64,000 nucleotides of DNA from Candidatus Woesearchaeota archaeon (GTDB lineage Archaea; Nanobdellota; Nanobdellia; Woesearchaeales; JACPBO01): contig JACPBO010000005.1 in the NCBI GenBank assembly GCA_016180285.1, forward strand, positions 48,189-112,188, written 5' to 3'. The position numbers were made by a program, and so were the translations under genes. Of this stretch, positions 1 to 64,000 are shown piece by piece (position 1 is the stretch's first letter; each line of letters starts with the position of its first letter). The notes beneath the pieces are model-generated. The model ran no database searches, was not told where the DNA came from, and saw nothing but the letters and a program-made list of their open reading frames with translations.

Positions 1-853
1 CAAAAGGCTGATTAGGCTGCGGCCTGATATTCGCTAAAATATTAAACTTATCTGAAACCTCTCTTAGCTTTGAGAGATCAGCGTTTATCTGTATGTTTTT
101 CTTCAATGCAATATTAGGAAGAATCTGGCACAGATCGGCATTGCCGCAGCGCTCCCCGACGCCGTTAATGGTTCCCTGAATATGGCCAACTTTACCTGCA
201 GCGATCAATGTGTTTGCAACTGCGCAGCCGGAATCATTGTGGCAGTGGATGCCGAGCTGCGCATCTGGAAATGCAGCTCTGACTTCATTGACTATTCCGA
301 GGATTTCATCAGGCAAACAGCCTCCATTCGTATCGCACAGAACAATGCAGGAAGCTCCTGCATCAATTGCCTTTTTAAGGCACTCTAATGCATATTCTTT
401 ATCGTCTTTAAAGCCGTCAAAGAAGTGCTCTGCATCAAAAAAAACTTCTATGCCGTTGTCATTGAGAAAGTTTATTGAATCGCTTATTGCATCAAGATTT
501 TCATCTTTTGATGTTTTAAGCTGCTTCTCAATGTGCAAAATCCATGTCTTGCCGAATACTGCGGCAGCTGCTGCTTTCGAATCAAGAACTGCCTTGAGAT
601 TAAGGTCTTGCTCTGCTTTAAGCTCTTTTTTCCTTGTGCTGCAGAAAGCAGATATTCTGGAATGATTTAGCTTTAATTTTGAAGCTTCCAGGAATGCCTC
701 CATGTCCTTTGGATTGGACCCGGGCCAGCCCAGTTCAATGTAATCAACTTTAAAATCGTCAAGGATCTTTGCGAACTCCAATTTATCCCTGACTGTCAGA
801 TTCACATCCTTGTTCTGGGTTCCGTCGCGAAGCGTTGTGTCATATATTATCAT
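1..853 (-). CDS. LeuA/CimA (HMGL-like) family citramalate/2-isopropylmalate synthase, N-terminal portion; continues beyond left edge of window
   Basis: Reverse-strand translation begins MIIYDTTLRDGTQNKDVNLTV...LCDTNGG...HCHND, the hallmark DRE-TIM aldolase motifs of the LeuA/CimA/NifV family. The ATG is at 853..851 and there is no stop before position 1. The ORF track omits it because it is incomplete. Confidence 0.7.
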   Translation of the reverse strand, partial: MIIYDTTLRDGTQNKDVNLTVRDKLEFAKILDDFKVDYIELGWPGSNPKDMEAFLEASKLKLNHSRISAFCSTRKKELKAEQDLNLKAVLDSKAAAAAVFGKTWILHIEKQLKTSKDENLDAISDSINFLNDNGIEVFFDAEHFFDGFKDDKEYALECLKKAIDAGASCIVLCDTNGGCLPDEILGIVNEVRAAFPDAQLGIHCHNDSGCAVANTLIAAGKVGHIQGTINGVGERCGNADLCQILPNIALKKNIQINADLSKLREVSDKFNILANIRPQPNQPF

Positions 854-1040
854 TTTAGCCTGCAGAAACTTTCTGCTGTGTTTTAAATAATAAATGTGAT
901 TTCTGCTATAGAACTTGTTTTTTTAGCTGATAAACCGGTATGGATCATAATATTGAAGAGTTAGTTTATGTATTTAAAGTTTATGTATTTGAATTTTTGG
1001 ATTTGGCTTGGCAAAAACGAAACATTTATATATTTAATGT

Positions 1041-1059
1041 GTATACTGATAGTATATAC
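1041..1059. promoter_or_regulatory. Imperfect palindrome GTATACT-gat-AGTATAT about 15 nt upstream of the toxin-antitoxin-like pair; candidate operator
   Basis: The inverted repeat is seen directly. It sits between an AT-rich promoter-like tract and an AGAGG ribosome-binding site. Confidence 0.25.
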
Positions 1060-1064
1060 AAGAG

Positions 1065-1364
1065 GTGTTTACATTGTATGAGCCGAGCTACCAAGGTCTT
1101 CCTGTGATAACGGTTCAAACCAGAAGAGGGCAGAAAAATGTTGTTGATGAATTAGTTGAATACGAAATGGATTTGGATGATGTGGTAGCGATACTAAATG
1201 AAGGCTATGAGTGCTCAAGAAGCAAAAGAAGAAAGGGTGTTTTAGAAAAATGTGTTGATAGAGGAGACAAAACGGTAAAAGTGGTTGTTCAGCGCGGGTT
1301 TATCGAACTTGACGGAAGAGAATGTTGGGAATTGATCCATGTTGGAAAATTTACAAGGAGGTAG
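1065..1364 (+). CDS. DUF4258-like small toxin-type protein (start probably TTG 1074 or GTG 1065)
   Basis: A 99-aa protein whose layout (LDDVVAILNEGYE..KRRKG..DRGDKTVKVVV..WELIHV) resembles DUF4258/RelE-fold toxins. It is translationally coupled to a downstream AbrB-fold gene, with the ATG of the next gene 1 nt after its stop. Confidence 0.4.
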   Translation: MFTLYEPSYQGLPVITVQTRRGQKNVVDELVEYEMDLDDVVAILNEGYECSRSKRRKGVLEKCVDRGDKTVKVVVQRGFIELDGRECWELIHVGKFTRR

Positions 1365-1703
1365 ATGAAAATGAAAGATGTATACGAAAATGAGATTTTA
1401 TGTAAAACTTGCAATCAAAAAACTGTAAAAGGGCATATACTTAGAGACGGCTTTGAAATTAGGACGTGGGAATGCCAAAAATGCGGCAAGATATGGCATC
1501 ATCCGCTGGATATGAATGAATACTTAAAATTCAATAAGCTGAAGCAGAAGCACTTTAAAGTAAAGTTAAGAAGAGTAGGCAATAGTTTTTCTGCCACCAT
1601 CCCTAATGAGATCATAGAGTTTGAGGGCGTTAGCAAGCAAGGCAAAATAATTGATATGCAGCTAGAGTCTGCCAATAAAGTTGCTATTAATTTAAAGCCG
1701 TGA
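1365..1703 (+). CDS. Zn-ribbon (CxxC..CxxC) plus AbrB/MazE/SpoVT-type swapped-hairpin domain protein; putative antitoxin or regulator
   Basis: CKTCNQ...CQKCGK forms the zinc ribbon. The C-terminal VKLRRVGNSFSATIPNEI matches the AbrB/MazE looped-hinge-helix signature. Confidence 0.5.
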   Translation: MKMKDVYENEILCKTCNQKTVKGHILRDGFEIRTWECQKCGKIWHHPLDMNEYLKFNKLKQKHFKVKLRRVGNSFSATIPNEIIEFEGVSKQGKIIDMQLESANKVAINLKP

Positions 1704-1714
1704 GAATTTTATTT

Positions 1715-2173
1715 TTAGATACTTGCGCTAAATCCAACAGCATTTCCATAAACATTATACATCCTGATCGTATCTGCATTAAACGGATATGCTATGATAA
1801 TATGCGCTATTCCGCATTTGTTGAAAAATGTCAAGTCTGCCCCTGATGGCCTACTGCTGTAGCCAGGATGGGAATGCGCTGTCCCTATTATTTTTGAGGT
1901 TATAGGGAGATCAAGCGTCATGGATGTTGCATTGTTCGATGCCTGGTAAGTGTTAAATAAAACATCATTTATGATCAATTCTTTGTTTTTGAATTCCCCT
2001 TCCAATAAAACAACAAATTCCTTTGGGTAAGCCTGCTTTGCAAGATCGATTATTTTTTCAACAACTTCTTTTTCTACAATGATTTTATCGAATTCGTATT
2101 TATCAAAGCCGAAGAATTTCTTGAGTTGGTTTATTAAAAAAGTTTTAAGTGTCATTTGATGTATTGAATTCAT
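1715..2173 (-). CDS. JAMM/MPN+ family metalloprotease (Mov34-like isopeptidase)
   Basis: HSHPGYSSRPSGADL fits the JAMM motif H-x-H-x7-S-x2-D. Confidence 0.7.
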   Translation of the reverse strand: MNSIHQMTLKTFLINQLKKFFGFDKYEFDKIIVEKEVVEKIIDLAKQAYPKEFVVLLEGEFKNKELIINDVLFNTYQASNNATSMTLDLPITSKIIGTAHSHPGYSSRPSGADLTFFNKCGIAHIIIAYPFNADTIRMYNVYGNAVGFSASI

Positions 2174-2179
2174 AGAGGT

Positions 2180-2692
2180 ATGATAAGATTTATAAAGATT
2201 GGCTTATTTACAAATAACAAAATGCAAGAAGAATCCTATAGACAGGTAAGTACAAAAGATTTAACAATTAATGAATTGAGAGCAAGTAGATTGCCTGATA
2301 ACTCTTTAACTTCAATTTGGGTAAACTTTACAAGTAAATCAGACAAACACTACACAGCAGTTCATGTATACAGGCATGATGATGGGCCATATATTCTGCT
2401 CTGCGGGCTAGATAAAAAGTTATGTGATTTCAAGGAAGTTGAAAGAATTATTGTAAATGAAACAAACAGCAAGCCTGAAGGCAGCATAATAGGCAGAAAT
2501 GAGGATATTTGTAGCATAATCCATCTCCGGCATAAACCGACACAAGCCATGGTAGCTAATTTCATAGAGAGGTATGAAAAGTATTTCTCAAATTTAAAAA
2601 TCCCAGTGGCATTTTTTCACGACATACCAAAATCAGCTTATGAAAATTCGAACTTATCATTAGAAAAACTATCTTTTGAAAAAGTTACTTGA
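2180..2692 (+). CDS. hypothetical protein
   Basis: A 170-aa ORF divergent from the JAMM gene. No recognisable motif. Confidence 0.3.
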   Translation: MIRFIKIGLFTNNKMQEESYRQVSTKDLTINELRASRLPDNSLTSIWVNFTSKSDKHYTAVHVYRHDDGPYILLCGLDKKLCDFKEVERIIVNETNSKPEGSIIGRNEDICSIIHLRHKPTQAMVANFIERYEKYFSNLKIPVAFFHDIPKSAYENSNLSLEKLSFEKVT

Positions 2693-2723
2693 AACCACAT
2701 TCCTGTATTGGTTTTTAACGTTT

Positions 2724-3929
2724 TCATTTCAAAAACTTCACAATCTTCTTCATCTCTTCAATAAAGACATTCGCTTCTTCTTCTGTGCTGTACAGGTACA
2801 AAGATGCCCTTGCGCTTCCTTTCATTTGGTGCGCATTGAACCATGAATGAACGCAGTGAGCTCCGCTTCTGATCATTATGTTGGCGGACTGGTCAAGGAT
2901 CATTGCAATATTATGCGGATCCATTCCTTTTATATTGAAGCTTATTATTCCGCCTCTCTGCTCTGCATCTTTCGGGCCAATAAGATCGAAGCCATTTATT
3001 TTCAACAATTCCTCTGTTATTTTCCTGTTCAGCTTCAATTCATGCTGCTCAATATCCCCTTTTCCGGTTCTCATCAGATAATTTGCTGCTTCTGCAAAGC
3101 CGATAATTCCGGCATAATTCTGCAGCCCGGCTTCAAGCCTTTCAGGCAGCTCTTCAAATTCTGCTGTTGAATAAGTTGTATCTTTCACAGTGTCGCCGCC
3201 TACAATGAAAGGCGATAATTTTTCAAGCAATTCCTGCTTTCCATAAAGGCAGCCAGTTCCTGTTGGGCCAAGCATCTTATGGCCTGAAAATGCAATAAAA
3301 TCAGCATCAAGCTTCCTGACATCAACTTCTTTATGAGGAATGGACTGCGCGCAGTCAAGCATTACAGCAACTTTATTGTCATGCGCAATTTTTATTATTT
3401 CTTTTGCATTTATTGAAGTTCCATCCAGATTAGAACTGTGCACCATCGAGATTAGCTTTGTTTTATTTGTTATTTTATTTTTTAAATCTTCCGGATCATT
3501 GAAATCAGCAATCTGATGAATAATGCCTTTTGTCTCCTTTAATCTCTGCCATGGAAGCAAGTTTGAATTATGCTCTTTGTCTGTTGTGAGCACTTCATCG
3601 CCTTCTTCAAGAGAAAATGCATTCGCAACCAGATTGATGCTTTCTGTTGTGTTTTTTGTGAAGATTATTTCCTTTTCTTTTCTTGCATTTATGAATTTTT
3701 GGATTGTTATTCTTGCTTTTCTGACTTCTTCCGTTACTCTTTTGCCCAAAGAATGAAGGCTTCTTCCGCCGCATGCCGGGAATTCATTATAATAGCGGTT
3801 CATTGCCTCAATTACTTGCCTTGGCTTCAATGACATGCATGCATTGTCAAAATATATTATTGGCCTGTTATTCCTCTTTCTATCTAGAATCAGGAAATCT
3901 TCTCTTATTTTTCGGACATTAATTGCCAT
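2724..3929 (-). CDS. sufS: Cysteine desulfurase / class V aminotransferase (SufS/CsdA-like); start taken at internal MAINVRKIREDF
   Basis: FDNACMSLKP...SGHKMLGPTGTGCLYG (PLP-binding lysine region)...RSGAHC (active-site cysteine loop). The longer ORF to 4091 overlaps the upstream gene, so the Met at 3929 is preferred. Confidence 0.8.
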   Translation of the reverse strand: MAINVRKIREDFLILDRKRNNRPIIYFDNACMSLKPRQVIEAMNRYYNEFPACGGRSLHSLGKRVTEEVRKARITIQKFINARKEKEIIFTKNTTESINLVANAFSLEEGDEVLTTDKEHNSNLLPWQRLKETKGIIHQIADFNDPEDLKNKITNKTKLISMVHSSNLDGTSINAKEIIKIAHDNKVAVMLDCAQSIPHKEVDVRKLDADFIAFSGHKMLGPTGTGCLYGKQELLEKLSPFIVGGDTVKDTTYSTAEFEELPERLEAGLQNYAGIIGFAEAANYLMRTGKGDIEQHELKLNRKITEELLKINGFDLIGPKDAEQRGGIISFNIKGMDPHNIAMILDQSANIMIRSGAHCVHSWFNAHQMKGSARASLYLYSTEEEANVFIEEMKKIVKFLK

Positions 3930-4380
3930 ATTTATCACAGGTTTCTTTGCAAGTGCAGTTAAGCCCTCCCCGACATATTGGTGAACACCCTGTCGGGCAT
4001 TCGGAATTACTGCATGAAGGCAGGCTTTCTGATGCTGAAGGGTTGAAAATGCACGCCCCTCCTTGCAGCCCATTGCAGTTTTTGTACACAATCAAGTTAT
4101 AAATGCCATGGCCAGACCATACTATGCTTGCTATAAACATTATGGTGAAAATCCATGAAATCAGCTCGAAATTTTTATATGTGAAGCCAGCAAGCCTTGG
4201 AGTTTTCCTCATCAGCTTTCCAGTAATTTGGCTTTTCAGCCTTTTATCTAATCCGGATTCGCATTTTCTTAATGTTAGCCTTCTGAAAACGCAGTCGAAT
4301 GCCTCTTTTGCAAGCATTCTGTGTGTGGAGCTAAAAATGCCAAGAACCCCAAAAACAACTAAAGCGATAAGGCAGATCAT
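3919..4380 (-). CDS. Cys-rich membrane protein, function unknown
   Basis: Two transmembrane segments and a C-terminal Cys-rich tail (CSNSECPTGCSPICRGGLNCTCKETC). Confidence 0.35.
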   Translation of the reverse strand: MICLIALVVFGVLGIFSSTHRMLAKEAFDCVFRRLTLRKCESGLDKRLKSQITGKLMRKTPRLAGFTYKNFELISWIFTIMFIASIVWSGHGIYNLIVYKNCNGLQGGACIFNPSASESLPSCSNSECPTGCSPICRGGLNCTCKETCDKYGN

Positions 4381-4387
4381 TTTTCAC

Positions 4388-5329
4388 TTAGCCGCAGCTT
4401 CCTGCAGATGGTCTAGAAGAGCTGGCTGAAGATAAAGTTCGGGAGCATTCTTTTGGCGCTGTATTGAATGCTGAGCATATAATCTCCTTCAGCTTGTCAG
4501 AATCCCACCTGTATTCTGAAGGAGATACATGCACGCCATTGACAACAAGTGTTTCAGAGCCCTGCACATCATACTGCTGGTTTAGTTCCCTGTCAACAGG
4601 GTACTGGGGATAACGGCTGCTAAGCCAGGTTGATTTATCGTTGTATAATGCTGTGATATTATACTGCCTGTCTATTGAATTAATGCACAAGCTTAACTTA
4701 TCAGCATCGATCCCAGCAGACTTTATGCACTCATCAGATTTTTGCGATTTCACAAAACATTCCAGATAATCTGCATATTTGTTCTCCTGCTCTTTTTGTA
4801 TGCAGTATTCTATGCTGTTGTCATCAATCTCTGTTTTGCCGTGCATTGCATAATACACAAATCTTGTCTTTATTTCTGCAGATTCGCCCAATAATTTCAT
4901 TACGGGCACCAGTATTTCCTGCGCTTTGATTCCATAAGGGCAGTGGCTCATCACAAACAATTCAACTTTAGGCTTGTCTGTTTTTGGGTAAGACTGCGAA
5001 CTGGCCTGCTGAGCAGCTGCTTCCAAAGATATTGCAGACGGGAACAGCAGGCTGCCGTCTTTTGATATATAAGAATCATATGACTGCCCGGCGATGTCAA
5101 ACTTTATCTCATAAAGATTGTTTTTTTCTTCGGCGCTTTTCAGCACAGCTGCTGCCTGCCCCTGCAGCATATTTGTGTTTATGAAATCAATTGCCTTCTT
5201 TGCTGCTTCATCTTTTGATAAGCCAGATGTCTTGCCCTGCATTAAAGATGCTATTAATGATATCAGCAATACAACAGATACTGCCTGCCACATGTATAAT
5301 TTCTTCATTTTCACTTTCGTATCATTCAC
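4388..5329 (-). CDS. Secreted or membrane-anchored thioredoxin-fold protein (CPYG active site)
   Basis: N-terminal signal anchor, then FVMSHCPYG (a Trx/Grx-like CxxC variant) and further cysteine pairs. Confidence 0.5.
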   Translation of the reverse strand: MNDTKVKMKKLYMWQAVSVVLLISLIASLMQGKTSGLSKDEAAKKAIDFINTNMLQGQAAAVLKSAEEKNNLYEIKFDIAGQSYDSYISKDGSLLFPSAISLEAAAQQASSQSYPKTDKPKVELFVMSHCPYGIKAQEILVPVMKLLGESAEIKTRFVYYAMHGKTEIDDNSIEYCIQKEQENKYADYLECFVKSQKSDECIKSAGIDADKLSLCINSIDRQYNITALYNDKSTWLSSRYPQYPVDRELNQQYDVQGSETLVVNGVHVSPSEYRWDSDKLKEIICSAFNTAPKECSRTLSSASSSRPSAGSCG

Positions 5330-5380
5330 CAGCCCGTATAAACTATAGTATCAATAAGATGAAACCATATATATTAATTT

Positions 5381-5905
5381 GTGAAACCCTGCGAAAAGCT
5401 TAAAAATAAGCCCGGATTAGCTGTTTCAATGATTCAAAACAAGAAGATTGTGCTCGGAATAGGAATGATCGCTGTGTTTCTGTTTGTTGTATTCTCAATA
5501 AGCTCATACTACAAAGAAAAAAATTCCCTTATATGCCCTGTGTTCGGGTGGAGTGTTTCTATTTTTGACCTGATACCTATTTTAGTGAGCCTTGGTGTTG
5601 TTGTCGGGGCTGCTACTCACTATACAATGTCATTCAAGGTTGAGGCAAAGGAAAAATCTTTGAAAAGGAACATTGACATAATATTCAAATTTTTGGCAGT
5701 AGAGGAAAGAAAAGTTGTGGAAAAGCTGCTTGAAAACAAGGGAAGGATGCTGCAAGCTGACATCACAAGACTGGAAGGCATGAATAAGCTCAGATCGCAC
5801 AGAACAATTAAAAAATTAGTTGAGAAAGGCATTGTTAAGGTTGAGGGCTATGGAAAGACGAATGATGTAAGGCTGGTTAATGATATTATGGAAGGGCTGC
5901 TGTAG
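5381..5905 (+). CDS. Membrane-anchored winged-helix (MarR/PadR-like) transcription regulator
   Basis: Two N-terminal transmembrane segments followed by a wHTH-like segment (ADITRLEGMNKLRSHRTIKKLVEKGIV). The start may instead be the Met at 5429. Confidence 0.45.
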   Translation: MKPCEKLKNKPGLAVSMIQNKKIVLGIGMIAVFLFVVFSISSYYKEKNSLICPVFGWSVSIFDLIPILVSLGVVVGAATHYTMSFKVEAKEKSLKRNIDIIFKFLAVEERKVVEKLLENKGRMLQADITRLEGMNKLRSHRTIKKLVEKGIVKVEGYGKTNDVRLVNDIMEGLL

Positions 5906-5941
5906 ATTCTAAAAAGAAAAGTTTTTTAAGCATCAAATTTT

Positions 5942-8900
5942 ATGTTCTCAATAATGAAGCTAACCTATGCTCATTGCAGCTTATTGGCGATTTTATTAGT
6001 TGCTGTTATCTTTACGAGCAGTTGCACTAAAACTCAAAGAGAGGCGCCATTTCAAATTCCGCAGAAGCCGTTTCAGCCTTTTCAAGAACAAGCTCGACAG
6101 AATCAGATGCCAGGCAATCCTTTAATTGACCACAATACATATATAACTTTTTCCAGTGACGGGAAAACCTGGGAGCAAGGCTCGTTAATCAGAAAATCTG
6201 CATCAGTCCCTGATTTGATTCAGCTTACAAGAGACGCAGGCAAATTCAAAAAAGACGACTTACTGGTTTATTTTGTTGATGCCTTGACAATGGCTGGCCC
6301 GTCAACTGAGCAAGTGGGAATTATTTCTTCCTCTGATTTAGGAAAAACTTGGGCAGAACAAGGCACCATTAAACTTAGCGGCAAAAAAAATAAGGGAGGT
6401 GTTGTTGACCCATCTATAGTTCAGCTAGAGGATGGCTCTTTGAGGCTTTACTTTTTTGGACCAGATATTACAAGCGGCGATCCCGCCAAACAGGAGGGCA
6501 AACATAAAGTTTATTCTGCCAAATCCTCTGATGGAATGAATTTTGTTGCGGAAGAGGGCACCAGATTTGAGGACAACAGCCTGACTGATCCTGAGGTGAT
6601 TTATTTCAACGGCAAATGGCTCATGTACTATTCTGTTGGAGCCTCATCTGAATTAGCAACTTCAAATGATGGATTGAACTTTATAGCTGTTGACATAGAA
6701 GGAGGGAATGTTGGAGGAGTTCCCGGGGCATTGGCACTCGACAATGGAGTCAGGCTTTTTGCCTGCGGAAAGGGAATAGCTACTGCAACATCTACAGACG
6801 GCGTGAATTTTAAGTTGGAACAAATCGATATCCTAAATACAGATGGGATAGTTTGTGACCCTGCTGCTGTGAAACTAGCAGATGGCAAATATGCTATGAT
6901 TTATAAAGCAATTGAAGGAGAGCAAAAGCCGCAATCAGACGGCCAATCCCAACAGGCACAATCGCAATTTTGTCCAGATGGCATTTGTGATGATTTTGAG
7001 ATAAGAGAAGGAGTATGTTCTAAAGACTGCGCTGGTGTTGAGGGATGGCAGGCAAAAAAACAAGTGCAAGAAGTACAGCCTGAGCAGCGAACACAAACAA
7101 TACAAACTCAGGTGTCAGAGCCTATCTCTGTAAAAGCTATTAATTCCACATACAAAACAGTTTCATCAAAACCAACTGGATGGTTTAAAACAGGCCAGGA
7201 TGCAGACATCATGCTCGCAGGAATAGATTTTAATAATGCAGGCGGCTCTCTTTTGTTCAACCACCCCGGAAATGTTGCAAGCGATGGAACGCATCTTCTT
7301 TTAGCTGATAGAAATAACAACCGGATTCTAATATGGAACAAACTTCCAGCCAGCAACATAGCTCCTGATTTGGTGCTTGGCCAAAAAGATTTCTATTCCA
7401 ACAACCCCGGTAAGGGGCTTGATCAGCTAAATTGGCCTGTCAGCGTTTCAGCTGCAAACGGCAAAATAGTGGTGGCCGATACTTACAATGACCGCATTTT
7501 AATCTGGAACTCTTTCCCAACAAAAAATGGACAATCTGCTGATATGGAAATAAAAGATATAGGTATAGGCGGGCCTGCTGATTCAAAAGATATGGAAACT
7601 GCTAAACGCCGTATTGGCTGGCCTTGGGCAGTCTGGACTGACGGAAAGAAACTAATTGTAGCCAGCACCGGATCAGCTTCTGTTTTGATATGGAACTCTT
7701 TCCCCATTCAAAATAATCAGGCTGCTGATATTGTTCTTTTTGCCGGAGGAAAGTTTGGCACTCCACGCTCAATTGGCAGCGATGGCAAGCATCTTCTAAT
7801 TGGCGATCACAATGCCAAGCCGAACAATGGCGGCCAAGGAAACTTTCTTTGGAATAGCTTTCCTACCAAAGATGATGAGCCTTATGACTTTTTTGTTTTC
7901 ACACCATTTAGAATGGGTGAAAAAATACCGTTTCAAGAAGGCCCTGGGCAGCTAGTGCAGGGCGATATAATGTGGGGCGGGGCATTTACGCCAGATGGCA
8001 AATTTATTGTGGTAACCAACAAGCTTTTTATTTGGGACTCTTTCCCTGAAAATGAAAATGACGCAGCTGATTTAGTTGTAGGCACGAGCAGCGCTCCAGG
8101 AGAAAAAAAAGAGGGCTATGCTTTCATTGGGGGAGACGGCTCAGGAGCAGCTTTTGCAGATGGCAAACTATATATAGGGCTTTATAATGGCAATAAAATC
8201 GTTGCTTACAATGAGCTGCCAACTAAGGCAGACCAAAAGCCTGATTTTGCTATCGGCTCGCCAGACATTGATACCAACACACTGGGAACAAATTACTTTG
8301 CCAATAACCCAAACCCCCTCACTGATGGAAAGAGCTTGTTTGTCATTTCGAATTTTGATCATATAATGCATGTATGGAAAAATCTGCCTGACCAAAGCGG
8401 AGCAAAGCCTGATTTTGTTTATGAGTTTTTTCCTCCGCCGCAGCACGCTTCTATTGTACGCAATTCGTTGGTTATAGACACAGGCAATAGAATGTTTGTA
8501 TGGAAAAAATTGCCGCTGAATGGGGAGACGCCAGATGTTACATTTGATGGTAAAATCAGCAACATAGATATTGCAAAAATAAATGGCGTAGCTGGTGACG
8601 AAAAATACTTTTATATCTCCACCATGGAAAACAAAACCTATGTTTGGGAAGATGTGCCAGCCCAAAACACAACCCCTAAAATTATAATAAACACAGCACT
8701 TGGGGGAGCTGGAGGCAAAGGTGGCGGAAGTGTTTACAGCGACGGCACTTACATTACAACTATCTCAACTTTTGAGCACATGGTAAAAATTTATCGTGTT
8801 GCAGACTTAATTTCAAACCCAAAAAATCCGCCTCAACCAATGACAGTTGGCAGGCCAGGCGGGATGTTTAATCTGCCTGAAAGTGCTTTAGTCCGCAACA

Positions 8901-9139
8901 ACCATCTTTTTGTTGCTGACACAGTGCCCAGCAGAGTTTTAGTTTGGAACAATGTTGAAGATGCTGTTGCTGGCAATGAACCAGATGTTGTTTTAGGTGC
9001 AGAAAGTTTAACAGAAAAACTTCCAGAAATTGGAAGAGATAAGCTTTTCTGGCCTTCTGGAATGGACTTTGATGGAAGCTATTTATGGGTTGGAGAATTC
9101 AAGTTTTCAGGCAGAGTGCTGAGATTTGGTGTTGGGTGA
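5942..9139 (+). CDS. Large secreted protein: N-terminal BNR/Asp-box (sialidase-like) domain, Cys-rich linker, C-terminal NHL-type beta-propeller repeats
   Basis: Signal/lipobox-like N-terminus. Asp-box motifs SSDGKTWEQG and SSSDLGKTWAEQG. About ten roughly 50-aa repeats of the form NNRILIWNKLP...PDLVLG, NDRILIWNSFP, VLIWNSFP, FLWNSFP, LFIWDSFP, HVWKNLP, MFVWKKLP, VLVWNNVED. Confidence 0.6.
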   Translation: MFSIMKLTYAHCSLLAILLVAVIFTSSCTKTQREAPFQIPQKPFQPFQEQARQNQMPGNPLIDHNTYITFSSDGKTWEQGSLIRKSASVPDLIQLTRDAGKFKKDDLLVYFVDALTMAGPSTEQVGIISSSDLGKTWAEQGTIKLSGKKNKGGVVDPSIVQLEDGSLRLYFFGPDITSGDPAKQEGKHKVYSAKSSDGMNFVAEEGTRFEDNSLTDPEVIYFNGKWLMYYSVGASSELATSNDGLNFIAVDIEGGNVGGVPGALALDNGVRLFACGKGIATATSTDGVNFKLEQIDILNTDGIVCDPAAVKLADGKYAMIYKAIEGEQKPQSDGQSQQAQSQFCPDGICDDFEIREGVCSKDCAGVEGWQAKKQVQEVQPEQRTQTIQTQVSEPISVKAINSTYKTVSSKPTGWFKTGQDADIMLAGIDFNNAGGSLLFNHPGNVASDGTHLLLADRNNNRILIWNKLPASNIAPDLVLGQKDFYSNNPGKGLDQLNWPVSVSAANGKIVVADTYNDRILIWNSFPTKNGQSADMEIKDIGIGGPADSKDMETAKRRIGWPWAVWTDGKKLIVASTGSASVLIWNSFPIQNNQAADIVLFAGGKFGTPRSIGSDGKHLLIGDHNAKPNNGGQGNFLWNSFPTKDDEPYDFFVFTPFRMGEKIPFQEGPGQLVQGDIMWGGAFTPDGKFIVVTNKLFIWDSFPENENDAADLVVGTSSAPGEKKEGYAFIGGDGSGAAFADGKLYIGLYNGNKIVAYNELPTKADQKPDFAIGSPDIDTNTLGTNYFANNPNPLTDGKSLFVISNFDHIMHVWKNLPDQSGAKPDFVYEFFPPPQHASIVRNSLVIDTGNRMFVWKKLPLNGETPDVTFDGKISNIDIAKINGVAGDEKYFYISTMENKTYVWEDVPAQNTTPKIIINTALGGAGGKGGGSVYSDGTYITTISTFEHMVKIYRVADLISNPKNPPQPMTVGRPGGMFNLPESALVRNNHLFVADTVPSRVLVWNNVEDAVAGNEPDVVLGAESLTEKLPEIGRDKLFWPSGMDFDGSYLWVGEFKFSGRVLRFGVG

Positions 9140-9171
9140 GATGTGATGTTTTAGGCATTGGCAGAATACAA

Positions 9172-10107
9172 TCAAATCTCTTCCAGCTCATCAACCTCTG
9201 CACACAATTCTTTCACGTGCTGAACAGTTCTTTCAAACTGCTTTTTCTCATCTTCATCCAGATCAAACTCAATCACTTTCTCAACTCCGTCTTTGCCTAA
9301 TACTGCAGGGACTCCAATAAAATACCCTCCAACGCCATATTCTTTATCGCAATAGGCAGCACAGGGCAGCAGTTTTTTCCTGTCATTCAGTATGGCATCG
9401 ATCATTTCTACAATTGAAGAAGCAGGAGCATAATACGCAGAGCCTGTTTTTAGCAGATTAACAATTTCAATGCCGCCATTCCTTGTCCTTTCAACCAGCT
9501 TACCGATCTTCTCAGCCGGCAACAGCTCTGTAATCGGCTTTCCAGCTGTTGTTGTTTTGCTTATCAATGGCACCATGTCATCGCCATGGCTGCCAAGAAC
9601 AAATGCTTCAATCTTTTTTGCGTCAATATTCAGCTCTTCAGCAATAAATGTTTTAAATCTTGTTGTGTCAAGAACACCTGCCATGCCAATCACCTTGTTT
9701 TTTGAAAAATTGCTTATTTTTGCAGCCAGATAAACCATTGCATCTAAAGGATTTGTTACAACAATTAATATGGCATTCTGCGAATATTTAACCGCGCTCT
9801 CTACAACGCCTTTTACAATAGACACATTTGTTTTGAGCAGATCCTCCCTCGTCATTCCAAGCTTTCTGGCAATGCCTGCTGTTATAACTATAATGTCAGA
9901 GCCCTTTGTATCCTCATAGTTGTTTGTTCCAATAATCTCATGATCAAAGCCTTCAATAGGCCCGGATTCCAATATGTCAAGGGCTTTTCCCTGCGGCACG
10001 CCTTCGACAATATCAACTAACACAATATCTGCCAGATTCTTCAAGGCAAGCAGATGCGCTGCTGTTGCGCCGACATTTCCTGCTCCAATGATTGTTATTT
10101 TTGCCAT
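9172..10107 (-). CDS. mdh: Malate dehydrogenase (LDH-like MDH family)
   Basis: MAKITIIGAGNVGATAAHLL Rossmann fold with the catalytic loop GIARKLGMTRED...HGD. The start is taken at the MAKITII Met, since the longer ORF overlaps the upstream gene. Confidence 0.85.
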   Translation of the reverse strand: MAKITIIGAGNVGATAAHLLALKNLADIVLVDIVEGVPQGKALDILESGPIEGFDHEIIGTNNYEDTKGSDIIVITAGIARKLGMTREDLLKTNVSIVKGVVESAVKYSQNAILIVVTNPLDAMVYLAAKISNFSKNKVIGMAGVLDTTRFKTFIAEELNIDAKKIEAFVLGSHGDDMVPLISKTTTAGKPITELLPAEKIGKLVERTRNGGIEIVNLLKTGSAYYAPASSIVEMIDAILNDRKKLLPCAAYCDKEYGVGGYFIGVPAVLGKDGVEKVIEFDLDEDEKKQFERTVQHVKELCAEVDELEEI

Positions 10108-10108
10108 C

Positions 10109-10726
10109 TTAAAACCCGAGCTTTTCATTCACAAAGATCAAAGTTATTTTGCGATTCGGCATTATCTCCCTTTCAAACAGCAAGATCTTTCCAATTGCGC
10201 TGCCCCCATAGCCTATGCTTTTCATCCTCTTGTCTTCCAAAGGAAAACAATGCTCTCTGACTCGCTTAAACCCCTCTTCCAAGCTCGAAACAATCTTCTG
10301 CGCTCCGACAACCCATATAATGTTATCTGAGGAAAATGCATATGCAGGAATCTGGCTTCCGGAGGCGCTTGCAACCAGAACTTCGCCTGTTTTAACAACT
10401 GCATGGACGCTGCCTATAAAGAATTGGGAGCTTATGCTATTTTTTCTAAGCTCTGTTTGTTTTGCCTCATTTTTCTCAGCAAGGATTTCGTCTTTTAAAT
10501 TTTTCCAGGGATGCTTTTTGGATTTAAGCAAGTCAACAAATCCCATCTGCTCCAATGTTGTAGAGCCGCCTGTCATGATCTCTGATTTTTCAGGGATCAG
10601 ATTTTTTAGCCTTTCCAATGCCTTTTCTTTTGTTTCTACAAGCTCAGCAGTTATGCCTCTGGCTTTTAAAGCTTTGATTGCTTCATTGATTGTTTCAAGT
10701 GATGCTAACTTGTTGAAGTCTGTCAT
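10109..10726 (-). CDS. LUD-domain (LutC/YkgG-like) protein
   Basis: A 205-aa protein resembling lactate-utilisation LutC/DUF162 proteins. Its stop abuts the mdh start. Confidence 0.45.
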   Translation of the reverse strand: MTDFNKLASLETINEAIKALKARGITAELVETKEKALERLKNLIPEKSEIMTGGSTTLEQMGFVDLLKSKKHPWKNLKDEILAEKNEAKQTELRKNSISSQFFIGSVHAVVKTGEVLVASASGSQIPAYAFSSDNIIWVVGAQKIVSSLEEGFKRVREHCFPLEDKRMKSIGYGGSAIGKILLFEREIMPNRKITLIFVNEKLGF

Positions 10727-10794
10727 TTTTATCGCCTTCCTGCCCCAAAATAATCTGTGCCAATTAGATGTTAAGGTCTTGTACTTTTTAAATA

Positions 10795-11406
10795 TTACTG
10801 AATCTTAGCTATTCCTTCCATTATCTTCTGCCTGAAAATTTCATATCTCCAGTTGCTCAGCTTTTCTCCGTTAATGAAAAATGTAGGAGTTGCATCAACA
10901 CCCATATCTTCAGCTTTCCTCATGTCCCTTGCAACATAAGGCGCTTTTGCCCCTGAATCAAGGCAGTTGCTGAAGTTTTTCATGTCTAATTTTAGTTCTT
11001 TTGCATAGTTTTTCAGATTTCTTGGCGTCGGATCATCCAAGTTTGCATGCACTTTGTCAACAAATTCCCAAAATTTTCCCTGGTCATTCGCGCATTCTGA
11101 TGCTTCTGCTGCTTTAAACGCATATTGGTGCATTGGCAGCGGAAAATGCGCGTATTCCAGCTTTACATCATTTTTGAATTCATCCATTATTTTGTTGATA
11201 GTTGGATGGGCTGCCTTGCATGCAGGGCATTGGAGATCAGAAAACTCTGTTATTGTTATGCGAGCGCTTTCATTGCCTAAAACAGGCCTTGGCGTGTAAA
11301 TTTCGGGGTAATAAGGCTTATTAACATTTTTTAAATAAAAAAACAAAACTACCAGAATGATAAGAATAAAAAAACTATAACTCAGATATTTTTTCTTTAG
11401 CTTCAT
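10795..11406 (-). CDS. DsbA-family thiol:disulfide oxidoreductase, membrane-anchored
   Basis: N-terminal transmembrane segment and the motif [14 protein letters not shown] (CPAC) on a Trx fold with an inserted helical domain. Confidence 0.7.
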
Positions 11407-13832
11407 TTTATCTTTGCCTCATAAAGCCTCATCAAAAGTGAATTCCCGACAACGCTGACGCTGCTGAATGCCATTGCCGCAGCTGCTATGATCGGATTCA
11501 ATAAAAAGCCAGTAAATGGGTATAAGATTCCTGCTGCAATCGGAATCCCGGCTGTATTGTAAAAAAATGCCCAGAACAGGTTCTGCCTTATCTTCCTTAT
11601 TGTATAAGCGCTCAGGTCAATTGCGGTAACAACATCTCTCAGATCATTTTTGATCAAAACAATATTCCCTGTTTCAAGTGCAACATCTGTTCCGGCTCCG
11701 ATTGCAATTCCTATATCTGCCTGCGCAAGAGCAGGAGCATCATTTATGCCATCGCCGACAAATGCAACAATTTCGCCTTTATCCTGCAGCTTCCTGACTT
11801 CCTTTTCCTTGTCTTCAGGCAGCACTTCTGCAAGCACTTTGTCAATTCCGACCTGCCCTGCGATTGCGCCTGCTGTTCTTTTATTGTCGCCAGTTATCAT
11901 AATGACTTCCTTCTTCATCTTATGAAGCTGCTCAACTGCTTCTTTAGAATATTCTTTTAATGTATCCGCAACTGCGACCATGCCAATTACCCTGTTCCTC
12001 AGCGCAACGAGCATCACAGTATTGCCAAGATTCTCAAGCTCGGCAATTTTCGGCTCTATAATCCTTAACGGGAAATTCTCCATCATTTTTCTGTTGCCGA
12101 TTATGATTTCTTCATTTTTGTACTTTGCTTTAACGCCTTTTCCAGGAACTGCAATAAAAGATGAGGCACCGGTAAGTTTTATTTTTAATTCATCGCATTT
12201 TCTTATGATTGCTTCTGCAAGAGGATGCTCTGAGTTTTTCTCTGCAATCCCTGCAAATCTTATGATCTCCCTGTCTGTAATATTTGAAACAGAAACAATC
12301 TTTGTAACTTCTGGCTTTCCTTTTGTCAGGGTTCCTGTTTTGTCAAAGACAATTGCTGTCAGTTTATGCGCTGTCTCCAGTGCTTCTCCTGATTTTATCA
12401 GTATGCCGTTTTCTGCACCTTTCCCGGAGCCAACCATTATGGCAGTTGGCGTTGCCAGTCCAAGCGCGCATGGGCAGGCTATTATCAAAACTGCAATGAA
12501 AATGCTCAATGAAAACACAAAACTTTGGCCAAACAGCATCCAAAGGGCAAATGACAGGACTGCAATCCCGATAACTGTTGGAACGAAATAGCTGCTTACT
12601 TTATCAGCCAGCCTTTGTATCGGCGCTTTGCTGCCCTGCGCTTCCTCAACAAGCTTTATTATCTGCGACAACACAGTGTCTTTTCCTACTTTGGTTGCCT
12701 TGAATTTCAGAGCGCCGTTCTTGTTGATTGTAGCTCCGATCACATTGTCGCCGATTTTCTTTTCAACAGGAATGCTTTCGCCCGAGATCATTGACTCGTC
12801 AACTGCTGAATGCCCTTCAATTACAATGCCGTCAACCGGGATTTTCTCACCTGGCTTTATCAGCACGATATCCCCGGTGACAACATCATCAATGCTTACT
12901 TCAAGTTCTTTCCCGGACCTTATGACTCTTGCTGTTTTTGCCTGCAGGCCCATCAGCTTCTTTATCGCCTCTGATGTCTTGCCTTTCATTACTGCTTCCA
13001 GCAGTTTGCCCAGCAAAATGAATGTGATGATGATGGCTGCTGTATCATAATAAACTCCGCTTTTGAAAACATCAGGAATAAAAGTTACAAGAGCGCTGTA
13101 AATATAGGCTGCGCTTGTGCCCACTGCAATTAAAGTGTCCATATTTGCGGATTTATTTTTTAATGCTATCCACATTCCTGCATAAAACCTTCTTGCTAGA
13201 ATCAATTGCACAGGCGTTGTCAACGCGAACAGGACATAATTTGTGTAAGGCACAATTATCCTGAACCATTCTGGAAATGACAGCACAAAAATAGGAATGC
13301 TCAGCAAAAACCCGAAAAAAACCTCGATTTGCAGCCTTCTTATTTCTCTTTGCCTTGCCTCCTTCTCCTTGTCAGCTGATGCTGTTTCTTCGATCGGCTC
13401 GTAGCCTGCATTCTTTATTGCTTTCTTGATCTCACCAATATTTGCAAGAGCTGTATTAAATCTGACTATCGCTTTCTGATTAACAAGCAAGTCTTTTGAA
13501 ACAACGCCTTTGATTGTGCTTAACGCATCGCTTACTGCGCCGACACAATGCGGGTTGTCCATGCCGATGATTTTTAATTTTATCTCGGAAATGCCTTTCT
13601 CATTTGTTGCGCTTTCTTTTTTCTCTTCTTTTATTATCCCATAGCCTGTTTTTTCTATAGTTTTTTCTATCTCATCCTGATTTATTTTATTTTTATCAAA
13701 TTCAACAGCTGCCTTTTCAGATGCAAAATTCACGCCGGCATTGATTATGCCCTTTGCTTTTTTCAGCGATTTCTCTATTGTGTTTGCGCAGCTTGCGCAG
13801 TGCATGCCCGTTATTTTTATTGTTGTTTTCAT
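11403..13832 (-). CDS. copA: Copper-translocating P1B-type ATPase
   Basis: Two N-terminal heavy-metal-associated domains ([13 protein letters not shown] and [11 protein letters not shown]), transmembrane CPC ([13 protein letters not shown]), DKTGTLT phosphorylation site and GDGINDAP hinge. Confidence 0.9.
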
Positions 13833-14314
13833 TTTTTAGCCTTTATTTTGCAGCTGTTTAAATTGGATGATGTGCTTATTAAGATTAAGATCAATAACAG
13901 GGCAATAAATGCATTAACAAAAATATTAAATCCGGATATCAGCATGCCAATGCCGATTGTCGCGCTTGAAAAAGACAAAAGCAGAGGGGCGCATGTAGGG
14001 CAGACTGAAGTGAACAAGGCAGGAATTATTGCGAAATAACCATATGTTTTCTTACGCAAAGATAAATTCAACCTGAGACTGTAAATGTTCAGTGAAAATA
14101 TCAACCCGGAAAGGAGTGAGATTACAATTAAAAAAAACAAATTTAATGGCGTCCACAAATCAATTCTTACATAAAAGTTTGACAGCAAAATAAAGTTCCA
14201 TGCAAAAATGTAGATTGATGAAAAGACCAATGTAAAAACTGCAAAAAGCATCAAATAGGCCCAGTTGCCTAATACGCAGCTTATTCCATTCAGGCTTTGT
14301 TTTATTCTATTCAT
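13829..14314 (-). CDS. Polytopic membrane protein with CPTC motif, unknown function
   Basis: Four or five transmembrane segments and [10 protein letters not shown]. Overlaps the copA start by 4 nt. Confidence 0.35.
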
Positions 14315-14421
14315 TGAGGATAATGATTTTTTACTTCATTATTCAAGTTTATTAATATTTATTTTTTATTTATTTTTCTAAAAGCTGACCTTTACAGCCA
14401 TCTTCATGGCCATTTTTACAC

Positions 14422-14619
14422 TTATTTCTTTATTTCCTTACGATGGCCAGCATCATCATATTCATAAAGCTTGCCTTCTTCTTCACCATTGCATAATTTA
14501 TGCGAACCATCGCAGAAAGGCTGGTTTTTCGACAAGCCGCACATGCAGATCCATGCAGACTCCTTCTGCGGTTTAATTTCAAGCGGTACATTCGCCGCCT
14601 TTATTACTTTTCTACTCAT
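14422..14619 (-). CDS. CDGSH iron-sulfur domain protein (mitoNEET-like)
   Basis: CMCGLSKNQPFCDGSH matches the CDGSH signature C-x-C-x(n)-C-D-G-S-H. Confidence 0.7.
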   Translation of the reverse strand: MSRKVIKAANVPLEIKPQKESAWICMCGLSKNQPFCDGSHKLCNGEEEGKLYEYDDAGHRKEIKK

Positions 14620-14659
14620 TGTCTCACCTCTCTTTTATTTTTAAAATAAAATAACGCCT

Positions 14660-14935
14660 TTATTTGATTTTTCCATTGAAATAATTGTACAGCCAGGCAA
14701 ACAATGCCCCTGCTATTGCGCCTATAACCATGACCTCGACTAGCCCAAGTACCACGCTTCCAATTGAAACATTTGCTTTCGCTATCAATGTAAGATCAAT
14801 GCCGTGGAATATGGCATTAAAAAATTTTAATGACCCTGCGGGCCACAATGCAATAATCGCAGCGCAGGCCAGTGAAAGTATTCCGCCTACGATGGCCAAT
14901 GCCAATGCTGTTGTTTTTACACTTAATTTTTCCAT
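14660..14935 (-). CDS. Small membrane protein
   Basis: A 91-aa protein with three hydrophobic helices. Confidence 0.3.
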   Translation of the reverse strand: MEKLSVKTTALALAIVGGILSLACAAIIALWPAGSLKFFNAIFHGIDLTLIAKANVSIGSVVLGLVEVMVIGAIAGALFAWLYNYFNGKIK

Positions 14936-14986
14936 TTTTTAGCGCCTCTTATTTCATATTTTTGTTTGCCATTCGCATTTTACACT

Positions 14987-15217
14987 TTAATGGCATTTGC
15001 CTTTATGCATATCTTTCATAATGAAGAAATGCATCAGCGGGCACAACAACAAAATAAGCCAATATAGGTAATTTTTGCCAATCCCAAAAAAATATGCAGC
15101 TGCGATTAATAAAATTAAGACCGCCAAGCAGCATACCAGCATAGTTATGCCTTTTGTATGCTTTACGCCTTTGCAGCCTTCTTCGGCTGTTCTTTTTTTG
15201 CCGGCAATTTTCTTCAT
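14987..15217 (-). CDS. Small two-transmembrane Cys/His membrane protein (DUF2933-like)
   Basis: LLLCPLMHFFIMKDMHKGKCH resembles the small metal-resistance-locus membrane proteins. Confidence 0.35.
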   Translation of the reverse strand: MKKIAGKKRTAEEGCKGVKHTKGITMLVCCLAVLILLIAAAYFFGIGKNYLYWLILLLCPLMHFFIMKDMHKGKCH

Positions 15218-15268
15218 TTAACAGCACCCTTTCTTTCCTTTTCCCATTTTCTTCACCTCCAGTTGATT

Positions 15269-15427
15269 TTACCTTTGCACTGCGTGCTTTGTGATCTCGA
15301 TATTGCAGCTGTGATGCTCTTTGCACCATTTCTGGCATTTTTCAGCCCATTTCTTGTCTTTGTAGGCAAAATTGCATTCTTCACAGATGAAAAGCTCTTT
15401 GTCGCTTTTAATTTCTTGCTTTACCAT
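15269..15427 (-). CDS. Small (52 aa) TRASH-like / zinc-ribbon metal-binding protein; below the ORF-track size cutoff
   Basis: MVKQEIKSDKELFICEECNFAYKDKKWAEKCQKWCKEHHSCNIEITKHAVQR has the C-x2-C...C-x3-C pattern of the TRASH-like domains found in archaeal metal-sensing regulators and metallochaperones. It overlaps the phosphatase gene start by about 20 nt. Confidence 0.4.
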   Translation of the reverse strand: MVKQEIKSDKELFICEECNFAYKDKKWAEKCQKWCKEHHSCNIEITKHAVQR

Positions 15428-15887
15428 TTTGCACCATTTCCTCGAAGTTTATCAGTGATTGGATTTGGGACCTGTTTGGATGTATGATTGGCCTTTTCCT
15501 CTTGATTAGCTTTATCGCCTCGATTGCAGTTTTGCCTTCTAAAATGAAATATGCTGCTACAAGTGTTGGAGCCCTTGCGTGACCATGCTCACAATGAACA
15601 TATACCTTGACTTCATTATCGACCAGCTTCTTAATAAAATTTGCCCCAATCAAAAGCTGTTTAAATGCCGGCGCTTTGTGGTCTTTTGTAGGCAGCCACA
15701 AATAATAGCCTACGCCAAATGGCTGGTCTAGCCTCATTTCTTCCAAGCTTATGTCAGCTCTAACGCCCTTTTTTATCAAGGATTTCTTAAAATGAGAGCT
15801 GCAGCACTGGTTTGTGCCAATGTAAATAAGCTTTGTGATTTCGGAATATTCAAAAATCGGTTTTTCTGGATGGATATTTTCAGGCAT
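15408..15887 (-). CDS. Dual-specificity / protein-tyrosine phosphatase
   Basis: VHCEHGHARAP fits the HC-x5-R P-loop. Confidence 0.7.
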   Translation of the reverse strand: MPENIHPEKPIFEYSEITKLIYIGTNQCCSSHFKKSLIKKGVRADISLEEMRLDQPFGVGYYLWLPTKDHKAPAFKQLLIGANFIKKLVDNEVKVYVHCEHGHARAPTLVAAYFILEGKTAIEAIKLIKRKRPIIHPNRSQIQSLINFEEMVQNGKARN

Positions 15888-15916
15888 TTTTATTTTCCTC
15901 GTTCATTTTATTTGCA

Positions 15917-16219
15917 TCATCTTTCACCCGCAACTATTTTCTCGCAAAACTCGTGCATGTGCTTGTCTATAAGGTTCATCAGGGGCTTTATTGTTTTTTT
16001 GTTTAGCGCGTATATCCTGTGCTTGCCTTTTTTTGCCATAAAAACAAATCCGCACTTTTCAAGCCTTTCAAGATTGTGTGAAACAGTTGTTTGGTTGAAA
16101 TCAAGCAGCTTGCAGATCTCGGAAACGCATTTAGGCGCTTTTCTCAATGTGTTTATTATCTCTAGCCTTCTTTCATTGTCCAGCGTCCCGAAGAATGTTT
16201 TATATGCCTTTTTAATCAT
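15917..16219 (-). CDS. ArsR/SmtB-family metalloregulator
   Basis: A 100-aa HTH protein (EICKLLDFNQTTVSHNLERLEKCGFV) with cysteines positioned as in metal-sensing ArsR proteins. Confidence 0.75.
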   Translation of the reverse strand: MIKKAYKTFFGTLDNERRLEIINTLRKAPKCVSEICKLLDFNQTTVSHNLERLEKCGFVFMAKKGKHRIYALNKKTIKPLMNLIDKHMHEFCEKIVAGER

Positions 16220-16261
16220 ATGTTGAGATAAGCATATGTTATTTATAAATGTTTCTGTTTT

Positions 16262-16546
16262 TTATGCCTTTACAAACAGCCCGCACCAGCACATTGGCTG
16301 CATTCCTGGCCTGGGCCTAAGCCATGTTTCATGAATGAAGAAGTTACAAGGGCAGATAAGCTCCATGTCTTTTTCAAATGTTCCATCTCTCAATCTGCAC
16401 GGGCACAGCTTCAGGCCGTGCTTTTGCTCATTTGACAATACGCCGTCTGCAACAATCTCAACATGCTTTCTGTCAGGGTTCAGCTTAAACGATCCGTTCT
16501 TTTTACTGAAAACATCCCAGACCCCGATCAATTCTTGCTTGTCCAT
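16262..16546 (-). CDS. Ferredoxin:thioredoxin reductase catalytic-subunit-like (FTR-like) protein
   Basis: LCPCRLRDGT...LICPCNFF...CWCG follows the CPC-x15-CPC-...-CxC arrangement of FTR beta-type Fe-S disulfide reductases. Confidence 0.6.
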   Translation of the reverse strand: MDKQELIGVWDVFSKKNGSFKLNPDRKHVEIVADGVLSNEQKHGLKLCPCRLRDGTFEKDMELICPCNFFIHETWLRPRPGMQPMCWCGLFVKA

Positions 16547-16556
16547 CTTGCGCTTG

Positions 16557-16703
16557 CTAAAGCTTCGTTAATTTTTTTGCTTCAGTTGCCTCTATTTTAA
16601 CATACACATTGACATTCTTGCAGGTAGGGCATATTTCCGGGCCAGCCATTCCATAATGTATGTCGTTGCACACAGTGCACCTGAAAAACTGCTTGTCTGA
16701 CAT
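16557..16703 (-). CDS. Small (48 aa) rubredoxin-like zinc-ribbon protein; below the ORF-track size cutoff
   Basis: MSDKQFFRCTVCNDIHYGMAGPEICPTCKNVNVYVKIE contains C-x2-C-x15-C-x2-C. It starts 3 nt after the stop of the upstream membrane-protein gene. Confidence 0.4.
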   Translation of the reverse strand: MSDKQFFRCTVCNDIHYGMAGPEICPTCKNVNVYVKIEATEAKKLTKL

Positions 16704-16706
16704 TTT

Positions 16707-16967
16707 TCACCTCATGAATGGGTTGCCGAATGCAGCGAATGCAATTACAGCATGAAGCATTACAGATGCTGCTAAAAGCCACCAGTAATAGCAGTGATAT
16801 TTGTAGATTTTCATGTAAATCTTTGAATTGCTCAATGCTGCTGATTTTATGCCAATAATGCACCTGCATGAAAATAGAATCAAAAATAAAAAAACTATGT
16901 TTGCCCATCCCAATACATAAACGAACTTTATTCCGAGCGAAGGGTCTATTGCCATTTTACTCGACAA
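16707..16967 (-). CDS. Small membrane protein
   Basis: An 86-aa protein with two or three transmembrane segments. Confidence 0.3.
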   Translation of the reverse strand: MSSKMAIDPSLGIKFVYVLGWANIVFLFLILFSCRCIIGIKSAALSNSKIYMKIYKYHCYYWWLLAASVMLHAVIAFAAFGNPFMR

Positions 16968-17421
16968 TTATCGTTCCTGTAAATGCTGGGTTAAGATGGT
17001 CGTGGTATTTCCATGAGCCTTTGCTGTTGAATGTGAAGGAAAAGGACTCATCCTGAGCCAAGCTCCTGCATGCATCAAATTTGCTCCCTATGCAGCCCCC
17101 GCTTTCGGGATAAACTGAATGAGTTGGGTGCACAGCTGATGCTGGCCAATGGGCACTGCCGTCTTTATTTGTAAAAACAACAGTTTCACCTGCGCTGATA
17201 GCCAATGTCTTTGGGCTAAACCCGGATGATGTAATCTCGACAACATTCATTGCTGCTGATGTTTGCTGCTGCCCGGCTGTCTGCCCGCTGACATCAGTTA
17301 CCTGCTGTCCGGTTTGCTGATTTCCTGCTGTTCCGCTAGTTGTTGTCTGCGCAGCGCATCCTGCTATTAAAACCAATGCGGCCAAAAACAAAACAAAATA
17401 AATTCTTTTCATTTTATCCAC
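16957..17421 (-). CDS. Cupredoxin-like lipoprotein (the Cys ligand of the blue-copper site is replaced)
   Basis: Lipobox LIAGC and a Gln/Thr-rich linker. The C-terminal beta-sandwich segment WKYHDHLNPAFTGTIIV resembles the plastocyanin/azurin C-terminal strand. Confidence 0.45.
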   Translation of the reverse strand: MDKMKRIYFVLFLAALVLIAGCAAQTTTSGTAGNQQTGQQVTDVSGQTAGQQQTSAAMNVVEITSSGFSPKTLAISAGETVVFTNKDGSAHWPASAVHPTHSVYPESGGCIGSKFDACRSLAQDESFSFTFNSKGSWKYHDHLNPAFTGTIIVE

Positions 17422-17432
17422 CCCCTATCTGA

Positions 17433-17879
17433 TTAAAATTTAAGCTTGTAAACCCATGAAGGAATTTTTGCGCCTTTAACTTCATCATACTGCGGCCAAT
17501 AGGGCTTTATGTCAATTATTGGCGTTCCATCAATGATATCGAGGCCCTTTACTTTAATTTTGTTATTCCTATGATCAACTTCCACCAGCTTCACAGTTGT
17601 TATTGCAATCGGATTCGGCCTTGCAGGGCATCTGCATGCAAAAATCCCTACAATCGGCACATCAGGATTGCCCTGCGGCTGATGCTCAATAACGCTGCTT
17701 TTGACCTTGTCCATCCAATAAACAACAATAATGTGAGAATAATCCTCTACACCCTTTAGCGCGCCTGTGAATTTTTTGTCTATCACTATTTCAGAAACTT
17801 CATCGGCAAAATTTCCGAATCTCAGTTCCTTGATATTGTTTCTTACAATGCCAATTGGTTTCAAGATTATGTCTTTCAT
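17433..17879 (-). CDS. TsaA/YaeB (TrmO) family SAM-dependent tRNA methyltransferase
   Basis: PIGIVRNN...RPNPIAITTVKLVEV...GLDIIDGTPIIDIKPY. Confidence 0.75.
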   Translation of the reverse strand: MKDIILKPIGIVRNNIKELRFGNFADEVSEIVIDKKFTGALKGVEDYSHIIVVYWMDKVKSSVIEHQPQGNPDVPIVGIFACRCPARPNPIAITTVKLVEVDHRNNKIKVKGLDIIDGTPIIDIKPYWPQYDEVKGAKIPSWVYKLKF

Positions 17880-17887
17880 TTTTCTCT

Positions 17888-18298
17888 TTATGAATTTGGT
17901 AAAATTTTATCAAGCTCTCCAGCCACATAAGCTACGATTTCTGAGCAGAGATTTTTTCTTTCAGGGCTATCGAACTTATAATCAGCAGTAAGCAGGTTAC
18001 AACAAGTTACACTGTACTTTTCTTCAAATTTATCATAAATATGCTTGCTTAAGTCATTAGCTTTTTTAGAGTCTTCACTTTTCTCTGATCTGCCATAATG
18101 TAAGCCAATAGCCATTGTAGCCCCAGAAATTGCTCCACAAATGCATCCACTTCCCCCAATTCCTGCTCTAAAGCCTGTTGCAGAACGCAAAACTTCATCT
18201 GTAACTGGGTGTCCTGTTTGTTTCATTGCATGCAATACTGCTTCTGTACAACTATATCCTTCAAGATACAGTTTTTTTGCTGATTCAGCTAAACTCAT
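17888..18298 (-). CDS. C_GCAxxG_C_C family putative redox protein
   Basis: YSCTEAVL...GSGCICGAISGA...CCNL spacing is typical of that family. Confidence 0.7.
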   Translation of the reverse strand: MSLAESAKKLYLEGYSCTEAVLHAMKQTGHPVTDEVLRSATGFRAGIGGSGCICGAISGATMAIGLHYGRSEKSEDSKKANDLSKHIYDKFEEKYSVTCCNLLTADYKFDSPERKNLCSEIVAYVAGELDKILPNS

Positions 18299-18852
18299 TT
18301 TTTACCGCCTTTGTGTTTTGCATTATTCTTCCACAACTTTATGATCCATGAATAAACTAAAACAATCAAACCGATTAATGATATCACATAAAGCGCATTC
18401 AGGAAATTCCAATACCATGCATAACTGCCACTCATCATCCCATATCCCATCATGTTGCCTCCAATATTGCCGCTCATCATGTTAAATGAATTGCCCATCA
18501 TGCCGCCCCCCATCATATTGTTTCCCGCCATCATTGACATCATAGACATCATTCCCTGGCTTGTTTCACCGCAGTAAATTGATTTTGCCATCTGAATATG
18601 CATCTGCTTGACTGCAGCAGAATCTTCGCCGCCCATCATAGTGTGCATCAGCTCATGCGCTTCTCCAGAATGCATCTGCTCCATGTAATAATCACCCATA
18701 GCCTCAAGCTGCGCATCCGTTAGTTTGCTGCAGCTAATGTTGGAATCGATAAGCTGCTTTGTTTCATTGAAGTTTTCTTTCGCTAAAACAAAGCCGGTGT
18801 TTAATGCCAAAACCAAAAATACTGCCAAAAATACTGCAAATGATATTTTCAT
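18295..18852 (-). CDS. Secreted Met/Gly-rich protein with C-terminal transmembrane anchor; candidate Cu(I)-binding Met-motif protein
   Basis: Signal peptide followed by MSMMSMMAGNNMMGGGMMGNSFNMMSGNIGGNMMGYGMMSG and HxxMxxM-type motifs (EAHELMHTMMGG). Confidence 0.45.
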   Translation of the reverse strand: MKISFAVFLAVFLVLALNTGFVLAKENFNETKQLIDSNISCSKLTDAQLEAMGDYYMEQMHSGEAHELMHTMMGGEDSAAVKQMHIQMAKSIYCGETSQGMMSMMSMMAGNNMMGGGMMGNSFNMMSGNIGGNMMGYGMMSGSYAWYWNFLNALYVISLIGLIVLVYSWIIKLWKNNAKHKGGKK

Positions 18853-19367
18853 TTTCCCCCCATGGCCATTAATGCCCTTTTCTTTTTATTTTTTTCTCTT
18901 TTTTGCTTAATTTTAGTCTTTTTTTCTCCCCTGCTTTTGTAAAGCATTATTGCAATGCCTGCGGCATTAGAGAGTATTCCTATTAAAATAAACCAAATCG
19001 TATAGCCTGAAAGGGAAGCCAGCGCTGATACTCCTATGAAAGGCAGTATATTCACAAGATAATGGCTGCAGCACAATATCATGCTTGTTGCGGATAATCC
19101 GCCAGATGCCACTGTTGTTGTGCATCCAATTGCGCTTTTATGCCTCAGATAAGTGAAAAGGCCAATCTGAAAGCCAAAGCCTCCGATCAGCAAAACAAGC
19201 AAAGGAGAATATTTTTTGATCTGCGCAACAGCCATGCTTGGAAAGCCAAGGCTCCAAAGCACTATGAAATTTAACAGTAAAATCAATAAAATCCCAATGA
19301 TTCCATTTCTTACTGCCCTGTATTTAATGTCCATTTTCATTCTCCTTGATTTAATGTTTTTTAGCAA
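18849..19367 (-). CDS. Polytopic membrane protein, unknown
   Basis: Five transmembrane segments and a basic C-terminal tail. Confidence 0.3.
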   Translation of the reverse strand: MLKNIKSRRMKMDIKYRAVRNGIIGILLILLLNFIVLWSLGFPSMAVAQIKKYSPLLVLLIGGFGFQIGLFTYLRHKSAIGCTTTVASGGLSATSMILCCSHYLVNILPFIGVSALASLSGYTIWFILIGILSNAAGIAIMLYKSRGEKKTKIKQKREKNKKKRALMAMGGK

Positions 19368-20082
19368 AGTCTGTTATTGAAGCCAATTGACCCAAGATAT
19401 CTTCATTTTTGTCACCATAGCTTATAAGAATTTTATCTCCTTCGTTAAATACGTAATCTCTAAATTCAGTGTTTTCTTTCCTATTTATGTAAAATTTGAG
19501 GGATTTTTCTGCATTATTGCAATATTTTACTCCAGTATCTACTGTGAAGCAATCTTTTTCAAATTTCATTCCAATGCTTTCAAAGAAAATCCAAAGAGGA
19601 ACCCCTGTTGCATGCATATGCAAGACACTTGAAGCATCTTCTTTATTTAGGTTATCATCCACATGAATAAAACTGCTCTTCATATGATATTTTTCATTTG
19701 CGAAGTTAATTGAATTTCCATTTATAAAAACTTTAAAATCAGCATGGGTGTGCCCTGAACCAAGCACCCCAATCGTTGATTTAGAATCCATATTGCACTG
19801 CAGCTGGCCACTGTCTATGCATGCGCTTACATCCATGCCGCAAGCATCGCAAAGCCCATCATTATTTTTGTCCATTAATTTTCTGGCCAGTTGCTTATCA
19901 AAGGCAGTTAAAGCCATTTGGCTTGCAGAATGCATTTCAGTTAATTGTTTATTGGGATTATTGCCCTGAAAATTTAAAAAAGACACTGTGCTGAAGATCA
20001 AAGCAATAGCAGCTATAACTAAAAGCCCGTATAATAAATAATCCTCTTTGTTTTTTATTTTATTTGCTGTTTTTCTTTTCAT
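19351..20082 (-). CDS. Membrane-anchored extracytoplasmic Cys/His-rich protein, unknown
   Basis: Transmembrane anchor, then CDACGMDVSACIDSGQLQC and GSGHTHADFKVF...LHMHATG. Confidence 0.3.
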   Translation of the reverse strand: MKRKTANKIKNKEDYLLYGLLVIAAIALIFSTVSFLNFQGNNPNKQLTEMHSASQMALTAFDKQLARKLMDKNNDGLCDACGMDVSACIDSGQLQCNMDSKSTIGVLGSGHTHADFKVFINGNSINFANEKYHMKSSFIHVDDNLNKEDASSVLHMHATGVPLWIFFESIGMKFEKDCFTVDTGVKYCNNAEKSLKFYINRKENTEFRDYVFNEGDKILISYGDKNEDILGQLASITDFAKKH

Positions 20083-20663
20083 TTTTTCTCCATAAAAACA
20101 TTGTGCATGTATATTTTTCCACCGCCAGGCTCTGTGTGAATGGATTCTTTAATATAGGCTATTTTAAAAGGGCCTGAAAAATACCTTAAAATAGCCTCCT
20201 TTGAAATGCTCTTGTCAAAATGATTTTTATCGCTGAAGCACTGGATATAAACCCTGCCATTGCCTTTCAATAAATTAATAAGCCTTTTAACATATTTTGG
20301 CTTGTCTTTATCAGGGATATGGTGAAAGCATCCCCTGTCAAAAATAAAGTCAAATTTTTTGTTTGTCTTGAATTTCAATACCTTGCCTACAAGATAATTG
20401 CAAGCCAAGCCTTTTCTTAGGCACCTTTCTTTTGCCATATTTACTGCTGCAGGGGATATGTCAACTCCTGTAACCTTAAACCCCTTTGAAGCCAGATAAA
20501 TTGAGTTTGTACCTACTCCCGAACACATGTCAAGAACTTCTCCTGGCCTGATTTTACCCTGCTCAACAAGCTTCACAAGATTTTTTTCAGGATGTTCAGT
20601 ATGCCAGGGAATTTTTTCCAGCCTGTTCTCCCTGTATATCCTGTCCCACCCGTTTTTTTCCAT
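20079..20663 (-). CDS. Class I SAM-dependent methyltransferase
   Basis: VLDMCSGVGTNSIYLA (motif I) and FDFIFDRGCFHHI (post-I and II). Confidence 0.7.
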   Translation of the reverse strand: MEKNGWDRIYRENRLEKIPWHTEHPEKNLVKLVEQGKIRPGEVLDMCSGVGTNSIYLASKGFKVTGVDISPAAVNMAKERCLRKGLACNYLVGKVLKFKTNKKFDFIFDRGCFHHIPDKDKPKYVKRLINLLKGNGRVYIQCFSDKNHFDKSISKEAILRYFSGPFKIAYIKESIHTEPGGGKIYMHNVFMEKK

Positions 20664-20740
20664 TCTTGCCTTCGTATTGCTTAACTAGCTTGCTAGCAGC
20701 ATCCTTTTTTTCCTTTCCCCATTTTTGCACCTCATCCGCA

Positions 20741-21364
20741 TTATGATTTTTTAGCCACAAATATATTGGCATAACCTTTAAGCGCAGGAATTTTATTGAT
20801 AACTTTAAACTTATAGTATTCCAAATGCCTTTGAAAATCCCTGCTGAAAAAGTCATCAATGGCTTCTTTATCAATTATTCTCTCAATCCATTCCAATATT
20901 AAAAATGCTGTTGTTTGTTTTTTTGGCTCCACATATTCAACAAAAACCGCTGTGCCTCCTTTTTTCAATGTCCTGCAAATCTCTGCTATTGCCTTATTTC
21001 TGTCTTTGAATCTTAATTCATGCAACCCCAATGATTCGAATGCAATATCGAAGTAATTGTCTTCAAAGGGAATATTTTTTGCATCTGCAACAATGTATTT
21101 TGTGTTTTTGGAACTTGTTTTTTTCCTGGCTCTTCTTATCATATTTTCTGACAGATCAACCCCAAAAACATTGCCTTTGGCTTTTTCTGCAATCAGGCTC
21201 GTCAATGTTCCTGTGCCGCAAAAAAGATCCAGTATGTTTTTTGCATGCCCGATATCAACAGCATTTGCTGTGGCTTCCCTTAGCCTTTTCTCGCTTCCTA
21301 AAGGAAGCAAAAAGAGCCTGATTTCAAGGTCATAAAGCGCGCTTATTATTCCATTATAAAACAT
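20741..21364 (-). CDS. Class I SAM-dependent methyltransferase (UbiE/COQ5-like)
   Basis: ILDLFCGTGTLTSLIA, VFGVDLSENM and FDIAFESLGLHE. Confidence 0.7.
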   Translation of the reverse strand: MFYNGIISALYDLEIRLFLLPLGSEKRLREATANAVDIGHAKNILDLFCGTGTLTSLIAEKAKGNVFGVDLSENMIRRARKKTSSKNTKYIVADAKNIPFEDNYFDIAFESLGLHELRFKDRNKAIAEICRTLKKGGTAVFVEYVEPKKQTTAFLILEWIERIIDKEAIDDFFSRDFQRHLEYYKFKVINKIPALKGYANIFVAKKS

Positions 21365-21365
21365 T

Positions 21366-22190
21366 TTAGCTTACAGCTGCTGCTGATGACGATGCGTTTA
21401 TTATTGTGTTGTTTGCAATGTTTTTATAAACGACTTTCAGCACGCTCAAATCCCTGAAAATGTAGCTGCCGTCACCCTCAACTGATCCGACCTGCGGCCA
21501 AACTACTGCAAGCGAAGGATAGAGTCCAGCATCCTTTGACAATATGACTGTAGGCACAAATGTAATGTTGTATTTTCTAATCAGCTCCTTGCCTGTTTCT
21601 GATGAAATATCCGCGTATCTTTCTGCTGAAATGGCCATTCCAAAGTTTTGCGGATTTGAAAGTATTAGCTTATGGATTGTTACATTGTAGCAGGTTTTGC
21701 AGCTGCTGTCTGTCAGATATGTCAGCTCTACAAAGCCCTCTGCTTTTGATTTTGCAACATCAAAATAAGGGGGATTGATCAGCCTCAGGACGTAGCTGCC
21801 GTCTTTTTCCACACTCCCGATATCGCTCCAGACGCCTGTTATCTCTTTATATTGCGATGCTTCTTTTGAGAATACTAATGCCGGGAGCTTTAATATCTTG
21901 TATTTTTCAATTAATTGTTTTCCCTCTGCGCTGCTGGCATCAATTGTCTTTTCGCTTTCAAAGAAAATGCCTAAATTCTTTAGGGCAGGCACCAGGCCTG
22001 TCAAATCGCTGCAGCTATCGCATGAAGATGCTTTGAGGTAAATTGAAGAAATGCCTTTTTTAACAACTATTTGGCTGTTTATTCTGAATGTTATGAAAAT
22101 GTTTGTTAAGAACACTATCATGATAAGGGCAACAAGCAACAACTTGATATTTGTAAAGCCGAATTTTCTTTTTTTATTTTTTTCTTCCAT
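21366..22190 (-). CDS. Membrane-anchored protein with two tandem thioredoxin-like CxxC domains (PDI-like a-a' arrangement)
   Basis: Internal duplication of about 100 aa. Repeat 1 carries SSCDSCSDL...LPALVF...DIGSVEKDGSYVLR. Repeat 2 carries SSCKTCYNV...VPTVIL...QVGSVEGDGSYIFR. Both have the cis-Pro loop. Confidence 0.5.
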   Translation of the reverse strand: MEEKNKKRKFGFTNIKLLLVALIMIVFLTNIFITFRINSQIVVKKGISSIYLKASSCDSCSDLTGLVPALKNLGIFFESEKTIDASSAEGKQLIEKYKILKLPALVFSKEASQYKEITGVWSDIGSVEKDGSYVLRLINPPYFDVAKSKAEGFVELTYLTDSSCKTCYNVTIHKLILSNPQNFGMAISAERYADISSETGKELIRKYNITFVPTVILSKDAGLYPSLAVVWPQVGSVEGDGSYIFRDLSVLKVVYKNIANNTIINASSSAAAVS

Positions 22191-22207
22191 TTTTACCTCT
22201 CCAAATC

Positions 22208-22669
22208 CTAAATCCTGCAGCCTGTTAATTCCGAAAGCCTTTCAAAGCTCTGCACTTTTTCGTATCGTTCATTGTTTATTATCCATGTCGGAGTCACTTT
22301 TATATCTGGCCCTTTCTGGTAATCCCTGTAATCAACATACTTGAATGAGTTCCCGAACATTTTGGCCTGCTGCTTTGTGTACTGGCACCATTCAATTGCG
22401 CCATACATCACTGCTCCCTTTTCTTTTAAGCATTTTGCAAAATCATCATAGGCGCCTGGCTTTGATGCAGAATAGATGCTGTATGCCACAATAGCTATTA
22501 TTATAACAGCGATAACTGACAGGATTGTTATTTTATTTCTTTTTTTAGATGCTGCATTTTCTTTTCTTTCCTTATCCAGCTGCTCTCTCTGCTGCCTTAG
22601 CTGCTCTGCTTCCTCACGAAGCTTCTGCTGCCTTTTTTCATCCATCTCCTTTTTGCTTAATTCTTCCAT
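22208..22669 (-). CDS. Membrane-anchored thioredoxin-like protein (CxxT variant)
   Basis: Charged cytoplasmic N-terminus and one transmembrane segment, then YGAIEWCQYTKQQ, which resembles VKOR-associated Trx domains (YGAxWCxxC) with a single Cys. Confidence 0.45.
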   Translation of the reverse strand: MEELSKKEMDEKRQQKLREEAEQLRQQREQLDKERKENAASKKRNKITILSVIAVIIIAIVAYSIYSASKPGAYDDFAKCLKEKGAVMYGAIEWCQYTKQQAKMFGNSFKYVDYRDYQKGPDIKVTPTWIINNERYEKVQSFERLSELTGCRI

Positions 22670-22695
22670 TTTATTTCCTTGTTAAGGCAAATTAA

Positions 22696-22908
22696 TCAAA
22701 ACAACTCTTTAACTGAATTAATTTTCTCAACTGCATTGTTTGCGCCTGTATTTTCCGGCCCGATGACTCCGCAGCCGCCGCCAACTGGCCCGCTCGGTGG
22801 AGCGCTGCCGCTGCCATAATCGCCGCTTGAGCATCCTGCAACAAAAATTAAGCCAACAATCAATAACAACATTAATGCTGTTTTCATATTAGTTTTTTCC
22901 ATTTTCAC
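22696..22908 (-). CDS. Small lipoprotein with internal PVGGGCG motif
   Basis: Lipobox LIFVAGC followed by a Gly/Ser-rich stretch and VGGGCGV. Confidence 0.4.
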   Translation of the reverse strand: MKMEKTNMKTALMLLLIVGLIFVAGCSSGDYGSGSAPPSGPVGGGCGVIGPENTGANNAVEKINSVKELF

Positions 22909-22911
22909 ACC

Positions 22912-23112
22912 TCAACATCCGCCTACCATTCCGCTGGATGAGCTTGCTGCTGGCGCAGATGCTGCTGCACCTGAAGATGTTGCAGTTGCGCCTGAAACTG
23001 CAGCTGTTCCGCTGCTCAGCTTTGTTTTTATTGTGTTCAGCTCAAATGCCTGCACAACTGATACGAGCAATAAAACGCCCAATACAATTGCTATTATTAT
23101 GTTTTTGTCCAT
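22912..23112 (-). CDS. Small secreted protein ending in MVGGC-COOH (paralog family member 1)
   Basis: Signal peptide with predicted cleavage after VQA, an Ala/Ser/Thr-rich linker and the C-terminus SSSSGMVGGC directly before the stop. The stop codon was verified on the reverse strand. Confidence 0.45.
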   Translation of the reverse strand: MDKNIIIAIVLGVLLLVSVVQAFELNTIKTKLSSGTAAVSGATATSSGAAASAPAASSSSGMVGGC

Positions 23113-23140
23113 TTTTTACCTCCTCGATTATTCTTTAACT

Positions 23141-23434
23141 TCATTTTACTTTTTTAATCAATTTAACCAATAAATAAACAATCAAAACCAAAACAGCCAA
23201 ATACAAAACCTGTCCAATTAAGTATAAGCTGCTATAGCCGCCCATGTAGCCGGCAGTAATTGAATTTCCTGCCATCATTGAGCTGCCTAAATCGCTTACA
23301 GCCATGCCTGTTGCAGCTGGAGCCCCACTAGCTGCCTCGCTGTGATTATCCATTCCAGCGCATGCCAAAACCGGCAACGCAGTTAATGATAGCGCTAATA
23401 AAAAAAGCACAATCAATAAAAAGGACTTTTTCAT
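23141..23434 (-). CDS. Small Met-rich protein with signal peptide/lipobox-like N-terminus and C-terminal transmembrane anchor
   Basis: VLACAGMDNHSEAASGAPAATGMAVSDLGSSMMAGNSITAGYMGG followed by a transmembrane segment. Confidence 0.4.
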   Translation of the reverse strand: MKKSFLLIVLFLLALSLTALPVLACAGMDNHSEAASGAPAATGMAVSDLGSSMMAGNSITAGYMGGYSSLYLIGQVLYLAVLVLIVYLLVKLIKKVK

Positions 23435-23707
23435 TTAGCAGCCACCCACCATTGTTGGCGCGACAGATCCTGAACTGCTGCTTTGCCCGATTCTCGCAGG
23501 AATAGTTCCATGCATTTCATAATTCATTTTTTCGTTCTCTGTCCATCCTGTTGTGTCGAGCTTGCCGCTTGCTGCGGCGCTTACGCCTGTTGCAAGGCCT
23601 GCTGCAGGCACCTTGGACCTGATATCCATCAATTGGAATGCCTGAATAAACGAAACTATCAGGATAGCTGACAGAAAGACAACAATTATTGTTATTTTTT
23701 TGTCCAT
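23435..23707 (-). CDS. Small secreted protein ending in MVGGC-COOH (paralog family member 2); start taken at MDKKITII
   Basis: Its N-terminus is homologous to that of the 22912..23112 protein (MDKxIxI..VL..L.VS..QAF.L). C-terminus SSSSGSVAPTMVGGC. The ATG lies 1 nt after the stop of the upstream gene. Confidence 0.45.
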   Translation of the reverse strand: MDKKITIIVVFLSAILIVSFIQAFQLMDIRSKVPAAGLATGVSAAASGKLDTTGWTENEKMNYEMHGTIPARIGQSSSSGSVAPTMVGGC

Positions 23708-23708
23708 C

Positions 23709-24422
23709 TTAACAACCTCCAACCATTGCCCCGCCAGATGATGTTGCTCCTTTTTCTATTCCCCTGTATTTGTTTGATGCCAAATTGATGTAATTCAGCT
23801 CAATTCCCTTGGACTGCAATATCGCAGCTTTCTGCGTCATTATGCCGGGGAAAAACAATGTTTTCCATTTTCCAAGCTCTTCCAAAATCTCGTCATTTGT
23901 GAATTCACTTGGATGCTTGCTTACCAAATATTTTGCCAATCCGCGCATTGCACCGCTGTGGGCGCAGCCGCATGCAGCAGCCCCATTTTTAAAGATAATT
24001 GCCTCAGCTCCGCAGCAGTATTCGCAGCTTATCTGCGTGCCAACAGCTATATAGCGCTGCAAAGCATCCCCTGTTAATGTAATTGATCTATCATAAACGC
24101 TCATCTTATTTATCGCTGCATTCGCCTTTCTTGCATCATTCGGAGAAATATCATCATAGCTTAAGCCAAGTTCTGCTCCATAAATCTTTGGAATTCCTGT
24201 CGGAATAACAGAACCCTGCAGATTTGATGAGCTTACTGCTGTGCTGCCGGAGCTTGATGCTGTTGAAATGCCTGTTGCTGCAAATCTAGATCCAATGCTC
24301 GATATCTGCCATTGGTTAAAAATAACAAGCAGAGCGATAACAACTATCAGCCAAATGCTCAATTTGTTTATCGTTTCCTTTAAATTTGCTTTTTTGTTCT
24401 TAGATTCCATTTTTAATTTCAC
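23709..24422 (-). CDS. Membrane-anchored Cys-rich protein ending in MVGGC-COOH (paralog family member 3)
   Basis: Transmembrane anchor, Ser-rich linker, SCEYCCGAEAIIFKNGAAACGCAHSGAMRG and C-terminus KGATSSGGAMVGGC. Confidence 0.45.
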   Translation of the reverse strand: MKLKMESKNKKANLKETINKLSIWLIVVIALLVIFNQWQISSIGSRFAATGISTASSSGSTAVSSSNLQGSVIPTGIPKIYGAELGLSYDDISPNDARKANAAINKMSVYDRSITLTGDALQRYIAVGTQISCEYCCGAEAIIFKNGAAACGCAHSGAMRGLAKYLVSKHPSEFTNDEILEELGKWKTLFFPGIMTQKAAILQSKGIELNYINLASNKYRGIEKGATSSGGAMVGGC

Positions 24423-24471
24423 CCCTCAGTTTGCATAGTTTGTTTGTTTTCATTTAAAAACCTTATGTATT

Positions 24472-24993
24472 TTATTCTTTGCAGCAATCAATTATTTTCT
24501 TTACGATGTTTGCAAGCTTCTCCTTCCAGCTGCTGCTTTGAGTCTGGATCATTTCGCCTGATTTTATTAATTTCAGATTCAGGCTCCAAAATAAAGTGTA
24601 AAGGTCAAATGCATTCTTGAAAAACATCTGCGCTTTCGCATCGTCTTTTTTGCTTAAATGCTTATTCCCGACTTCAATCAGGCGCATGCTTGCCCCGAGC
24701 AGATGCTTGCTTATGCACCACACTTCGCCTTCAGGCTCTTTAACTATCTCCTTAAGCAGATTTTTTCTTAGCTCTCTTATTTGATTTAAAAGCTCAATGT
24801 AGCTCTTCTTATTCGTTTTCATTGCGCTGAAATACATGTGCTCTTCTATGCTTATAAGATTCATCAGCGCTATGCTCAGGTCTTCATCTGACGAAAGGTC
24901 AACTTTGCCTTTACTTTTAAGTTCACTTGCCCTTTTTACAAGCTCATTCACATCCATCTTAATGTTTTCAGCCATCATCTTATCGCCAGCCAC
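24472..24993 (-). CDS. hypothetical soluble protein
   Basis: A 173-aa protein with no motif. It is co-directional with the cluster and overlaps the upstream gene by 19 nt. Confidence 0.3.
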   Translation of the reverse strand: MAGDKMMAENIKMDVNELVKRASELKSKGKVDLSSDEDLSIALMNLISIEEHMYFSAMKTNKKSYIELLNQIRELRKNLLKEIVKEPEGEVWCISKHLLGASMRLIEVGNKHLSKKDDAKAQMFFKNAFDLYTLFWSLNLKLIKSGEMIQTQSSSWKEKLANIVKKIIDCCKE

Positions 24994-25487
24994 ACTATTG
25001 CGCTTGTTATTGCCAATAATGCCAAAATAAAAGCAATTGTCTGGAACGGAAATATAGCCTTGTTTTTGTTGATCTGCTTCACATTGCTGCTAATGAACAA
25101 TCCTGCATAAACTAAAATGCTGCCCGCTATTATGCCCAATAATAATTTATCTACTCCAAAAATCCTGCTTGCATTGAATAATCCTCCAAAATAAAATGAG
25201 ATTATTGTTGCAGCAAATATCAATATTGCAACAATTTGGCCTTGGAACGGGATGTATTTCTTCTTCAGCATGTTGTTGAACCATAATGCAGTTGAAATTA
25301 TAAATGCGCCGACCCACAGCCCGACAATCATATCATCAACGCCGTAAAATCTCGTGATAACGATTCCTGCGCCGACAGCAGCTGTGCATAGCGGGCAATG
25401 CGCGCTTACAAGCGGCACAAATGCAGTTAGCGAAAAGAACAGCATCAACATAAAAATCAGGCTTCTTTTCATTTTATTTTCACTCAT
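24975..25487 (-). CDS. Polytopic membrane protein with HCPLC in the first transmembrane segment (possible membrane thiol-oxidoreductase partner)
   Basis: Five transmembrane segments and SAHCPLCTAAVGAG in the first. Confidence 0.4.
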   Translation of the reverse strand: MSENKMKRSLIFMLMLFFSLTAFVPLVSAHCPLCTAAVGAGIVITRFYGVDDMIVGLWVGAFIISTALWFNNMLKKKYIPFQGQIVAILIFAATIISFYFGGLFNASRIFGVDKLLLGIIAGSILVYAGLFISSNVKQINKNKAIFPFQTIAFILALLAITSAIVWLAIR

Positions 25488-25933
25488 TAAGGCGGAAGGG
25501 GCGTCTTTGTTCCCATATCAGTATATCTTTGATCAACATATTTTGTGTCTATGTATTCCCTTGTCTCTTTCAATGACATGCCTTGCTTAAGCAGCTCGTC
25601 TGCCTTTAATGCTATGGCAACGCATGCAGGGCAGTCAATTGCAGCATGATCCTGCCAGCTTCCGTCTTCATTTATGAAGCATTCCTTGAGGCTGTGCATT
25701 ATCGGGATTGTTTTTCCCCTGTGCTGCATTTCATGCATGAAATCATCCTGCCTGTCAAGCGCAATGCTGTAAGCCAGCTTGTTTTTATAATTATTCATCA
25801 CAAAACTCGGCAGCATGTTTTCATTTGCAAGCATTGGCATTTGTTTTTTTGATGTGTTTAGTATGATTGCCAATGAAAAAATTACCAATACAATCAATGC
25901 CAATCCGGCAATCAGCTTTGTTTTTGCATTCAT
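25487..25933 (-). CDS. Membrane-anchored protein with CPAC motif
   Basis: Transmembrane anchor, then HAAIDCPACVAIALK. Confidence 0.35.
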   Translation of the reverse strand: MNAKTKLIAGLALIVLVIFSLAIILNTSKKQMPMLANENMLPSFVMNNYKNKLAYSIALDRQDDFMHEMQHRGKTIPIMHSLKECFINEDGSWQDHAAIDCPACVAIALKADELLKQGMSLKETREYIDTKYVDQRYTDMGTKTPLPP

Positions 25934-26214
25934 TTTAGCTTATCCAAGCATTTCTTGTATTGATCAGGGTGATGCCCCATATGCTCTCTCCATTCTTGAT
26001 CTGTGTAACCTTCAGGAGTTGCGCAAATATCTTCCTTGTTTTGGCTTTGAATTGCCTTATTGTAATTTGCGCCGAAATAGTTTTTTTGCGTTGTGAAGCT
26101 CAATACGCTCCATATCAGTGCTGCGATTAAAACAAATGCCGCAACATACAATATTATTTGGTCATATTTGATTTGATCGTGTTTTTTTGCCATATTAATG
26201 CAGAACAAGGCCAA
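25930..26214 (-). CDS. Small membrane-anchored protein with His-rich tail
   Basis: Transmembrane anchor, then EWREHMGHHPDQYKKC. Confidence 0.3.
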   Translation of the reverse strand: MALFCINMAKKHDQIKYDQIILYVAAFVLIAALIWSVLSFTTQKNYFGANYNKAIQSQNKEDICATPEGYTDQEWREHMGHHPDQYKKCLDKLK

Positions 26215-26305
26215 GATGATATATTTAATCTGTTAAACGATCATATGAAATCGGCTTTAAAGTGTTTAAATAGCTCTAAATATGTTCAGAATCGTTCAAA
26301 AATGG

Positions 26306-26845
26306 CTAAATCGCCTTCTTTAAGAAAACCTGATTTGTCTTTCCCTTGACAACTTTTTTAATGAGGCCTTTCTTTTCCAAGCCTGCAAGCACAACAGAGA
26401 GCTTTGCCTTTGACATGTCTGTCCTTATTCTCAATGTTGCCTGGGTTATTCCGTCCTGCTCTTTAACTGATTTTATTGCCTTTTTCTCATCATCATCAAG
26501 GCCGCTGAGCAGAATATCAAATTTTTCCACTTTAAATTTTTCATCCTTTGTTTCTTTCAATGCCTTGATGACTTCCTGCTGGCTTTTCTCAAAGAAAATC
26601 AGATAAAAGCCAAGGCTTGCCACTGCAAGCATTATTGCCGCGCCAACATATATTGGGATCTGGGCTTTTGCTTTTTGAGTGTGAGGGCATATGTTAGGAT
26701 CAGTAGGGCATGTTCCCCCTGTCGATGCATAAAAATCGATCTGCGCCTGATAAGCCCTGTCAATGCTGATCTTTATGAAAAAAAGAACAGAGAGCATTAA
26801 AACTGCAAATATTATAAGCGCCCATCCTAATACTTTGTTGTTCAT
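26306..26845 (-). CDS. Membrane-tethered winged-helix (MarR-like) transcription regulator; first gene of the long minus-strand train
   Basis: The start is taken at MNNKVLGW (26845). There are two transmembrane segments with a CPxDPNICPH loop. The C-terminal wHTH is ITQATLRIRTDMSKAKLSVVLAGLEKKGLI. Confidence 0.5.
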   Translation of the reverse strand: MNNKVLGWALIIFAVLMLSVLFFIKISIDRAYQAQIDFYASTGGTCPTDPNICPHTQKAKAQIPIYVGAAIMLAVASLGFYLIFFEKSQQEVIKALKETKDEKFKVEKFDILLSGLDDDEKKAIKSVKEQDGITQATLRIRTDMSKAKLSVVLAGLEKKGLIKKVVKGKTNQVFLKKAI

Positions 26846-26947
26846 GAGAACAGGTAAAATAAGCTTATTTAAAAAACTTGTGAATATGCTGGCTGAATAA
26901 AAAACCGAAGGCTTTTTAAACAAATCCCTTTTTCCAACAATAGTAAA

Positions 26948-27664
26948 ATGGCTGAAAAGGAAACAGAACTCAAAATCAAGAAGAAAAAGTGGCATTCAAT
27001 CATAGCTCCAAAAATATTCAGCGAGCAGGTGATAGGCGAAACACTGGTTACTGATGTCAAAAGCCTGCTTAACAGGAGTATTTCAGCAAATCTGATGAAT
27101 CTTACTGGCGACCCAAAAAACCAGAATATAAACATGAAGTTTGCTATCAACAGGGTAGAAGGCAACAAGGTTTTTACTGATGTTATGGGATATATAATGA
27201 ACCCTGCTTCGATAAGAAGGATGATAAGGCGCGAAAAGGAAAGGGTTGATGATTCTTTTGCATGCAAAACACTTGACAACAAGATGATAAGAATAAAGCC
27301 ACTAGCGATAACAGTGGCATCAACAAAGAGCTCTATTCTTTCAAAATTAAGGAAGAAAATGCAGGCCCTGATCAAGGAAGCTGTTGCGAAGCTGAATTAT
27401 GAATCTCTTCTTTATGAGATTATTGACAATAAGCTGCAAAAGAGGGTGAAGGCTGATTTGTCAAAGGTTTATCCTGTTAAAAATTTTGAGATTAAAATGA
27501 TGGTTATTGAAGAGCAGAGAAAACAGAAAGAAGAAAAAGAGATAGAGCTAAAGGAAGAAAAGCCTCAGGCAGAGCTGGAAGGGAGCAAGGAAGAAGCAAA
27601 CGCCCAGCCGAAAGAAGAGGCAGCTGAAATTGAAAATAAAGCTGAGGAAACAGCTGAAGCGTAA
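26948..27664 (+). CDS. rps3ae: 30S ribosomal protein S3Ae (eS1), with acidic/Lys-rich C-terminal extension
   Basis: KKKKWHSIIAPKIFSEQVIGETLV...FTDVMGYIMNP matches the archaeal S3Ae family. Confidence 0.85.
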   Translation: MAEKETELKIKKKKWHSIIAPKIFSEQVIGETLVTDVKSLLNRSISANLMNLTGDPKNQNINMKFAINRVEGNKVFTDVMGYIMNPASIRRMIRREKERVDDSFACKTLDNKMIRIKPLAITVASTKSSILSKLRKKMQALIKEAVAKLNYESLLYEIIDNKLQKRVKADLSKVYPVKNFEIKMMVIEEQRKQKEEKEIELKEEKPQAELEGSKEEANAQPKEEAAEIENKAEETAEA

Positions 27665-27705
27665 ATCAACAACATTTTTATACTAAAACAATACTTTTTC
27701 TTTTC

Positions 27706-28494
27706 ATGCAATTAACATTGAACATTAAAAAATCAATAGAGCAGAATGCCGGGCATTATTTTGAAAAGGCAAAAAAAGCGAGAAAGAAAATAAAAGGGGC
27801 AGAAGAAGCCATATCAATGGCAAATGCAAAACTGGAGAAATTAAAAAAAGAAGCTGAGAAAGAAGACAGGGAAAAAACAGTTATTGAAAGGAAAAAAGAA
27901 TGGTATGAAAAATTCAGATGGTTTGTAAGCTCTGATGATTTTCTTTGTATAGGCGGCAGGGATGCTACGACGAATGACATCCTTGTAAAGAAGCATTTGG
28001 ATAAAGATGATCTTGTTTTCCATACAGAAATGCCTGGCTCCCCGTTTGTTATTATAAAAGCAGACGGCAAAGAGATCGGAGAAAATACGAAAAAAGAGGC
28101 AGCGCAGTTTACAGCTGCTAACTCCAGAGCATGGAATACGAGCCTTGTTTCTGTTGAAGCGTATTATATCAATTCAGGCCAGGTCTCTTTGGAAACTCCA
28201 AGCGGCGAGTATATGGGGAAGGGCTCATTCATGATATACGGCAAAAAGAACTTCGTAAGCTCTTTGCTGAAGATGTCTATCGGCATAATGAAAGACGGCA
28301 GAATAATGGCTGCCCCTGAAGAGGCTGCGAAGAAGCACTGCATTGCATATGTGAACATAAAACAGGGCAGTGTTAAAAAAAGCGACTGCGCAAAGAAAGT
28401 AAAGAAGATCCTTGAGGATAAATCAAAGATCAGGATAAGCCTTGATGATGTTATGGCAGCGATGCCGCCTGGTGACTGCGAGGTTGAGAAATGA
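27706..28494 (+). CDS. NFACT-R (DUF814) domain RNA-binding protein
   Basis: WFVSSDDFLCIGGRDATTNDILVKKHL...DLVFHTEMPGSPFVIIK is the NFACT-R core. Confidence 0.6.
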   Translation: MQLTLNIKKSIEQNAGHYFEKAKKARKKIKGAEEAISMANAKLEKLKKEAEKEDREKTVIERKKEWYEKFRWFVSSDDFLCIGGRDATTNDILVKKHLDKDDLVFHTEMPGSPFVIIKADGKEIGENTKKEAAQFTAANSRAWNTSLVSVEAYYINSGQVSLETPSGEYMGKGSFMIYGKKNFVSSLLKMSIGIMKDGRIMAAPEEAAKKHCIAYVNIKQGSVKKSDCAKKVKKILEDKSKIRISLDDVMAAMPPGDCEVEK

Positions 28495-28509
28495 TGTGGG
28501 AAGCAATAG

Positions 28510-28914
28510 TTATTCGCAATTTGATCTTGGGCCTAAACGAGATTCCAAAGAAGTCATAACTTGATTAATTAGATGATTGGCTGCATTGATGTCTTCCGTT
28601 CGAGTTAATCCTTTATTTTTCTTTAGGTGTAAAATATAACCTATAACTAGTTGATGATATTGTTGAACTAAATCATCAGATAATAGCCCTCTTTCTTCAA
28701 GTGCACTTAGCCTTAAACTTAAATTTCCCCACCACCCCACTCTCACCTTGTATTTGTTATTGGGGCTTGCACTATGAATAATTTCTTGCGGCATTTCATC
28801 AGAATATTCGTCTCTTAAACATCTAAGAGCACAATATTGTTTAGCCATGATTTCCATATCATTTAATGGCTTAGACTCTTCAATTCTTCCATCCGGCCAA
28901 AATATTTTTGTCAT
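28510..28914 (-). CDS. hypothetical protein
   Basis: A 134-aa ORF with no motif. Confidence 0.3.
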   Translation of the reverse strand: MTKIFWPDGRIEESKPLNDMEIMAKQYCALRCLRDEYSDEMPQEIIHSASPNNKYKVRVGWWGNLSLRLSALEERGLLSDDLVQQYHQLVIGYILHLKKNKGLTRTEDINAANHLINQVMTSLESRLGPRSNCE

Positions 28915-29100
28915 AACAAATTAAGAATGATTACTGATTTATAAATTTAATTACGATCCTAACTCAAAATCTCTTCAGCCTTTGGCTTCGTCAATTGACC
29001 TCACGTTGTAAGGTCAATGAGTTCAACAGGCATGCCGTACGCTTAATTCTTCTTAACCACCGCAAAAATTAAATACTAGAACTCTAAAGTAGTAGCTGTC

Positions 29101-29817
29101 ATGGGACTCACGCTTGATCAGGTTCATAAAGTGAATGAGCTGGCAAAGACCATCAAGAATACGGGCTTTGCTGTAAACATGGAAGAGGCTGCCAGAGTAG
29201 CAGAAAATATATTGTTTGGATCCGGGCTTGAAAAAAGGGAAGAAGCGCCGAAAGCAGAGTTGAGGATAAATGAGCCTGTAAAAGATGAGATTAGTAAAAT
29301 AAAATGGGTTGAAGATAAGGAAAAAGAGCCTGTGGAAAAAATAAGGGTGATTAAAGAAACGCCTCAATTTCCTGAAGCAGCAGAAGAGCCGGTTCCTGTA
29401 GAAGAGATTGAGCCTCTCAAGGAGGAGCAGGAAACGCTTTCTAATTTTGAGGATTTTGACATATCCAAAGAAAAAGAAAAAACATTGAAGGAATTATTTG
29501 AGGAAAGCGGCGAAAAATTTGAAGAGCCGGAAGTTGCAGAAGAAGCAGAGGCTGAGAAAACAGAAGAAGCTGCAGCAGAAGAAGCAAGCGAAGAGCAAGA
29601 AGCAGAAGAAACGCAGACTGATGAATCAACTGAAGAGCCGCAGGAAGAAATCAGCGAAGAAGAGCAAGCTGAAGAAACAGATGCTGAAGAAGAGCAGTAT
29701 GAGCCAGAAGAAGAGAAGGAAACTGATGAAGTTGCTGAAGAAAAGCCTGATGAAGAAATAACAGAAGCCGATAAGGAAGAAAAGCAATCAGAAAACGAAA
29801 ATTATGAAGAACAATAA
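29101..29817 (+). CDS. Highly acidic (Glu-rich) protein, unknown
   Basis: Structured N-terminal 60 aa, then an extended E/A/K low-complexity tail. Confidence 0.35.
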   Translation: MGLTLDQVHKVNELAKTIKNTGFAVNMEEAARVAENILFGSGLEKREEAPKAELRINEPVKDEISKIKWVEDKEKEPVEKIRVIKETPQFPEAAEEPVPVEEIEPLKEEQETLSNFEDFDISKEKEKTLKELFEESGEKFEEPEVAEEAEAEKTEEAAAEEASEEQEAEETQTDESTEEPQEEISEEEQAEETDAEEEQYEPEEEKETDEVAEEKPDEEITEADKEEKQSENENYEEQ

Positions 29818-29854
29818 ATGCGATCGCTATTATATTCATCTGTCAAATGCCCAG

Positions 29855-30259
29855 TTAAATCAATTCAAATAATTTTCTTAAGCTGTCATTTGGCAAATTA
29901 TTAAGCGAAAGAAGTTTTTCCTTTTCCAGCCAATAATAGTTAAGAATATTTTCATCTGCTGGATTTTTTGTTAAATCAATATTCGTATTTTTTGCTTTAC
30001 AAATAAATGTATTGCAAATAACTTGCCCATCATCAGACTCCCTAAAAAACCACCAGACGCCTATGGGCTTAATAATTTCTATATCAAGAAAAACTTCTTC
30101 CTTTACTTCCCGAATCAATGCATCATGAGGCGACTCGCCATATTCTACTTTTCCGCCAGGCAAATCAAAATATTTCTTATTATTGAATTTTGCTTCGATT
30201 ATTAAGAACTTGCCATCTTTTTCTATTAGTGCTTTAACGGCTGCATATACATTTGCCAT
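29855..30259 (-). CDS. NUDIX hydrolase
   Basis: Nudix box GGKVEYGESPHDALIREVKEEVF. Start taken at MANVYAAV. Confidence 0.8.
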   Translation of the reverse strand: MANVYAAVKALIEKDGKFLIIEAKFNNKKYFDLPGGKVEYGESPHDALIREVKEEVFLDIEIIKPIGVWWFFRESDDGQVICNTFICKAKNTNIDLTKNPADENILNYYWLEKEKLLSLNNLPNDSLRKLFELI

Positions 30260-30553
30260 GTTATTAAAAAAATATTCCAATATATAAATCTTAGGGCATT
30301 TTAAAAAATTGAACGCATAGCATGCTCGGCCAATAAATATATTGCACAACATATATTTTCAAAAACAACAATCTTTATATATGGATTGTTACTATTCTCG
30401 AATTAATACTTTATAGATATAGATATTCAACAATATATGTGGGGGTAGCTAAAATGAATAAAAGTTTTTTGCCTATACCAGACTGTAACAGGCACAATAA
30501 ACTTCACCAATAATCATACTGCAACTAATTTCAGCATCGTACTGCCGACATCA

Positions 30554-32965
30554 TTGGGTTTGGCAGGATCAAGGACCAGCAATAACGTAACAGTCTCCTA
30601 TAATATGTCCTCAAATTTTTCCATTGGCAGCGGACAATATTTTAATGTCTCATATAGCTTCACCATGCCAAGCGATGCCTTTAATGAATCTTATTTAGGA
30701 ACATTGACATTTTTAACCAATTCTTCCGGAAATTATTCTGTTTTGTCCATAAACGTAACTGTGAATGGATCGCCTATTTTGTCAGTTCCGGCAGCCACAC
30801 TTCAGCTGATAGCAGGAACTACAAATTCCACATCAATCAATATTACAAATACAGGAAATACCGATGTCAATGATATAACATTATCCATAGGCGGAATTTC
30901 GGGAGTTGGAGCGAATTTAACAGCAGCATTAAGCTCAAGCTCATTCGCAATTTCGTATAAGAGCAGCAAAATAGTCAACATAACGATATCTGCTCCGCTG
31001 AACCAGGCAGTTGGCGCTTATTCAGGGCAAATCAGCGCAGGCTACAGAAATGCAGAGAAATCAGCTAATGCAACATTAAGCGTTATTGTTTTATCAGCCA
31101 GCCGCGCATTGACTGCAACAGCAGCATCTGCAACATGGGTCAGGAATATATCAACAACTGCAGCTGCAAACACAACAATAACAAATACAGGAAATCTGAA
31201 TATAAGCGACATAACTGTCAGTGTGCCTGATCTTTATAACGGCATTTACATGCTTGCAAAATCAAATATCGCAGCAAGCTCCAGCTCGATAACTAATTTA
31301 ATGCCCGGCCAGAATGCAAATATTACATTTACATTAACAGGCGTCACATCAAGTTTGCCTAACGGCGCTTATACCGGAACAATTAATGTAACATCTGTAA
31401 CTGCAAATCAAACAGCGGCATTTACACTGACAATAAGAAACCCAATTTATTCGCTAAGCGCGCCAAGCACAGCAACATTCCCGGCAACAGCAAGAAATGC
31501 AAGCAGCTCAACTTCATTCACAATAACAAATGACGGGGATTTTGCAATAACAGATCTCAATGTTACAACGGGCGCATCAAGCGCATATAATGTTACATTT
31601 TCAGGCTACAGCACAAGCTTAACTATCGGAGGAAGCACAACAGTAACTGTTAATGGATTCATTCCGCTGTCAGAGGACTCCGGATCGCATTCAATCGGAA
31701 CAATATATATAAGAAGCGCTCAAACAAATGCAACAAATTCAGCGCTTTATGTTGCTCCTGAAAGCAAACTTGAAATAACCAGAGCGGCGTTATTGGTTGA
31801 CGGAAGCGAGGACAGCGTTTCAAACGGCGAAACCGGAAGCGATGATATGCAGCCGGGTTCAACATTAAAAGTAGAAGTCGAGGTTAAGAATACATTCACA
31901 AGCTCAGAAGATATAAAGCTTAAAGATGTCTTTATCAGGGTAACAGCCAATAATATCAATGATGATGAAGATGAAAAAAAAGAAACCAGCACATTCAGCT
32001 TAAGCGCAAGCAGGAAAAGCGGCACAAAGACCCTTGATTTCGGCAAGGTTTCTAATGAGCTTGGTGAAGGCACTTATGCCATAAACATTTATGCAGAAGG
32101 TGATGATGAGCATGGCGCAACACACACAGCAGAATGGACTGTTTATGTTGAGCTGGACAAGGAAGAGCACGATATAAGGATTTATACTATTGAAGGCGAA
32201 ACAAATCTCTCATGCAATAGGAAAACAACAATCACGCCTCACATCTATAATTTCGGATCCTCTTTTGAAGATGAAGCAGAGTTTGCAATAGTCAACACAC
32301 AGCTTGGCCTGAGCTCAAGGGAAAGATTCGAGCTTGACAATGATTTGGGGGACAGCGACAGCAGATTCAGCAAGGACTATGATATTGATGCAGCTAACTT
32401 AAGCACGGGAACATACGCGATAAAGATGTACGCTTACCATGACGGCGACGATCTTGATGATGAAAGAACAATAAACATTGTTGTCAAGGACTGCTCAACT
32501 ACAACAACAGGCGGACAGAGCTACAGCATTGACTTTGCAACAACAAGCGGAAAGGTGCTTACATTAAAGAACAATGACGTTATAGCATTTAGCCTGCTTA
32601 ACGAAGCCCATACGATAACAATAAATAATGTCGGGGCAACAAGCGTTACATTAACAATATCATCTACGCCAGTTACATTGTCATTGAGTGCAGGAGAAAC
32701 CAGAAACATTGACCTAAATGGAGACGGAATAAGCGACATTGCAGTTACACTGCACAGCATAACAAGCGGCCAGGCGCTGATAACAACAACGAAGCTGGCT
32801 GCAGGCGCTGCAACAACAGGAACAGCCACAACAGCTGGCGAAGAAGATGTAACAGTCGAAAAGCCATTCACAGAAACAGCAGCATTCATAATCATTCTGA
32901 TAGGCGCAATAGTGATAGTGGCGCTGCTGATCATCGTGCTGATGGTCTATCTGATGAAGAAATGA
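30554..32965 (+). CDS. Large N-glycosylation-sequon-rich surface (S-layer-like) protein with C-terminal transmembrane anchor; N-terminus uncertain
   Basis: Dozens of N-x-S/T sequons, Thr/Ser-rich repeats and the C-terminal transmembrane segment AAFIIILIGAIVIVALLIIVLMVYL. The annotated start is TTG, and the open frame continues upstream to a TGA at 30455 with equally sequon-rich sequence. Confidence 0.5.
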   Translation: MGLAGSRTSNNVTVSYNMSSNFSIGSGQYFNVSYSFTMPSDAFNESYLGTLTFLTNSSGNYSVLSINVTVNGSPILSVPAATLQLIAGTTNSTSINITNTGNTDVNDITLSIGGISGVGANLTAALSSSSFAISYKSSKIVNITISAPLNQAVGAYSGQISAGYRNAEKSANATLSVIVLSASRALTATAASATWVRNISTTAAANTTITNTGNLNISDITVSVPDLYNGIYMLAKSNIAASSSSITNLMPGQNANITFTLTGVTSSLPNGAYTGTINVTSVTANQTAAFTLTIRNPIYSLSAPSTATFPATARNASSSTSFTITNDGDFAITDLNVTTGASSAYNVTFSGYSTSLTIGGSTTVTVNGFIPLSEDSGSHSIGTIYIRSAQTNATNSALYVAPESKLEITRAALLVDGSEDSVSNGETGSDDMQPGSTLKVEVEVKNTFTSSEDIKLKDVFIRVTANNINDDEDEKKETSTFSLSASRKSGTKTLDFGKVSNELGEGTYAINIYAEGDDEHGATHTAEWTVYVELDKEEHDIRIYTIEGETNLSCNRKTTITPHIYNFGSSFEDEAEFAIVNTQLGLSSRERFELDNDLGDSDSRFSKDYDIDAANLSTGTYAIKMYAYHDGDDLDDERTINIVVKDCSTTTTGGQSYSIDFATTSGKVLTLKNNDVIAFSLLNEAHTITINNVGATSVTLTISSTPVTLSLSAGETRNIDLNGDGISDIAVTLHSITSGQALITTTKLAAGAATTGTATTAGEEDVTVEKPFTETAAFIIILIGAIVIVALLIIVLMVYLMKK

Positions 32966-33030
32966 TTAATAATAGCATTTTTTATTTTTTTAATCTATTG
33001 CAAATAAATATAATGAAATAGGGGCATAAA

Positions 33031-33489
33031 ATGAATCATCCAAGATTTAATAATATTTTAAAAGGCTATAAATGTACAAGAATAGATATTATTGCAGAAA
33101 AGTCAGCCAACAATATAGGAGAGATTAAGTTTAAACTAACTGGCAGGTACAGCATTATGGCTGATGAACAGCACAGAACAGCCTACAAGCTAGATTGTGA
33201 AATATTAAATGCGGAGCAAATTAAAAAAGATAAAGACGGAATAGATCCATCAATACGTTACCTTTTGTCTGTGGTTTTTGCAGAGTACTTAAAGGGTGAG
33301 GGCGAAGCTGCTGTAGATGGGCGAAGCCGGTTTAAAAAACTCAGAATTGACAATATATCCTCTAAAGAAAGACAGCAAAAACCTAGAAATTTAGCTTATA
33401 AAATCGCCGAGTATTCTAAGAAAATTGGCGAATTGGATGTTACTGTAAAGGGAAGCATAAGCTATCAAATTCCTGAATTTCTGAGATGA
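33031..33489 (+). CDS. hypothetical protein
   Basis: A 152-aa protein with no motif. Confidence 0.3.
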   Translation: MNHPRFNNILKGYKCTRIDIIAEKSANNIGEIKFKLTGRYSIMADEQHRTAYKLDCEILNAEQIKKDKDGIDPSIRYLLSVVFAEYLKGEGEAAVDGRSRFKKLRIDNISSKERQQKPRNLAYKIAEYSKKIGELDVTVKGSISYQIPEFLR

Positions 33490-33520
33490 AAGGCGCATTA
33501 TGTATTTTCATTAGAACAAT

Positions 33521-34330
33521 TTATCTTTCCCTTCTCTCAATAAACTTCTTCATCACATCAACGTATTCCTGCGCATCCTTGAAGTAGCGGTCGTACTGCT
33601 GGCCTGTTATTTCCTTTATCTCGCGGTGCATTATCCTCTTCGCCAGCTCATAGAAATTCTTCATCAGAAGAACGTATTTCTTGTTAAGCAGGCCTTTTTT
33701 GGCCATCTTTTCATCGAGAAGATCAGCCACATGCCCTGGTGAAGGAGGAATTTCGCCAATGGACATCAATGCAGCATGGCTTGAGTCAATAACTGCCCAA
33801 TACAAGTCAAGAGCTGCCTGCATTATATGCCATTTTGAGTTGTGCAGAGTTTGAGGCGATCTTGAATAATACACCCATATTGACTCCAGGCTGGGCCTTA
33901 TCCTGCCCTGATAAAGCATTATTTGCATTGGATCGAAGAAGCCTGTGTCTATCAATGAAACCCCATCTCTCAAGATGTTTATGCCTATAGGATCGCCTGC
34001 TCTTATATATTCCCAGAAGCTTGTAAACCGTAATGTTGTAATGTGCAGCTTTGTGGAAACATCTGAAACAATCTTCTCAGTTATTATCCTGTAAGTGTCT
34101 GTCAGCTCCGGCGATATTACAACATTCACATCATCAACAATCATTAAAACATCAACATCTGCCTTTGCTTCGCCCTCTTTTCTTGCAGAGCTGCCGAAAA
34201 GGATGATGGCTTTTACAAAAGACCCAAATTCCTTGTATGCTCTTTTTGCAAATTCAGCTGATAATTCATACTCCTCTTTAGAATACTTTGATTTGTTAGG
34301 ATTTGCCCTCTTTTTTATGTCAAACTTCAT
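33521..34330 (-). CDS. Fused minimal nucleotidyltransferase plus HEPN-like domain protein (KNTase-like)
   Basis: LFGSSARKEGEAKADVDVLMIVDD (GS...D.D polymerase-beta-type NTase motif). The C-terminal helical domain carries AKRIMHREI, an R-x-H HEPN-like motif. Confidence 0.55.
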   Translation of the reverse strand: MKFDIKKRANPNKSKYSKEEYELSAEFAKRAYKEFGSFVKAIILFGSSARKEGEAKADVDVLMIVDDVNVVISPELTDTYRIITEKIVSDVSTKLHITTLRFTSFWEYIRAGDPIGINILRDGVSLIDTGFFDPMQIMLYQGRIRPSLESIWVYYSRSPQTLHNSKWHIMQAALDLYWAVIDSSHAALMSIGEIPPSPGHVADLLDEKMAKKGLLNKKYVLLMKNFYELAKRIMHREIKEITGQQYDRYFKDAQEYVDVMKKFIERRER

Positions 34331-34419
34331 TGATCCACCCTTTTCTTACTACTCTACTTTGGAATAATGACGTTAGTTTAGCGGATAGTTTATTAAGTTT
34401 GTTAATCATTTCAGAATGG

Positions 34420-34956
34420 TTAATTTCTTGTGTAATCTATCACGGGCATCTGCCCAACCCAAATTATTCTTGCCTTTTTTAAAAATCTTGGCGTGAAGAT
34501 CTGGTTATAAACAAATAATCTGCCTTTTAACTCTTTTAATAACTTATCCTCCAATCCTAGATGGAATCCTTTGTCTGGGTTTATGAACAAAACATCGTAT
34601 TTTGAAAAATCCTCTTCAAAAAAATCCTTTTTCATGAATTTTGCATTTTTTATTTTTAGTTTATTTTTTATTTCATTTGAAACTTTTATCAGCTCATCAT
34701 CAATCTCTATTCCGGCTGCATTAATGCCGAACAATGCTGCTGTTAAAACAGCCCTTCCATCGCCGCTTCCAATGTCAAGGAATGTTTTGTATTTTTCCAG
34801 CCCCATTTTAATAAAAAGGTTGACTAAATCCTCGCACGGCGTGATGCCCCAGATTCCCTTTTCTGTATCCTTGTAAAGAAGCTTTCCCTGCCTTAAGAGC
34901 AAGTTTCCATAAGCATCATAGGCTTTTTTCAGTTCGCTGTATTTTTCCAGATCCAT
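34420..34956 (-). CDS. Small class I SAM-dependent methyltransferase
   Basis: FLDIGSGDGRAVLTAALFG (motif I) and DVLFINP. Confidence 0.55.
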   Translation of the reverse strand: MDLEKYSELKKAYDAYGNLLLRQGKLLYKDTEKGIWGITPCEDLVNLFIKMGLEKYKTFLDIGSGDGRAVLTAALFGINAAGIEIDDELIKVSNEIKNKLKIKNAKFMKKDFFEEDFSKYDVLFINPDKGFHLGLEDKLLKELKGRLFVYNQIFTPRFLKKARIIWVGQMPVIDYTRN

Positions 34957-34998
34957 GTTAACCTAAGCGGTTTACGCTTATTATGTATTTAAAGGTTA

Positions 34999-35697
34999 TC
35001 AATCAGAATTTATTATTTTGTTCAATCCACTGTAATCCCTTCCTATGCTTACTGCGAAATGTTCATTTACTTTTTTTGGCGAGCTTGCAACATAGATTGT
35101 CAGAGGCGAGTTCTCATTGCCATTCAAAGCTATTACTGTTTCTTCACCCTCATTTGAATCATCGATAAAGACGCTTTGCTCTTTGCCAAGCATTGTTTTC
35201 AAAAAAGGCGACTCCTTTTTTTCAAGATGATGGTATTTGCCAAAGCCAAGATGGTTTGCAAATGGCCTTGCTATTTCCTCTATCGTCCTTGTAACCATTA
35301 TCTTTTCAGTTGTTTCAGGCAATGAGTTGAAAAATTCCTGAACGCCAGGATAAAATAGAAAATCGAATTTTTGCGAGTTTACAAAATGCCTGAACTTATG
35401 CCCGAATCTTTCATGATATTCAAACCACATTTCTGAGACAGCTTTTTTCGGCTGGAATATGCATTTGAAAATTGCTTTGGCAATCCAGGAGTAATGCTCT
35501 GGCTCCAGATAGCCTTCTTCCATGAACCTGCTTACAGCAAGATTGAATGTAGGGGAATGAATAAGCGTGTCATCAAGGTCTGAGACTAGATGCCTTGAAT
35601 TTCTTATTTTTTCTTTTACATCTTTTTTGCTTAGCTTCGATAAGACAAAGCTGCGGTTATTCGCTTTTGTTGGCTTTACTAGATAGTCGAGCTGCAT
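34999..35697 (-). CDS. HAD-superfamily hydrolase-like protein
   Basis: VSDLDDTL (DxDxT motif I) and a C-terminal IDDS. Confidence 0.5.
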   Translation of the reverse strand: MQLDYLVKPTKANNRSFVLSKLSKKDVKEKIRNSRHLVSDLDDTLIHSPTFNLAVSRFMEEGYLEPEHYSWIAKAIFKCIFQPKKAVSEMWFEYHERFGHKFRHFVNSQKFDFLFYPGVQEFFNSLPETTEKIMVTRTIEEIARPFANHLGFGKYHHLEKKESPFLKTMLGKEQSVFIDDSNEGEETVIALNGNENSPLTIYVASSPKKVNEHFAVSIGRDYSGLNKIINSD

Positions 35698-35734
35698 TTT
35701 TGATAGGAGATGTCATCAGTATATAAATTTTTAT

Positions 35735-35795
35735 GTCAAAAACCACCCATCATAGATGGGTGGCATGTAGCTACGTTCCATCGCATCAGGTGGTT
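35735..35795. repeat. Intergenic repeat copy A (about 61 nt) containing the palindrome CCACCCATC-ATA-GATGGGTGG
   Basis: About 85% identical to the reverse complement of copy B at 41575..41636. The shared flanks are gtcaaaaacc and caggtggtt. Confidence 0.6.
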
Positions 35796-35933
35796 AATTG
35801 GAAATGTTCACATTTCCAATTTGCTCAAAAATGCAAGCATTTTTGACATTTGAGCATGCTCAGAATTTTCCACATACAAAAAAGGTTGGCTTTCTGCTAC
35901 CAGTCAAAGACTGGATGGAAAATTCTGACATTT

Positions 35934-36386
35934 TTAAACAAGCGAATATTTATTGACATTTCTCCACTTAACAAATTCTCTTTGCTTTTTAGGAACATGG
36001 ACTATATTGTAATTTTCATCGACAACCTCAGGATCAAAAAGCGTTCTTCCATGGTCATCTATTAGAGGAAGCTTAATTAAAACTTTACACCTATTAGAAA
36101 GAAGAAGCCTTTGCATTTCTTCCTCAGGGATTTTAAAATTTGAAATATATGCAATGCTGTACTTTAGCTTTTCTCTTTCATTTTTTATTCTTTTTATTTG
36201 CATTTCAGACCTTTTTTTAGATCTTAAATAACGTAAAACAGTATAATGGTCAGTAACGTATTTGTCATAGTTAGTTGATCCAGACAGGCTGCATTCCTGA
36301 TGTGTCAGAAAACAACGAAAATGAGGCGTCCTTTCAAATTCCTTGACTAATTTCTCATATTTTGGCGTGAACAGCTCTTCTAGCAT
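35934..36386 (-). CDS. hypothetical protein (start taken at MLEELFTPKYEK)
   Basis: The ORF-track start is TTG, so the in-frame ATG at 36386 is preferred. No motif. Confidence 0.3.
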   Translation of the reverse strand: MLEELFTPKYEKLVKEFERTPHFRCFLTHQECSLSGSTNYDKYVTDHYTVLRYLRSKKRSEMQIKRIKNEREKLKYSIAYISNFKIPEEEMQRLLLSNRCKVLIKLPLIDDHGRTLFDPEVVDENYNIVHVPKKQREFVKWRNVNKYSLV

Positions 36387-36680
36387 TTTTTCTCGTTTAT
36401 TAAAAAAAGCGCCTAAGGGCAAACACGGGGGTGCTTTAAGAAAGAACCCTCAGGCGGCTTTATTTGTTTTCATCGTGATAAAGCGATATTTGCCTACAAT
36501 ATACCAAGCAGAACTAGTATTTAAATCTTTCGATTGTTTTACCACTAAAAAGTAACAAGATAAATATAATAATCGCAAATGACGAGCTTATTTCTTGCCT
36601 TTCTTTCCGCCACAACCGCATGATCCGCACATTTTGTTTGCCTCCAGGCTAATAAAATGATGCATATTTATATAATTAAC

Positions 36681-36959
36681 TCAAATTAAAGTAAGATAAT
36701 ACCATGTCTGTTTTGCTTTCTCCAAATTAAGTTTTCCTTCAAGGATTATCTTATTTTCCGCATTCACTGCTTCTTCTTCCGACATCGTTGACATATTCGG
36801 AAAGGGGGACCCTGCCCCAATATCCCTTTTTACTCCACGCATTGTCTTATATCTATCTAATACTTCTATCATATCATCTGCAAAAATGCATGCTATTGCA
36901 GCATTACAAGAGCAGCCATTGTGTCCTCTATAAACCTCGACCTTATACCATTGCCCCAT
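36681..36959 (-). CDS. hypothetical small protein with CSCNAAIAC motif
   Basis: A 92-aa protein. Confidence 0.3.
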   Translation of the reverse strand: MGQWYKVEVYRGHNGCSCNAAIACIFADDMIEVLDRYKTMRGVKRDIGAGSPFPNMSTMSEEEAVNAENKIILEGKLNLEKAKQTWYYLTLI

Positions 36960-37048
36960 TTTTTACTAAAATAATGGATAATTTATAAACTTTTGGTGAG
37001 CAAGTTTATCTAGTAACCTTTTTATATGAAAACAAATTCTTTCATGAT

Positions 37049-38308
37049 ATGATCATTGCAGACCTGCATTTACACAGCCGCTTTTCAAGGGCAACAAGCA
37101 AGGATCTCACTATTCCGAACCTTGAGAAATATGCCAGAATAAAGGGCTTAGATGCTCTTGGAACAGGGGATTTTACGCATCCGGAATGGCTCAATGAATT
37201 GAAAAAAGAGCTGGCTGAGGATGGAAAAGGCATTTTAAAGACAAAAACCGGATTTAATTTTGTTCTTCAGGCAGAAGTCTGCAATATTTACAATCAAGGC
37301 AATAAATTAAGGAAAGTGCATAATATAATCCTCGCTAAAAGCTTCGAGGTTGTTGATCAGATAAATGAACTGCTGTCAAAAAAAGGCAAACTTAAATCTG
37401 ACGGAAGGCCTATCTTCGGCTCTTATTCCTGCATTGAATTAGTTGATGATTTGATGAAGATTGACAATGATATTGAGATCATACCGGCGCATTGCTGGAC
37501 GCCTTGGTTCGCTATCTTTGGTTCCATGTCCGGCTTTGATTCAGTCGAAGAATGCTTTATGGAAAAGACAAAATACATCCATGCTTTGGAAACAGGGATG
37601 TCAAGCGATCCTGCAATGAACTGGCGATTATCAACATTGGATAAATTCTCACTTGTTTCAAACTCTGATTCGCATTCTTACTGGCCATGGCGCATTGGAA
37701 GAGAGGCAAATGTTTTCGAATTGAAAGAGCTGACTTATAAGAGCATAATCAATGCTATAAGAACAAAGCAGGGCTTTAAGGAGACTGTTGAAGTTGATCC
37801 TGGCTATGGCAAGTACCATTATGACGGGCATCGCCTCTGCAATGTCTGCATGTCTCCATCAGAATCAATAAAATTAAAAAATATCTGCCCGAAATGCGGC
37901 AGGAAACTGACCATAGGCGTAGCGCACCGCATTGAAGAGCTGGCAGACAGGCCTGAAGGATTTGTTCCAAAAGGCGCAGTTCCGTTCAAAAAATTAATTC
38001 CATTGTCAGAGATAATATCTGCGGTAATTGGATCAGGGATAGCGACTGCAAAGACGTGGAAGATCTATAATGACCTGATTGCCCAGTTTGGAAATGAGTT
38101 CAATATTTTATTGAATGCAGAAGAAAAAGAGCTGCTTAAGGTTGTGGATGAAAAGACTGCAAAAGCGATCATTGGCAACAGGGATGAGAAAATAAAGATC
38201 CAGCCGGGCCATGACGGAGAATATGGCTATCCTGTTTTAAGCGAGAAAGACATGAGAGAAGTAAAAGAGACTAAAAGAATACAGAAGGGCTTGTCGGATT
38301 TTATGTGA
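37049..38308 (+). CDS. Endonuclease Q-like PHP-domain nuclease with zinc finger
   Basis: N-terminal PHP motif ADLHLHSRFSRATS, further His/Asp metal ligands, and the Zn finger CNVCMS...CPKCGRK. Length and architecture match archaeal EndoQ. Confidence 0.65.
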   Translation: MIIADLHLHSRFSRATSKDLTIPNLEKYARIKGLDALGTGDFTHPEWLNELKKELAEDGKGILKTKTGFNFVLQAEVCNIYNQGNKLRKVHNIILAKSFEVVDQINELLSKKGKLKSDGRPIFGSYSCIELVDDLMKIDNDIEIIPAHCWTPWFAIFGSMSGFDSVEECFMEKTKYIHALETGMSSDPAMNWRLSTLDKFSLVSNSDSHSYWPWRIGREANVFELKELTYKSIINAIRTKQGFKETVEVDPGYGKYHYDGHRLCNVCMSPSESIKLKNICPKCGRKLTIGVAHRIEELADRPEGFVPKGAVPFKKLIPLSEIISAVIGSGIATAKTWKIYNDLIAQFGNEFNILLNAEEKELLKVVDEKTAKAIIGNRDEKIKIQPGHDGEYGYPVLSEKDMREVKETKRIQKGLSDFM

Positions 38309-38913
38309 TTTTTATGGACATAACAAAAGAGAGAATAAAAAATTTAGAAATGATTTTAACCCCGGTAAAAGAAAAGAAAGGAGCAATTCTACAAACAGTG
38401 TGGGGGTTAGGAAAAGTTGCTTGCGAACTTTATCTTGAAATTGAAGGCATTTACATTCCAATTCTAAATAAATACTTACAAATTTCTGGGTATATTGACA
38501 TGTTTAATGGCAGTGTAAGGCTGGCAAAATGTGACCAACCAGCTAAATTCAAAAGCGCAGAGACTTGGATTTATAAAATGCTTAAACTTCCTACTATAAA
38601 AAGCCTGTTTGAGAAAGGCGATGATATTTCCATTGACAAGATCACACAAATACATGACTTATGCAGAAGGCTCGATGTAAAGGTTGAAAACGGCCGCAGT
38701 AAAAAGTCTTACCCTCCCTATCTGATGTTGAAACTTGAAAAAACCCATATTGGAATGGCGTACGGCAAAAGATTTGAATTCAGGGAATATATTACTGATG
38801 AGTTTATCGAGAGGAATTCAGCTGTTATTAAAGAAATTTATAATGCGTTATTTAAAATGTACAATGAAAAAATTGAGGGATTTGACAAATGGAAAAAACA
38901 ATTAAACATTTAA
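38305..38913 (+). CDS. hypothetical protein
   Basis: A 202-aa protein whose start overlaps the EndoQ stop (ATGA). Confidence 0.3.
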   Translation: MIFMDITKERIKNLEMILTPVKEKKGAILQTVWGLGKVACELYLEIEGIYIPILNKYLQISGYIDMFNGSVRLAKCDQPAKFKSAETWIYKMLKLPTIKSLFEKGDDISIDKITQIHDLCRRLDVKVENGRSKKSYPPYLMLKLEKTHIGMAYGKRFEFREYITDEFIERNSAVIKEIYNALFKMYNEKIEGFDKWKKQLNI

Positions 38914-39506
38914 AAAAACAATATAAGGATAAAAGCTCTGAAATAAAGAAAAGGCTAGAGGAATTTAAAAAAACCGGCAAAAAAGATGTTGAAGATCTTT
39001 TCGTTGAGCTGTGCTACTGCTTATGCACTCCATTGAGCAAAGCGGAAAGGGTGATTCAGGTCATTAATTCCAAAAATAAAACTATTTTATTGAAAAAAGG
39101 CAAAAAAGAGCTTGAAAATATATTAAGAAGGCATGTAAGATTCCACAAGAATAAGTCAAAGTACATAATTGAAGCGAGAAGATTGTTGAAAAGATTAAAA
39201 GAACTTTCAAAAAATCCTGATGAAGCGAGGGATTTTCTTGTTGAAAACATCAAAGGATTGAGCTTCAAGGAGGCATCGCATTTTCTAAGAAATATTGGAT
39301 ACGGAGGATTAGCTATAATAGACGGGCATATTTTAAACTGCCTAAAAGAGCATGGTGTTTTGAAAAGCAACAAAAGGCCTAAAAATAAAAAGGAATACCT
39401 TGAAATTGAAAACAAAATAAAAGAATTTGCTGAAAAAGCAAGAATACCGGTTGATGAGCTTGATCTGCTGTTCTGGAGCAATAAGACCGGGAAAGTGCTA
39501 AAATAA
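38889..39506 (+). CDS. Archaeal Ogg2-type 8-oxoguanine DNA glycosylase / AP lyase (HhH-GPD superfamily)
   Basis: GLSFKEASHFLRNIGYGGLAIIDGHIL matches the HhH plus catalytic Lys/Asp region of the Ogg2 family. About 205 aa, as in MjOgg. Confidence 0.6.
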   Translation: MEKTIKHLKKQYKDKSSEIKKRLEEFKKTGKKDVEDLFVELCYCLCTPLSKAERVIQVINSKNKTILLKKGKKELENILRRHVRFHKNKSKYIIEARRLLKRLKELSKNPDEARDFLVENIKGLSFKEASHFLRNIGYGGLAIIDGHILNCLKEHGVLKSNKRPKNKKEYLEIENKIKEFAEKARIPVDELDLLFWSNKTGKVLK

Positions 39507-39532
39507 GTTTTTATGCGCAATGTCAGAATTTA

Positions 39533-39991
39533 TTAAAATGTATTTTTAGGTTTATGGATTCTTGTTTTAATGCCAATTTTCTCAGTTGCTTTTTTGAATT
39601 TGTCTAGATAATCCTTAAAAACAATTGCAGTTGGAGATTCTCCTGCCTCCACATTATACCTAAAATAGCTTCTTATGTTTTTTGTTACAATATTAAGCCG
39701 AGGTATTTGGCTTCTAGGACTGTCTGTTAATGAATTACCGCCACATGAAACTCCTGTGAATTCTCCAGTCCTCCTATTGTCCATAGAATATACATAAAAC
39801 GAGAAACATGCTTGATCAGAGCCAGGATATTGATATTTTAATATAGCCAACACATCTCCCCTTTGTTCTTTTTCTAGATTTGGCTTTATATTTTTTTGAT
39901 AGAACTTGACTATGGGCGGCACATCGGAGACTGAAGGGTCTAGTATTTCATTAAAGATATACACATCAATTGTTTTATAAGCAGTTTTCAT
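39533..39991 (-). CDS. hypothetical protein
   Basis: A 152-aa protein with no motif. Confidence 0.3.
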   Translation of the reverse strand: MKTAYKTIDVYIFNEILDPSVSDVPPIVKFYQKNIKPNLEKEQRGDVLAILKYQYPGSDQACFSFYVYSMDNRRTGEFTGVSCGGNSLTDSPRSQIPRLNIVTKNIRSYFRYNVEAGESPTAIVFKDYLDKFKKATEKIGIKTRIHKPKNTF

Positions 39992-40031
39992 AATTTTGTT
40001 GAAAGGAATATTAACTGTATTTTAAATTTTC

Positions 40032-41447
40032 TTATTTCTTCTTCGACAGCACTTCCACAACCCATTCCTTCTTTGCTGTTGTTTGGCCGTCAGAAACCGT
40101 TACTGAGATCTTCTTTGTCCCTGATGCTGTGAATTTCCTTGTTATCGCGTCTTTTCCTTTGCGCGTATCCAGAAATCCAAGATGCCAGGAATAAGTCAGA
40201 TTGTCATTATCAGGGTCTGAAGCATTTACGCTGAACCTCACCTTTGCGCCGACATATGCTTTTATCTTTTCTCCAGCTGGCTCATAATCATTTATTACAG
40301 GCGCTCTGTTTGCATCCTTGACTGTTAATGTGAAATTCTGCGTTGCATTAAGGCCGCTGCTGTCCCTTGCCGTGAAGGTTATATTGAATTTCTTCTGCCT
40401 TACTTTTACATCTTCATGCGATACAACACCATAATTTGGCTTGTAAATAAACCTGTTTTCAGTCAGGCTTGAATTGTAAGGAACATTTGGAGATGAAAAT
40501 ATCGGGGCATCACCGTCTGGATCAGATGCTTTAAGGTCAATAATAACTTCATCGCCTTCCTTGACAGCGGCATTCTTTATCGGATCAAATACAGGAGCTC
40601 TGTTTACATTATTCACAATTACAGAAACATCTTTTGAATCAGATAAAAATCCGTCAGATGCCTTTACAGTTACAATATGAACTCCGGCATCATCATAGCC
40701 GGTTGTTTTTTTATTTGAATCCATCCAGCCTCTGTAGCTGTATTTTATTTTATCATTGTCAGGGTCTGCGGCAGAGGCATTTATTACAACTTCCTCGCCT
40801 TCGTTGACTGTTATTGGAGCAAGGGCAGCTAAAACAGGCTGCCTATTGGCATCGTAAACCTTTACTTTGAAATTTTTTTCAGAATATGCTGTTCTTCCAA
40901 TCGCCTTTAACTTCACATTGAATGTTTTGCTTATTTTAACAAACGGAAGATTATCTATCAATCTGGAAAACCAGTTCTTTTTGACTGTGTCATAGCCTGT
41001 GGCCATGGAAAAATGATCATTAACGAATACTGCACCTTCCGGCAGGCTTACTGCGCTTATTGTTACATGATCGCCGTCAAGATCATAAGCGCTTGCATCA
41101 AATGATGCATCCTGTGTTTCGTTTACAGCAGCAATCCTGGCTGGATTAAATATCGGCGGCCTGTCAATATCTATGACTTTTATGTTTAAATCCTCTGAGA
41201 TAACAAACTCGCCGTCAGAAACAGAAACAAAGCTTCTGTAATCACCTGACTGGTTGAAATCAGGACGCCATTCCCCTTTTGAGTTTAAAGGCGGGGCATA
41301 GCTTATTGTTACTTTGTCTTTGTCAGGGTCATAAGCATTTACTTTGACTTTCAGCAGCTTTCCTTCATCAACTGTGAGATTTGCAGCAGCGAATACATAA
41401 ACAGATAAGACTATTATCAAAACTAAAAAAAGTGATAATTTCTTCAT
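40032..41447 (-). CDS. Secreted protein with repeated cadherin-like/He_PIG-type Ig domains
   Basis: Signal peptide, then several roughly 90-aa repeats such as VSVSDGEFVISEDLNIKVIDIDRPP, TVKASDGFLSDSKDVSVIVNNVNRAPVF and SVTVSDGQTTAKKEWVVEV. Confidence 0.55.
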   Translation of the reverse strand: MKKLSLFLVLIIVLSVYVFAAANLTVDEGKLLKVKVNAYDPDKDKVTISYAPPLNSKGEWRPDFNQSGDYRSFVSVSDGEFVISEDLNIKVIDIDRPPIFNPARIAAVNETQDASFDASAYDLDGDHVTISAVSLPEGAVFVNDHFSMATGYDTVKKNWFSRLIDNLPFVKISKTFNVKLKAIGRTAYSEKNFKVKVYDANRQPVLAALAPITVNEGEEVVINASAADPDNDKIKYSYRGWMDSNKKTTGYDDAGVHIVTVKASDGFLSDSKDVSVIVNNVNRAPVFDPIKNAAVKEGDEVIIDLKASDPDGDAPIFSSPNVPYNSSLTENRFIYKPNYGVVSHEDVKVRQKKFNITFTARDSSGLNATQNFTLTVKDANRAPVINDYEPAGEKIKAYVGAKVRFSVNASDPDNDNLTYSWHLGFLDTRKGKDAITRKFTASGTKKISVTVSDGQTTAKKEWVVEVLSKKK

Positions 41448-41574
41448 TAGCGCCTTACCCCCATAAAAATTATAAAATAAAAATTAAAAATGTCAAAAAT
41501 TTTCCAACAATCTTGGATTTGTGGCTGAAAGCCAATTCCCTTTTCCGATTGTGAAAATTTTTGAGCATGTTCAA

Positions 41575-41636
41575 AAACCACCTGATGCTGTAAATTGTAG
41601 TAACACGCCACCCATCTATGATGGGTGGTTTTTGAC
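41575..41636. repeat. Intergenic repeat copy B (inverted relative to copy A) containing the palindrome CCACCCATC-TAT-GATGGGTGG
   Basis: Direct comparison with copy A. It lies between the two paralogous Ig-repeat genes. Confidence 0.6.
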
Positions 41637-41639
41637 AAA

Positions 41640-42908
41640 TTAACCCTGCGTTACATCGCCGATTACAGGCGGCCTGTTGACATCTTTCACTGAAACTTTC
41701 AGATCCTGGCTGACACTCTCCTTGCCGTCGCTTACTGTTACTCTGACATTGTATATTGCGGTGCATCCCTTTGCATTGCATCCTTTTGGATACGCGTCAT
41801 CATATGTTGTCTGATAGCTTGATGAATCCGTCCATCCGCTGAATGTGATTGTTAAAGCATCTCCATCAGGGTCAGCTGCATCCACATTAATTTTCACAAT
41901 CTCGCCTTCATTCACTGAAATGTCATTTATCTTTGCAAGCACAGGCAGCTTGTTGCTTTCAATAACATCGATTGCAACTGTTTTTGTTGCAACATCCTTG
42001 CCATCTGAAGCGGAAACTGTTATTGTATAAGTTCCTGCATCCCTGTAGCCTGTTTTCCATGTTCCTGTTGCCAGAGGAGCGGAGATTGTGACATCAACCT
42101 TGTCGCCATCCGGGTCAATAACAATAGGCCTTACTTCAACTGTTTCGCTTGCCTTCACTTTTATCGGATCAATGTCCTGGATTACCGGCGGCCTGTTTAC
42201 ATTTGCAACATTTACTGTCCATTCCTTTGAAGCTTCTAAAGCGCCGTCAGAAACAGCAACAGTCACTTTATGCTGGCCTGCAGAGTCATAGCTCAGATCA
42301 TACAGATAAAGGTCTTTTGTTGAAACTTCCTTGTCATCAACTTTCCATAAATACATCAAAGCGTCCTTATTCGGATCAGAAGCTTCAACTTTAAATTCAA
42401 TTGTTTTTCCTTCATCGCTGTTTGCTATCAGATCAGAAGGCTTAAATGATGTAATTGTTGGAGCCTTGTTTGTCTTCTTTACAATTATTGTTATGTCTTT
42501 TGAAACACTTGTTGTTCCGTCTGAAACGGTTATTGTAACCCTATATTCGCCCATATCTCCGAGCTTCGTCTGCCACTCTCCTTTCTCGTTCAATGGCGGG
42601 CCGAATGTATAGGTTAAAGCATCTCCATCAGGGTCAGCTGCAACAAGCTTTATCTTCACCATATCGCCTTCGCTGACTGAAATAGTTGTCAATGCTGCCA
42701 GCTCCTGCGGAGGCTCTTCATGCTGCGGGGTCATATTTGCTGTTGCCTCTCCATTTGCAGGCTGCGTTGCATTCAAAGGCGCAATAACGCCTGTTCCATT
42801 CGAAGCAGGAACCAACCCCGGAAAATAATCCGGATATTTGTAACAGCCAGCTAACAGCAGAACTACACTCAACAAAATTAAATATCTTACACCCCTCATG
42901 TTTTCCAC
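41640..42908 (-). CDS. Secreted lipoprotein with repeated cadherin-like/He_PIG-type Ig domains (paralog of 40032..41447)
   Basis: Lipobox LLAGC, then repeats such as VTITVSDGTTSVSKDITIIVKKTNKAPTI, VAVSDGALEASKEWTVNVANVNRPPVI and VTVSDGKESVSQDLKVSVKDVNRPPVI. Confidence 0.55.
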   Translation of the reverse strand: MENMRGVRYLILLSVVLLLAGCYKYPDYFPGLVPASNGTGVIAPLNATQPANGEATANMTPQHEEPPQELAALTTISVSEGDMVKIKLVAADPDGDALTYTFGPPLNEKGEWQTKLGDMGEYRVTITVSDGTTSVSKDITIIVKKTNKAPTITSFKPSDLIANSDEGKTIEFKVEASDPNKDALMYLWKVDDKEVSTKDLYLYDLSYDSAGQHKVTVAVSDGALEASKEWTVNVANVNRPPVIQDIDPIKVKASETVEVRPIVIDPDGDKVDVTISAPLATGTWKTGYRDAGTYTITVSASDGKDVATKTVAIDVIESNKLPVLAKINDISVNEGEIVKINVDAADPDGDALTITFSGWTDSSSYQTTYDDAYPKGCNAKGCTAIYNVRVTVSDGKESVSQDLKVSVKDVNRPPVIGDVTQG

Positions 42909-43025
42909 CCCATTTCAAAGTAATTATCTATTGTTTCCATTTCATAATAATAACTAATATATAAAGATTTTGGTGATTTAGCAGATAAATGCAAAGGCGG
43001 GGTATTAAACCATTTTAACAGCATA

Positions 43026-43068
43026 ATTAAATAAATTAAATAAATAAATTAAATAAATCCAGCCAAAC
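43026..43068. repeat. AT microsatellite (aaataaatt)n
   Basis: Tandem units aattaaataaattaaataaataaattaaataaat. Confidence 0.6.
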
Positions 43069-43150
43069 ATGGCTTCGACGGTTTTTGCTATGCAAAAACC
43101 TACTCGGCACCCCGTAAGGGACAACCCCCGCCTCGTCTCGCCATGGCTGG
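43059..43150 (+). ncRNA. GC-rich structured element (candidate small ncRNA or structured 5' leader), unclassified
   Basis: A long-range helix pairs CCAGC..CATGGC (43059-43073) with GCCATG..GCTGG (43140-43150). Inside it are a 9-bp hairpin GGTTTTTGC-tat-GCAAAAACC and a GNRA-type hairpin CCC-GTAA-GGG. Local GC is far above the genome background. Strand is assumed. Confidence 0.2.
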
Positions 43151-43226
43151 ATTGTCACACTGCACATAAAAAACTTCAATTCGCAAAATAAAAACATTTA
43201 TATAGAAACCCCTTATTTCGAACGCT

Positions 43227-43328
43227 ATGAAAAGAAGCTCACGCAGGTGGAAGAAGAAAAGGCAGATGAGATGGAAGTGGCAGCGCAAGAGAATGAAGCG
43301 CGAGAAGAGAAGAAGGGCAAGAAAGTAG
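43227..43328 (+). CDS. rpl41e: 50S ribosomal protein L41e (eL41), 33 aa; below the ORF-track size cutoff
   Basis: MKRSSRRWKKKRQMRWKWQRKRMKREKRRRARK matches the archaeal L41e pattern MKRxxRKWKKKxRMRWKWxKKRxRR. Confidence 0.65.
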   Translation: MKRSSRRWKKKRQMRWKWQRKRMKREKRRRARK

Positions 43329-43382
43329 CAGTTTGAATTCTACTAAAATCAGTTATGTCCAATTTGGAATCAGCTAATAAAA

Positions 43383-43401
43383 AATAAGGCAAAATTGTTT
43401 T
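43383..43401. repeat. 17-bp inverted-repeat arm (aataaggcaaaattgtt)
   Basis: Perfect reverse complement of 43817..43833. The pair brackets gene 43400..43759 and its promoter. Confidence 0.5.
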
Positions 43402-43759
43402 AATTAATTTTTATATTGCAATTAGTAGGCATATCAATCATATAATAAAATGGACCGCATGTATTACCATGAAGATAATTTGTGCTTTTGTTGTGATTTA
43501 AATTTAAATCACCACAAATTTTATCCAATTCCTTAGCTTGCTCATTAACCCTCTTTCTAGCTTCTTGTGCTAGTTTTTCTTCTCTTTCATTTAACTCTCT
43601 GTTTTCATAATCAGTTCTAGTGGATGATCCATTACTTAACAGATACACGATAATTAATTTCTTATCTGTTGTAATATTAAGCTCATAAGGCCTGCTTAAT
43701 GTAACAAGCTTTCCATCTAAACTTAATTCATTTGATTTGAGATTAATCTTTACTCGCAT
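43400..43759 (-). CDS. hypothetical protein bracketed by 17-bp inverted repeats
   Basis: A 119-aa protein with no motif. Confidence 0.3.
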   Translation of the reverse strand: MRVKINLKSNELSLDGKLVTLSRPYELNITTDKKLIIVYLLSNGSSTRTDYENRELNEREEKLAQEARKRVNEQAKELDKICGDLNLNHNKSTNYLHGNTCGPFYYMIDMPTNCNIKIN

Positions 43760-43816
43760 AATATTGGAATTAGTAAGAAGTTTATAAATTTTTGCATATT
43801 GATTTTACAGGATAAT

Positions 43817-43833
43817 AACAATTTTGCCTTATT
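43817..43833. repeat. 17-bp inverted-repeat arm (aacaattttgccttatt)
   Basis: Perfect reverse complement of 43383..43399. Confidence 0.5.
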
Positions 43834-43907
43834 TTTCTTATTTTAGTGCGCCGACAATTTCCAAAAAAACAACAAACTTTAAATAATCCTGAATTAAAAA
43901 TACGCTT

Positions 43908-44447
43908 ATGAATAAGATAGTCAAAAAAGACATAATAAATATCATTGATGACGGGCTGATTCTCATAGATCAGAAGAACTTTGCTGGCCTTAAAAAGATA
44001 AGCAACCACACAATACATAATGCATCCATATTCCAGGACAGGGATTCCATCTCGATTGCAATTGTGATGTATGCATTGTCAAAAATAATGGAGAGAACGG
44101 GCAGCATAAATGCGGAGATAGTGAAAAAATTAAAAGATGCTTACGGGCTTTTAATGAAAAATAAAGCAGAAGAGTATCAGGATGCCATTAAGAATATCCT
44201 TGAGTTAATTTCCAAGATTGATGTTAAATTAAAACAGTATATGGATGAAGTTATAAAGCAGGCTGAGGTAAAGAAAAGCAGCAAGCTGTACGAGCACGGC
44301 ATCTCGATTGCGCAGGCTTCTGAGCTGCTGGGGATATCCCAGTGGGAGCTGATGAGCTATATAGGAAAGACCAGCATAACAGAAGAAGGCAAAATAACCG
44401 ATATAAAAAAAAGGCTCGAATTGGCAAGAAATATTTTTGGTGCTTGA
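43908..44447 (+). CDS. UPF0175-like HTH protein (putative antitoxin-like partner of the downstream PIN-like gene)
   Basis: The C-terminal ISIAQASELLGISQWELMSYIG resembles the UPF0175 HTH. Its stop overlaps the start of the next gene. Confidence 0.4.
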   Translation: MNKIVKKDIINIIDDGLILIDQKNFAGLKKISNHTIHNASIFQDRDSISIAIVMYALSKIMERTGSINAEIVKKLKDAYGLLMKNKAEEYQDAIKNILELISKIDVKLKQYMDEVIKQAEVKKSSKLYEHGISIAQASELLGISQWELMSYIGKTSITEEGKITDIKKRLELARNIFGA

Positions 44448-45147
44448 TATGAAATCATTGGTTTTTGACAGCGGCCCGATAATAAGCTTAAGCGTTAACA
44501 GCTTATTGTGGATCGTTGAGAAGCTGAAAGAAAATTTCAAAGGCGAATTTTATATAGCGAATATGATAAAATACGAGCTTGTTGACCGGCCTTTAAATAC
44601 AAAAAGATTTGAGTTTGAGGCAATACAGGTGCTGGACCTTGTAAACAAAGGCGTATTGAATGTTGTCGAAAATGAAATTATAAAAAACAAGGGAATGGAG
44701 CTGCTGGATCTGGCCAATCACTGCTTCACGGCTCAGAATAATTGCATAAATATCGTTCATTTGGGGGATGCTATGTCAATAGCAGCAGCCATTGTTCTTG
44801 ATGCTGAGGCCTTGATAATAGATGAAAGAACTGTCAGGCTTTTGATAGAGAATCCGGAAAGATTGGAAAAACTGCTGAAAAATAAACTAAACACGAAGAT
44901 AGAAATAAACAGAGAAGCCCTTTCAAAATTCAGAAAAGAAACTGAAAATCTAAAAATAATAAGGTCTGTTGAATTGATTGCTGTCGCCTATGAGCTGGGA
45001 TTTTTGGATAAATATGTCATAAAGACAATTCCTGAGCCTCAAAAAACCCTGCTGGATGCTGTATTGTGGGGCTTAAAGGTAAGGGGCTGCGCAGTCTCCT
45101 CGAAAGAGATCAACAAAATAATAAAAATCGAGACGAGAAAATCCTGA
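44437..45147 (+). CDS. PIN-like domain protein
   Basis: The N-terminal LVFDSGPIISL has the typical first acidic PIN motif. Further D/E positions are downstream. Larger than canonical VapC. Confidence 0.4.
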   Translation: MVLDMKSLVFDSGPIISLSVNSLLWIVEKLKENFKGEFYIANMIKYELVDRPLNTKRFEFEAIQVLDLVNKGVLNVVENEIIKNKGMELLDLANHCFTAQNNCINIVHLGDAMSIAAAIVLDAEALIIDERTVRLLIENPERLEKLLKNKLNTKIEINREALSKFRKETENLKIIRSVELIAVAYELGFLDKYVIKTIPEPQKTLLDAVLWGLKVRGCAVSSKEINKIIKIETRKS

Positions 45148-45261
45148 TTTATAGACGTAAAATCGAAAAGTATTTAAATAAGCGGGCTTATCATTTAGAA
45201 CATAAGACTAACATCATAGGGGGTGTGTCTTATTAGCCTAAAATAAAAGGAGGTAGATTAA

Positions 45262-45489
45262 ATGGCAGAACAAATAGCAAAAGTTGGAGTAAAGAAAGAA
45301 AAAGGATATCTGTATTTTGTGGACAAGAAAGGAAACGTAGCAAGAGCCAAGATGGCCCGCGGAAAGAAAAAGGGCAAGGCAAAGATCGAAGTTGTCGCAA
45401 AATGCAGCATTAAGAAAAAGTCAGGATACTTGTATTTCATTGACAAGAAAGGCAATGTATCGGCCGCAAAGATGGCGAGAGGAAGATAA
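45262..45489 (+). CDS. Small basic protein with an internal tandem duplication (KKxGYLYFxDKKGNVxxAKMARG, two copies)
   Basis: Two copies of a roughly 32-aa unit. Preceded by a strong AAAGGAGG ribosome-binding site. Confidence 0.4.
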   Translation: MAEQIAKVGVKKEKGYLYFVDKKGNVARAKMARGKKKGKAKIEVVAKCSIKKKSGYLYFIDKKGNVSAAKMARGR

Positions 45490-45581
45490 GGCTTCTGATT
45501 CTTTTTTTATTTTTTTATTTAATTTCTAAATCATATTTTAAAACAAAAACTATAAAAACAGCAGAGAAATAACTCCCCATT

Positions 45582-47111
45582 ATGATCAAAGGCATGGTTA
45601 TCGGGGGCAGCTTCAATAATGTAATAATAAGGGAGAAGTCCGGAGCAGGCTTGGAGATCGGAGAGCTGCTGATTGCCGATGTTGACCATGGAAAGGTCCT
45701 ACTGCAGGCATACGACCTGAATTACAGCTCCCAGATATCGCAGCAGAACCTGGAGCTCATTTCAGGGATGTCGCTTGAGGAGAATGCAGCGTCTGATTTT
45801 ATGGACGCAAACATAAGGAATTACAGAACGGCATTTTTAAAGAATCTGCTGACCATAAAAAACAACATGCATTGCCTGTGCAAAGAGCTGCCTAACTTCT
45901 TTTCAAATGTAAGAAGCATTGAAAAATCAGATTTAGGCTTCATCAGCATCCCGAAAAATCCCCTGTATATCGGAAAATTAAGGAGCGGATCAAAGACAAT
46001 TGATGTTGATATTGCGCTTAACGGCGAGGATGCGCTTTCGCACCACATTTTGATTCCAGCCACAACTGGCAGGGGAAAATCAAATTTAACAAGCACCATG
46101 CTTTGGAATGCTGCTGACAAAGATTACTGCGGCATTTTGGTTTTAGACCCGCATGATGAGTATTACGGCAGAAATAAAATTGGGTTAAAGGATCATCCTT
46201 CAAAAGGCAAGGTTGTCTATTACACTTCAAAAGATGCTCCTCCTGGCTGCAGGACATTGAAGATAAACCTTGAAACAATAAGGCCCCATCACCTTAACGG
46301 CGTTGTTGACTGGAGCGACCCCCAGAAAGACTGCCTCGATATGTTCAACAAAAAATACGGCAGCAGCTGGATTGAAGCAATAATGCTTGAGAAACTGGTT
46401 GAAGGAAAATTTGCAGAGCAGACAACAGGAGTTGTGAAAAGAAAACTGATGAATTTACTGGATCTGGAATGGGACGGCGTGCAGATGACAACATCAGGGA
46501 TTTTTGAATTGAATGCAGGATCAACAACAATAAAAGATATTGTAAAAGAGCTTGAAGAATCAAAGACTGTAATAGTTGACACTTCTGATTTTGACAGCGC
46601 AGTTGAGATACTGATCGGCAGCATGATAGCATCTGAAATATTCAATAAGTACAAGAATTATAAAAGGACTGGCGAACTTAAAGAGAAGCCGATAATATCC
46701 ATTATCCTTGAAGAAGCTCCCCGTGTTCTCGGCAGGGATGTGCTGGAGAAAGGCCCGAACATATTTTCAACAATTGCAAGGGAAGGAAGAAAGTTTAAAG
46801 TTGGCTTGGTTGCAATAACGCAGCTTCCATCATTGATTCCGAAAGAGATTCTTGCCAACATAAACACAAAAATAATACTTGGCATAGAGATGAAAAGCGA
46901 GAGGCTTGCTGTAATTGAGTCTGCATCGCAGGATTTGAGCGATGATGACAGGAACATAGCATCGCTTGACAAAGGCGAGGCATTGATAACCAGCAATTTC
47001 ACAAAGTTCGCGACTCCTGTAAAGATCCCTCTTTTTGAAGATGTTGTAAGGGAAACCCTGAACAACAAAAATAAAATAAAGAATGATTTCAGCGGGATTA
47101 AGTTAGATTAA
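45582..47111 (+). CDS. HerA/DUF87-family ATPase (HAS-barrel plus FtsK/HerA-type P-loop)
   Basis: N-terminal HAS-barrel-like [11 protein letters not shown]...[19 protein letters not shown], Walker [12 protein letters not shown], Walker B VIVDTSD and [12 protein letters not shown]. Confidence 0.65.
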
Positions 47112-47125
47112 AATTTATATAAAAA

Positions 47126-47794
47126 TCATAGTTTTATTGGCTCTGCATTTTTCCATAATCTATCAAATTTTTTTGCATATTTCTGCGCTAAAAATTTCGT
47201 ATCTCGTTTAATGAAAGCTATAGGCACATAGCTCGATTCTTTATAGATATCTACCAACAGCTGGTCTTTGAATTGCCCATTTGTCAGCCGTTCTGCAGCT
47301 TCTTTAAATCTGTGCTGAACAAATCTGTTTTCTTTAATACTTTCAAACAACCATCTTACGTATATGCCGCTTTTTTCTACAGGCCATGCATAATGATGCG
47401 GATTACTCTGTTCTGGAGCATAAACTGTTGGTTTTGTTGCATCCCACAGATGAACACTATCATTATCAAATGCTATGGCTCCTATGACTAAATACCTTGG
47501 AGTTTTTATCACCTTAACAGATTCATTCTCTTCAGCAAGTTTTTCTAAAACAGTGTCTATTCCTTCAGAAACAATTGCATATATCTTGACTGACCTGTCA
47601 ATGGCTCTTTTAAGCGCATCGACAGTAGCTTCCCTGTTCATAAAAGGCGCATCATAGCCTTCAAATACCAGCTGTTTTTGCGTTCTATCGCAATATCTTA
47701 TTACAGTTGAAAAGTATTCTTCCTGGCTTTCGCCTTCAGCGCCAAATCTTTTTATAGCGCCATCAATATTTTTACAAAGAGCAACTATGCCCAT
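47126..47794 (-). CDS. hypothetical protein
   Basis: A 222-aa protein convergent with herA. NIDGAIKR weakly resembles NurA motif I, but the length is short. Confidence 0.3.
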   Translation of the reverse strand: MGIVALCKNIDGAIKRFGAEGESQEEYFSTVIRYCDRTQKQLVFEGYDAPFMNREATVDALKRAIDRSVKIYAIVSEGIDTVLEKLAEENESVKVIKTPRYLVIGAIAFDNDSVHLWDATKPTVYAPEQSNPHHYAWPVEKSGIYVRWLFESIKENRFVQHRFKEAAERLTNGQFKDQLLVDIYKESSYVPIAFIKRDTKFLAQKYAKKFDRLWKNAEPIKL

Positions 47795-47913
47795 TCAAAT
47801 CACCCAATATGATAAAAATAGGTTAACATTTATAAATCTTTTTGTGTTGGCGAGCATAAAAAGCAACTTTTATATATCTTGATAATATTCTATTTACTTT
47901 CAATGAGGATTAA

Positions 47914-49125
47914 ATGAAATTCGCCCATCTGGCAGACATGCACATTGGATCTTGGAGAGAGCCGAAATTAAGGGAGCTTTCTGTAAATGCATTCATAAAG
48001 GCAATGGATCTCTGCATTGAGAAGAATGTTGACTTTATAATAATCTCCGGTGATCTCTTCAATACTTCATTGCCTGCAATTGAAAGCTTAAAAACAACTG
48101 TTAAAAAATTAAAAGAAATAAAAAACAAGAATATCCCAGTTTACATTATAGCAGGCAGCCATGATTTCTCGCCTTCTGGAAAAACAATGCTTGATGTTTT
48201 GGAAGAAGCAGGGCTGTTCATTAATGTTGCCAGAGGGGAAGAAAAAGACGGGAAGCTTAGGTTGAAGTTTACAGTTGATCCAAAAACAGGAGCAAAGATC
48301 ACCGGTCTGCTTGGAAAAAAAGGCACTTTGGAAAGGGGCTATTATGATCTACTTGACAGAGCTGCCATTGAAAAAGAGCAGGGCTACAAGATATTTGTCT
48401 TCCACACAGCACTTACTGAATTGAAAACAGAAGAGCTTGAAGCAATGGAATCAATTCCATTTTCCTTATTGCCGAAAACCTTCAACTATTATGCTGGAGG
48501 CCATGTGCATGAAGTGATGAAAAAAAAAGAGAAAGACTATGAATTGATAGCTTATCCCGGCCCATTATTCCCAAACAGCTTCCGGGAATTGGAAAACCTG
48601 CAGAATGGCGGCTTCTACATTGTTGAAGATGATAAAATAACTTACGAGCCAATACAAATATGCCCTGTTTTATCGCTGGCAATCAGCTGCGACAACAAAA
48701 CGCCTGAAGAAATAAATGAAATTCTGATTAAAGAAATAAAAAACAAGGAATTCAACAATACAATTGTTACAATAAGGCTTGAGGGCATGCTGGAGAGGGG
48801 AAAGCCGTCAAGCATTGATTTTAAAACAATTTTTGAAAAGCTTTATGAAAAATCAGCATACTTTGTGATGAAAAACACAAACAAGCTTTCATCGAGGGAA
48901 TTTGAAGAAGTAAAGATTGAAGTGACATCTGTCGAGGAAACAGAGGAAAAGCTGATTAAAGAGCATCTTGGCCAGATAAAAGTTGAGGGATTGTCTTTGG
49001 AAAAAGAAAAAAGCCTGATAAAAAGCCTTATGAAAGTTCTTGGCGCTGAAAAAGGCGAAGGCGAGAAGACAGCGGATTTTGAGAAGAGGATAAGGGAAGA
49101 GATCAATAAGGTGATTGAGGTTTAA
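47914..49125 (+). CDS. mre11: Mre11/SbcD-family DNA double-strand-break repair nuclease
   Basis: Phosphoesterase motifs HLADMHIG, IISGDLFN, GSHD and GGHVHE. Confidence 0.75.
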   Translation: MKFAHLADMHIGSWREPKLRELSVNAFIKAMDLCIEKNVDFIIISGDLFNTSLPAIESLKTTVKKLKEIKNKNIPVYIIAGSHDFSPSGKTMLDVLEEAGLFINVARGEEKDGKLRLKFTVDPKTGAKITGLLGKKGTLERGYYDLLDRAAIEKEQGYKIFVFHTALTELKTEELEAMESIPFSLLPKTFNYYAGGHVHEVMKKKEKDYELIAYPGPLFPNSFRELENLQNGGFYIVEDDKITYEPIQICPVLSLAISCDNKTPEEINEILIKEIKNKEFNNTIVTIRLEGMLERGKPSSIDFKTIFEKLYEKSAYFVMKNTNKLSSREFEEVKIEVTSVEETEEKLIKEHLGQIKVEGLSLEKEKSLIKSLMKVLGAEKGEGEKTADFEKRIREEINKVIEV

Positions 49126-49175
49126 TAAAAAATTTTAAGATAAATTTATATATCGGCAAGTCTTCATCTAACAAA

Positions 49176-49787
49176 ATGCAAGAAACAAACATTCTTGGCG
49201 TGAAAAGAGCATCAAAACTCAAAAAATTAATTTACAACGGCGTTCCTGCAGAAGATGCTTTGACGAAAGTATTGCCGCGAAAGAAAGTCAGACCAATTTA
49301 TGATGCGTGGAATTATCTTGTAAATAAAAAAATCATAGAAACAGCTAATGAGCCTCATGTTGCAGAACAATACCAAGATAAGTTAGCGCCTTTTATAAAA
49401 TGGGGCGATGATGCTATAACAAGATGGGCGGTATTGACTTATTCTTATTATCTCAGAAAAGAACTTGAAATCAGAGATGTGCTTACTGATCTTGTAAGGA
49501 AACGTATACCTAATTTTTATGGCTTTGATTTCAGAAAAGAGGACAAAGCATTGCTTGAAAAAGCTAGCCAAGAGCATATAAAAGAAGGAAATTTAGAAGA
49601 AAGATCAGAGCGATTTTACACGCTTCTAGGGGTTAATGTTGTTAACCGCGCTTCAGCTACAGGCTTGCTTAAATTTAGGCCGCATCAAACAAATGGCGAA
49701 GCACTTTATCTTTACAGTTGTATAGAAGATAACTTCGGGGAATTTTCTGAAGACATTAAAATGTTGCCGGATGGAGATTTTTCTTAG
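49176..49787 (+). CDS. hypothetical protein
   Basis: A 203-aa protein with no motif. Confidence 0.3.
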   Translation: MQETNILGVKRASKLKKLIYNGVPAEDALTKVLPRKKVRPIYDAWNYLVNKKIIETANEPHVAEQYQDKLAPFIKWGDDAITRWAVLTYSYYLRKELEIRDVLTDLVRKRIPNFYGFDFRKEDKALLEKASQEHIKEGNLEERSERFYTLLGVNVVNRASATGLLKFRPHQTNGEALYLYSCIEDNFGEFSEDIKMLPDGDFS

Positions 49788-50533
49788 CCCAAAAACAATA
49801 ATCCAATCATCACCAAAACCCCAAATACCAGGCTGATCAGCTGGATTAAAGACTTCATGGGAATCACTTCTTTGTGCAGCTCCGGAATCAGGTCAGATCC
49901 TGCAATGTAAATAAACCCGCCTGCTGTCAAAGGAAGAATAAACAGGTTGAAGTCTTTTACTGAAGATCCAATGGCTAAAGCCAATATTGCCCCTAAAAAA
50001 GCAGCCATTGCAGACAAAAAATTGAAGAATAATGCCTTTTTCTTTGAAAGCCCGGCATGCATCAAAATACCAAAATCTCCCATTTCCTGGGGGATTTCAT
50101 GGAATAAAACAGCAAGCGCTGTCGCAATTCCGAGCGGAACAGAAACCAAATAAGAGCCGGCAATCACCATTCCGTCTATGAAATTGTGCAGGCCGTCGCC
50201 AACTAAATTGATCATGGCCAGCGGATGCGGATGCTGCTTTGATGTTGGGATATGGCAGTGCCTCCAGTGGAGGAATTTTTCCAGCATAAAAAATACAAGC
50301 ATTCCGCATAAAATATAAAGCGAAACAACAATGCTGAAGCCATATTCACGGACAACTTCAGGCAGCAGATGAATGAATGTGTCACCCAATAATGCGCCTG
50401 TTGAAAAAGAAATCAAGATCAAAAGCGCCTGATTCAGTGTTTTTTCTTTTATGAAGAATGCGAAGATTCCGATAAGAGAGATTAAGCTGATGATCAGCAC
50501 GCTTATCAGACTGTAAAGCCATTCGATTATCAT
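49784..50533 (-). CDS. ZIP-family zinc/iron permease (ZupT-like)
   Basis: Eight transmembrane segments. HNFIDGMVIAGSY and HEIPQEMGDFGIL are ZIP signature helices. Confidence 0.8.
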   Translation of the reverse strand: MIIEWLYSLISVLIISLISLIGIFAFFIKEKTLNQALLILISFSTGALLGDTFIHLLPEVVREYGFSIVVSLYILCGMLVFFMLEKFLHWRHCHIPTSKQHPHPLAMINLVGDGLHNFIDGMVIAGSYLVSVPLGIATALAVLFHEIPQEMGDFGILMHAGLSKKKALFFNFLSAMAAFLGAILALAIGSSVKDFNLFILPLTAGGFIYIAGSDLIPELHKEVIPMKSLIQLISLVFGVLVMIGLLFLG

Positions 50534-50537
50534 TTTA

Positions 50538-50879
50538 TTATATCACTTTAGTCTCCTTTAAAGCCCTATCAACCTCAGGTTCTACCAGCCCGATGTTTAT
50601 ATTTTCATAGCCTTTAGCTATCCTCAGCTCTAATTCTGCTTTAACCTTTTTAATAATTTTCTCTTTTATGTACTCTGCATCTTGATGAGGGAGGGGCATA
50701 TCTGCCGGATTAATATTCTCTCTGTATTTTTTTGCAATTTCCAAACTGATTAAGAATTCCTTGTCATAATGTTTTCTTATAACTTCTTCATCAATTGCCT
50801 TTTCGAGTATTCTGTGAACAACAGAATTTGAAATGTTGCCTATAAATAAATCCATTAATTTATTTCTGTTTTGACTCAT
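50538..50879 (-). CDS. hypothetical protein
   Basis: A 113-aa protein overlapping the upstream NTase-like gene by about 20 nt. Confidence 0.3.
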   Translation of the reverse strand: MSQNRNKLMDLFIGNISNSVVHRILEKAIDEEVIRKHYDKEFLISLEIAKKYRENINPADMPLPHQDAEYIKEKIIKKVKAELELRIAKGYENINIGLVEPEVDRALKETKVI

Positions 50880-51660
50880 TCTTGATGCCCTCTAAAATCT
50901 TATTCAAAGTACCCTTATAAAGCTTTTTGTACTTGGCTAAAAAATCCTCTTTCAAAACAATATTGTCTTTTAACTTCTGAGCTGTCTTACTGCCAAAAAT
51001 ATTATCAATGGCTGAGTCTATCTTATCTTTAGTTATTTCTTTTTTATCAATAAATAAGCTTATTGCAGCAAGGTTTCTTGTCATTTTGTACTTTTCGTCG
51101 CCTGTTAAAAAATCAAAATTTTCTATCAATGGCTTGCTTTTCAGAAGGTGCAAGTCCAGCAATTTATAGTTTATTTCAGGATTTATTTTATAAATTAATC
51201 TTTTGCTTGAAATGCACCTAGTCAGCATAGCTCGATATAAAGGATCTGTTGAAATTCCTTTTAATAAAGCCTTGTTGCTCATAGCACTTACATGAAACTC
51301 AATTCCAATTTTCTCCTTTAAAGAAGCTTCGATAAGTTTTGCATCGATCTTATTCTCACTAACAACAATAATATCTGCGTCATTAAACCTGAATCCTTCT
51401 TCCAGAAAAGAGCCCGTTATTATGATATTATCATATTTGACGAGCATTCCGATGTTTTTAAATATCTCTTCCGCTATTTTAAGCTTTATTGGCTCCAGAT
51501 ATTCAATATTGTAGAAAAAAGGCTTAAACACTTCTTCAGGCATTGTTTCAAGCGGCTTTATGACAACATAGCTGCCTACGGCGAAATCCGCCCTGTTCTT
51601 CGGGATATAGACCTGATCCATTCTGCTTCCTTTGCTTATTTTGCTGATCAATTCTACCAT
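50860..51660 (-). CDS. AbrB-like N-terminal domain plus nucleotidyltransferase-domain protein
   Basis: The N-terminal MDQVYIPKNRADFAVGSYVVI is an AbrB/SpoVT-like hairpin. IIITGSFLEEGFRFNDADIIVV fits the GS-x9-D-x-D NTase motif. Confidence 0.45.
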   Translation of the reverse strand: MVELISKISKGSRMDQVYIPKNRADFAVGSYVVIKPLETMPEEVFKPFFYNIEYLEPIKLKIAEEIFKNIGMLVKYDNIIITGSFLEEGFRFNDADIIVVSENKIDAKLIEASLKEKIGIEFHVSAMSNKALLKGISTDPLYRAMLTRCISSKRLIYKINPEINYKLLDLHLLKSKPLIENFDFLTGDEKYKMTRNLAAISLFIDKKEITKDKIDSAIDNIFGSKTAQKLKDNIVLKEDFLAKYKKLYKGTLNKILEGIKNESKQK

Positions 51661-51727
51661 ATTACGTAAAAATACGTACTAATATAAAAGGGTTGTGGTT
51701 TTATTAGAAAAAAATCATACTAAAATT

Positions 51728-53143
51728 CTATTTTACCAGCCTCTTCAGTATTTCATTAACCTCAACAGGAGTTGCCTTGCCTTTTGTCTTCTTCATGACT
51801 GATCCTACGATAAAGTTAAGCGCCTTTTCATTGCCTTTTTTATAGTCTTCAGCTGCCTTTGGGTTCTCTGCAATTGCTTCAATGCAGAACTTCTCAAGCT
51901 CTTTTTTGTCAGAAACAGCTTCCATTCCCTGCTCTCTGACATATTTCTTTACGTCAAAAGGCGATTCAACTAATTTTTCCAGCAGCCTCTGGGCAACCTG
52001 TTCTGTTATAATCTTTTTCTCAACCAAATCAAGCAGATCAATGATGTGAGTTTCATCAATCTCCACTTCTTTCAAATCTTTTTTGATGTAATTCAAAACT
52101 CTTGGCAATTCCCTTCTCAGCCATTTTGCAGCCAATAGAGGGTCAATCTCTTTTGCAACCTGCTCGTAAAGCTCTGCGAGCATAAATTCCTGAGCTAAAA
52201 CTTCAGCATCTTCTTTTTTGAGCTTATACTGGGAAACAAAGCGCTTTGCCTTTTCATGCGCCAGCTCAGGCATTGCTTCCTTTATTCTTTCAACCAGTTC
52301 AGCGCTTATTTCAATTCTTGTTAAATCAGGCTCTATAATATAGCCATAATCCTCTTCTGTCTCTTTTGTTCTTAATAAAAATGTAGCCCCTTTTTCAGAA
52401 TCCCATGCCCTTGTCTCCTGCTTTAATTTTTTGCCTTCTTCGATTTCCTTCTTCTGCCTTTCAACTTCATATCTTAGCGCCCTCTCGATGTCCTTGAAGC
52501 CGGTTATATTCTTTACTTCTGCCCTTACATAGCCGCTTTCTCTTATCGAAACATTTGCATCTGCTTTTATTATTCCGCTGTTTGTGTCAAAAATCCTCAA
52601 ATATGCCAATATCGAAATGAGCTGGTTCATGAAATCGCGGGCTTCTTCCGGGCTTTCAAGCTCAGGCTTTGTAACAACCTCAACAAGAGGGTTGCCGCTT
52701 CTGTTGTAATCAACCAGAACAAAAGGAGACTGCTGCATTGATCCGATATGGACAAGCGAAGCAGGGTCTTCCTCAAGGTGCAGCTTTGTTATTCCGATTG
52801 TTTTTCCAGCTTTCAGCTTTAATTTTCCGTCTTTCGCCAATGGAACTTCATACTGAGTTATCTGGAAATTCTTTGACATATCGGGGTAGAAATAAGATTT
52901 TCTTGAAAAGGCAATTTCAGGCGAAACATCTGCGTCAAGGGCAATGCAGAGCTTCAATGCAAATTCCAGCGCCTCATGGTTTAATACAGGCTTGCTTCCC
53001 GGATGGCCTAAACAGACAGGGCAAGTTCTAGTGTTTGGATCTTCATTGCCTTTTGTTGCGCAGCCGCAGAACAGCTTTGTTTTTGTGTTGAGCTCTACAT
53101 GGATCTCAAGGCCGATTACGATGTCGCTTGTAAAGTTTGCCAT
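51728..53143 (-). CDS. gatB: Asp-tRNA(Asn)/Glu-tRNA(Gln) amidotransferase subunit B
   Basis: IGLEIHVELNTKTKLFCGC...PVCLGHPGSKP and the YqeY-like tail. Confidence 0.9.
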   Translation of the reverse strand: MANFTSDIVIGLEIHVELNTKTKLFCGCATKGNEDPNTRTCPVCLGHPGSKPVLNHEALEFALKLCIALDADVSPEIAFSRKSYFYPDMSKNFQITQYEVPLAKDGKLKLKAGKTIGITKLHLEEDPASLVHIGSMQQSPFVLVDYNRSGNPLVEVVTKPELESPEEARDFMNQLISILAYLRIFDTNSGIIKADANVSIRESGYVRAEVKNITGFKDIERALRYEVERQKKEIEEGKKLKQETRAWDSEKGATFLLRTKETEEDYGYIIEPDLTRIEISAELVERIKEAMPELAHEKAKRFVSQYKLKKEDAEVLAQEFMLAELYEQVAKEIDPLLAAKWLRRELPRVLNYIKKDLKEVEIDETHIIDLLDLVEKKIITEQVAQRLLEKLVESPFDVKKYVREQGMEAVSDKKELEKFCIEAIAENPKAAEDYKKGNEKALNFIVGSVMKKTKGKATPVEVNEILKRLVK

Positions 53144-53164
53144 TTTGTTTGTAGATTAAATTTA

Positions 53165-54118
53165 CTATTTAAACCTTTGTTGCCTTATCCCTCTCATCGC
53201 CCGCTTAACATGCTTGTCCTGGATCTTGGACATTTTCAATCTTCTTCTTATCTGATCAACTGTAAAGCCAGCTGCCAGCGCTGCGAGTATGTATCTTCTC
53301 AGCTTCAGATCCCTTTCTATTGAAACAGCTTCTGATACTGCAATCTGCCTTGCTATGAGCAGGATCGCTGATATAACTGCGATTAATATTGCTATTGAAA
53401 TAAATCCTATCAGGATTATTCTTGCGTCGAGATTGAATTTTATTGGGCTGGCAGCAATTCTTTCTTCGCCATCGGGAATAAAAGGAAAGCCGGATTCTTT
53501 GCTCGTGTTGGATTGCTTTGATAGATTAAGGCCGCTGGCATTTTCTAAATTTTCTGCAATGCCCCCTCCAATGGCCGTATTTGTTAGATTTGTAATGTTT
53601 GTCAGGTTGGCCGAGTTAGCCATACTAAGGGTCGCATTTATTGTTTCATTGACCTTAATTGGTTTTTTTCCAGAAGCGCAATCTGCATTGTAAGTTCTGC
53701 CTAACGCTGCGCATGAATAAGCAAAACAACCCCCATTCAGGCAGTAATCATGCCTGCTTTCGGGATAATCAACAAAAAGCTCTCCTTCGCATTTATCCTC
53801 CGGGCATGTTCCTGGGCTGCCGCATGATGCATAATCAACCGGCTTGCCGCATATTGCCTCATAAGTGCTGTCATCGCAGTCTTTTCTGCATGGATTGTTC
53901 AACGCAGGGCAGCACCAGCTTCCAGCGCAGGCTGTTTTTTGCCCGCAGGAGCACCCGACAGCATCAACAACCAACGCGGTTGTGCCGGGGCATTTGTCAT
54001 TTGCATCCGGAACTCCGTCACGGTCGGAATCAGGAACTGCAAAGGCTATTTTTAATAAAACAAATAATAAAAAAACCGCTAAAATATAGAATTTAAAATT
54101 ATTTTTTTTCAAGCGCAT
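53165..54118 (-). CDS. Secreted Cys-rich protein with thrombospondin type-3-like Ca-binding repeat, a transmembrane segment and a basic cytoplasmic tail
   Basis: Signal peptide, DSDRDGVPDANDKCP (TSP3 motif), about 30 cysteines, N-glyco sequon stretch, a transmembrane segment and a C-terminal KHVKRAMRGIRQQRFK. Confidence 0.5.
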   Translation of the reverse strand: MRLKKNNFKFYILAVFLLFVLLKIAFAVPDSDRDGVPDANDKCPGTTALVVDAVGCSCGQKTACAGSWCCPALNNPCRKDCDDSTYEAICGKPVDYASCGSPGTCPEDKCEGELFVDYPESRHDYCLNGGCFAYSCAALGRTYNADCASGKKPIKVNETINATLSMANSANLTNITNLTNTAIGGGIAENLENASGLNLSKQSNTSKESGFPFIPDGEERIAASPIKFNLDARIILIGFISIAILIAVISAILLIARQIAVSEAVSIERDLKLRRYILAALAAGFTVDQIRRRLKMSKIQDKHVKRAMRGIRQQRFK

Positions 54119-54936
54119 TCACCTGCAAAATTAACATTCTTTACTGCAAATTGGTATATGAAAGAATGCGTGTACTTGTAATAAAATGTCTTGAAATCAA
54201 CCAGCTGCACGATTTCATTGTTTTTAAAATAGACATTAACATCATTATCAAACATACTGCAGCGCTGTGAAATGTCGTAAACTTGAGGCGGCTGGCTTTC
54301 CTTTGCAGCCTTTATTGCATTTGCCATCTCATTTGCTTTTTCATACAATAACCCGAGCCTTATCGGAAGCGCAACATTGAACTGCGACAATTCAGCTATG
54401 GAAGATTCCTTTTTTGCAGTTATTGGGTACTGCATTGAAACTGAAATATCCGCCTTGTTTATTTTAAAGCTCACTTTTATTTCATCCGCTTTTGTTACAT
54501 TATACCCCAGGTCTTTCAGCATATTGAAATCGATGCATTTGTCAACTTCTGCTGCAACATATTTTCCGGCTTCAGCTTCGATATTGCTGAGCGCAGGAAT
54601 AGAAATAGCTGCACCATCAAGATAATAAGGAATGTAATAAGTAATTTCGTTGTCACGGTATTGGGCATAGCTTACGCCTTCTTCTTCTTTTAAATAGCCT
54701 CCATGCAGCCCTATTTTTGAAAACACAGCATCCTGAGATGTCGTTTTCAGGCAATTCTCAATATATGTGCGGATCACAGTTGTTTCTACGCTGCCAATAG
54801 TTGCCTCAGCAACTGAGCTTTTCAGCTCGCTTGCCTGCCTGCTGCCTGCTATTGAAAAAACAATGATCAGAGAAATAACTAAAACAAGCCCTATTATAAT
54901 GAATACAGTTATCTGACCTCTTTTTTGCATAATCAT
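54109..54936 (-). CDS. Membrane-anchored extracytoplasmic protein, unknown
   Basis: An N-terminal transmembrane segment and 275 aa in total. Confidence 0.3.
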   Translation of the reverse strand: MIMQKRGQITVFIIIGLVLVISLIIVFSIAGSRQASELKSSVAEATIGSVETTVIRTYIENCLKTTSQDAVFSKIGLHGGYLKEEEGVSYAQYRDNEITYYIPYYLDGAAISIPALSNIEAEAGKYVAAEVDKCIDFNMLKDLGYNVTKADEIKVSFKINKADISVSMQYPITAKKESSIAELSQFNVALPIRLGLLYEKANEMANAIKAAKESQPPQVYDISQRCSMFDNDVNVYFKNNEIVQLVDFKTFYYKYTHSFIYQFAVKNVNFAGECA

Positions 54937-54945
54937 TCCAGCGCA

Positions 54946-55086
54946 TTACTCAACTATCAGCCCGCAAACCCTGCAGATTAATTCGCCATCTTCAAAGACG
55001 ATCTTGCCGCCGCAGTCAGGGCATTTCTTTGGCTTGTCTTCGCTTTCCAAAGCTGCAACATCCTTCTGATTGCCCCAGTTTGTCAT
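54946..55086 (-). CDS. Stand-alone TFIIB-type zinc-ribbon protein (46 aa); below the ORF-track size cutoff
   Basis: MTNWGNQKDVAALESEDKPKKCPDCGGKIVFEDGELICRVCGLIVE contains C-P-x-C-G...C-x2-CG, as in the TFB N-terminal ribbon. Confidence 0.5.
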   Translation of the reverse strand: MTNWGNQKDVAALESEDKPKKCPDCGGKIVFEDGELICRVCGLIVE

Positions 55087-55088
55087 TT

Positions 55089-55571
55089 TTAAATAAATTG
55101 TCCTGTTTTTAAATTTCTTTTACAATTACCCCAAAAATAAATCCTTCCATGCATCGCAATATAAATTCCTTTTTTTAAAACATTTATTGCTCCAATTGCG
55201 ACTCCTACATTAAATGACGCATCAGAATTGGAAAATCTTTCTGGCTTCATCGCACCCGTAAGAATTATGGTTTTATCTTTTATACCGCTCAGTTTTTTAG
55301 CAGTTTCTAGCATAGTGTCTGTGCCATGAGTTATTATAATTTTATCAAAATTTAATTTTTTACAGGTTTCATAAATTTTATTCCTGTCTCCAGAAGTAAT
55401 ATCTATGCTGTCTTTTTTTAGAACTGAAATAATCCGGTATCTGAAATTAGGATTTGCCTTCTCTAAAATTCTTTTTACTGCAGGTTCAGAAATTTCAAAA
55501 GCATAACCTTTAGTTGCTTTTGGGTAATCCTTGTCAATTGTTCCGCCTGTTTGTATGAATAATATTTTCAT
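55089..55571 (-). CDS. Asparaginase-like (type I asparaginase / GatD N-terminal domain-like) mini-protein
   Basis: ILFIQTGGTIDK...IIITHGTDTM are the two Thr-containing asparaginase catalytic motifs. Only 160 aa, so a single domain. Confidence 0.55.
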   Translation of the reverse strand: MKILFIQTGGTIDKDYPKATKGYAFEISEPAVKRILEKANPNFRYRIISVLKKDSIDITSGDRNKIYETCKKLNFDKIIITHGTDTMLETAKKLSGIKDKTIILTGAMKPERFSNSDASFNVGVAIGAINVLKKGIYIAMHGRIYFWGNCKRNLKTGQFI

Positions 55572-56875
55572 TTTTCCACTGCGCTTCCTAATTGGATTAT
55601 TTTGCTCTCTTCGAGATGATCGCCAATAAGCATCATGCCAACCGGCATATTGCCTTTAAACCCGACAGGAATGCTCATATGCGGCAGACCGGCCAGATTA
55701 GGGCCGACTGTCATGATGTCCATCATGTAATTCTGCAAAGGAGTCAGCTTTTCTATCTCTTTTATTTTCGGCGCAGTTATTGGCATTGTTGGCGAGATCA
55801 ATGCATCATATTTTTTAAATAATTTTTTGTATTCCTCAATGATTTTTGTCCTGACTTTCATTGCTTTGATATAATAAGCATCCCTGTAGCCTGCCATTCT
55901 TGCGAATGTTCCTAAAATAATTCTTCTTTTTGCTTCCGGCCCGAAATTAAGCGACCTTACTTTAGAAAAATATTCATTGAAATTGCCTTCAAGCTTTTCA
56001 TGCTTCCCATATCTCATTCCGCAGTACTTTGCAAGGTTTGTTGATGATTCAGACATTGCGATAAGATAGTAGCCTTTGTCTGTTCCTTCGCCAAATGAGT
56101 CTTTTATAATGCCGATCTTCATTCCACCGCAATCCTTTCCAGCAGCATCTGTGTACTTATCCACATCCTTGCTTATTGTTGTTGATTCTTTTGGATCAAA
56201 TCCTGAAATTATTTCAAGCATCAGCGCAGCATCATAAACATTTTTAGCCATTGGACCTATTTTATCAAGGCTATTAGCGTAATCTATCAAACCATAGCGC
56301 GATACTCTGCCGTAAGTCGGGCACAACCCCACAATGCCGCAGAAAGATGCGGGATTGACAATAGAGCCGCCTGTGCTTTCACCCAGGCTTATATGCGGGA
56401 AAGATGCTTTTTGCGTGATTCCAGCGCTGCCGCCAGAGCTTCCTCCGCAGCTTCTTTCCCTGTCAAAAGGGTTCAGTGGAATTTTAAAGTCAATGCCTGT
56501 ATTGATGGAAAATCCGCCAAATCCAAATTCATCCTGCGATGTTTTTCCGACAATGATTGCCCCTTCCCTTATTATTTTTTCAACAACAGCTGCATTGAAA
56601 ACAGGATTGTAGCCTTTCAGTATTTTTGATCCTGCTGTTGATTCAACGCCATCAACGCAGATGCAGTCTTTTATCGAGACAGTCAGCCCAGCTAATCTTC
56701 CATGCGGCCTTTTTTCAATTACCTTTGCCTGGTCTAGCGCAAAATTCTCAGAAATTACATTGAAATAATTGTATTCGCTGTTTATCTTTTTTATCTCATA
56801 AATGGCTTTTTCTGTATTTTTAATTACATCAATCTCCCTGTTCTGTATTTTTTTGATGAAATCTATTATGTTCAT
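55568..56875 (-). CDS. gatA: Asp-tRNA(Asn)/Glu-tRNA(Gln) amidotransferase subunit A (amidase signature)
   Basis: GGSSGGSAG amidase signature, the Ser-cisSer-Lys triad context and a typical GatA N-terminus. Confidence 0.9.
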   Translation of the reverse strand: MNIIDFIKKIQNREIDVIKNTEKAIYEIKKINSEYNYFNVISENFALDQAKVIEKRPHGRLAGLTVSIKDCICVDGVESTAGSKILKGYNPVFNAAVVEKIIREGAIIVGKTSQDEFGFGGFSINTGIDFKIPLNPFDRERSCGGSSGGSAGITQKASFPHISLGESTGGSIVNPASFCGIVGLCPTYGRVSRYGLIDYANSLDKIGPMAKNVYDAALMLEIISGFDPKESTTISKDVDKYTDAAGKDCGGMKIGIIKDSFGEGTDKGYYLIAMSESSTNLAKYCGMRYGKHEKLEGNFNEYFSKVRSLNFGPEAKRRIILGTFARMAGYRDAYYIKAMKVRTKIIEEYKKLFKKYDALISPTMPITAPKIKEIEKLTPLQNYMMDIMTVGPNLAGLPHMSIPVGFKGNMPVGMMLIGDHLEESKIIQLGSAVEK

Positions 56876-57447
56876 TCTATTCTTATTGAGTTTATTTTAA
56901 CAGTTTCAAGGGGAACATCATCAAATCCATTTTTAGATCCGGTTTCAGCCAGGCCGATGGCATCCACAACATCCATTCCTTCGATGACCTTGCCAAAAAC
57001 AGCATAGCCGTATCCTCCGGGAGTTTCATCTCTGTGGTCCAGGAAAGGGTTGTCAATCAGATTTATGAAGAACTGCGATGTTGCACTGTCAATCATGCTT
57101 GTCCTTGCCATTGCTATTGTGCCCCTTAAATTTTTCAGGCTGTTTTTTGCCTCGTTCTTGACAAGAGGGGCATATGCATTCTTCTGGGCCAGATTCTCAT
57201 CCATGCCGCCGCCCTGTATCATAAATCCTGCTATTACCCTGTGGAAAACAAGGCCGTCATAAAATTTATTATTCGCATAGTTCACGAAATTATTCACTGT
57301 CAGAGGAGCATGCTCCCTGTCAAGCTCGACTTTTATTATGCCTTTTGACGTGTCTATGACTGCTATTTCTTTTTTTGTTTCGTCTGCCATTTTTGCGCAC
57401 CCCGCTATCAAAACAATCATTAAAACCAAGAATAATGCTGTTCTCAT
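56872..57447 (-). CDS. Cyclophilin-type peptidyl-prolyl cis-trans isomerase with signal peptide/lipobox
   Basis: FHRVIAGFMIQGGG...GTIAMAR...HVVFGKV, and an N-terminal LIAGC. Confidence 0.85.
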   Translation of the reverse strand: MRTALFLVLMIVLIAGCAKMADETKKEIAVIDTSKGIIKVELDREHAPLTVNNFVNYANNKFYDGLVFHRVIAGFMIQGGGMDENLAQKNAYAPLVKNEAKNSLKNLRGTIAMARTSMIDSATSQFFINLIDNPFLDHRDETPGGYGYAVFGKVIEGMDVVDAIGLAETGSKNGFDDVPLETVKINSIRIE

Positions 57448-57732
57448 TTAAACCGCCCTCGGCCCTTTGAAGTAGCCGTCCTTCTTATGCTCAGTCAATG
57501 ACAAAGCTTCTTCCTGCGTCAGGCATTTCTCAACTTTGTCTTCTCTCACAGCATTCTTCAGATCGATCGGCTGGAAACTCGGCTTTGCGCCTTTTACATC
57601 GATCTCGTCAAGCTTTGAAAATGCATCCAGAATTTCCTTCAGCTGCGGAAGGAATTTCTCAATCTCCTCTTTAGTTAATCTTAACCTTGCAAGCTCTGCA
57701 ACATGCTCTATAAGATCTTTGTCAACTTTCAT
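57448..57732 (-). CDS. gatC: Asp-tRNA(Asn)/Glu-tRNA(Gln) amidotransferase subunit C
   Basis: A 94-aa protein with IEHVAELARLRLTKEEIEKF, typical of GatC. Confidence 0.8.
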   Translation of the reverse strand: MKVDKDLIEHVAELARLRLTKEEIEKFLPQLKEILDAFSKLDEIDVKGAKPSFQPIDLKNAVREDKVEKCLTQEEALSLTEHKKDGYFKGPRAV

Positions 57733-57761
57733 GATCTACCACCTTACACATATCAACAAAG

Positions 57762-58427
57762 TTATGCATTTATAAGATTTTCTAATTTTTTCAGAGTATT
57801 TATTATATATTTTCCCTTGCGCCTGATCTTTCTGCCAATCAGCACTGCTTTGATCCCGGCTTTTCTTGGCACAATATAGTCATCTTCATAAGTGTCTCCA
57901 ACATGAACAATTTCATGCTTTTTTATTTTTAATTTTTTTATGATTTTTAAAAATACATCCGGGTTCTTTTTTGTCATCCTGAAGTCTGATGTTACAGAAA
58001 AGACCTTTGAAAAATAGCCCTTTAAGCCCTCTGTTTCCAGCTTTATTTCGTTCATTTCATGCGTTGATGTTGTTACTACAATTAATTTGTATTTTTTGCT
58101 TAATTTTTTCAGAACTTTTTTAACTTCCGGGAAAAGCTTTATCCTGCGCTTCATGTCTTTCATTATAATCTTGTGATCCTCCTTGAGCTTGAAATGTTTA
58201 AACCAGTATGATGGGAAATACCAGTCAAGGCGCTTATTCCCGACTTTGTTGTATTCTCCATAAACAAATTTCTTTGCTCTTTTTATGCTGATCTTTTTTT
58301 TCTTCGCATACAGCCTCGGGATTTCCTCAAACCAGAAGACGCTGTCAAACCCTTTTTTATCCAATAATGTTCCGTCGAGATCGAAGGAGATTATTTTGAT
58401 CGTTTTTTGCTTAACCTCCAAAACCAT
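57762..58427 (-). CDS. HAD-superfamily hydrolase
   Basis: ISFDLDGTLLD (motif I), VVTTSTH and VGDTYEDD. Confidence 0.6.
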   Translation of the reverse strand: MVLEVKQKTIKIISFDLDGTLLDKKGFDSVFWFEEIPRLYAKKKKISIKRAKKFVYGEYNKVGNKRLDWYFPSYWFKHFKLKEDHKIIMKDMKRRIKLFPEVKKVLKKLSKKYKLIVVTTSTHEMNEIKLETEGLKGYFSKVFSVTSDFRMTKKNPDVFLKIIKKLKIKKHEIVHVGDTYEDDYIVPRKAGIKAVLIGRKIRRKGKYIINTLKKLENLINA

Positions 58428-59134
58428 TCAAAAAATTCCCTGAATCTGTTTGCAATTTCTTCGCTTTCAATTAAAATCCCAAATGGAAATTCCTTGGCCC
58501 ACAATGCAATGCCGACCTTATTTCCGTAAACATAGATATGCGATGGAGATTTTAAGCCTTCTGGCAAATATCCGATCTCTGTAAATTTCAGTTTTTCCAA
58601 ATCTTTGCCCCTTTTTCTTCCTTCAGGAGTGCTGTTAATCAGGATTCTCGCTTTTATTCTCTCTTTAATCCTTGATTTATTCCATTTGTCCATGAAAAAT
58701 TCAGGCAGAATTTCAACTGTCAAGCCGGAAGTAAAATCCAGCCATTCCTTTGGCTTTGATCTTATTATATCGTTCATTATAGTTTTTAATCCTTCTCTGC
58801 CTTCATATAGCTCTGCAGAATACTTTTTCTCTTTGGGCGGGGTTAATTTAAATAATTCCGGGATCAGCCTTTCAATATTAATCTCTTTCTCCTTGAGAAA
58901 ATCCAGCAGTTTAGATGGATTGGCGGCTTTGAAGTATTTGATATTATTCTTAATAACATAACTGATTAACCCTCTTTTCATTAAATTACCCAATATCTGA
59001 TATGTTAATGTTCTGTTTACATTAGTTCTGTCTGATAATTCACTGGCCAATGCTTCGCCTAATTTCAACAGCTCCAAATAAACCCTTATTTCGTTGTCTG
59101 TTAATCCGATATCCTTTAAAAAATCGGTTTCCAT
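58391..59134 (-). CDS. TrmB-family transcriptional regulator
   Basis: N-terminal HTH GLTDNEIRVYLELLKLGEALASELSDRTNVNRTLTYQILGNLMKRGLI and a TrmB-like C-terminal domain. Confidence 0.65.
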   Translation of the reverse strand: METDFLKDIGLTDNEIRVYLELLKLGEALASELSDRTNVNRTLTYQILGNLMKRGLISYVIKNNIKYFKAANPSKLLDFLKEKEINIERLIPELFKLTPPKEKKYSAELYEGREGLKTIMNDIIRSKPKEWLDFTSGLTVEILPEFFMDKWNKSRIKERIKARILINSTPEGRKRGKDLEKLKFTEIGYLPEGLKSPSHIYVYGNKVGIALWAKEFPFGILIESEEIANRFREFFEWFWRLSKKRSK

Positions 59135-59261
59135 TTCTGAATAAGGATATTCGGAGCTTTATAAATCTTTCTATTGTTGTTATTTAAAAGACAACAAAGA
59201 TTTAAATATTTGATATATTATACTACCTTAAAGTCATAAATTATTATGAGGATGGAAAAAG

Positions 59262-59606
59262 ATGTTACCAGAAATATCACCAACTAAAAATGAAGTGAAA
59301 GAATCGGTAATTGCCACAGTATCTCTTTTGCTAGGGCTCGCGGTAGGAACATTTACAACTCTAGATGCCGTAAAGAATACTCGTATTCCTAATAAAGATA
59401 AGGTTGAAGAAGGATACGTCATACCAAGTAAACTTGAAATAATTACCGAGGATTTAGACAAAAATGGAAAAGATGAAGTTATAATGAAGTATGATGGAAG
59501 ATCATATCTACTAAATCTGGATAAACAAGGAAGGCCAAAAGTTGAAACTTACGAAATAGGCCTTAAAATGATAATGCCTAGTAAAGATGTTACATTACCT
59601 GAATAG
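59262..59606 (+). CDS. hypothetical membrane-anchored protein
   Basis: A 114-aa protein with one transmembrane segment. Confidence 0.3.
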   Translation: MLPEISPTKNEVKESVIATVSLLLGLAVGTFTTLDAVKNTRIPNKDKVEEGYVIPSKLEIITEDLDKNGKDEVIMKYDGRSYLLNLDKQGRPKVETYEIGLKMIMPSKDVTLPE

Positions 59607-60042
59607 AAGGCAAAAGAAAATGAAAATAATCACCCTAATTCCGAGTTATAGGATAAAACAAGAGATATGCGAGCGACTTTCCACACTTTATGATATGGTT
59701 CAATCCGATAGATTAGATGCAGTTATCAAGATTGATGATCTTATCCGCGCTGAAGCTAAGGGAGAAAGGCTACACGATTGGGGGTACAACTATGCAGTTT
59801 GCGCATATGGCCATGGCAAAGAAGGTGAACGCGCCAACATTGGCTGGAGGAAGTATAAGGAACTTAAATCTTTGCGGTTGTTTTTTATGAAAAAGTCAAC
59901 ATTACAGAGAGAGATGAGAGAATTTGAGAGGTTATACGGATCTATAAACTTCTGGCGTGAAAAAGCAGCAGAATCTCCAAAACTTGAAAAATATATTTGT
60001 GTTTTGGAAGAACTAGAAGAGGAAAAGAGTAAGACCCTATAA
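59587..60042 (+). CDS. hypothetical protein
   Basis: A 151-aa protein lying in a locally GC-richer stretch. Confidence 0.3.
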   Translation: MLHYLNRRQKKMKIITLIPSYRIKQEICERLSTLYDMVQSDRLDAVIKIDDLIRAEAKGERLHDWGYNYAVCAYGHGKEGERANIGWRKYKELKSLRLFFMKKSTLQREMREFERLYGSINFWREKAAESPKLEKYICVLEELEEEKSKTL

Positions 60043-60106
60043 AATCAATAAGATGGATTAGAAAGGGAAGCTTAAAATTGATAAAGAAGAATAGGAGGAA
60101 TAAAAA

Positions 60107-60526
60107 ATGACCGATACATCACAAACTGAAAATAAATACCAAGTATTTGTAGAGAGGGTAGGAAAGGTGTGCATTCCCAAGGATGATTCAGAAAAGTGGG
60201 GCTATGATGCATTTTTGGAGTTTAACTGGGATTATAAACTTGAAAAAGTGTATTTTATCTCTATTGCAGCATCAACAGTAGATGATCATCTTTTACTTCA
60301 GGAAGCACATTTAAAGAATCTCAGCAACCATCGTTATAGGGGCTGTCTCGCAGATAATATTCCATTCGACATAATTTCCATTCCTAAAAATGATCCGTTG
60401 AGGGCAATAATTCCAGCAGACAAAAAGATGCGCAACAAACTAGAAGAGCTGGTATGTTGGATTATGCAAGAATGGTATGACGCAACACCAGAAGATATAG
60501 CAATTGCAGAAATTATAGAAAAATAG
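60107..60526 (+). CDS. hypothetical protein
   Basis: A 139-aa protein with no motif. Confidence 0.3.
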   Translation: MTDTSQTENKYQVFVERVGKVCIPKDDSEKWGYDAFLEFNWDYKLEKVYFISIAASTVDDHLLLQEAHLKNLSNHRYRGCLADNIPFDIISIPKNDPLRAIIPADKKMRNKLEELVCWIMQEWYDATPEDIAIAEIIEK

Positions 60527-60568
60527 GTCCATACAGAACTACATTAAACGGCAATGTACTGAGTTTTT

Positions 60569-61426
60569 CTATAAGGAAATCAATATTAAACCTAACAAGA
60601 TCACCATAATGTAAATCCATTGCTTCTTTGTTAATCTTTCCTTTAAGAAAAGCCATGAACCCAAAACAGTTATCAGCATTGAGGCAGATGCCATTGGCGA
60701 GGCTATCAGAATAAGGCCATGATCAAGGCTGAAGTTGTAAAATACAGCGCCAACTGCTCCCAAAAACCCGCTTAAAACAAGCCATCCTGAGTTTTCTTTT
60801 TTTACAATAAGATTATAGTTTTTGTTTCGGATCAAAAAATAAATCAGGCAGAAAAGCAGTATAAAGCCCTCAAAATACAAAGATGCTGTTACTACGCCCA
60901 TATTATTTATCGGGATCCTCAGAAAAGGGAATATAAACCCCCATATGAGGGATATGGCTGCTGCAAGCAGCAGAGTTATTTTCCAGTTCTTTATTTTCAA
61001 TTTGCCATCCTTTAAGCTTAATAGAAAAACGCCAATAAAAACAATGATTATGCCTATAAGCAGGGGCAGTGTTATGCTCTCCTTGAAAATAAATACTGCC
61101 ATAATCGCGGCAATTGGCGCGTAAGCAGCAGTAAGCGCGGTTATCATCGAAATTTGCGTAAATCTGAATGAAATAAAAAACAGCAGAATTGCCACAAATC
61201 CCAAAAACCCGAGAAAAATAACAAGCAAAAGGTCATTCAGGCTGATCCACTTTATGTTTTTTGTTATGGCTGAAAAAATAAACAAAAACAAAACCATGAA
61301 GAAGTAATTAAACAGCAGCATCGTGTAATGATCTAACTTAGATGAAACCTTTTTCCAGCATATCTTGTCAAAGCCCCAGCTGATCATGACAATAATGCCG
61401 AACAGCACGCCAAGCGGATAGTTCAT
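60569..61426 (-). CDS. EamA/DMT-superfamily transporter
   Basis: Ten transmembrane segments arranged as two EamA-like halves. Confidence 0.7.
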   Translation of the reverse strand: MNYPLGVLFGIIVMISWGFDKICWKKVSSKLDHYTMLLFNYFFMVLFLFIFSAITKNIKWISLNDLLLVIFLGFLGFVAILLFFISFRFTQISMITALTAAYAPIAAIMAVFIFKESITLPLLIGIIIVFIGVFLLSLKDGKLKIKNWKITLLLAAAISLIWGFIFPFLRIPINNMGVVTASLYFEGFILLFCLIYFLIRNKNYNLIVKKENSGWLVLSGFLGAVGAVFYNFSLDHGLILIASPMASASMLITVLGSWLFLKERLTKKQWIYIMVILLGLILISL

Positions 61427-61583
61427 AGCATTAATTTATCTTGAGTTCTTTATATAGTTTATCGTTTGCTGGTGTTTTTTCAAGTTATGATACGCCATGC
61501 CGATAGTTTTATAAATGTCATTGTAATTCTCTAAAAAGAAGAGGTGATAAGCCTCAGGATTCTGGGGACATAGGTGGAGTAAA

Positions 61584-61931
61584 ATGGAAGAATATTGGGA
61601 CTCGTCGTGGTTCAAAGATGTTATTGAAAGTAAGTATCACATGGAATTAAAGGGATCTCACGATCCTCTTAAAGAAACTAGAGAAGCTTTTAGTTTGTAT
61701 GTGTTCTCAAAGATAGCGTGGAGTGAAGACGGGCTTAAATTTCAAGGAGTTTTTAAAAAAAGAGCATTTAATGGCGCTATTTCTCAAGAAAAAGAAGATG
61801 AATGGAAAGGTTTGATTAGAGTAGACTTATATAGAACTTATCACTCAGGTAAGGGAAAGGTCAACATGAATTTAGTCCAGAGAATTAGAAAAGGGCTAAA
61901 CGGTTTTGTTGTTTATGATCGTACTTTTTAA
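61584..61931 (+). CDS. hypothetical protein
   Basis: A 115-aa protein with no motif. Confidence 0.3.
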   Translation: MEEYWDSSWFKDVIESKYHMELKGSHDPLKETREAFSLYVFSKIAWSEDGLKFQGVFKKRAFNGAISQEKEDEWKGLIRVDLYRTYHSGKGKVNMNLVQRIRKGLNGFVVYDRTF

Positions 61932-61934
61932 TTT

Positions 61935-64000
61935 CTATTTGCTGATCTCCACAACCTTCGCCCCAGTCACCCTCACAAGATCCTTTGCCCTCATCTTTAT
62001 TGATTTTGTGTGCATTCCCGCATTGAAGGCGATCTGATCGTTCTCTGTCAGCCTTTTGTCAACATAAACTTTGATGCCGAACAAGTTTCCGAAGGGAGGA
62101 ACTGCTCCGATTGAAACGCCGCTCAATGCTTTAACATCATCTGCATTTGCAAGTGAAACTGCTGATCCAACCACTCTTTTTGCCCTGTCAAGATCAAGCT
62201 CAGTAGCTGCAGAGATAATTAATTGCACAAAATTACTGCCTGCCTTGCAGACAAGCGCCTTTGCTCCCTGCTTCAATTCAGTTCCCCTGGCTTTTGCTGC
62301 TTCTTCTGATGTGTAAACAGGCTTGTGCTCCATTAACTCATAAGTTATATTTTCATTCTTCAGTGTTCCAATTATCCTGTCAAACAATGCATTCTTTTCA
62401 GGAACTTTCACAATATCCAGCTTCAGGCTCAGGTCCTTCAACTGCTCTTCAGAAACTTCAGAAGGAGATCCTTCCATCAAAGATTCAGCAGCTTTATTCT
62501 TTGGAAACGCGATAACTTCCCTTATCGATTCATTTCCAGTCATTAGCGCAGCCAACCTGTCAACGCCAAAAGCAATTCCTCCGTGCGGAGGAGCGCCATA
62601 TTTAAACGCGTCCAGTAAAAAGCCGAACTTGCTCTCTGCTTCTTTTCTTGTAATGCCAAGAACATCAAACATCTTCTGCTGCAGCTCGCTTCTGTGAATT
62701 CTTATTGACCCGCCGCCAATTTCAACTCCGTTAAGCGTCAAGTCATAAGCTTTGGCTTTAACTTTCGAAGGCTCTTTGTCAAGCAATGAAATGTCAGAAT
62801 CTTTTGGCGATGTAAATGGGTGATGAACTGCAACATGCCTCTGCAGGTCTTCATCAAACTCAAGCAATGGAAAATCTGTGACCCATGTAAAATCAAATGT
62901 ATTTGGCTTTATTAAATTTAATTTTTTTGCGAGTTCAGTTCTTAAGAATCCTAATGCGTTATTCACAACAAAATGCTTGTGGTCTGCAACAAACAATAAT
63001 AGATCTCCTTTTTCTGCATTCAATTTTTTAATTAAATCTTTTTGCGTTTTCTCATTGAAATATTTCACAATAGAGCTTTCCATCCCTTTGTCAGCCATCT
63101 TTATCCATGCAAGGCCTTTGGCATCGTAGATCTGGACAAAGCTTATGAAGCCGTCAATGTCGCTTCTTGAAAATTTATCTCCGACAGATTTTACATTGAT
63201 TGCTTTGACACAGCCGCCGGATTTTGTTACATTTTTGAAAACTTCAAAATCAGAATCCTTTGCAATATCACTTACATCAACAAGTTCCAGGCCAAATCTC
63301 AGATCAGGCTTGTCTGAGCCGTACTTGCCCATAGCTTCATCATATGTTATCCTTTTTATAGGAGTTTTGATGTCAATGTTTAAAACATCTTTCCAGACTC
63401 TTTTTATCAGTTCATCCATGATTGCATAAATATCCTCTTCATCAATAAAGCTCATTTCAACATCAATCTGCGTAAACTCCGGCTGCCTGTCTGCACGTAA
63501 ATCTTCATCCCTTAAGCATTTTGCAATCTGCAGATAGCGGTCAAATCCTGCGACCATTAATAACTGCTTGAACAGCTGCGGGCTTTGCGGCAGTGCGTAA
63601 AATTTCCCAGTATGAACTCTTGAGGGAACTAAATAATCCCTTGCGCCTTCCGGAGTTGATTTCGCCAAAAGCGGAGTTTCAATCTCCAGAAATCCTCGCT
63701 CATTAAAGTAATCCCTTACAATCTTGATCATCTTGTGCCTTAGAATTAAGTTCTGCTGCATTACCTGCCTTCTTAAGTCAAGATACCTGTACTTCAATCT
63801 TAAATCTTCATTAACAGGAAGCCTGTCCTCGATTTCAAAAGGAGGGGTTGCTGCTTTGTTCAGCACATTCAATTCATCAATCAAAACTTCTATATCGCCT
63901 GTTACCAGCTTTGCATTTTCCAGCCCTTTGCCCCTGTATCTGACAGTTCCTTTGACTTGGAGAACATCTTCCCTTGACAGATGCTCTGCTTCAGAATGGA
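61935..64000 (-). CDS. aspS: Aspartyl-tRNA synthetase, bacterial type with GAD insertion domain; N-terminal OB-fold region continues beyond right edge
   Basis: Class II motifs (FRNE-like region QIAKCLRDEDLRADRQPEFTQIDVE, GGGSIRIH, GIAFGVDRL) and a GAD domain. The frame stays open upstream of the ORF-track TTG to the window end (…GKGLENAKLVTGDIEVLIDELNVL). Confidence 0.9.
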   Translation of the reverse strand, partial: HSEAEHLSREDVLQVKGTVRYRGKGLENAKLVTGDIEVLIDELNVLNKAATPPFEIEDRLPVNEDLRLKYRYLDLRRQVMQQNLILRHKMIKIVRDYFNERGFLEIETPLLAKSTPEGARDYLVPSRVHTGKFYALPQSPQLFKQLLMVAGFDRYLQIAKCLRDEDLRADRQPEFTQIDVEMSFIDEEDIYAIMDELIKRVWKDVLNIDIKTPIKRITYDEAMGKYGSDKPDLRFGLELVDVSDIAKDSDFEVFKNVTKSGGCVKAINVKSVGDKFSRSDIDGFISFVQIYDAKGLAWIKMADKGMESSIVKYFNEKTQKDLIKKLNAEKGDLLLFVADHKHFVVNNALGFLRTELAKKLNLIKPNTFDFTWVTDFPLLEFDEDLQRHVAVHHPFTSPKDSDISLLDKEPSKVKAKAYDLTLNGVEIGGGSIRIHRSELQQKMFDVLGITRKEAESKFGFLLDAFKYGAPPHGGIAFGVDRLAALMTGNESIREVIAFPKNKAAESLMEGSPSEVSEEQLKDLSLKLDIVKVPEKNALFDRIIGTLKNENITYELMEHKPVYTSEEAAKARGTELKQGAKALVCKAGSNFVQLIISAATELDLDRAKRVVGSAVSLANADDVKALSGVSIGAVPPFGNLFGIKVYVDKRLTENDQIAFNAGMHTKSIKMRAKDLVRVTGAKVVEISK

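Follow-up and report, generated by a model that had tools for sequence, protein, structure and literature searches.

The 33-aa open reading frame at 43227..43328 (+) is a true gene for ribosomal protein L41e, preceded by a GC-rich segment that is a copy of a widespread archaeal structured family of about 100 nt, apparently undescribed so far. The DNA belongs to an AT-rich archaeon of the DPANN group, Woese- or Nanoarchaeota in type. Within the window (the whole 64-kb stretch of DNA analysed), covariance models place this element at 43055..43154. The explanation that we rate best, albeit tentatively and as a whole, is that of two unrelated features lying side by side: a leaderless L41e gene, and a solo copy of a structured archaeal family linked to mobile DNA. 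A slightly more hesitant proposal is that this family may form a previously unrecognised archaeal class of mobile, structure-conserved elements, whose core would be a three-stranded mini-helix, complete in itself and also found capping other unannotated RNAs and hairpins.

The L41e gene and its promoter

The ORF (33 aa plus stop; peptide MKRSSRRWKKKRQMRWKWQRKRMKREKRRRARK) had been assigned to L41e (eL41, aL41/eS32) in the first-pass annotation, and both a phmmer search of the PDB and the ORFs of related genomes bear this out. Residues 1-32 align to the L41e chains of Pyrococcus/Thermococcus (6sw9_0, 9fny_A2 and 6skf_Bk; E about 0.0045-0.01), and the same ORF is found near-identical (MKRSSRRWKKK[GR]QMRWKWQRKR..) in 120 related genome loci, nearly all of them from Woese-, Pace- or Nanoarchaeota MAGs and a few carrying other labels. 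Compared with archaeal eL41, the product has the same length, the same basic composition and the same (R/K)WKKKxxMRWKW core, and it aligns end to end with the chains of solved ribosomes with no notable difference. Pfam and NCBIfam profiles gave no score for the ORF, a consequence of its 33-aa length and biased composition, and an exact-protein look-up of the sequence returned no record. The gene was skipped by annotation because it is short, and it is overlapped by the antisense ORF 43100..43288 (-), at the coordinates that had been reported. That antisense ORF has no Pfam match, nor do three other small ORFs over the region, and it covers two conserved features, the element and L41e, that lie on or are read from the opposite strand; the earlier judgement that it is spurious is therefore upheld.

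A TATA box (TTTATATA) can be read at 43197..43204 (+), 22 nt 5' of the ATG, a position implying that the L41e mRNA is probably leaderless. TATA-like motifs occur at -45..-22 in 88 of 119 related L41e genes (74%), compared with 28/119 in a control window.

A conserved structured element upstream of L41e

The GC content, calculated in 60-nt windows, peaks at 0.65 at 43097-43167, against an average of 0.388 over the 64 kb, which agrees with the original remark that the segment upstream of L41e lies far above background; only five such regions exist in the window. At least two of these, the islands at 22731-22847 and 23543-23625, resemble coding sequence for small Gly/Ala-rich ORFs and have no RNA-family match. 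When folded and compared with dinucleotide shuffles, the element reaches -39.5 kcal/mol on the + strand (z = -4.7) and -44.5 kcal/mol on the - strand (z = -2.9).

Even though nhmmer and blastn with the element found nothing in the 120 L41e loci, a covariance model built from the window copy alone (R1) did detect a homologue among them (L082), so that only the structure-aware model succeeded. A scan with the core pattern described below retrieved at least 120 metagenomic loci, and 100-128 full-length model matches were recovered. The model R2, whose training set of 100 matches includes the window copy, scores this copy at 96.6 bits (E 7e-27) and detects no other in the 64-kb window. The element is present in 1/120 related L41e loci (about 0.87 Mb in total), where it lies ~4.4 kb from L41e; with one copy in the 64-kb window and one in the ~0.87 Mb of related L41e loci, the family is thus not abundant in every genome. 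The contigs carrying it are archaeal and span a GC content from 0.31 to 0.67, and collections of phage, plasmid and viral contigs gave no match. No family of Rfam 15 matches the element, the best local matches having E >1 and scores far below the gathering thresholds, ARAGORN made no tRNA call in the window, and a literature search found no paper on the family. The known small ncRNA family for which an Rfam search of the segment had been suggested was accordingly not found. Of the two observations that were said to count against the element, lack of an Rfam match and lack of conservation, the first was made, yet conservation and covariation are very strong.

The family fold consists of a closing helix with a 4-nt bulge, leading to a three-way junction from which a variable hairpin and a core-capped hairpin extend, with a total length of about 90-115 nt across the family. 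The outer part of the closing helix, P1, pairs 43056..43064 with 43145..43153; both-sided changes are seen at all 9 pairs across homologues, and 96% of cells pair. Next comes the A-rich bulge (AAAC, 43065..43068; alignment A3), whose position is conserved across the family in variants such as AACC, AACA and AUCC, followed by P2, whose 5' strand (AUGGC plus UUCG, 43069..43077) pairs with 43137-43144 and whose UGGC/GCCA portion is conserved. The variable hairpin P3 (43080..43100; 9 bp, UAU loop) covaries at all 9 pairs, with 92% of cells pairing, and has conserved nucleotides of the junction on either side, AC (43078-43079) and U (43101). Finally, P4 (43102..43136) encloses the core by means of a 7-bp helix between 43102-43108 and 43130-43136, to which the GAC/GUC pairing of the single-sequence MFE fold gives way. 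In the window copy this helix contains a tandem U.C/C.U mismatch at 43104-5/43133-4; in the family, its outermost pair (43102/43136) alternates between A-U (47) and G-C (16), while the innermost one, adjoining the core, is always C-G (93).

Over the whole fold, 88.4% of cells pair, compared with 58.4% after shuffling and 36-49% in slid controls, and double-change cells number 947 against 294 after shuffling. Wobble pairs make up ~2% of the family pairs, the helices being almost purely Watson-Crick, and outside the core the counts of G.U and A.C are balanced (79 vs about 69). The family is under selection for its fold rather than for the sequence of its helices, and the covariation check on homologues that had been recommended is strongly positive: family matches and covariation identify the GC-rich segment as a conserved structured element and not a chance feature. 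Of the helices first proposed from the single sequence, two are borne out by covariation in more than 90 distinct homologues: the long-range closing helix and the tri-loop hairpin of 9 bp. The third, described as a GUAA-tetraloop hairpin, stands as a hairpin but not in the tetraloop register, since the core pairs that covary are C3-G13, C4-G12 and C5-G11; in the window copy, a C.A mismatch closes the GUA loop of the core hairpin.

A core with candidate base triples

P4 is capped by an invariant core of 23 nt (CACCCCGUAAGGGACAACCCCCG, 43108..43130), made of a mini-hairpin plus a third strand and searched for with the 23-nt pattern CACCCCGUARGGGRCAWCCCCCG. Core positions 3/13/22 read CGC in 109 sequences, UAU in 8 and GCA in 5, and positions 4/12/21 read CGC in 123 and UAU in 2. 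Placed in a parallel register, the third strand gives 10 double-change cells, a number reached by 0/500 shuffles, whereas the antiparallel register gives 2 double-change cells and 15 mismatches, a poorer fit for which antiparallel pairing was rejected. This three-way covariation in the parallel register points to base triples and indicates that the core would be a 3-4-bp mini-hairpin joined by the third strand. As is required of a major-groove triple helix, the third strand covaries with a Watson-Crick pair in a Hoogsteen-consistent register, in few variants: about 15 variant sequences carry this evidence, possibly representing few independent events, and the primary family matches were picked with the fixed core pattern.

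The same core caps a sister class of larger multi-helix RNAs, which in the + reading are preceded at about 20-30 nt by TATA-like boxes. It also caps plain long hairpins, whose neighbours are the gene of a rolling-circle Rep-like protein and that of an AEP primase carrying a DnaG zinc finger. These sister architectures have no Rfam match either.

Genomic context and mobile DNA

The orientation of the family relative to neighbouring genes is random, and a TATA-like motif is found upstream of 17% (+ reading) or 12% (- reading) of 58 solo copies, with a background of 14% and 74% in the L41e control; random orientation without TATA enrichment argues against a gene with its own promoter. Adjacent copies occur in ~20 pairs, all of them inverted ("+ then -"). 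Among the neighbours, a DDE_Tnp_1 transposase is present in 8 loci (median distance 29 nt), a ~110-aa HTH protein in 5, and a tyrosine recombinase (Xer-like) in 4, while neither Y1/HUH transposases nor integron integrases figure among the 25 commonest neighbour families listed. The family is thus enriched beside or within mobile DNA. A HIT-domain protein considered as a conserved partner was discarded, being present in few loci only. In one IS family, the element is a conserved internal passenger 20-50 nt after the stop codon of the transposase; the three IS copies inspected (L134, L240 and L233) have it between that stop and the terminal repeat, and they differ by compensatory changes in P3. 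Target-site duplications were not detected at solo copies, whose longest flanking direct repeats average 5.5 nt vs 5.26 in controls, and their absence lends no support to cut-and-paste mobility of solo copies. Classification as a MITE was also rejected, because the element lies inside the IS and not at its ends, and target-site duplications do not exceed controls. As part of the explanation favoured above, and with the same reserve, the family seems to behave like mobile or selfish DNA and not like a housekeeping RNA gene.

The window copy lies 60 nt from an IS-end-like motif (GCAGATAAATGCAAAG, 42981..42996, +), at a strain-level synteny break. The motif resembles CAGTAGATAACAAAGTGAA, the terminal repeat of the IS that carries the element internally, and is the sole match in the window vs 0.28 expected, for a pattern defined after the site had been seen; the 99.5%-identical strain contig L129 diverges at 42978, 3 nt from it. 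In many related genomes, a tRNA-Glu occupies the slot upstream of L41e that is held here by the element, and tblastx of the window from 40.0 to 47.2 kb against the L41e loci revealed no synteny.

The working strand and the nature of the folded molecule

In the mechanism that we propose, the element would act in cis as a very stable folded module on a single-stranded nucleic acid. This would most likely be RNA arising from transcriptional read-through, such as a transposase transcript with the module at its 3' end, where the junction plus the triple-stranded cap would stop exonucleases or polymerases. The non-canonical features make the bottom strand the somewhat more probable working strand. 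The C.A found at core positions 6/10 of the top strand in 61 sequences reads G.U on the bottom strand, and the tandem U.C/C.U common on the former becomes tandem G.A on the latter. The bottom-strand triples would read G.G-C, A.A-U and U.C-G, a reading in which the third strand need not change when core position 10 changes, and within the IS this strand is codirectional with the transposase gene. Signs pointing to the top strand are T-runs >=5, which follow 7 copies on + vs 3 on -, T-runs on both strands of the short spacers between paired copies, the upstream TATA-like boxes of the larger sister RNAs, and family folding z-scores that are slightly better on +. T-runs >=4 follow 16/60 copies on each strand; in the window copy, T-runs are absent on +, and - offers nothing beyond TTTATTT repeats. 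None of the attempts at assigning the strand, by G.U vs A.C counts, T-runs, TATA motifs or folding energies, was decisive.

The alternative that survives best, though an unlikely one, is a stand-alone small RNA gene on the + strand, whose product would act in trans, by binding protein or in some other structural role. Its transcription would proceed from the AT-rich upstream region (TTAAATAA at 43027-43034), and adjacent copies would be convergent genes sharing bidirectional terminators. A three-way junction and a conserved, tertiary-looking core are typical of functional RNAs, the larger RNAs with the same core have their upstream TATA-like boxes in this very reading, and the window copy folds with the better z-score on + (-4.7 vs -2.9). 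A TATA-like motif also precedes P1 of this copy by about 27 nt, whereas the 58 solo copies show no TATA enrichment (17% vs 14% background). Likewise, the pairs are always convergent, with T-runs in the spacers of AT-rich pairs, but overlapping pairs have no terminator between them, and the window copy is not followed by a T-run on +. Moreover, wobble pairs are rare, the conserved non-canonical features would be C.A and tandem U.C on this strand, and its triples would require 4-5 consecutive protonated C+.G-C layers, which triplex chemistry makes physically unlikely at neutral pH.

Somewhat less likely still is a - strand ssDNA signal, recognised during replication, priming, transposition or recombination of mobile elements. 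Such a signal would display G.T wobbles, tandem G.A, mini-hairpins of the GCGAAGC type and a purine-motif G.G-C/A.A-T triplex, and inverted pairs would provide each strand with one functional copy. Purine-motif triplexes are stable in DNA with Mg2+ and do without protonation, and the conserved mismatches become DNA-stable motifs on the bottom strand. The helices are nearly pure Watson-Crick, and the rarity of wobbles together with the balance of G.U and A.C is unusual for RNA and fits a DNA-level element, as does the lack of any promoter or orientation preference. Transposases and recombinases are among the neighbours, and the core-capped long hairpins adjoin genes of a rolling-circle Rep-like protein and of an AEP primase with a DnaG zinc finger. 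However, the associated transposase is a DDE enzyme, a type that does not use ssDNA intermediates, and the 25 most frequent neighbour families listed include no Y1/HUH transposase or integron integrase. In addition, a three-way junction closed by a long-range helix is a trait seen more typically in RNA, as are the larger sister architectures, and we know of no DNA element with such an architecture.

Compared with these two, the possibility that the segment is a regulatory 5' leader of the L41e mRNA, as the first-pass annotation had suggested, is very remote. The element does lie 73 nt 5' of the ATG, on the same strand and with no T-run in between, but the gene has its own predicted TATA box (43197-43204) between element and ATG, at a leaderless distance and kept in relatives. 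Besides, 0/120 related L41e loci have the element upstream of L41e, and at least 100 other family members adjoin unrelated genes.

The other identity put forward at that stage, an H/ACA-like guide sRNA, has almost no chance of being correct: the ACA triplet at 43157-43159, 4-7 nt after the closing helix, is not conserved in homologues, some of which carry a U-run at this position (T-run >=4 in 16/60 single copies); the lower helix of 14 bp with only a 4-nt bulge before the three-way junction offers no pseudouridylation pocket 14-16 nt from the ACA; no K-turn or K-loop exists (there is no 3-nt bulge beside tandem G.A on either strand); and no Rfam H/ACA model matches. Further candidates were rejected. 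A tRNA, a split or permuted tRNA and a tRNA intron have no ARAGORN or Rfam match, the inner 66 nt of the element fall short of tRNA length and lack a T-loop, and the bulge geometry does not make the bulge-helix-bulge motif of a tRNA intron. There is no Rfam match at E up to 5-10 to 5S rRNA, SRP RNA, RNase P RNA, hammerhead or other ribozymes, or riboswitches, and no C or D boxes of a C/D box RNA are visible in the element. An ENE-type triple helix was dismissed as well, the core being G/C-based and self-contained, with no U-rich loop or A-tract.

Comparison with known systems

In genomic behaviour, the element resembles REP/BIME/REPIN and ERIC/Correia-type repeats of bacteria, which, like it, are extragenic and multi-copy, selected for their fold with compensatory changes, promoter-less and independent of gene orientation, frequently arranged as adjacent inverted pairs, and linked to transposases; several features by which a REP/BIME-like repeat is recognised (extragenic location, conserved fold, no promoter, orientation independence, inverted pairs) were found in the family. 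However, those repeats are simple imperfect hairpins or bear terminal inverted repeats, and they are lineage-restricted and near-identical within a genome, whereas the element has a three-way junction with an invariant 23-nt core and is shared across archaea. REPs are mobilised by Y1 (RAYT) transposases, whereas the partner of the element is a DDE transposase. Contrary to REP/ERIC/Correia-type repeats, the element is found in the interior of the IS and does not imitate its ends, and neither terminal repeats nor target duplications were found for it.

ENE elements, located at the 3' ends of lncRNAs and of viral and transposable-element RNAs, share with the element the major-groove triples supported by covariation. 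In the IS copies, moreover, the element comes just after the transposase ORF and could likewise protect the 3' end of a mobile-element transcript. Nevertheless, an ENE uses a U-rich internal loop to grip an A-tract or poly(A) tail that is separate from it, forming U.A-U triples, whereas the three strands of the archaeal element are contiguous in a 23-nt hairpin cap, G/C-based and without an A-tract.

The subterminal hairpins of IS200/IS605 and the attC sites of integrons are comparable in being strand-specific, folded and linked to mobile DNA, and in IS608 base triples help to define the cleavage sites. Unlike them, the element has no R/L boxes or GTTRRRY core, its structure is much more elaborate, and its neighbours listed include neither HUH/Y1 transposases nor the integrase IntI. 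If the element works through its bottom strand, its triples would be of the same purine.purine-pyrimidine kind as those of the tRNA core (A9.A23-U12 and G46.G22-C13), although the element has no cloverleaf, T-loop or anticodon arm.

Implications for archaeal mobile elements and annotation

The element defines a large, covariation-supported family without an Rfam entry, widespread in uncultivated archaea, and a ready target for structural and functional work. Natural triple-helix motifs are rare, and most work on them concerns riboswitches and the RNAs of eukaryotes and viruses; with its three-way covariation, the core seems to be a compact example of such a motif, used as one module on several scaffolds. 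Should the bottom strand be the working one, this would be a natural purine-motif intramolecular triplex (G.G-C / A.A-U(T) / U(T).C-G), which would serve mobile elements either as a signal in folded ssDNA or as an RNA cap that resists nucleases. The ties to IS and recombinases suggest that the mobile elements of DPANN archaea carry a structured non-coding passenger, which is relevant to the exchange and control of mobile DNA in these reduced genomes. In practical terms, the 23-nt pattern and the covariance model allow immediate annotation of these elements, which would keep gene callers from predicting spurious ORFs such as 43100..43288. The correction of L41e is routine annotation and confirms that, in DPANN genomes, this gene is one that gene callers overlook systematically.

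As for the AT microsatellite that had been noted next to the element, a short AT-rich tandem repeat is indeed present at 43024..43058 (TRF score 63, period 13, 2.7 copies), although the variation in length suggested for it is not seen, the only other assembly covering the site being identical. The repeat is unremarkable, since the window contains about nine arrays of similar weakness.

The L41e gene and its surroundings

The 33-aa ORF that the first-pass annotation took for ribosomal protein L41e reads from the sequence as 43227..43328 on the plus strand, partly overlapped by an antisense 62-aa ORF at 43100..43288 on the minus strand. Pfam and NCBIfam profiles gave no score for the peptide, and its residues 1-32 align with aL41/eS32 of the Pyrococcus and Thermococcus ribosomes (phmmer against PDB chains, E ~0.005). 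A degenerate DNA pattern encoding RWKKKxxMRWKW, searched in one genome per species, matched at least 120 loci; the matches listed come almost entirely from Woese-, Pace- or Nanoarchaeota MAGs, and almost every locus encodes MKRSSRRWKKK[GR]QMRWKWQRKR... This alignment and the retention of the ORF across at least 120 related loci bear out the assignment: the predicted L41e gene is real and ordinary, and the window belongs, as judged from sequence, to the Woese-/Pace-/Nanoarchaeota group of DPANN.

A TATA-like motif (TTTATATA, 43197-43204, plus strand) ends 22 nt before the L41e ATG and, among the matches listed, such a motif is found at -45..-22 in 88 of 119 related L41e genes versus 28 of 119 in a control window. 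Because of this box and its recurrence, L41e is assigned a predicted promoter of its own, and its mRNA is probably leaderless. The proposal that the structured segment upstream serves as the L41e 5' leader is rejected in view of this predicted promoter.

In many related genomes, the slot directly upstream of L41e is occupied by tRNA-Glu(UUC), a gene that often contains one to three introns; it lies ~100-300 nt upstream in L013, L024, L029, L033, L034, L042, L043, L046, L070 and L074, loci of Woese-, Pace- or Nanoarchaeota. These introns include ones at the T-loop position, and a 16S rRNA gene lies ~0.5-1 kb or less from L41e in several relatives (L012, L020, L033). ARAGORN found no tRNA in the window; as run, it overlooks intron-bearing tRNAs that are detected by the Rfam tRNA model. 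The window element itself shows none of the features of a tRNA.

A large family of structured elements

The window is archaeal and AT-rich (38.8% GC), and the segment upstream of L41e, ~100 nt long (43055..43154), reaches 0.65 over 60 nt. It folds at -39.5 kcal/mol on the plus strand (z -4.7 against shuffles) and at -44.5 kcal/mol on the minus strand (z -2.9). Rfam 15 gave no match in the whole window at gathering thresholds and noise only around the element at E up to 10; with no family match there, the suggested H/ACA-like guide is dismissed. The AT microsatellite reported next to it is present at 43024-43058 (TRF score 63, period 13, 2.7 copies) but weak; the 64 kb contain about nine arrays of this kind, this one included, and it is judged trivial.

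The element occurs once in the 64 kb, and a plain sequence search with it against the 120 related L41e loci listed returned nothing. A covariance model of the single window sequence (R1) retrieved one homologue, L082:18-104 in a Woesearchaeota MAG, 4.4 kb from its own L41e. Both copies have in common the core CACCCCGUARGGGRCARCCCCCG, and a scan of metagenome contigs with CACCCCGTANGGGNCANCCCCCG yielded at least 120 loci, while none was found in the viral contigs scanned for the core pattern. Among the core-pattern matches listed, most share the window element's complete architecture, and the closing helices of L135, L165 and L157 are nearly the same as its own. R1 aligned 100 copies (alignment A3) and a second model, R2, aligned 128 (A5). 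The family has no entry in Rfam 15, and no description of it was found in the searchable literature. The segment had been annotated as structured, and rightly so, since it beats shuffles on both strands and its family covaries strongly: the element is real and a member of a large family.

Consensus fold

Numbering the element from window position 43055, the closing helix P1 pairs 2-10 with 91-99 and is followed by an A-rich 4-nt bulge (11-14), P2a (15-19 with 86-90, with conserved UGGC/GCCA) and P2b (20-23 with 83-85). A junction AC (24-25) leads to the variable hairpin P3 (26-46) and a junction U (47) to P4 (48-54 with 76-82), which surrounds the invariant 23-nt core (54-76). Across 93 distinct sequences, standard pairs fill 88.4% of cells, versus 58.4% in shuffles and 36-49% with the partners slid; double-change cells number 947 versus 294 shuffled, and both sides change in 35 of 38 pairs. 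The outermost P4 pair alternates between A-U (47) and G-C (16), even though the outer P4 pairs were absent from R1. Because their pairs covary, the closing helix and the 9-bp tri-loop hairpin first proposed from the sequence are right, whereas the register of the "GUAA tetraloop" is wrong by the covariation consensus. The GAC/GUC pairing of the MFE fold likewise differs from this consensus and was rejected.

A putative triple-stranded cap

The core is numbered C1 A2 C3 C4 C5 C6 G7 U8 A9 R10 G11 G12 G13 R14 C15 A16 W17 C18-C22 G23. Positions 3/13/22 are CGC in 109 copies, UAU in 8 and GCA in 5; positions 4/12/21 are CGC in 123 and UAU in 2; positions 6/10/19 are CAC in 61, CGC in 54 and CUC in 8. 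For pairs 3-13 and 4-12 the sum of positions is constant, and they therefore form an antiparallel Watson-Crick hairpin; for 13-22 and 12-21 the difference is constant, and the third strand is therefore parallel. This parallel register has 10 double-change cells, a number reached by 0 of 500 shuffles. The best antiparallel register explains only 2 and makes 15 mismatches. We read the core as putative base triples, in which the 3' strand would fill the groove of a mini-hairpin, closed by C1-G23 atop P4. The covariation involves few variants, the informative ones being copies retrieved by the models, as primary matches were ascertained with a fixed core.

Association with mobile DNA

The carriers of the element are archaea, on contigs of 0.31 to 0.67 GC; nearby genes include ribosomal protein L15e, RFC, class I LysRS, DtdA, the proteasome alpha subunit and FKBP26, as well as intron-bearing tRNAs. 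A DDE_Tnp_1 transposase adjoins the element in 8 loci (median distance 29 nt), a ~110-aa HTH protein in 5 and a Xer-like tyrosine recombinase in 4; apart from these recurrent neighbours, the closest ORFs are diverse. In one DDE_Tnp_1 IS family (L134:1325-2700, L240:115-1500, L233:15-1390, L149, L160, L174), the element is carried internally, lying between one end of the IS and the stop codon of the transposase. The order in L134, L240 and L233 is terminal repeat CAGTAGATAACAAAGTGAA, 26 nt, element, ~20 nt and transposase stop on the other strand, with a matching inverted repeat beyond the transposase start; P3 differences among these three are compensatory. L160 and L174 have a second terminal-repeat type, ACAGTATCTCCG. 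No target-site duplications were found around element copies.

As for the window copy, L129, a contig of a different sample, matches the upstream PKD-domain gene at 99.5% identity and diverges completely at 42978, 77 nt upstream of the element, continuing into unrelated sequence with the start of a cytidylyltransferase-like ORF. Three other assemblies end at 43262, within L41e, suggesting a strain-variable segment of ~284 nt (42978-43262) that holds the element. An IS-terminal-repeat-like sequence, GCAGATAAATGCAAAG, lies in the right orientation at 42981-42996, the sole window match (0.28 expected) to a pattern defined after the site was seen. The strain break, the assembly breaks and this motif suggest that the copy arrived with mobile DNA, and we infer that it took the place of tRNA-Glu, the usual neighbour of L41e. 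The best-supported reading makes the element a structured module linked to mobile DNA, in which selection preserves the three-way junction and the triple-stranded cap.

Working strand and working form

Element orientation is random relative to adjacent genes. About 20 adjacent pairs of elements are all arranged plus then minus, some overlapping by 6-19 nt, and the two elements of a pair are distinct variants rather than inverted duplicates.

We lean towards the bottom strand as the working one. On it, the top-strand C.A at core 6/10 becomes G.U, the tandem U.C of P4 and the P3 tips becomes tandem sheared G.A, and the triples read G.G-C, A.A-U and U.C-G; the third strand would then contact the invariant G, accounting for the fact that core position 19 does not follow position 10. 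Within the IS, it also runs in the direction of the transposase gene. The top strand has in its favour T-runs of at least 5 after 7 copies (3 on the minus strand), TATA-like boxes upstream of a larger sister class, and a slightly better mean folding z (-4.2 vs -3.75); short pair spacers carry T-runs too, on both strands. However, the MFE is lower on the minus strand in 46 of 50 copies, and the top strand would need four or five stacked C+.G-C triples, which would be unlikely at neutral pH.

RNA from read-through transcription is slightly favoured as the working form, given the complex fold and the larger architectures with the same core. Single-stranded DNA is an unlikelier candidate; in favour of a DNA-level role are wobble in only ~2% of pairs, balanced G.U and A.C counts outside the core and no promoter signal: TATA motifs are not enriched on either side of the element (17% and 12%, vs 14% background and 74% in the L41e control).

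Related architectures and other observations

The 23-nt core also occurs on other scaffolds, none of them in Rfam. It forms a hairpin tip in at least three unannotated architectures that resemble structured RNAs (among them an RNA class of ~165 nt and two further classes), which span ~130-200 nt and are closed by long-range helices: L136:10230-10480, L177:880-1103, L226:1-170, L203 and L205; L143:7690-7900, L164, L168, L209, L236 and L244; and L179:12350-12520 and L246. Plain long hairpins capped by it are found on higher-GC contigs (L235:8140-8193, L218:1176-1244, L131/L234, L172), two of which have as neighbours a rolling-circle Rep-like gene and an AEP primase carrying a DnaG zinc finger.

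A sister element (L165:1600-1735) adjoins the L165 copy in inverted orientation, keeping the P1/bulge/P2/P3 scaffold but differing in its P4 arm, where the core is missing. A second recurrent mini-motif (top strand CUCGCUUCGCUCG, bottom strand CGAGCGAAGCGAG) is found at the P3 tips of many members (L165:1521-1540, L170, L199 and L202 among others) and in classes a and b; it folds as a 2-bp hairpin with a tri-loop, next to a 2x2 internal loop of UC/UC (or GA/GA), and covaries from G-C to A-U.

Elsewhere in the window, 22700-23720 on the minus strand holds a run of small Gly/Ala/Ser-rich ORFs. These have hydrophobic stretches at their N-termini and GGAGG ribosome-binding sites, and they raise local GC up to 78% in a genome of 39%. 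A bacterial-type aspartyl-tRNA synthetase with a GAD domain lies at 61935-63884 on the minus strand, its C-terminus fused to a YbaK-like aminoacyl-tRNA editing domain.

Follow-up and report, generated by a model that had tools for sequence, protein, structure and literature searches.

The locus examined here, from a Candidatus Woesearchaeota (DPANN) archaeon, carries gatC, gatA and gatB with other genes lodged between them, and raises the question of whether these genes, above all one for a 160-aa asparaginase-domain protein, belong to the tRNA-amidation machinery or only travel with it. The sequence examined comprised a 64-kb window (the whole stretch of DNA analysed, 64,000 nt) and its 20-kb flanks. 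It is highly likely that the array is a gatCAB operon, coding for the tRNA-dependent Asp-tRNA(Asn)/Glu-tRNA(Gln) amidotransferase, still co-directional and translationally coupled, within which unrelated passenger genes accumulated and into which one of them, a putative short-chain L-asparaginase (scASNase), was recently inserted.

Eight co-directional and tightly packed ORFs on the minus strand make up the array, in the order gatC, lipoprotein cyclophilin, gatA, 160-aa asparaginase-domain protein, 46-aa zinc ribbon, two surface proteins and gatB. The ORFs were confirmed at the following coordinates, given here with the upstream synthetase gene and the two copies of a short repeat:

61935–64000, minus strand: bacterial-type AspRS with a GAD domain and a C-terminal YbaK-like editing domain, running off the window
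57448–57732, minus strand: gatC, 94 aa, first gene of the array (PF02686, 64.8 bits; TIGR00135, 91.5 bits against a cut-off of 47.1)
56872–57447, minus strand: cyclophilin-type peptidyl-prolyl isomerase, 191 aa, with signal peptide and lipobox, LIAGC (PF00160, 153.6 bits, residues 30–189)
55568–56875, minus strand: gatA, 435 aa here (TIGR00132, 423 bits)
55568–55575, minus strand: left copy of an 8-nt direct repeat, AAAAATGA, at the overlap of gatA stop and scASNase start (read from the sequence)
55089–55571, minus strand: putative short-chain L-asparaginase (scASNase, RrA family), 160 aa (PF00710, 79 bits, residues 2–145)
55083–55090, minus strand: right copy of AAAAATGA, at scASNase end and zinc-ribbon start (from comparison with the relative L165)
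54946–55086, minus strand: stand-alone TFB/TFIIB-type zinc-ribbon miniprotein, 46 aa, CxxC...CxxC (PF08271, 26.5 bits, gathering score 29)
54109–54936, minus strand: passenger gene for a 275-aa protein whose N-terminus, MIMQKRGQITVFIIIG, resembles a type IV pilin-type signal (no significant Pfam match)
53165–54118, minus strand: passenger gene for a 317-aa Cys-rich surface protein with signal peptide and C-terminal transmembrane segment (no Pfam match)
51728–53143, minus strand: gatB, 471 aa, last gene of the array (PF02934, 320 bits, and PF02637, 139 bits; NF004012, 572 bits against a cut-off of 338)

The initial annotation had described a gatC-gatA-gatB cluster interrupted by a cyclophilin, an asparaginase-like protein and a zinc ribbon. 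These genes are real, but gatB lies beyond the range that it gave for the cluster, and two further genes come before gatB. The locus shares with canonical bacterial and archaeal gatCAB operons the full set of gatC, gatA and gatB in one orientation and a bacterial-type AspRS gene upstream of them; here, however, the three gat genes are separated by five passenger genes, and the cyclophilin and zinc-ribbon insertions recur in the archaeal clade of the host. The gene spacing suggests that the array is co-transcribed. According to the title of one report (reference 33 in PMC8406222), a foreign gene within a gatCAB operon is known from another organism, with another cargo.

The gat genes themselves are bona fide. 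GatC and GatB scored above their cut-offs, and full-length GatA fell narrowly below its own. The latter measures 469 aa in two further assemblies of this organism (L081 and L082), and the L081 protein reached 473 bits with TIGR00132 against a cut-off of 481, which was 180 bits above any other amidase model. The window copy is 34 aa shorter owing to an in-frame gap of 102 nt at 56073/56074 relative to these two assemblies. Among 80 related loci, gatC was found upstream of gatA in 62, and aspS upstream of gatC in 21, as it is here. This arrangement fits an indirect Asn-tRNA route, and the indirect-pathway module proposed for the locus was borne out in its components. The complete AspRS, cut in the window by the window end, is 745 aa long and comprises an OB fold, the catalytic core, the GAD domain and the C-terminal YbaK-like domain; compared with the Asn-transamidosome (ND-AspRS, GatCAB and tRNA(Asn)), the YbaK-like domain is an extra. 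No second class I or class II synthetase was found among ten ORFs scanned in the 1–45 kb interval, nine of which were the largest there.

Among the passenger genes, the zinc ribbon is the one that could be a real partner of the gat genes. The TFB-like ORF that had been proposed after the asparaginase-like gene is present, and belongs to a family of 546 clusters, mostly of 43–50 aa, from Woesearchaeota and Nanoarchaeota. PF08271 matches are on record for its relatives at E <= 1e-5, and the family profile matched the TFB ribbon of P. furiosus (1PFT) with E = 4e-8. The miniprotein has the four-Cys ribbon of the TFB/TFIIB N-terminus, with the same spacing and motif (CPxCGS...GExxCxxCGxV), whereas it stands alone at about 45 aa, carries an N-terminal motif of its own and ends 5 residues past the last Cys; the core of TFB/TFIIB, i.e., B-reader, B-linker and two cyclin-fold domains, is absent.

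Conservation of the ribbon beside gat genes elsewhere, which the initial annotation had left to be checked, was found in four of seven sampled family representatives, where the gene comes directly after gatA and either overlaps it by 4 nt or is set off by a 1-nt spacer. Two further cases came from the gatA-seeded set (2 of 80 related gatA loci), and an HMM scan of the fetched loci and the window yielded no additional copies. Altogether, the ribbon directly follows gatA in L165/L166, L173/L174, L175, L180, L125 and L137, and in L173 and L175 it occupies precisely the gap between gatA and gatB. Of the inserted genes, the ribbon alone is linked to gatA and gatB time and again in different lineages, and it is probably the partner that originally lay downstream of gatA.

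It is possible, though unlikely, that the ribbon is a genuine GatCAB/AspRS accessory, e.g., a small subunit that stabilises the transamidosome or binds tRNA. Besides its recurrent position after gatA, this reading draws on the scattering of ribbon-positive loci over the GatA tree, on a nucleotide identity to L165 of 97% (84–89% for the surrounding DNA), on a copy away from gat genes that adjoins class I LysRS and PTH2, and on a near-threshold Trm112p match (21 bits, cut-off 22). Trm112-type zinc-ribbon activators, or Hp0100 of Helicobacter, would then be its analogues. The presence of the ribbon at only 2 of the 80 related gatA loci means that GatCAB works without it in most relatives, and in three of the seven family representatives the ribbon lies away from gat genes. 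That the machinery can take up an additional protein is known from Helicobacter pylori, where the accessory Hp0100 (QueH) stimulates GatCAB and stabilises the Asn-transamidosome (PMC8406222); the ribbon is unrelated to it in sequence and size.

The similarity to 1PFT, the closest solved relative, together with the shared motif and the PF08271 matches across the family, would also agree with a TFB-ribbon decoy or mini transcription factor acting at the RNA polymerase dock, whose position after gatA is accidental. This is judged less probable still, as the conserved N-terminal extension KSLQGLxxEDK is missing from the aligned 1PFT sequence, and a general transcription factor would not be expected to show a strong bias to the 3' end of gatA in separate lineages. 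A wider reading combines two strands: the ribbon of about 45 aa would be an undescribed fourth component of DPANN GatCAB/AspRS (subunit, transamidosome stabiliser or regulator), and YbaK-like editing domains, on AspRS or after gatA, would be part of how this lineage has elaborated the indirect pathway. Taken jointly, the two have perhaps the same low chance as the accessory role of the ribbon. The locus thus offers two leads on indirect aminoacylation in reduced archaea, the ribbon miniprotein accompanying gatA and the YbaK-like editing domain found on AspRS and at gat loci.

Sequence and structural modelling place the 160-aa protein in the scASNase family, a described group whose prototype is RrA of Rhodospirillum rubrum. 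A profile of 24 homologues matched RrA (8UOO) with E = 1.4e-36 and 129 bits, while the best two-domain asparaginase reached 63 bits. The AF2 model superimposed on 8uoo with a TM of 0.83, and the best 25 Foldseek matches were all RrA chains (TM 0.79–0.84, 36–39% identity). Like RrA (PDB 8UOO/8UOU), at about 160–172 aa, the protein consists of a single asparaginase N-domain of the same fold; the next gene starts 2 nt past its stop, and a C-domain is not encoded downstream. It also shares the absence of a signal peptide, and would thus be cytoplasmic, because the nucleophile Thr at residue 11 leaves no room for a leader.

The two Thr motifs noticed in the initial annotation (TGGTIDK at residues 8–14 and THGTDTM at 81–87) both keep their catalytic Thr in the alignment. 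All the equivalents of Thr16, Lys19, Tyr21, Asp57, Ser58, Thr87 and Asp88 of RrA are retained (T11, K14, Y16, D54, S55, T84 and D85), and none of them is conserved in fewer than 185 of the 197 clade members. By homology, Thr11/Lys14/Tyr16 and Thr84/Asp85 are the proposed catalytic sites of a cytosolic homotetramer that would convert L-Asn to L-Asp and NH3 with a millimolar Km; in the monomer model, hairpin 11–24, a tetramer contact in RrA, has a pLDDT below 50. The activity of RrA is almost purely that of an asparaginase, and Gln is not hydrolysed (PMC10949315).

At about 39% identity, the protein differs from RrA in carrying Lys instead of Asn26 and Arg152 at the position of the catalytic Lys158. 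The Arg is typical of its clade (R in 177 of 197 members, K in 14), a very conserved group (68–79% identity to the window protein) from DPANN archaea, CPR bacteria, Bacteroidota and Ignavibacteria. The K158M mutation abolishes the activity of RrA, and Lys158 is only moderately conserved across the scASNase family (PMC10949315). Since Arg152 replaces a Lys essential in RrA, we only infer from sequence that the Arg-type clade (177/197) hydrolyses Asn. The survey of Zhang et al. 2024 (PMC10949315) was confined to complete bacterial genomes; the present clade extends the scASNase family to DPANN archaea and CPR bacteria, and its prevailing Arg at the catalytic Lys position bears on the proposed scASNase mechanism.

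The history of the scASNase gene can be read from the closest syntenic relative, L165 (GCA_030651135.1), in which synteny extends from TrmB to DUF87 and identity to the window reaches 94% for GatA, 95% for GatB and 96% for the zinc ribbon. L165 has no gene for the 160-aa protein, and the start of its zinc-ribbon gene falls directly within the overlap with the gatA stop. At this junction L165 has GGAAAAATGACAAAATGG, and the window GGAAAAATGA[ORF]TTTAAAAATGACAAACTGG. The two copies of AAAAATGA in the window are 485 nt apart, which equals the insert size, and a single copy in L165 joins gatA to the zinc-ribbon gene. The scASNase gene overlaps gatA by 4 nt (ATGA) and is separated from the zinc-ribbon gene by a 2-nt spacer. 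Its GC content is 30.2%, and its GC3 (20.5%) is the lowest of the 82 ORFs of the window (mean 38.0%, sd 7.0, z = -2.5). Elsewhere, the gene has the GC of its host (median difference -0.002). A short asparaginase was found at none of the 80 related gatA loci, and five other DPANN contexts of short asparaginases were all different and contained no gat genes.

These observations suggest that the scASNase entered the lineage recently, as a 485-nt single-ORF insertion at the overlap of gatA stop and zinc-ribbon start. The insertion would have duplicated AAAAATGA and thereby kept the coupling signals on both sides, so that the scASNase may be expressed from the gat operon without being a GatCAB subunit. 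The locus would be an example of a single-gene insertion, with one ORF placed within an ATGA stop/start overlap and an 8-nt duplication, and illustrates how compact DPANN operons could gain passengers with translational coupling intact.

Recruitment of the scASNase to the indirect pathway, with a coupling that is metabolic and not physical, is improbable. The enzyme, expressed together with GatCAB and a non-discriminating AspRS, would turn scavenged Asn into Asp for the charging of tRNA(Asn), and ammonia; the tight spacing to both neighbours, the intact catalytic Thr residues and the aspS-gatCAB synteny, which supports the indirect route, all agree with this. A short asparaginase also adjoins aspS or gatCA genes in two further genomes of 80, lying directly upstream of aspS in L014 and divergent from gatC-gatA in L044. 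Two such adjacencies to Asp/Asn-tRNA genes among 80 genomes, against a rough chance expectation of about 0.3, leave a metabolic link some probability. It is weakened by the absence of the gene from a relative with a 94%-identical GatA and from all 80 related gat loci, and by unrelated neighbourhoods elsewhere, including a ThrC-like enzyme and RidA in Bacteroidota. On the main reading, the scASNase may at most be a metabolic aid that converts free Asn, unusable without AsnRS, to Asp and ammonia.

There is also a slim chance that the asparaginase gene was ancestral at this site and was deleted in L165 by recombination between the AAAAATGA repeats, as the ORF lies between direct repeats and its precise excision would yield exactly the L165 junction. 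The lowest GC3 of the window, the absence of the gene from the 80 related gat loci and the arrangement in L125, L137, L173, L175 and L180, where gatA is followed by the zinc ribbon with no scASNase, speak for the recent insertion instead.

GatD of the archaeal GatDE, about 420 aa long with extra N- and C-terminal domains, pairs with GatE, hydrolyses Gln and supplies ammonia for tRNA amidation. That the 160-aa protein is a remnant of GatD, as the initial annotation had considered, or a GatD-like glutaminase feeding ammonia to GatB, is practically excluded: although it belongs to the same superfamily and has the Thr motifs, which are common to the whole asparaginase superfamily, its weak matches to the GatD models NF003217 (41.6 bits, cut-off 310) and TIGR02153 (34.4 bits, cut-off 324) are about a tenth of the cut-offs, lower than the 57.6 bits of the model for type I asparaginases and the 129 bits of RrA, which does not act on Gln. 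Proteins were counted as GatD at some 400 aa or more and on passing TIGR02153 or NF003217, models that span 405 and 420 positions. Neither is the protein a decayed fragment, because the best 120 of 3455 homologues are all full-length (157–190 aa), at up to 79% identity to the window protein. The partner genes here are gatA and gatB; no GatE was seen in the window, where the local GatB scored only 191 bits against a GatE cut-off of 456. An accessory subunit of GatCAB, the other role suggested at first, is contradicted by the absence of the gene from L165 and the 80 related gatA loci. As a candidate dedicated GatCAB subunit, the protein was rejected on its unrelated neighbourhoods in other DPANN genomes. 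The idea of a mini-GatD or asparaginase subunit is thus unsupported, and HHpred or co-purification on the 160-aa protein would address the wrong target.

The remaining passengers code for exported or surface proteins. The N-terminus of the cyclophilin, MRTALFLVLMIVLIAGC, carries the lipobox of an exported lipoprotein. Of the 4-nt overlaps claimed on both sides of its gene, the one with gatA exists (ATGA), while on the other side the gatC TAA directly abuts the cyclophilin ATG. The order gatC-cyclophilin-gatA recurs in 28 of the 80 related loci, scattered over the GatA tree, and a lipobox occurs among the first 40 residues in 21 of these 28 cyclophilins; the insertion of the cyclophilin between gatC and gatA is old. 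As an exported lipoprotein, the cyclophilin is unlikely to act on cytosolic GatCAB, and it would work outside the cell, tied to the gat genes by co-transcription alone. Both surface-protein genes have counterparts in L165, the 275-aa protein at the same position with 82% identity and the 317-aa protein with 78.5%. The gatA-gatB interval is hypervariable in the clade of the host, and contains Maf-like proteins, patatin-like proteins, small membrane proteins or multi-kb inserts in related loci.

The gatC-to-gatB array consisted of eight genes, all in one direction on the minus strand:

57732-57448, minus strand: gatC, 94 aa, with Pfam and NCBIfam matches
57447-56872, minus strand: cyclophilin, 191 aa, with a match to Pro_isomerase (Pfam)
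56875-55568, minus strand: gatA, 435 aa, with Pfam and NCBIfam matches
55571-55089, minus strand: asparaginase-domain protein, 160 aa, with a match to Asparaginase_N (Pfam)
55086-54946, minus strand: four-Cys zinc-ribbon ORF, 46 aa, with a sub-threshold TFIIB zinc-ribbon match
54936-54109, minus strand: type IV pilin-like signal protein, 275 aa, without a Pfam family
54118-53165, minus strand: Cys-rich surface protein, 317 aa, without a Pfam family
53143-51728, minus strand: gatB, 471 aa, with Pfam and NCBIfam matches

Intergenic spacers from gatC to gatB (0, -4, -4, +2, +9, -10 and +21 nt, in order) were so short that the array looks like one transcription unit. Terminator-like patterns between 51.5 and 59.3 kb stayed at shuffle level (8 versus 6.8) in a scan with bacterial promoter and terminator consensus, which is uninformative for an archaeon. 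The initial annotation had given the ORFs of the cluster correct coordinates and motifs; the 4-nt overlaps that it reported on both sides of the cyclophilin were found only on the gatA side, and gatB, placed by it inside the cluster, lies about 2 kb beyond, after the zinc ribbon and two more genes. Overall, the locus shows a gatCAB operon of variant architecture from DPANN archaea and is of modest interest.

The N-terminus of the 275-aa protein (54109-54936) resembled a type IV pilin-type signal (MIMQKRGQITVFIIIG), and a homologue (33% identity) adjoined a short asparaginase in the archaeal metagenome-assembled genome L002 (5331-5858). The 317-aa protein (53165-54118), with its many Cys residues, displayed a thrombospondin-type-3-like DSDRDGVPDANDKCPG motif and carried a membrane anchor at the C-terminus. 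At 14660-26214 of the window, small minus-strand ORFs followed one another in a long series and resembled a ribosomal-protein cluster.

Passenger insertion between gatA and gatB is commonplace in the clade, and the interval is a hot spot of gene gain and loss, since related loci and the syntenic relative GCA_030651135.1 (contig L165) hold different cargo there. In related loci the two genes were either less than 100 nt apart or separated by varied cargo, for example genes of Maf-like or patatin-like proteins, of small membrane proteins, or multi-kb blocks, and L165 carried before gatB about 2.5 kb of additional sequence (11904-14427) that was not in the window. This block encoded a second TrmB regulator and, on the opposite strand, an HMGL-like/Sua5 fusion protein.

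The idea that the inserted genes are accessory parts of GatCAB survived as a lead for the zinc ribbon only, and not for the asparaginase or the cyclophilin. As a lone query in a single-sequence homologue search, the 46-aa ribbon retrieved its own cluster only. An exhaustive HMMER search yielded about 20 representatives of the family (38-64 aa) and a profile search 546 clusters (mostly 43-50 aa) from Woesearchaeota and Nanoarchaeota, labelled, if named at all, "TFIIB-type zinc ribbon-containing protein" or hypothetical, with the consensus M..KSLQGLxxEDKxKKCP[DE]CGS...F..GE..CKKCGLV[IL][ED]. The closest solved structure was the TFB N-terminal ribbon (1PFT, E = 4e-8).

Conservation of the ribbon beside gat genes was borne out elsewhere, as four of the seven representatives whose contigs were looked up lay directly after gatA: P0121 (contigs L165/L166) and P0129 (L180) with a 4-nt overlap, and P0127 (L173/L174, overlapping gatB) and P0139 (L175) between gatA and gatB. 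Of the remaining representatives, one followed a dCMP deaminase gene, one followed ATP synthase subunit D, and one stood beside class I LysRS and PTH2. Two more gatA-ribbon cases came from the gatA-seeded set (L125 and L137), and an HMM scan of the window and the loci collected to that point found no further copies. Ribbon-positive loci were dispersed in the GatA tree and accounted for only 2 of the 80 loci with GatA relatives, so the ribbon is not essential to GatCAB. Nor did it match the short-asparaginase loci in a tblastn search, and it therefore does not travel with the asparaginase. The ribbon gene and its L165 counterpart differed at only four codons, two of them synonymous and two non-synonymous, a number too small for a dN/dS reading. 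That the ribbon is a real GatCAB accessory, for which Hp0100 of Helicobacter pylori provides a precedent (PMC8406222), is unlikely on these data; a TFB decoy placed after gatA by accident is a comparable alternative. Literature searches on GatCAB with zinc ribbons in archaea, GatCAB in DPANN and asparaginase N-terminal domains in DPANN returned nothing relevant.

By sequence and fold comparison, the 160-aa protein belongs to a known enzyme family, the short-chain asparaginases. Among its 3455 homologues, the best 120 were all about 160-190 aa long and 68-79% identical to it, and came from Woesearchaeota, Aenigmatarchaeota, Nanoarchaeota and Patescibacteria; a genome scan widened the range to Bacteroidota, Ignavibacteria, Acidobacteriota, Planctomycetota and the cultured Marinifilum flexuosum. 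When 24 members were combined into a profile, its best matches were RrA crystal structures (Rhodospirillum rubrum; E = 1.4e-36), with two-domain asparaginases next best (E = 2.5e-16 or weaker), and the AF2 model of the protein (pLDDT 78) aligned to RrA with a TM of 0.83. The suggestion of a GatD remnant was discarded, as GatD models scored 34-42 bits against cut-offs above 300.

RrA, the prototype of short-chain L-asparaginases, is a cytosolic homotetramer of 172 aa with a Km of about 3 mM and a kcat of about 58 per second on Asn, essentially no glutaminase activity, and Thr16, Lys19, Tyr21, Asp57, Ser58, Thr87, Asp88 and Lys158 as working residues (Zhang et al. 2024, PMC10949315). The window protein kept T11, K14, Y16, D54, S55, T84 and D85, but differed from RrA by Arg152 at the Lys158 position and Lys21 at the Asn26 position. 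Of 197 clade members, 177 had R and 14 had K at the Lys158 position. Because K158M inactivates RrA, although Lys158 is only moderately conserved across the family (PMC10949315), we infer asparaginase activity of the Arg-type clade as a prediction from sequence.

Of the relatives with a long contig, the nearest (L165, 731 kb) was syntenic throughout the neighbourhood (TrmB, HAD, gatC, cyclophilin, gatA, zinc ribbon, 273-aa and 307-aa proteins, gatB, Zip, Metallophos, DUF87), with 94% protein identity to the window for GatA, 95% for GatB and 96% for the zinc ribbon. It had no asparaginase, and its gatA overlapped the zinc-ribbon gene directly by an ATGA. The junction was GGAAAAATGACAAAATGG in L165 and GGAAAAATGA, the ORF and TTTAAAAATGACAAACTGG in the window, giving an insert of 485 nt (483-nt ORF plus 2 nt) with a duplicated AAAAATGA on both flanks. 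The gene had 30.2% GC and 20.5% GC3, the latter being the lowest of 82 window ORFs (mean 38.0%, sd 7.0), and elsewhere short asparaginases fitted their host GC (median difference -0.002 in 80 other genomes). None of 80 metagenomic loci with close GatA relatives (53-74% identity) carried an asparaginase, and in other DPANN genomes the neighbours of the gene were sugar-nucleotide, hydrolase, peptidase or enolase genes. The parsimonious reading is that the gene was gained very recently in the window lineage; its loss in the relative by deletion between the repeats is a minor alternative. Membership of a known family and a recent, compositionally foreign single-ORF insertion argue against an accessory subunit of GatCAB.

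A metabolic tie to tRNA amidation, in which Asn would be converted to Asp and NH3 in an organism unable to charge Asn directly, seems quite improbable. It is kept alive by two of 80 genomes with a short asparaginase, in which the gene adjoined Asp/Asn-tRNA genes: a Patescibacteria contig (L014, 5983-8390) had it upstream of aspS at a distance of 29 nt, and a Micrarchaeota contig (L044, 432-1349) had it divergent from gatC-gatA, against about 0.3 cases expected by chance (P ~0.04, a rough estimate rather than a formal test). In Bacteroidota, and outside DPANN and CPR generally, the commonest neighbour was a putative ThrC-like PLP enzyme (17 loci), with RidA-like genes in four, which points to general amino-acid metabolism and is a hint that the family may serve an amino-acid pathway not described so far. 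The ThrC-like neighbour (L007, 7449-8669, and 16 other Bacteroidota-type loci; 17 of 80), putatively annotated by eye as a PLP enzyme resembling threonine synthase, with a zinc ribbon at its N-terminus, was about 400 aa long at a median distance of about 50 nt. The RidA-like genes (for example L068, 6504-6893) are also putative.

The order gatC-cyclophilin-gatA was found in 28 of the 80 loci with GatA relatives, dispersed over a rough neighbour-joining GatA tree, and 21 of the 28 cyclophilins had a lipobox within the first 40 residues. The gene is probably an old insertion, vertically kept and encoding an exported protein, and this export makes a direct role with cytosolic GatCAB unlikely.

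In the same 80 loci, aspS lay upstream of gatC in 21, and the window AspRS was of bacterial type (874 bits on NF001750), which fits tRNA-dependent Asn formation. Ten ORFs elsewhere in the window (1-45 kb, nine being the largest there) included no further synthetase. An AspRS without its N-terminal domain was rejected, the gene merely crossing the window end. A YbaK-like editing domain (PF04073) accompanied the AspRS/GatCAB module in several loci. It was fused to the AspRS C-terminus in the window (61935-64000; 1298-3535 in L081, another assembly of the organism), in L132, in L134 and in the Patescibacteria L014 (6525-8390), whose fusion had no GAD domain, and L129 had a matching partial match at its contig end. 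Stand-alone YbaK-like genes directly followed gatA in L093 (2292-2615) and L124 (2553-3020) and lay near gatB in L149 and L153. No description of an AspRS-YbaK-like fusion was found in the literature.

Two independent Logan assemblies of this organism contained 102 nt (34 aa, EVKNKVMDAVKKLEKNNVEYEEVSLPLTYKYGIAC) that the window gatA lacked at 56073/56074; the flanks were about 99.98-100% identical, and the junction showed no obvious repeat. The gap reflects an assembly artefact or else a variant within the population, and in the latter case the loss would probably cripple GatA.
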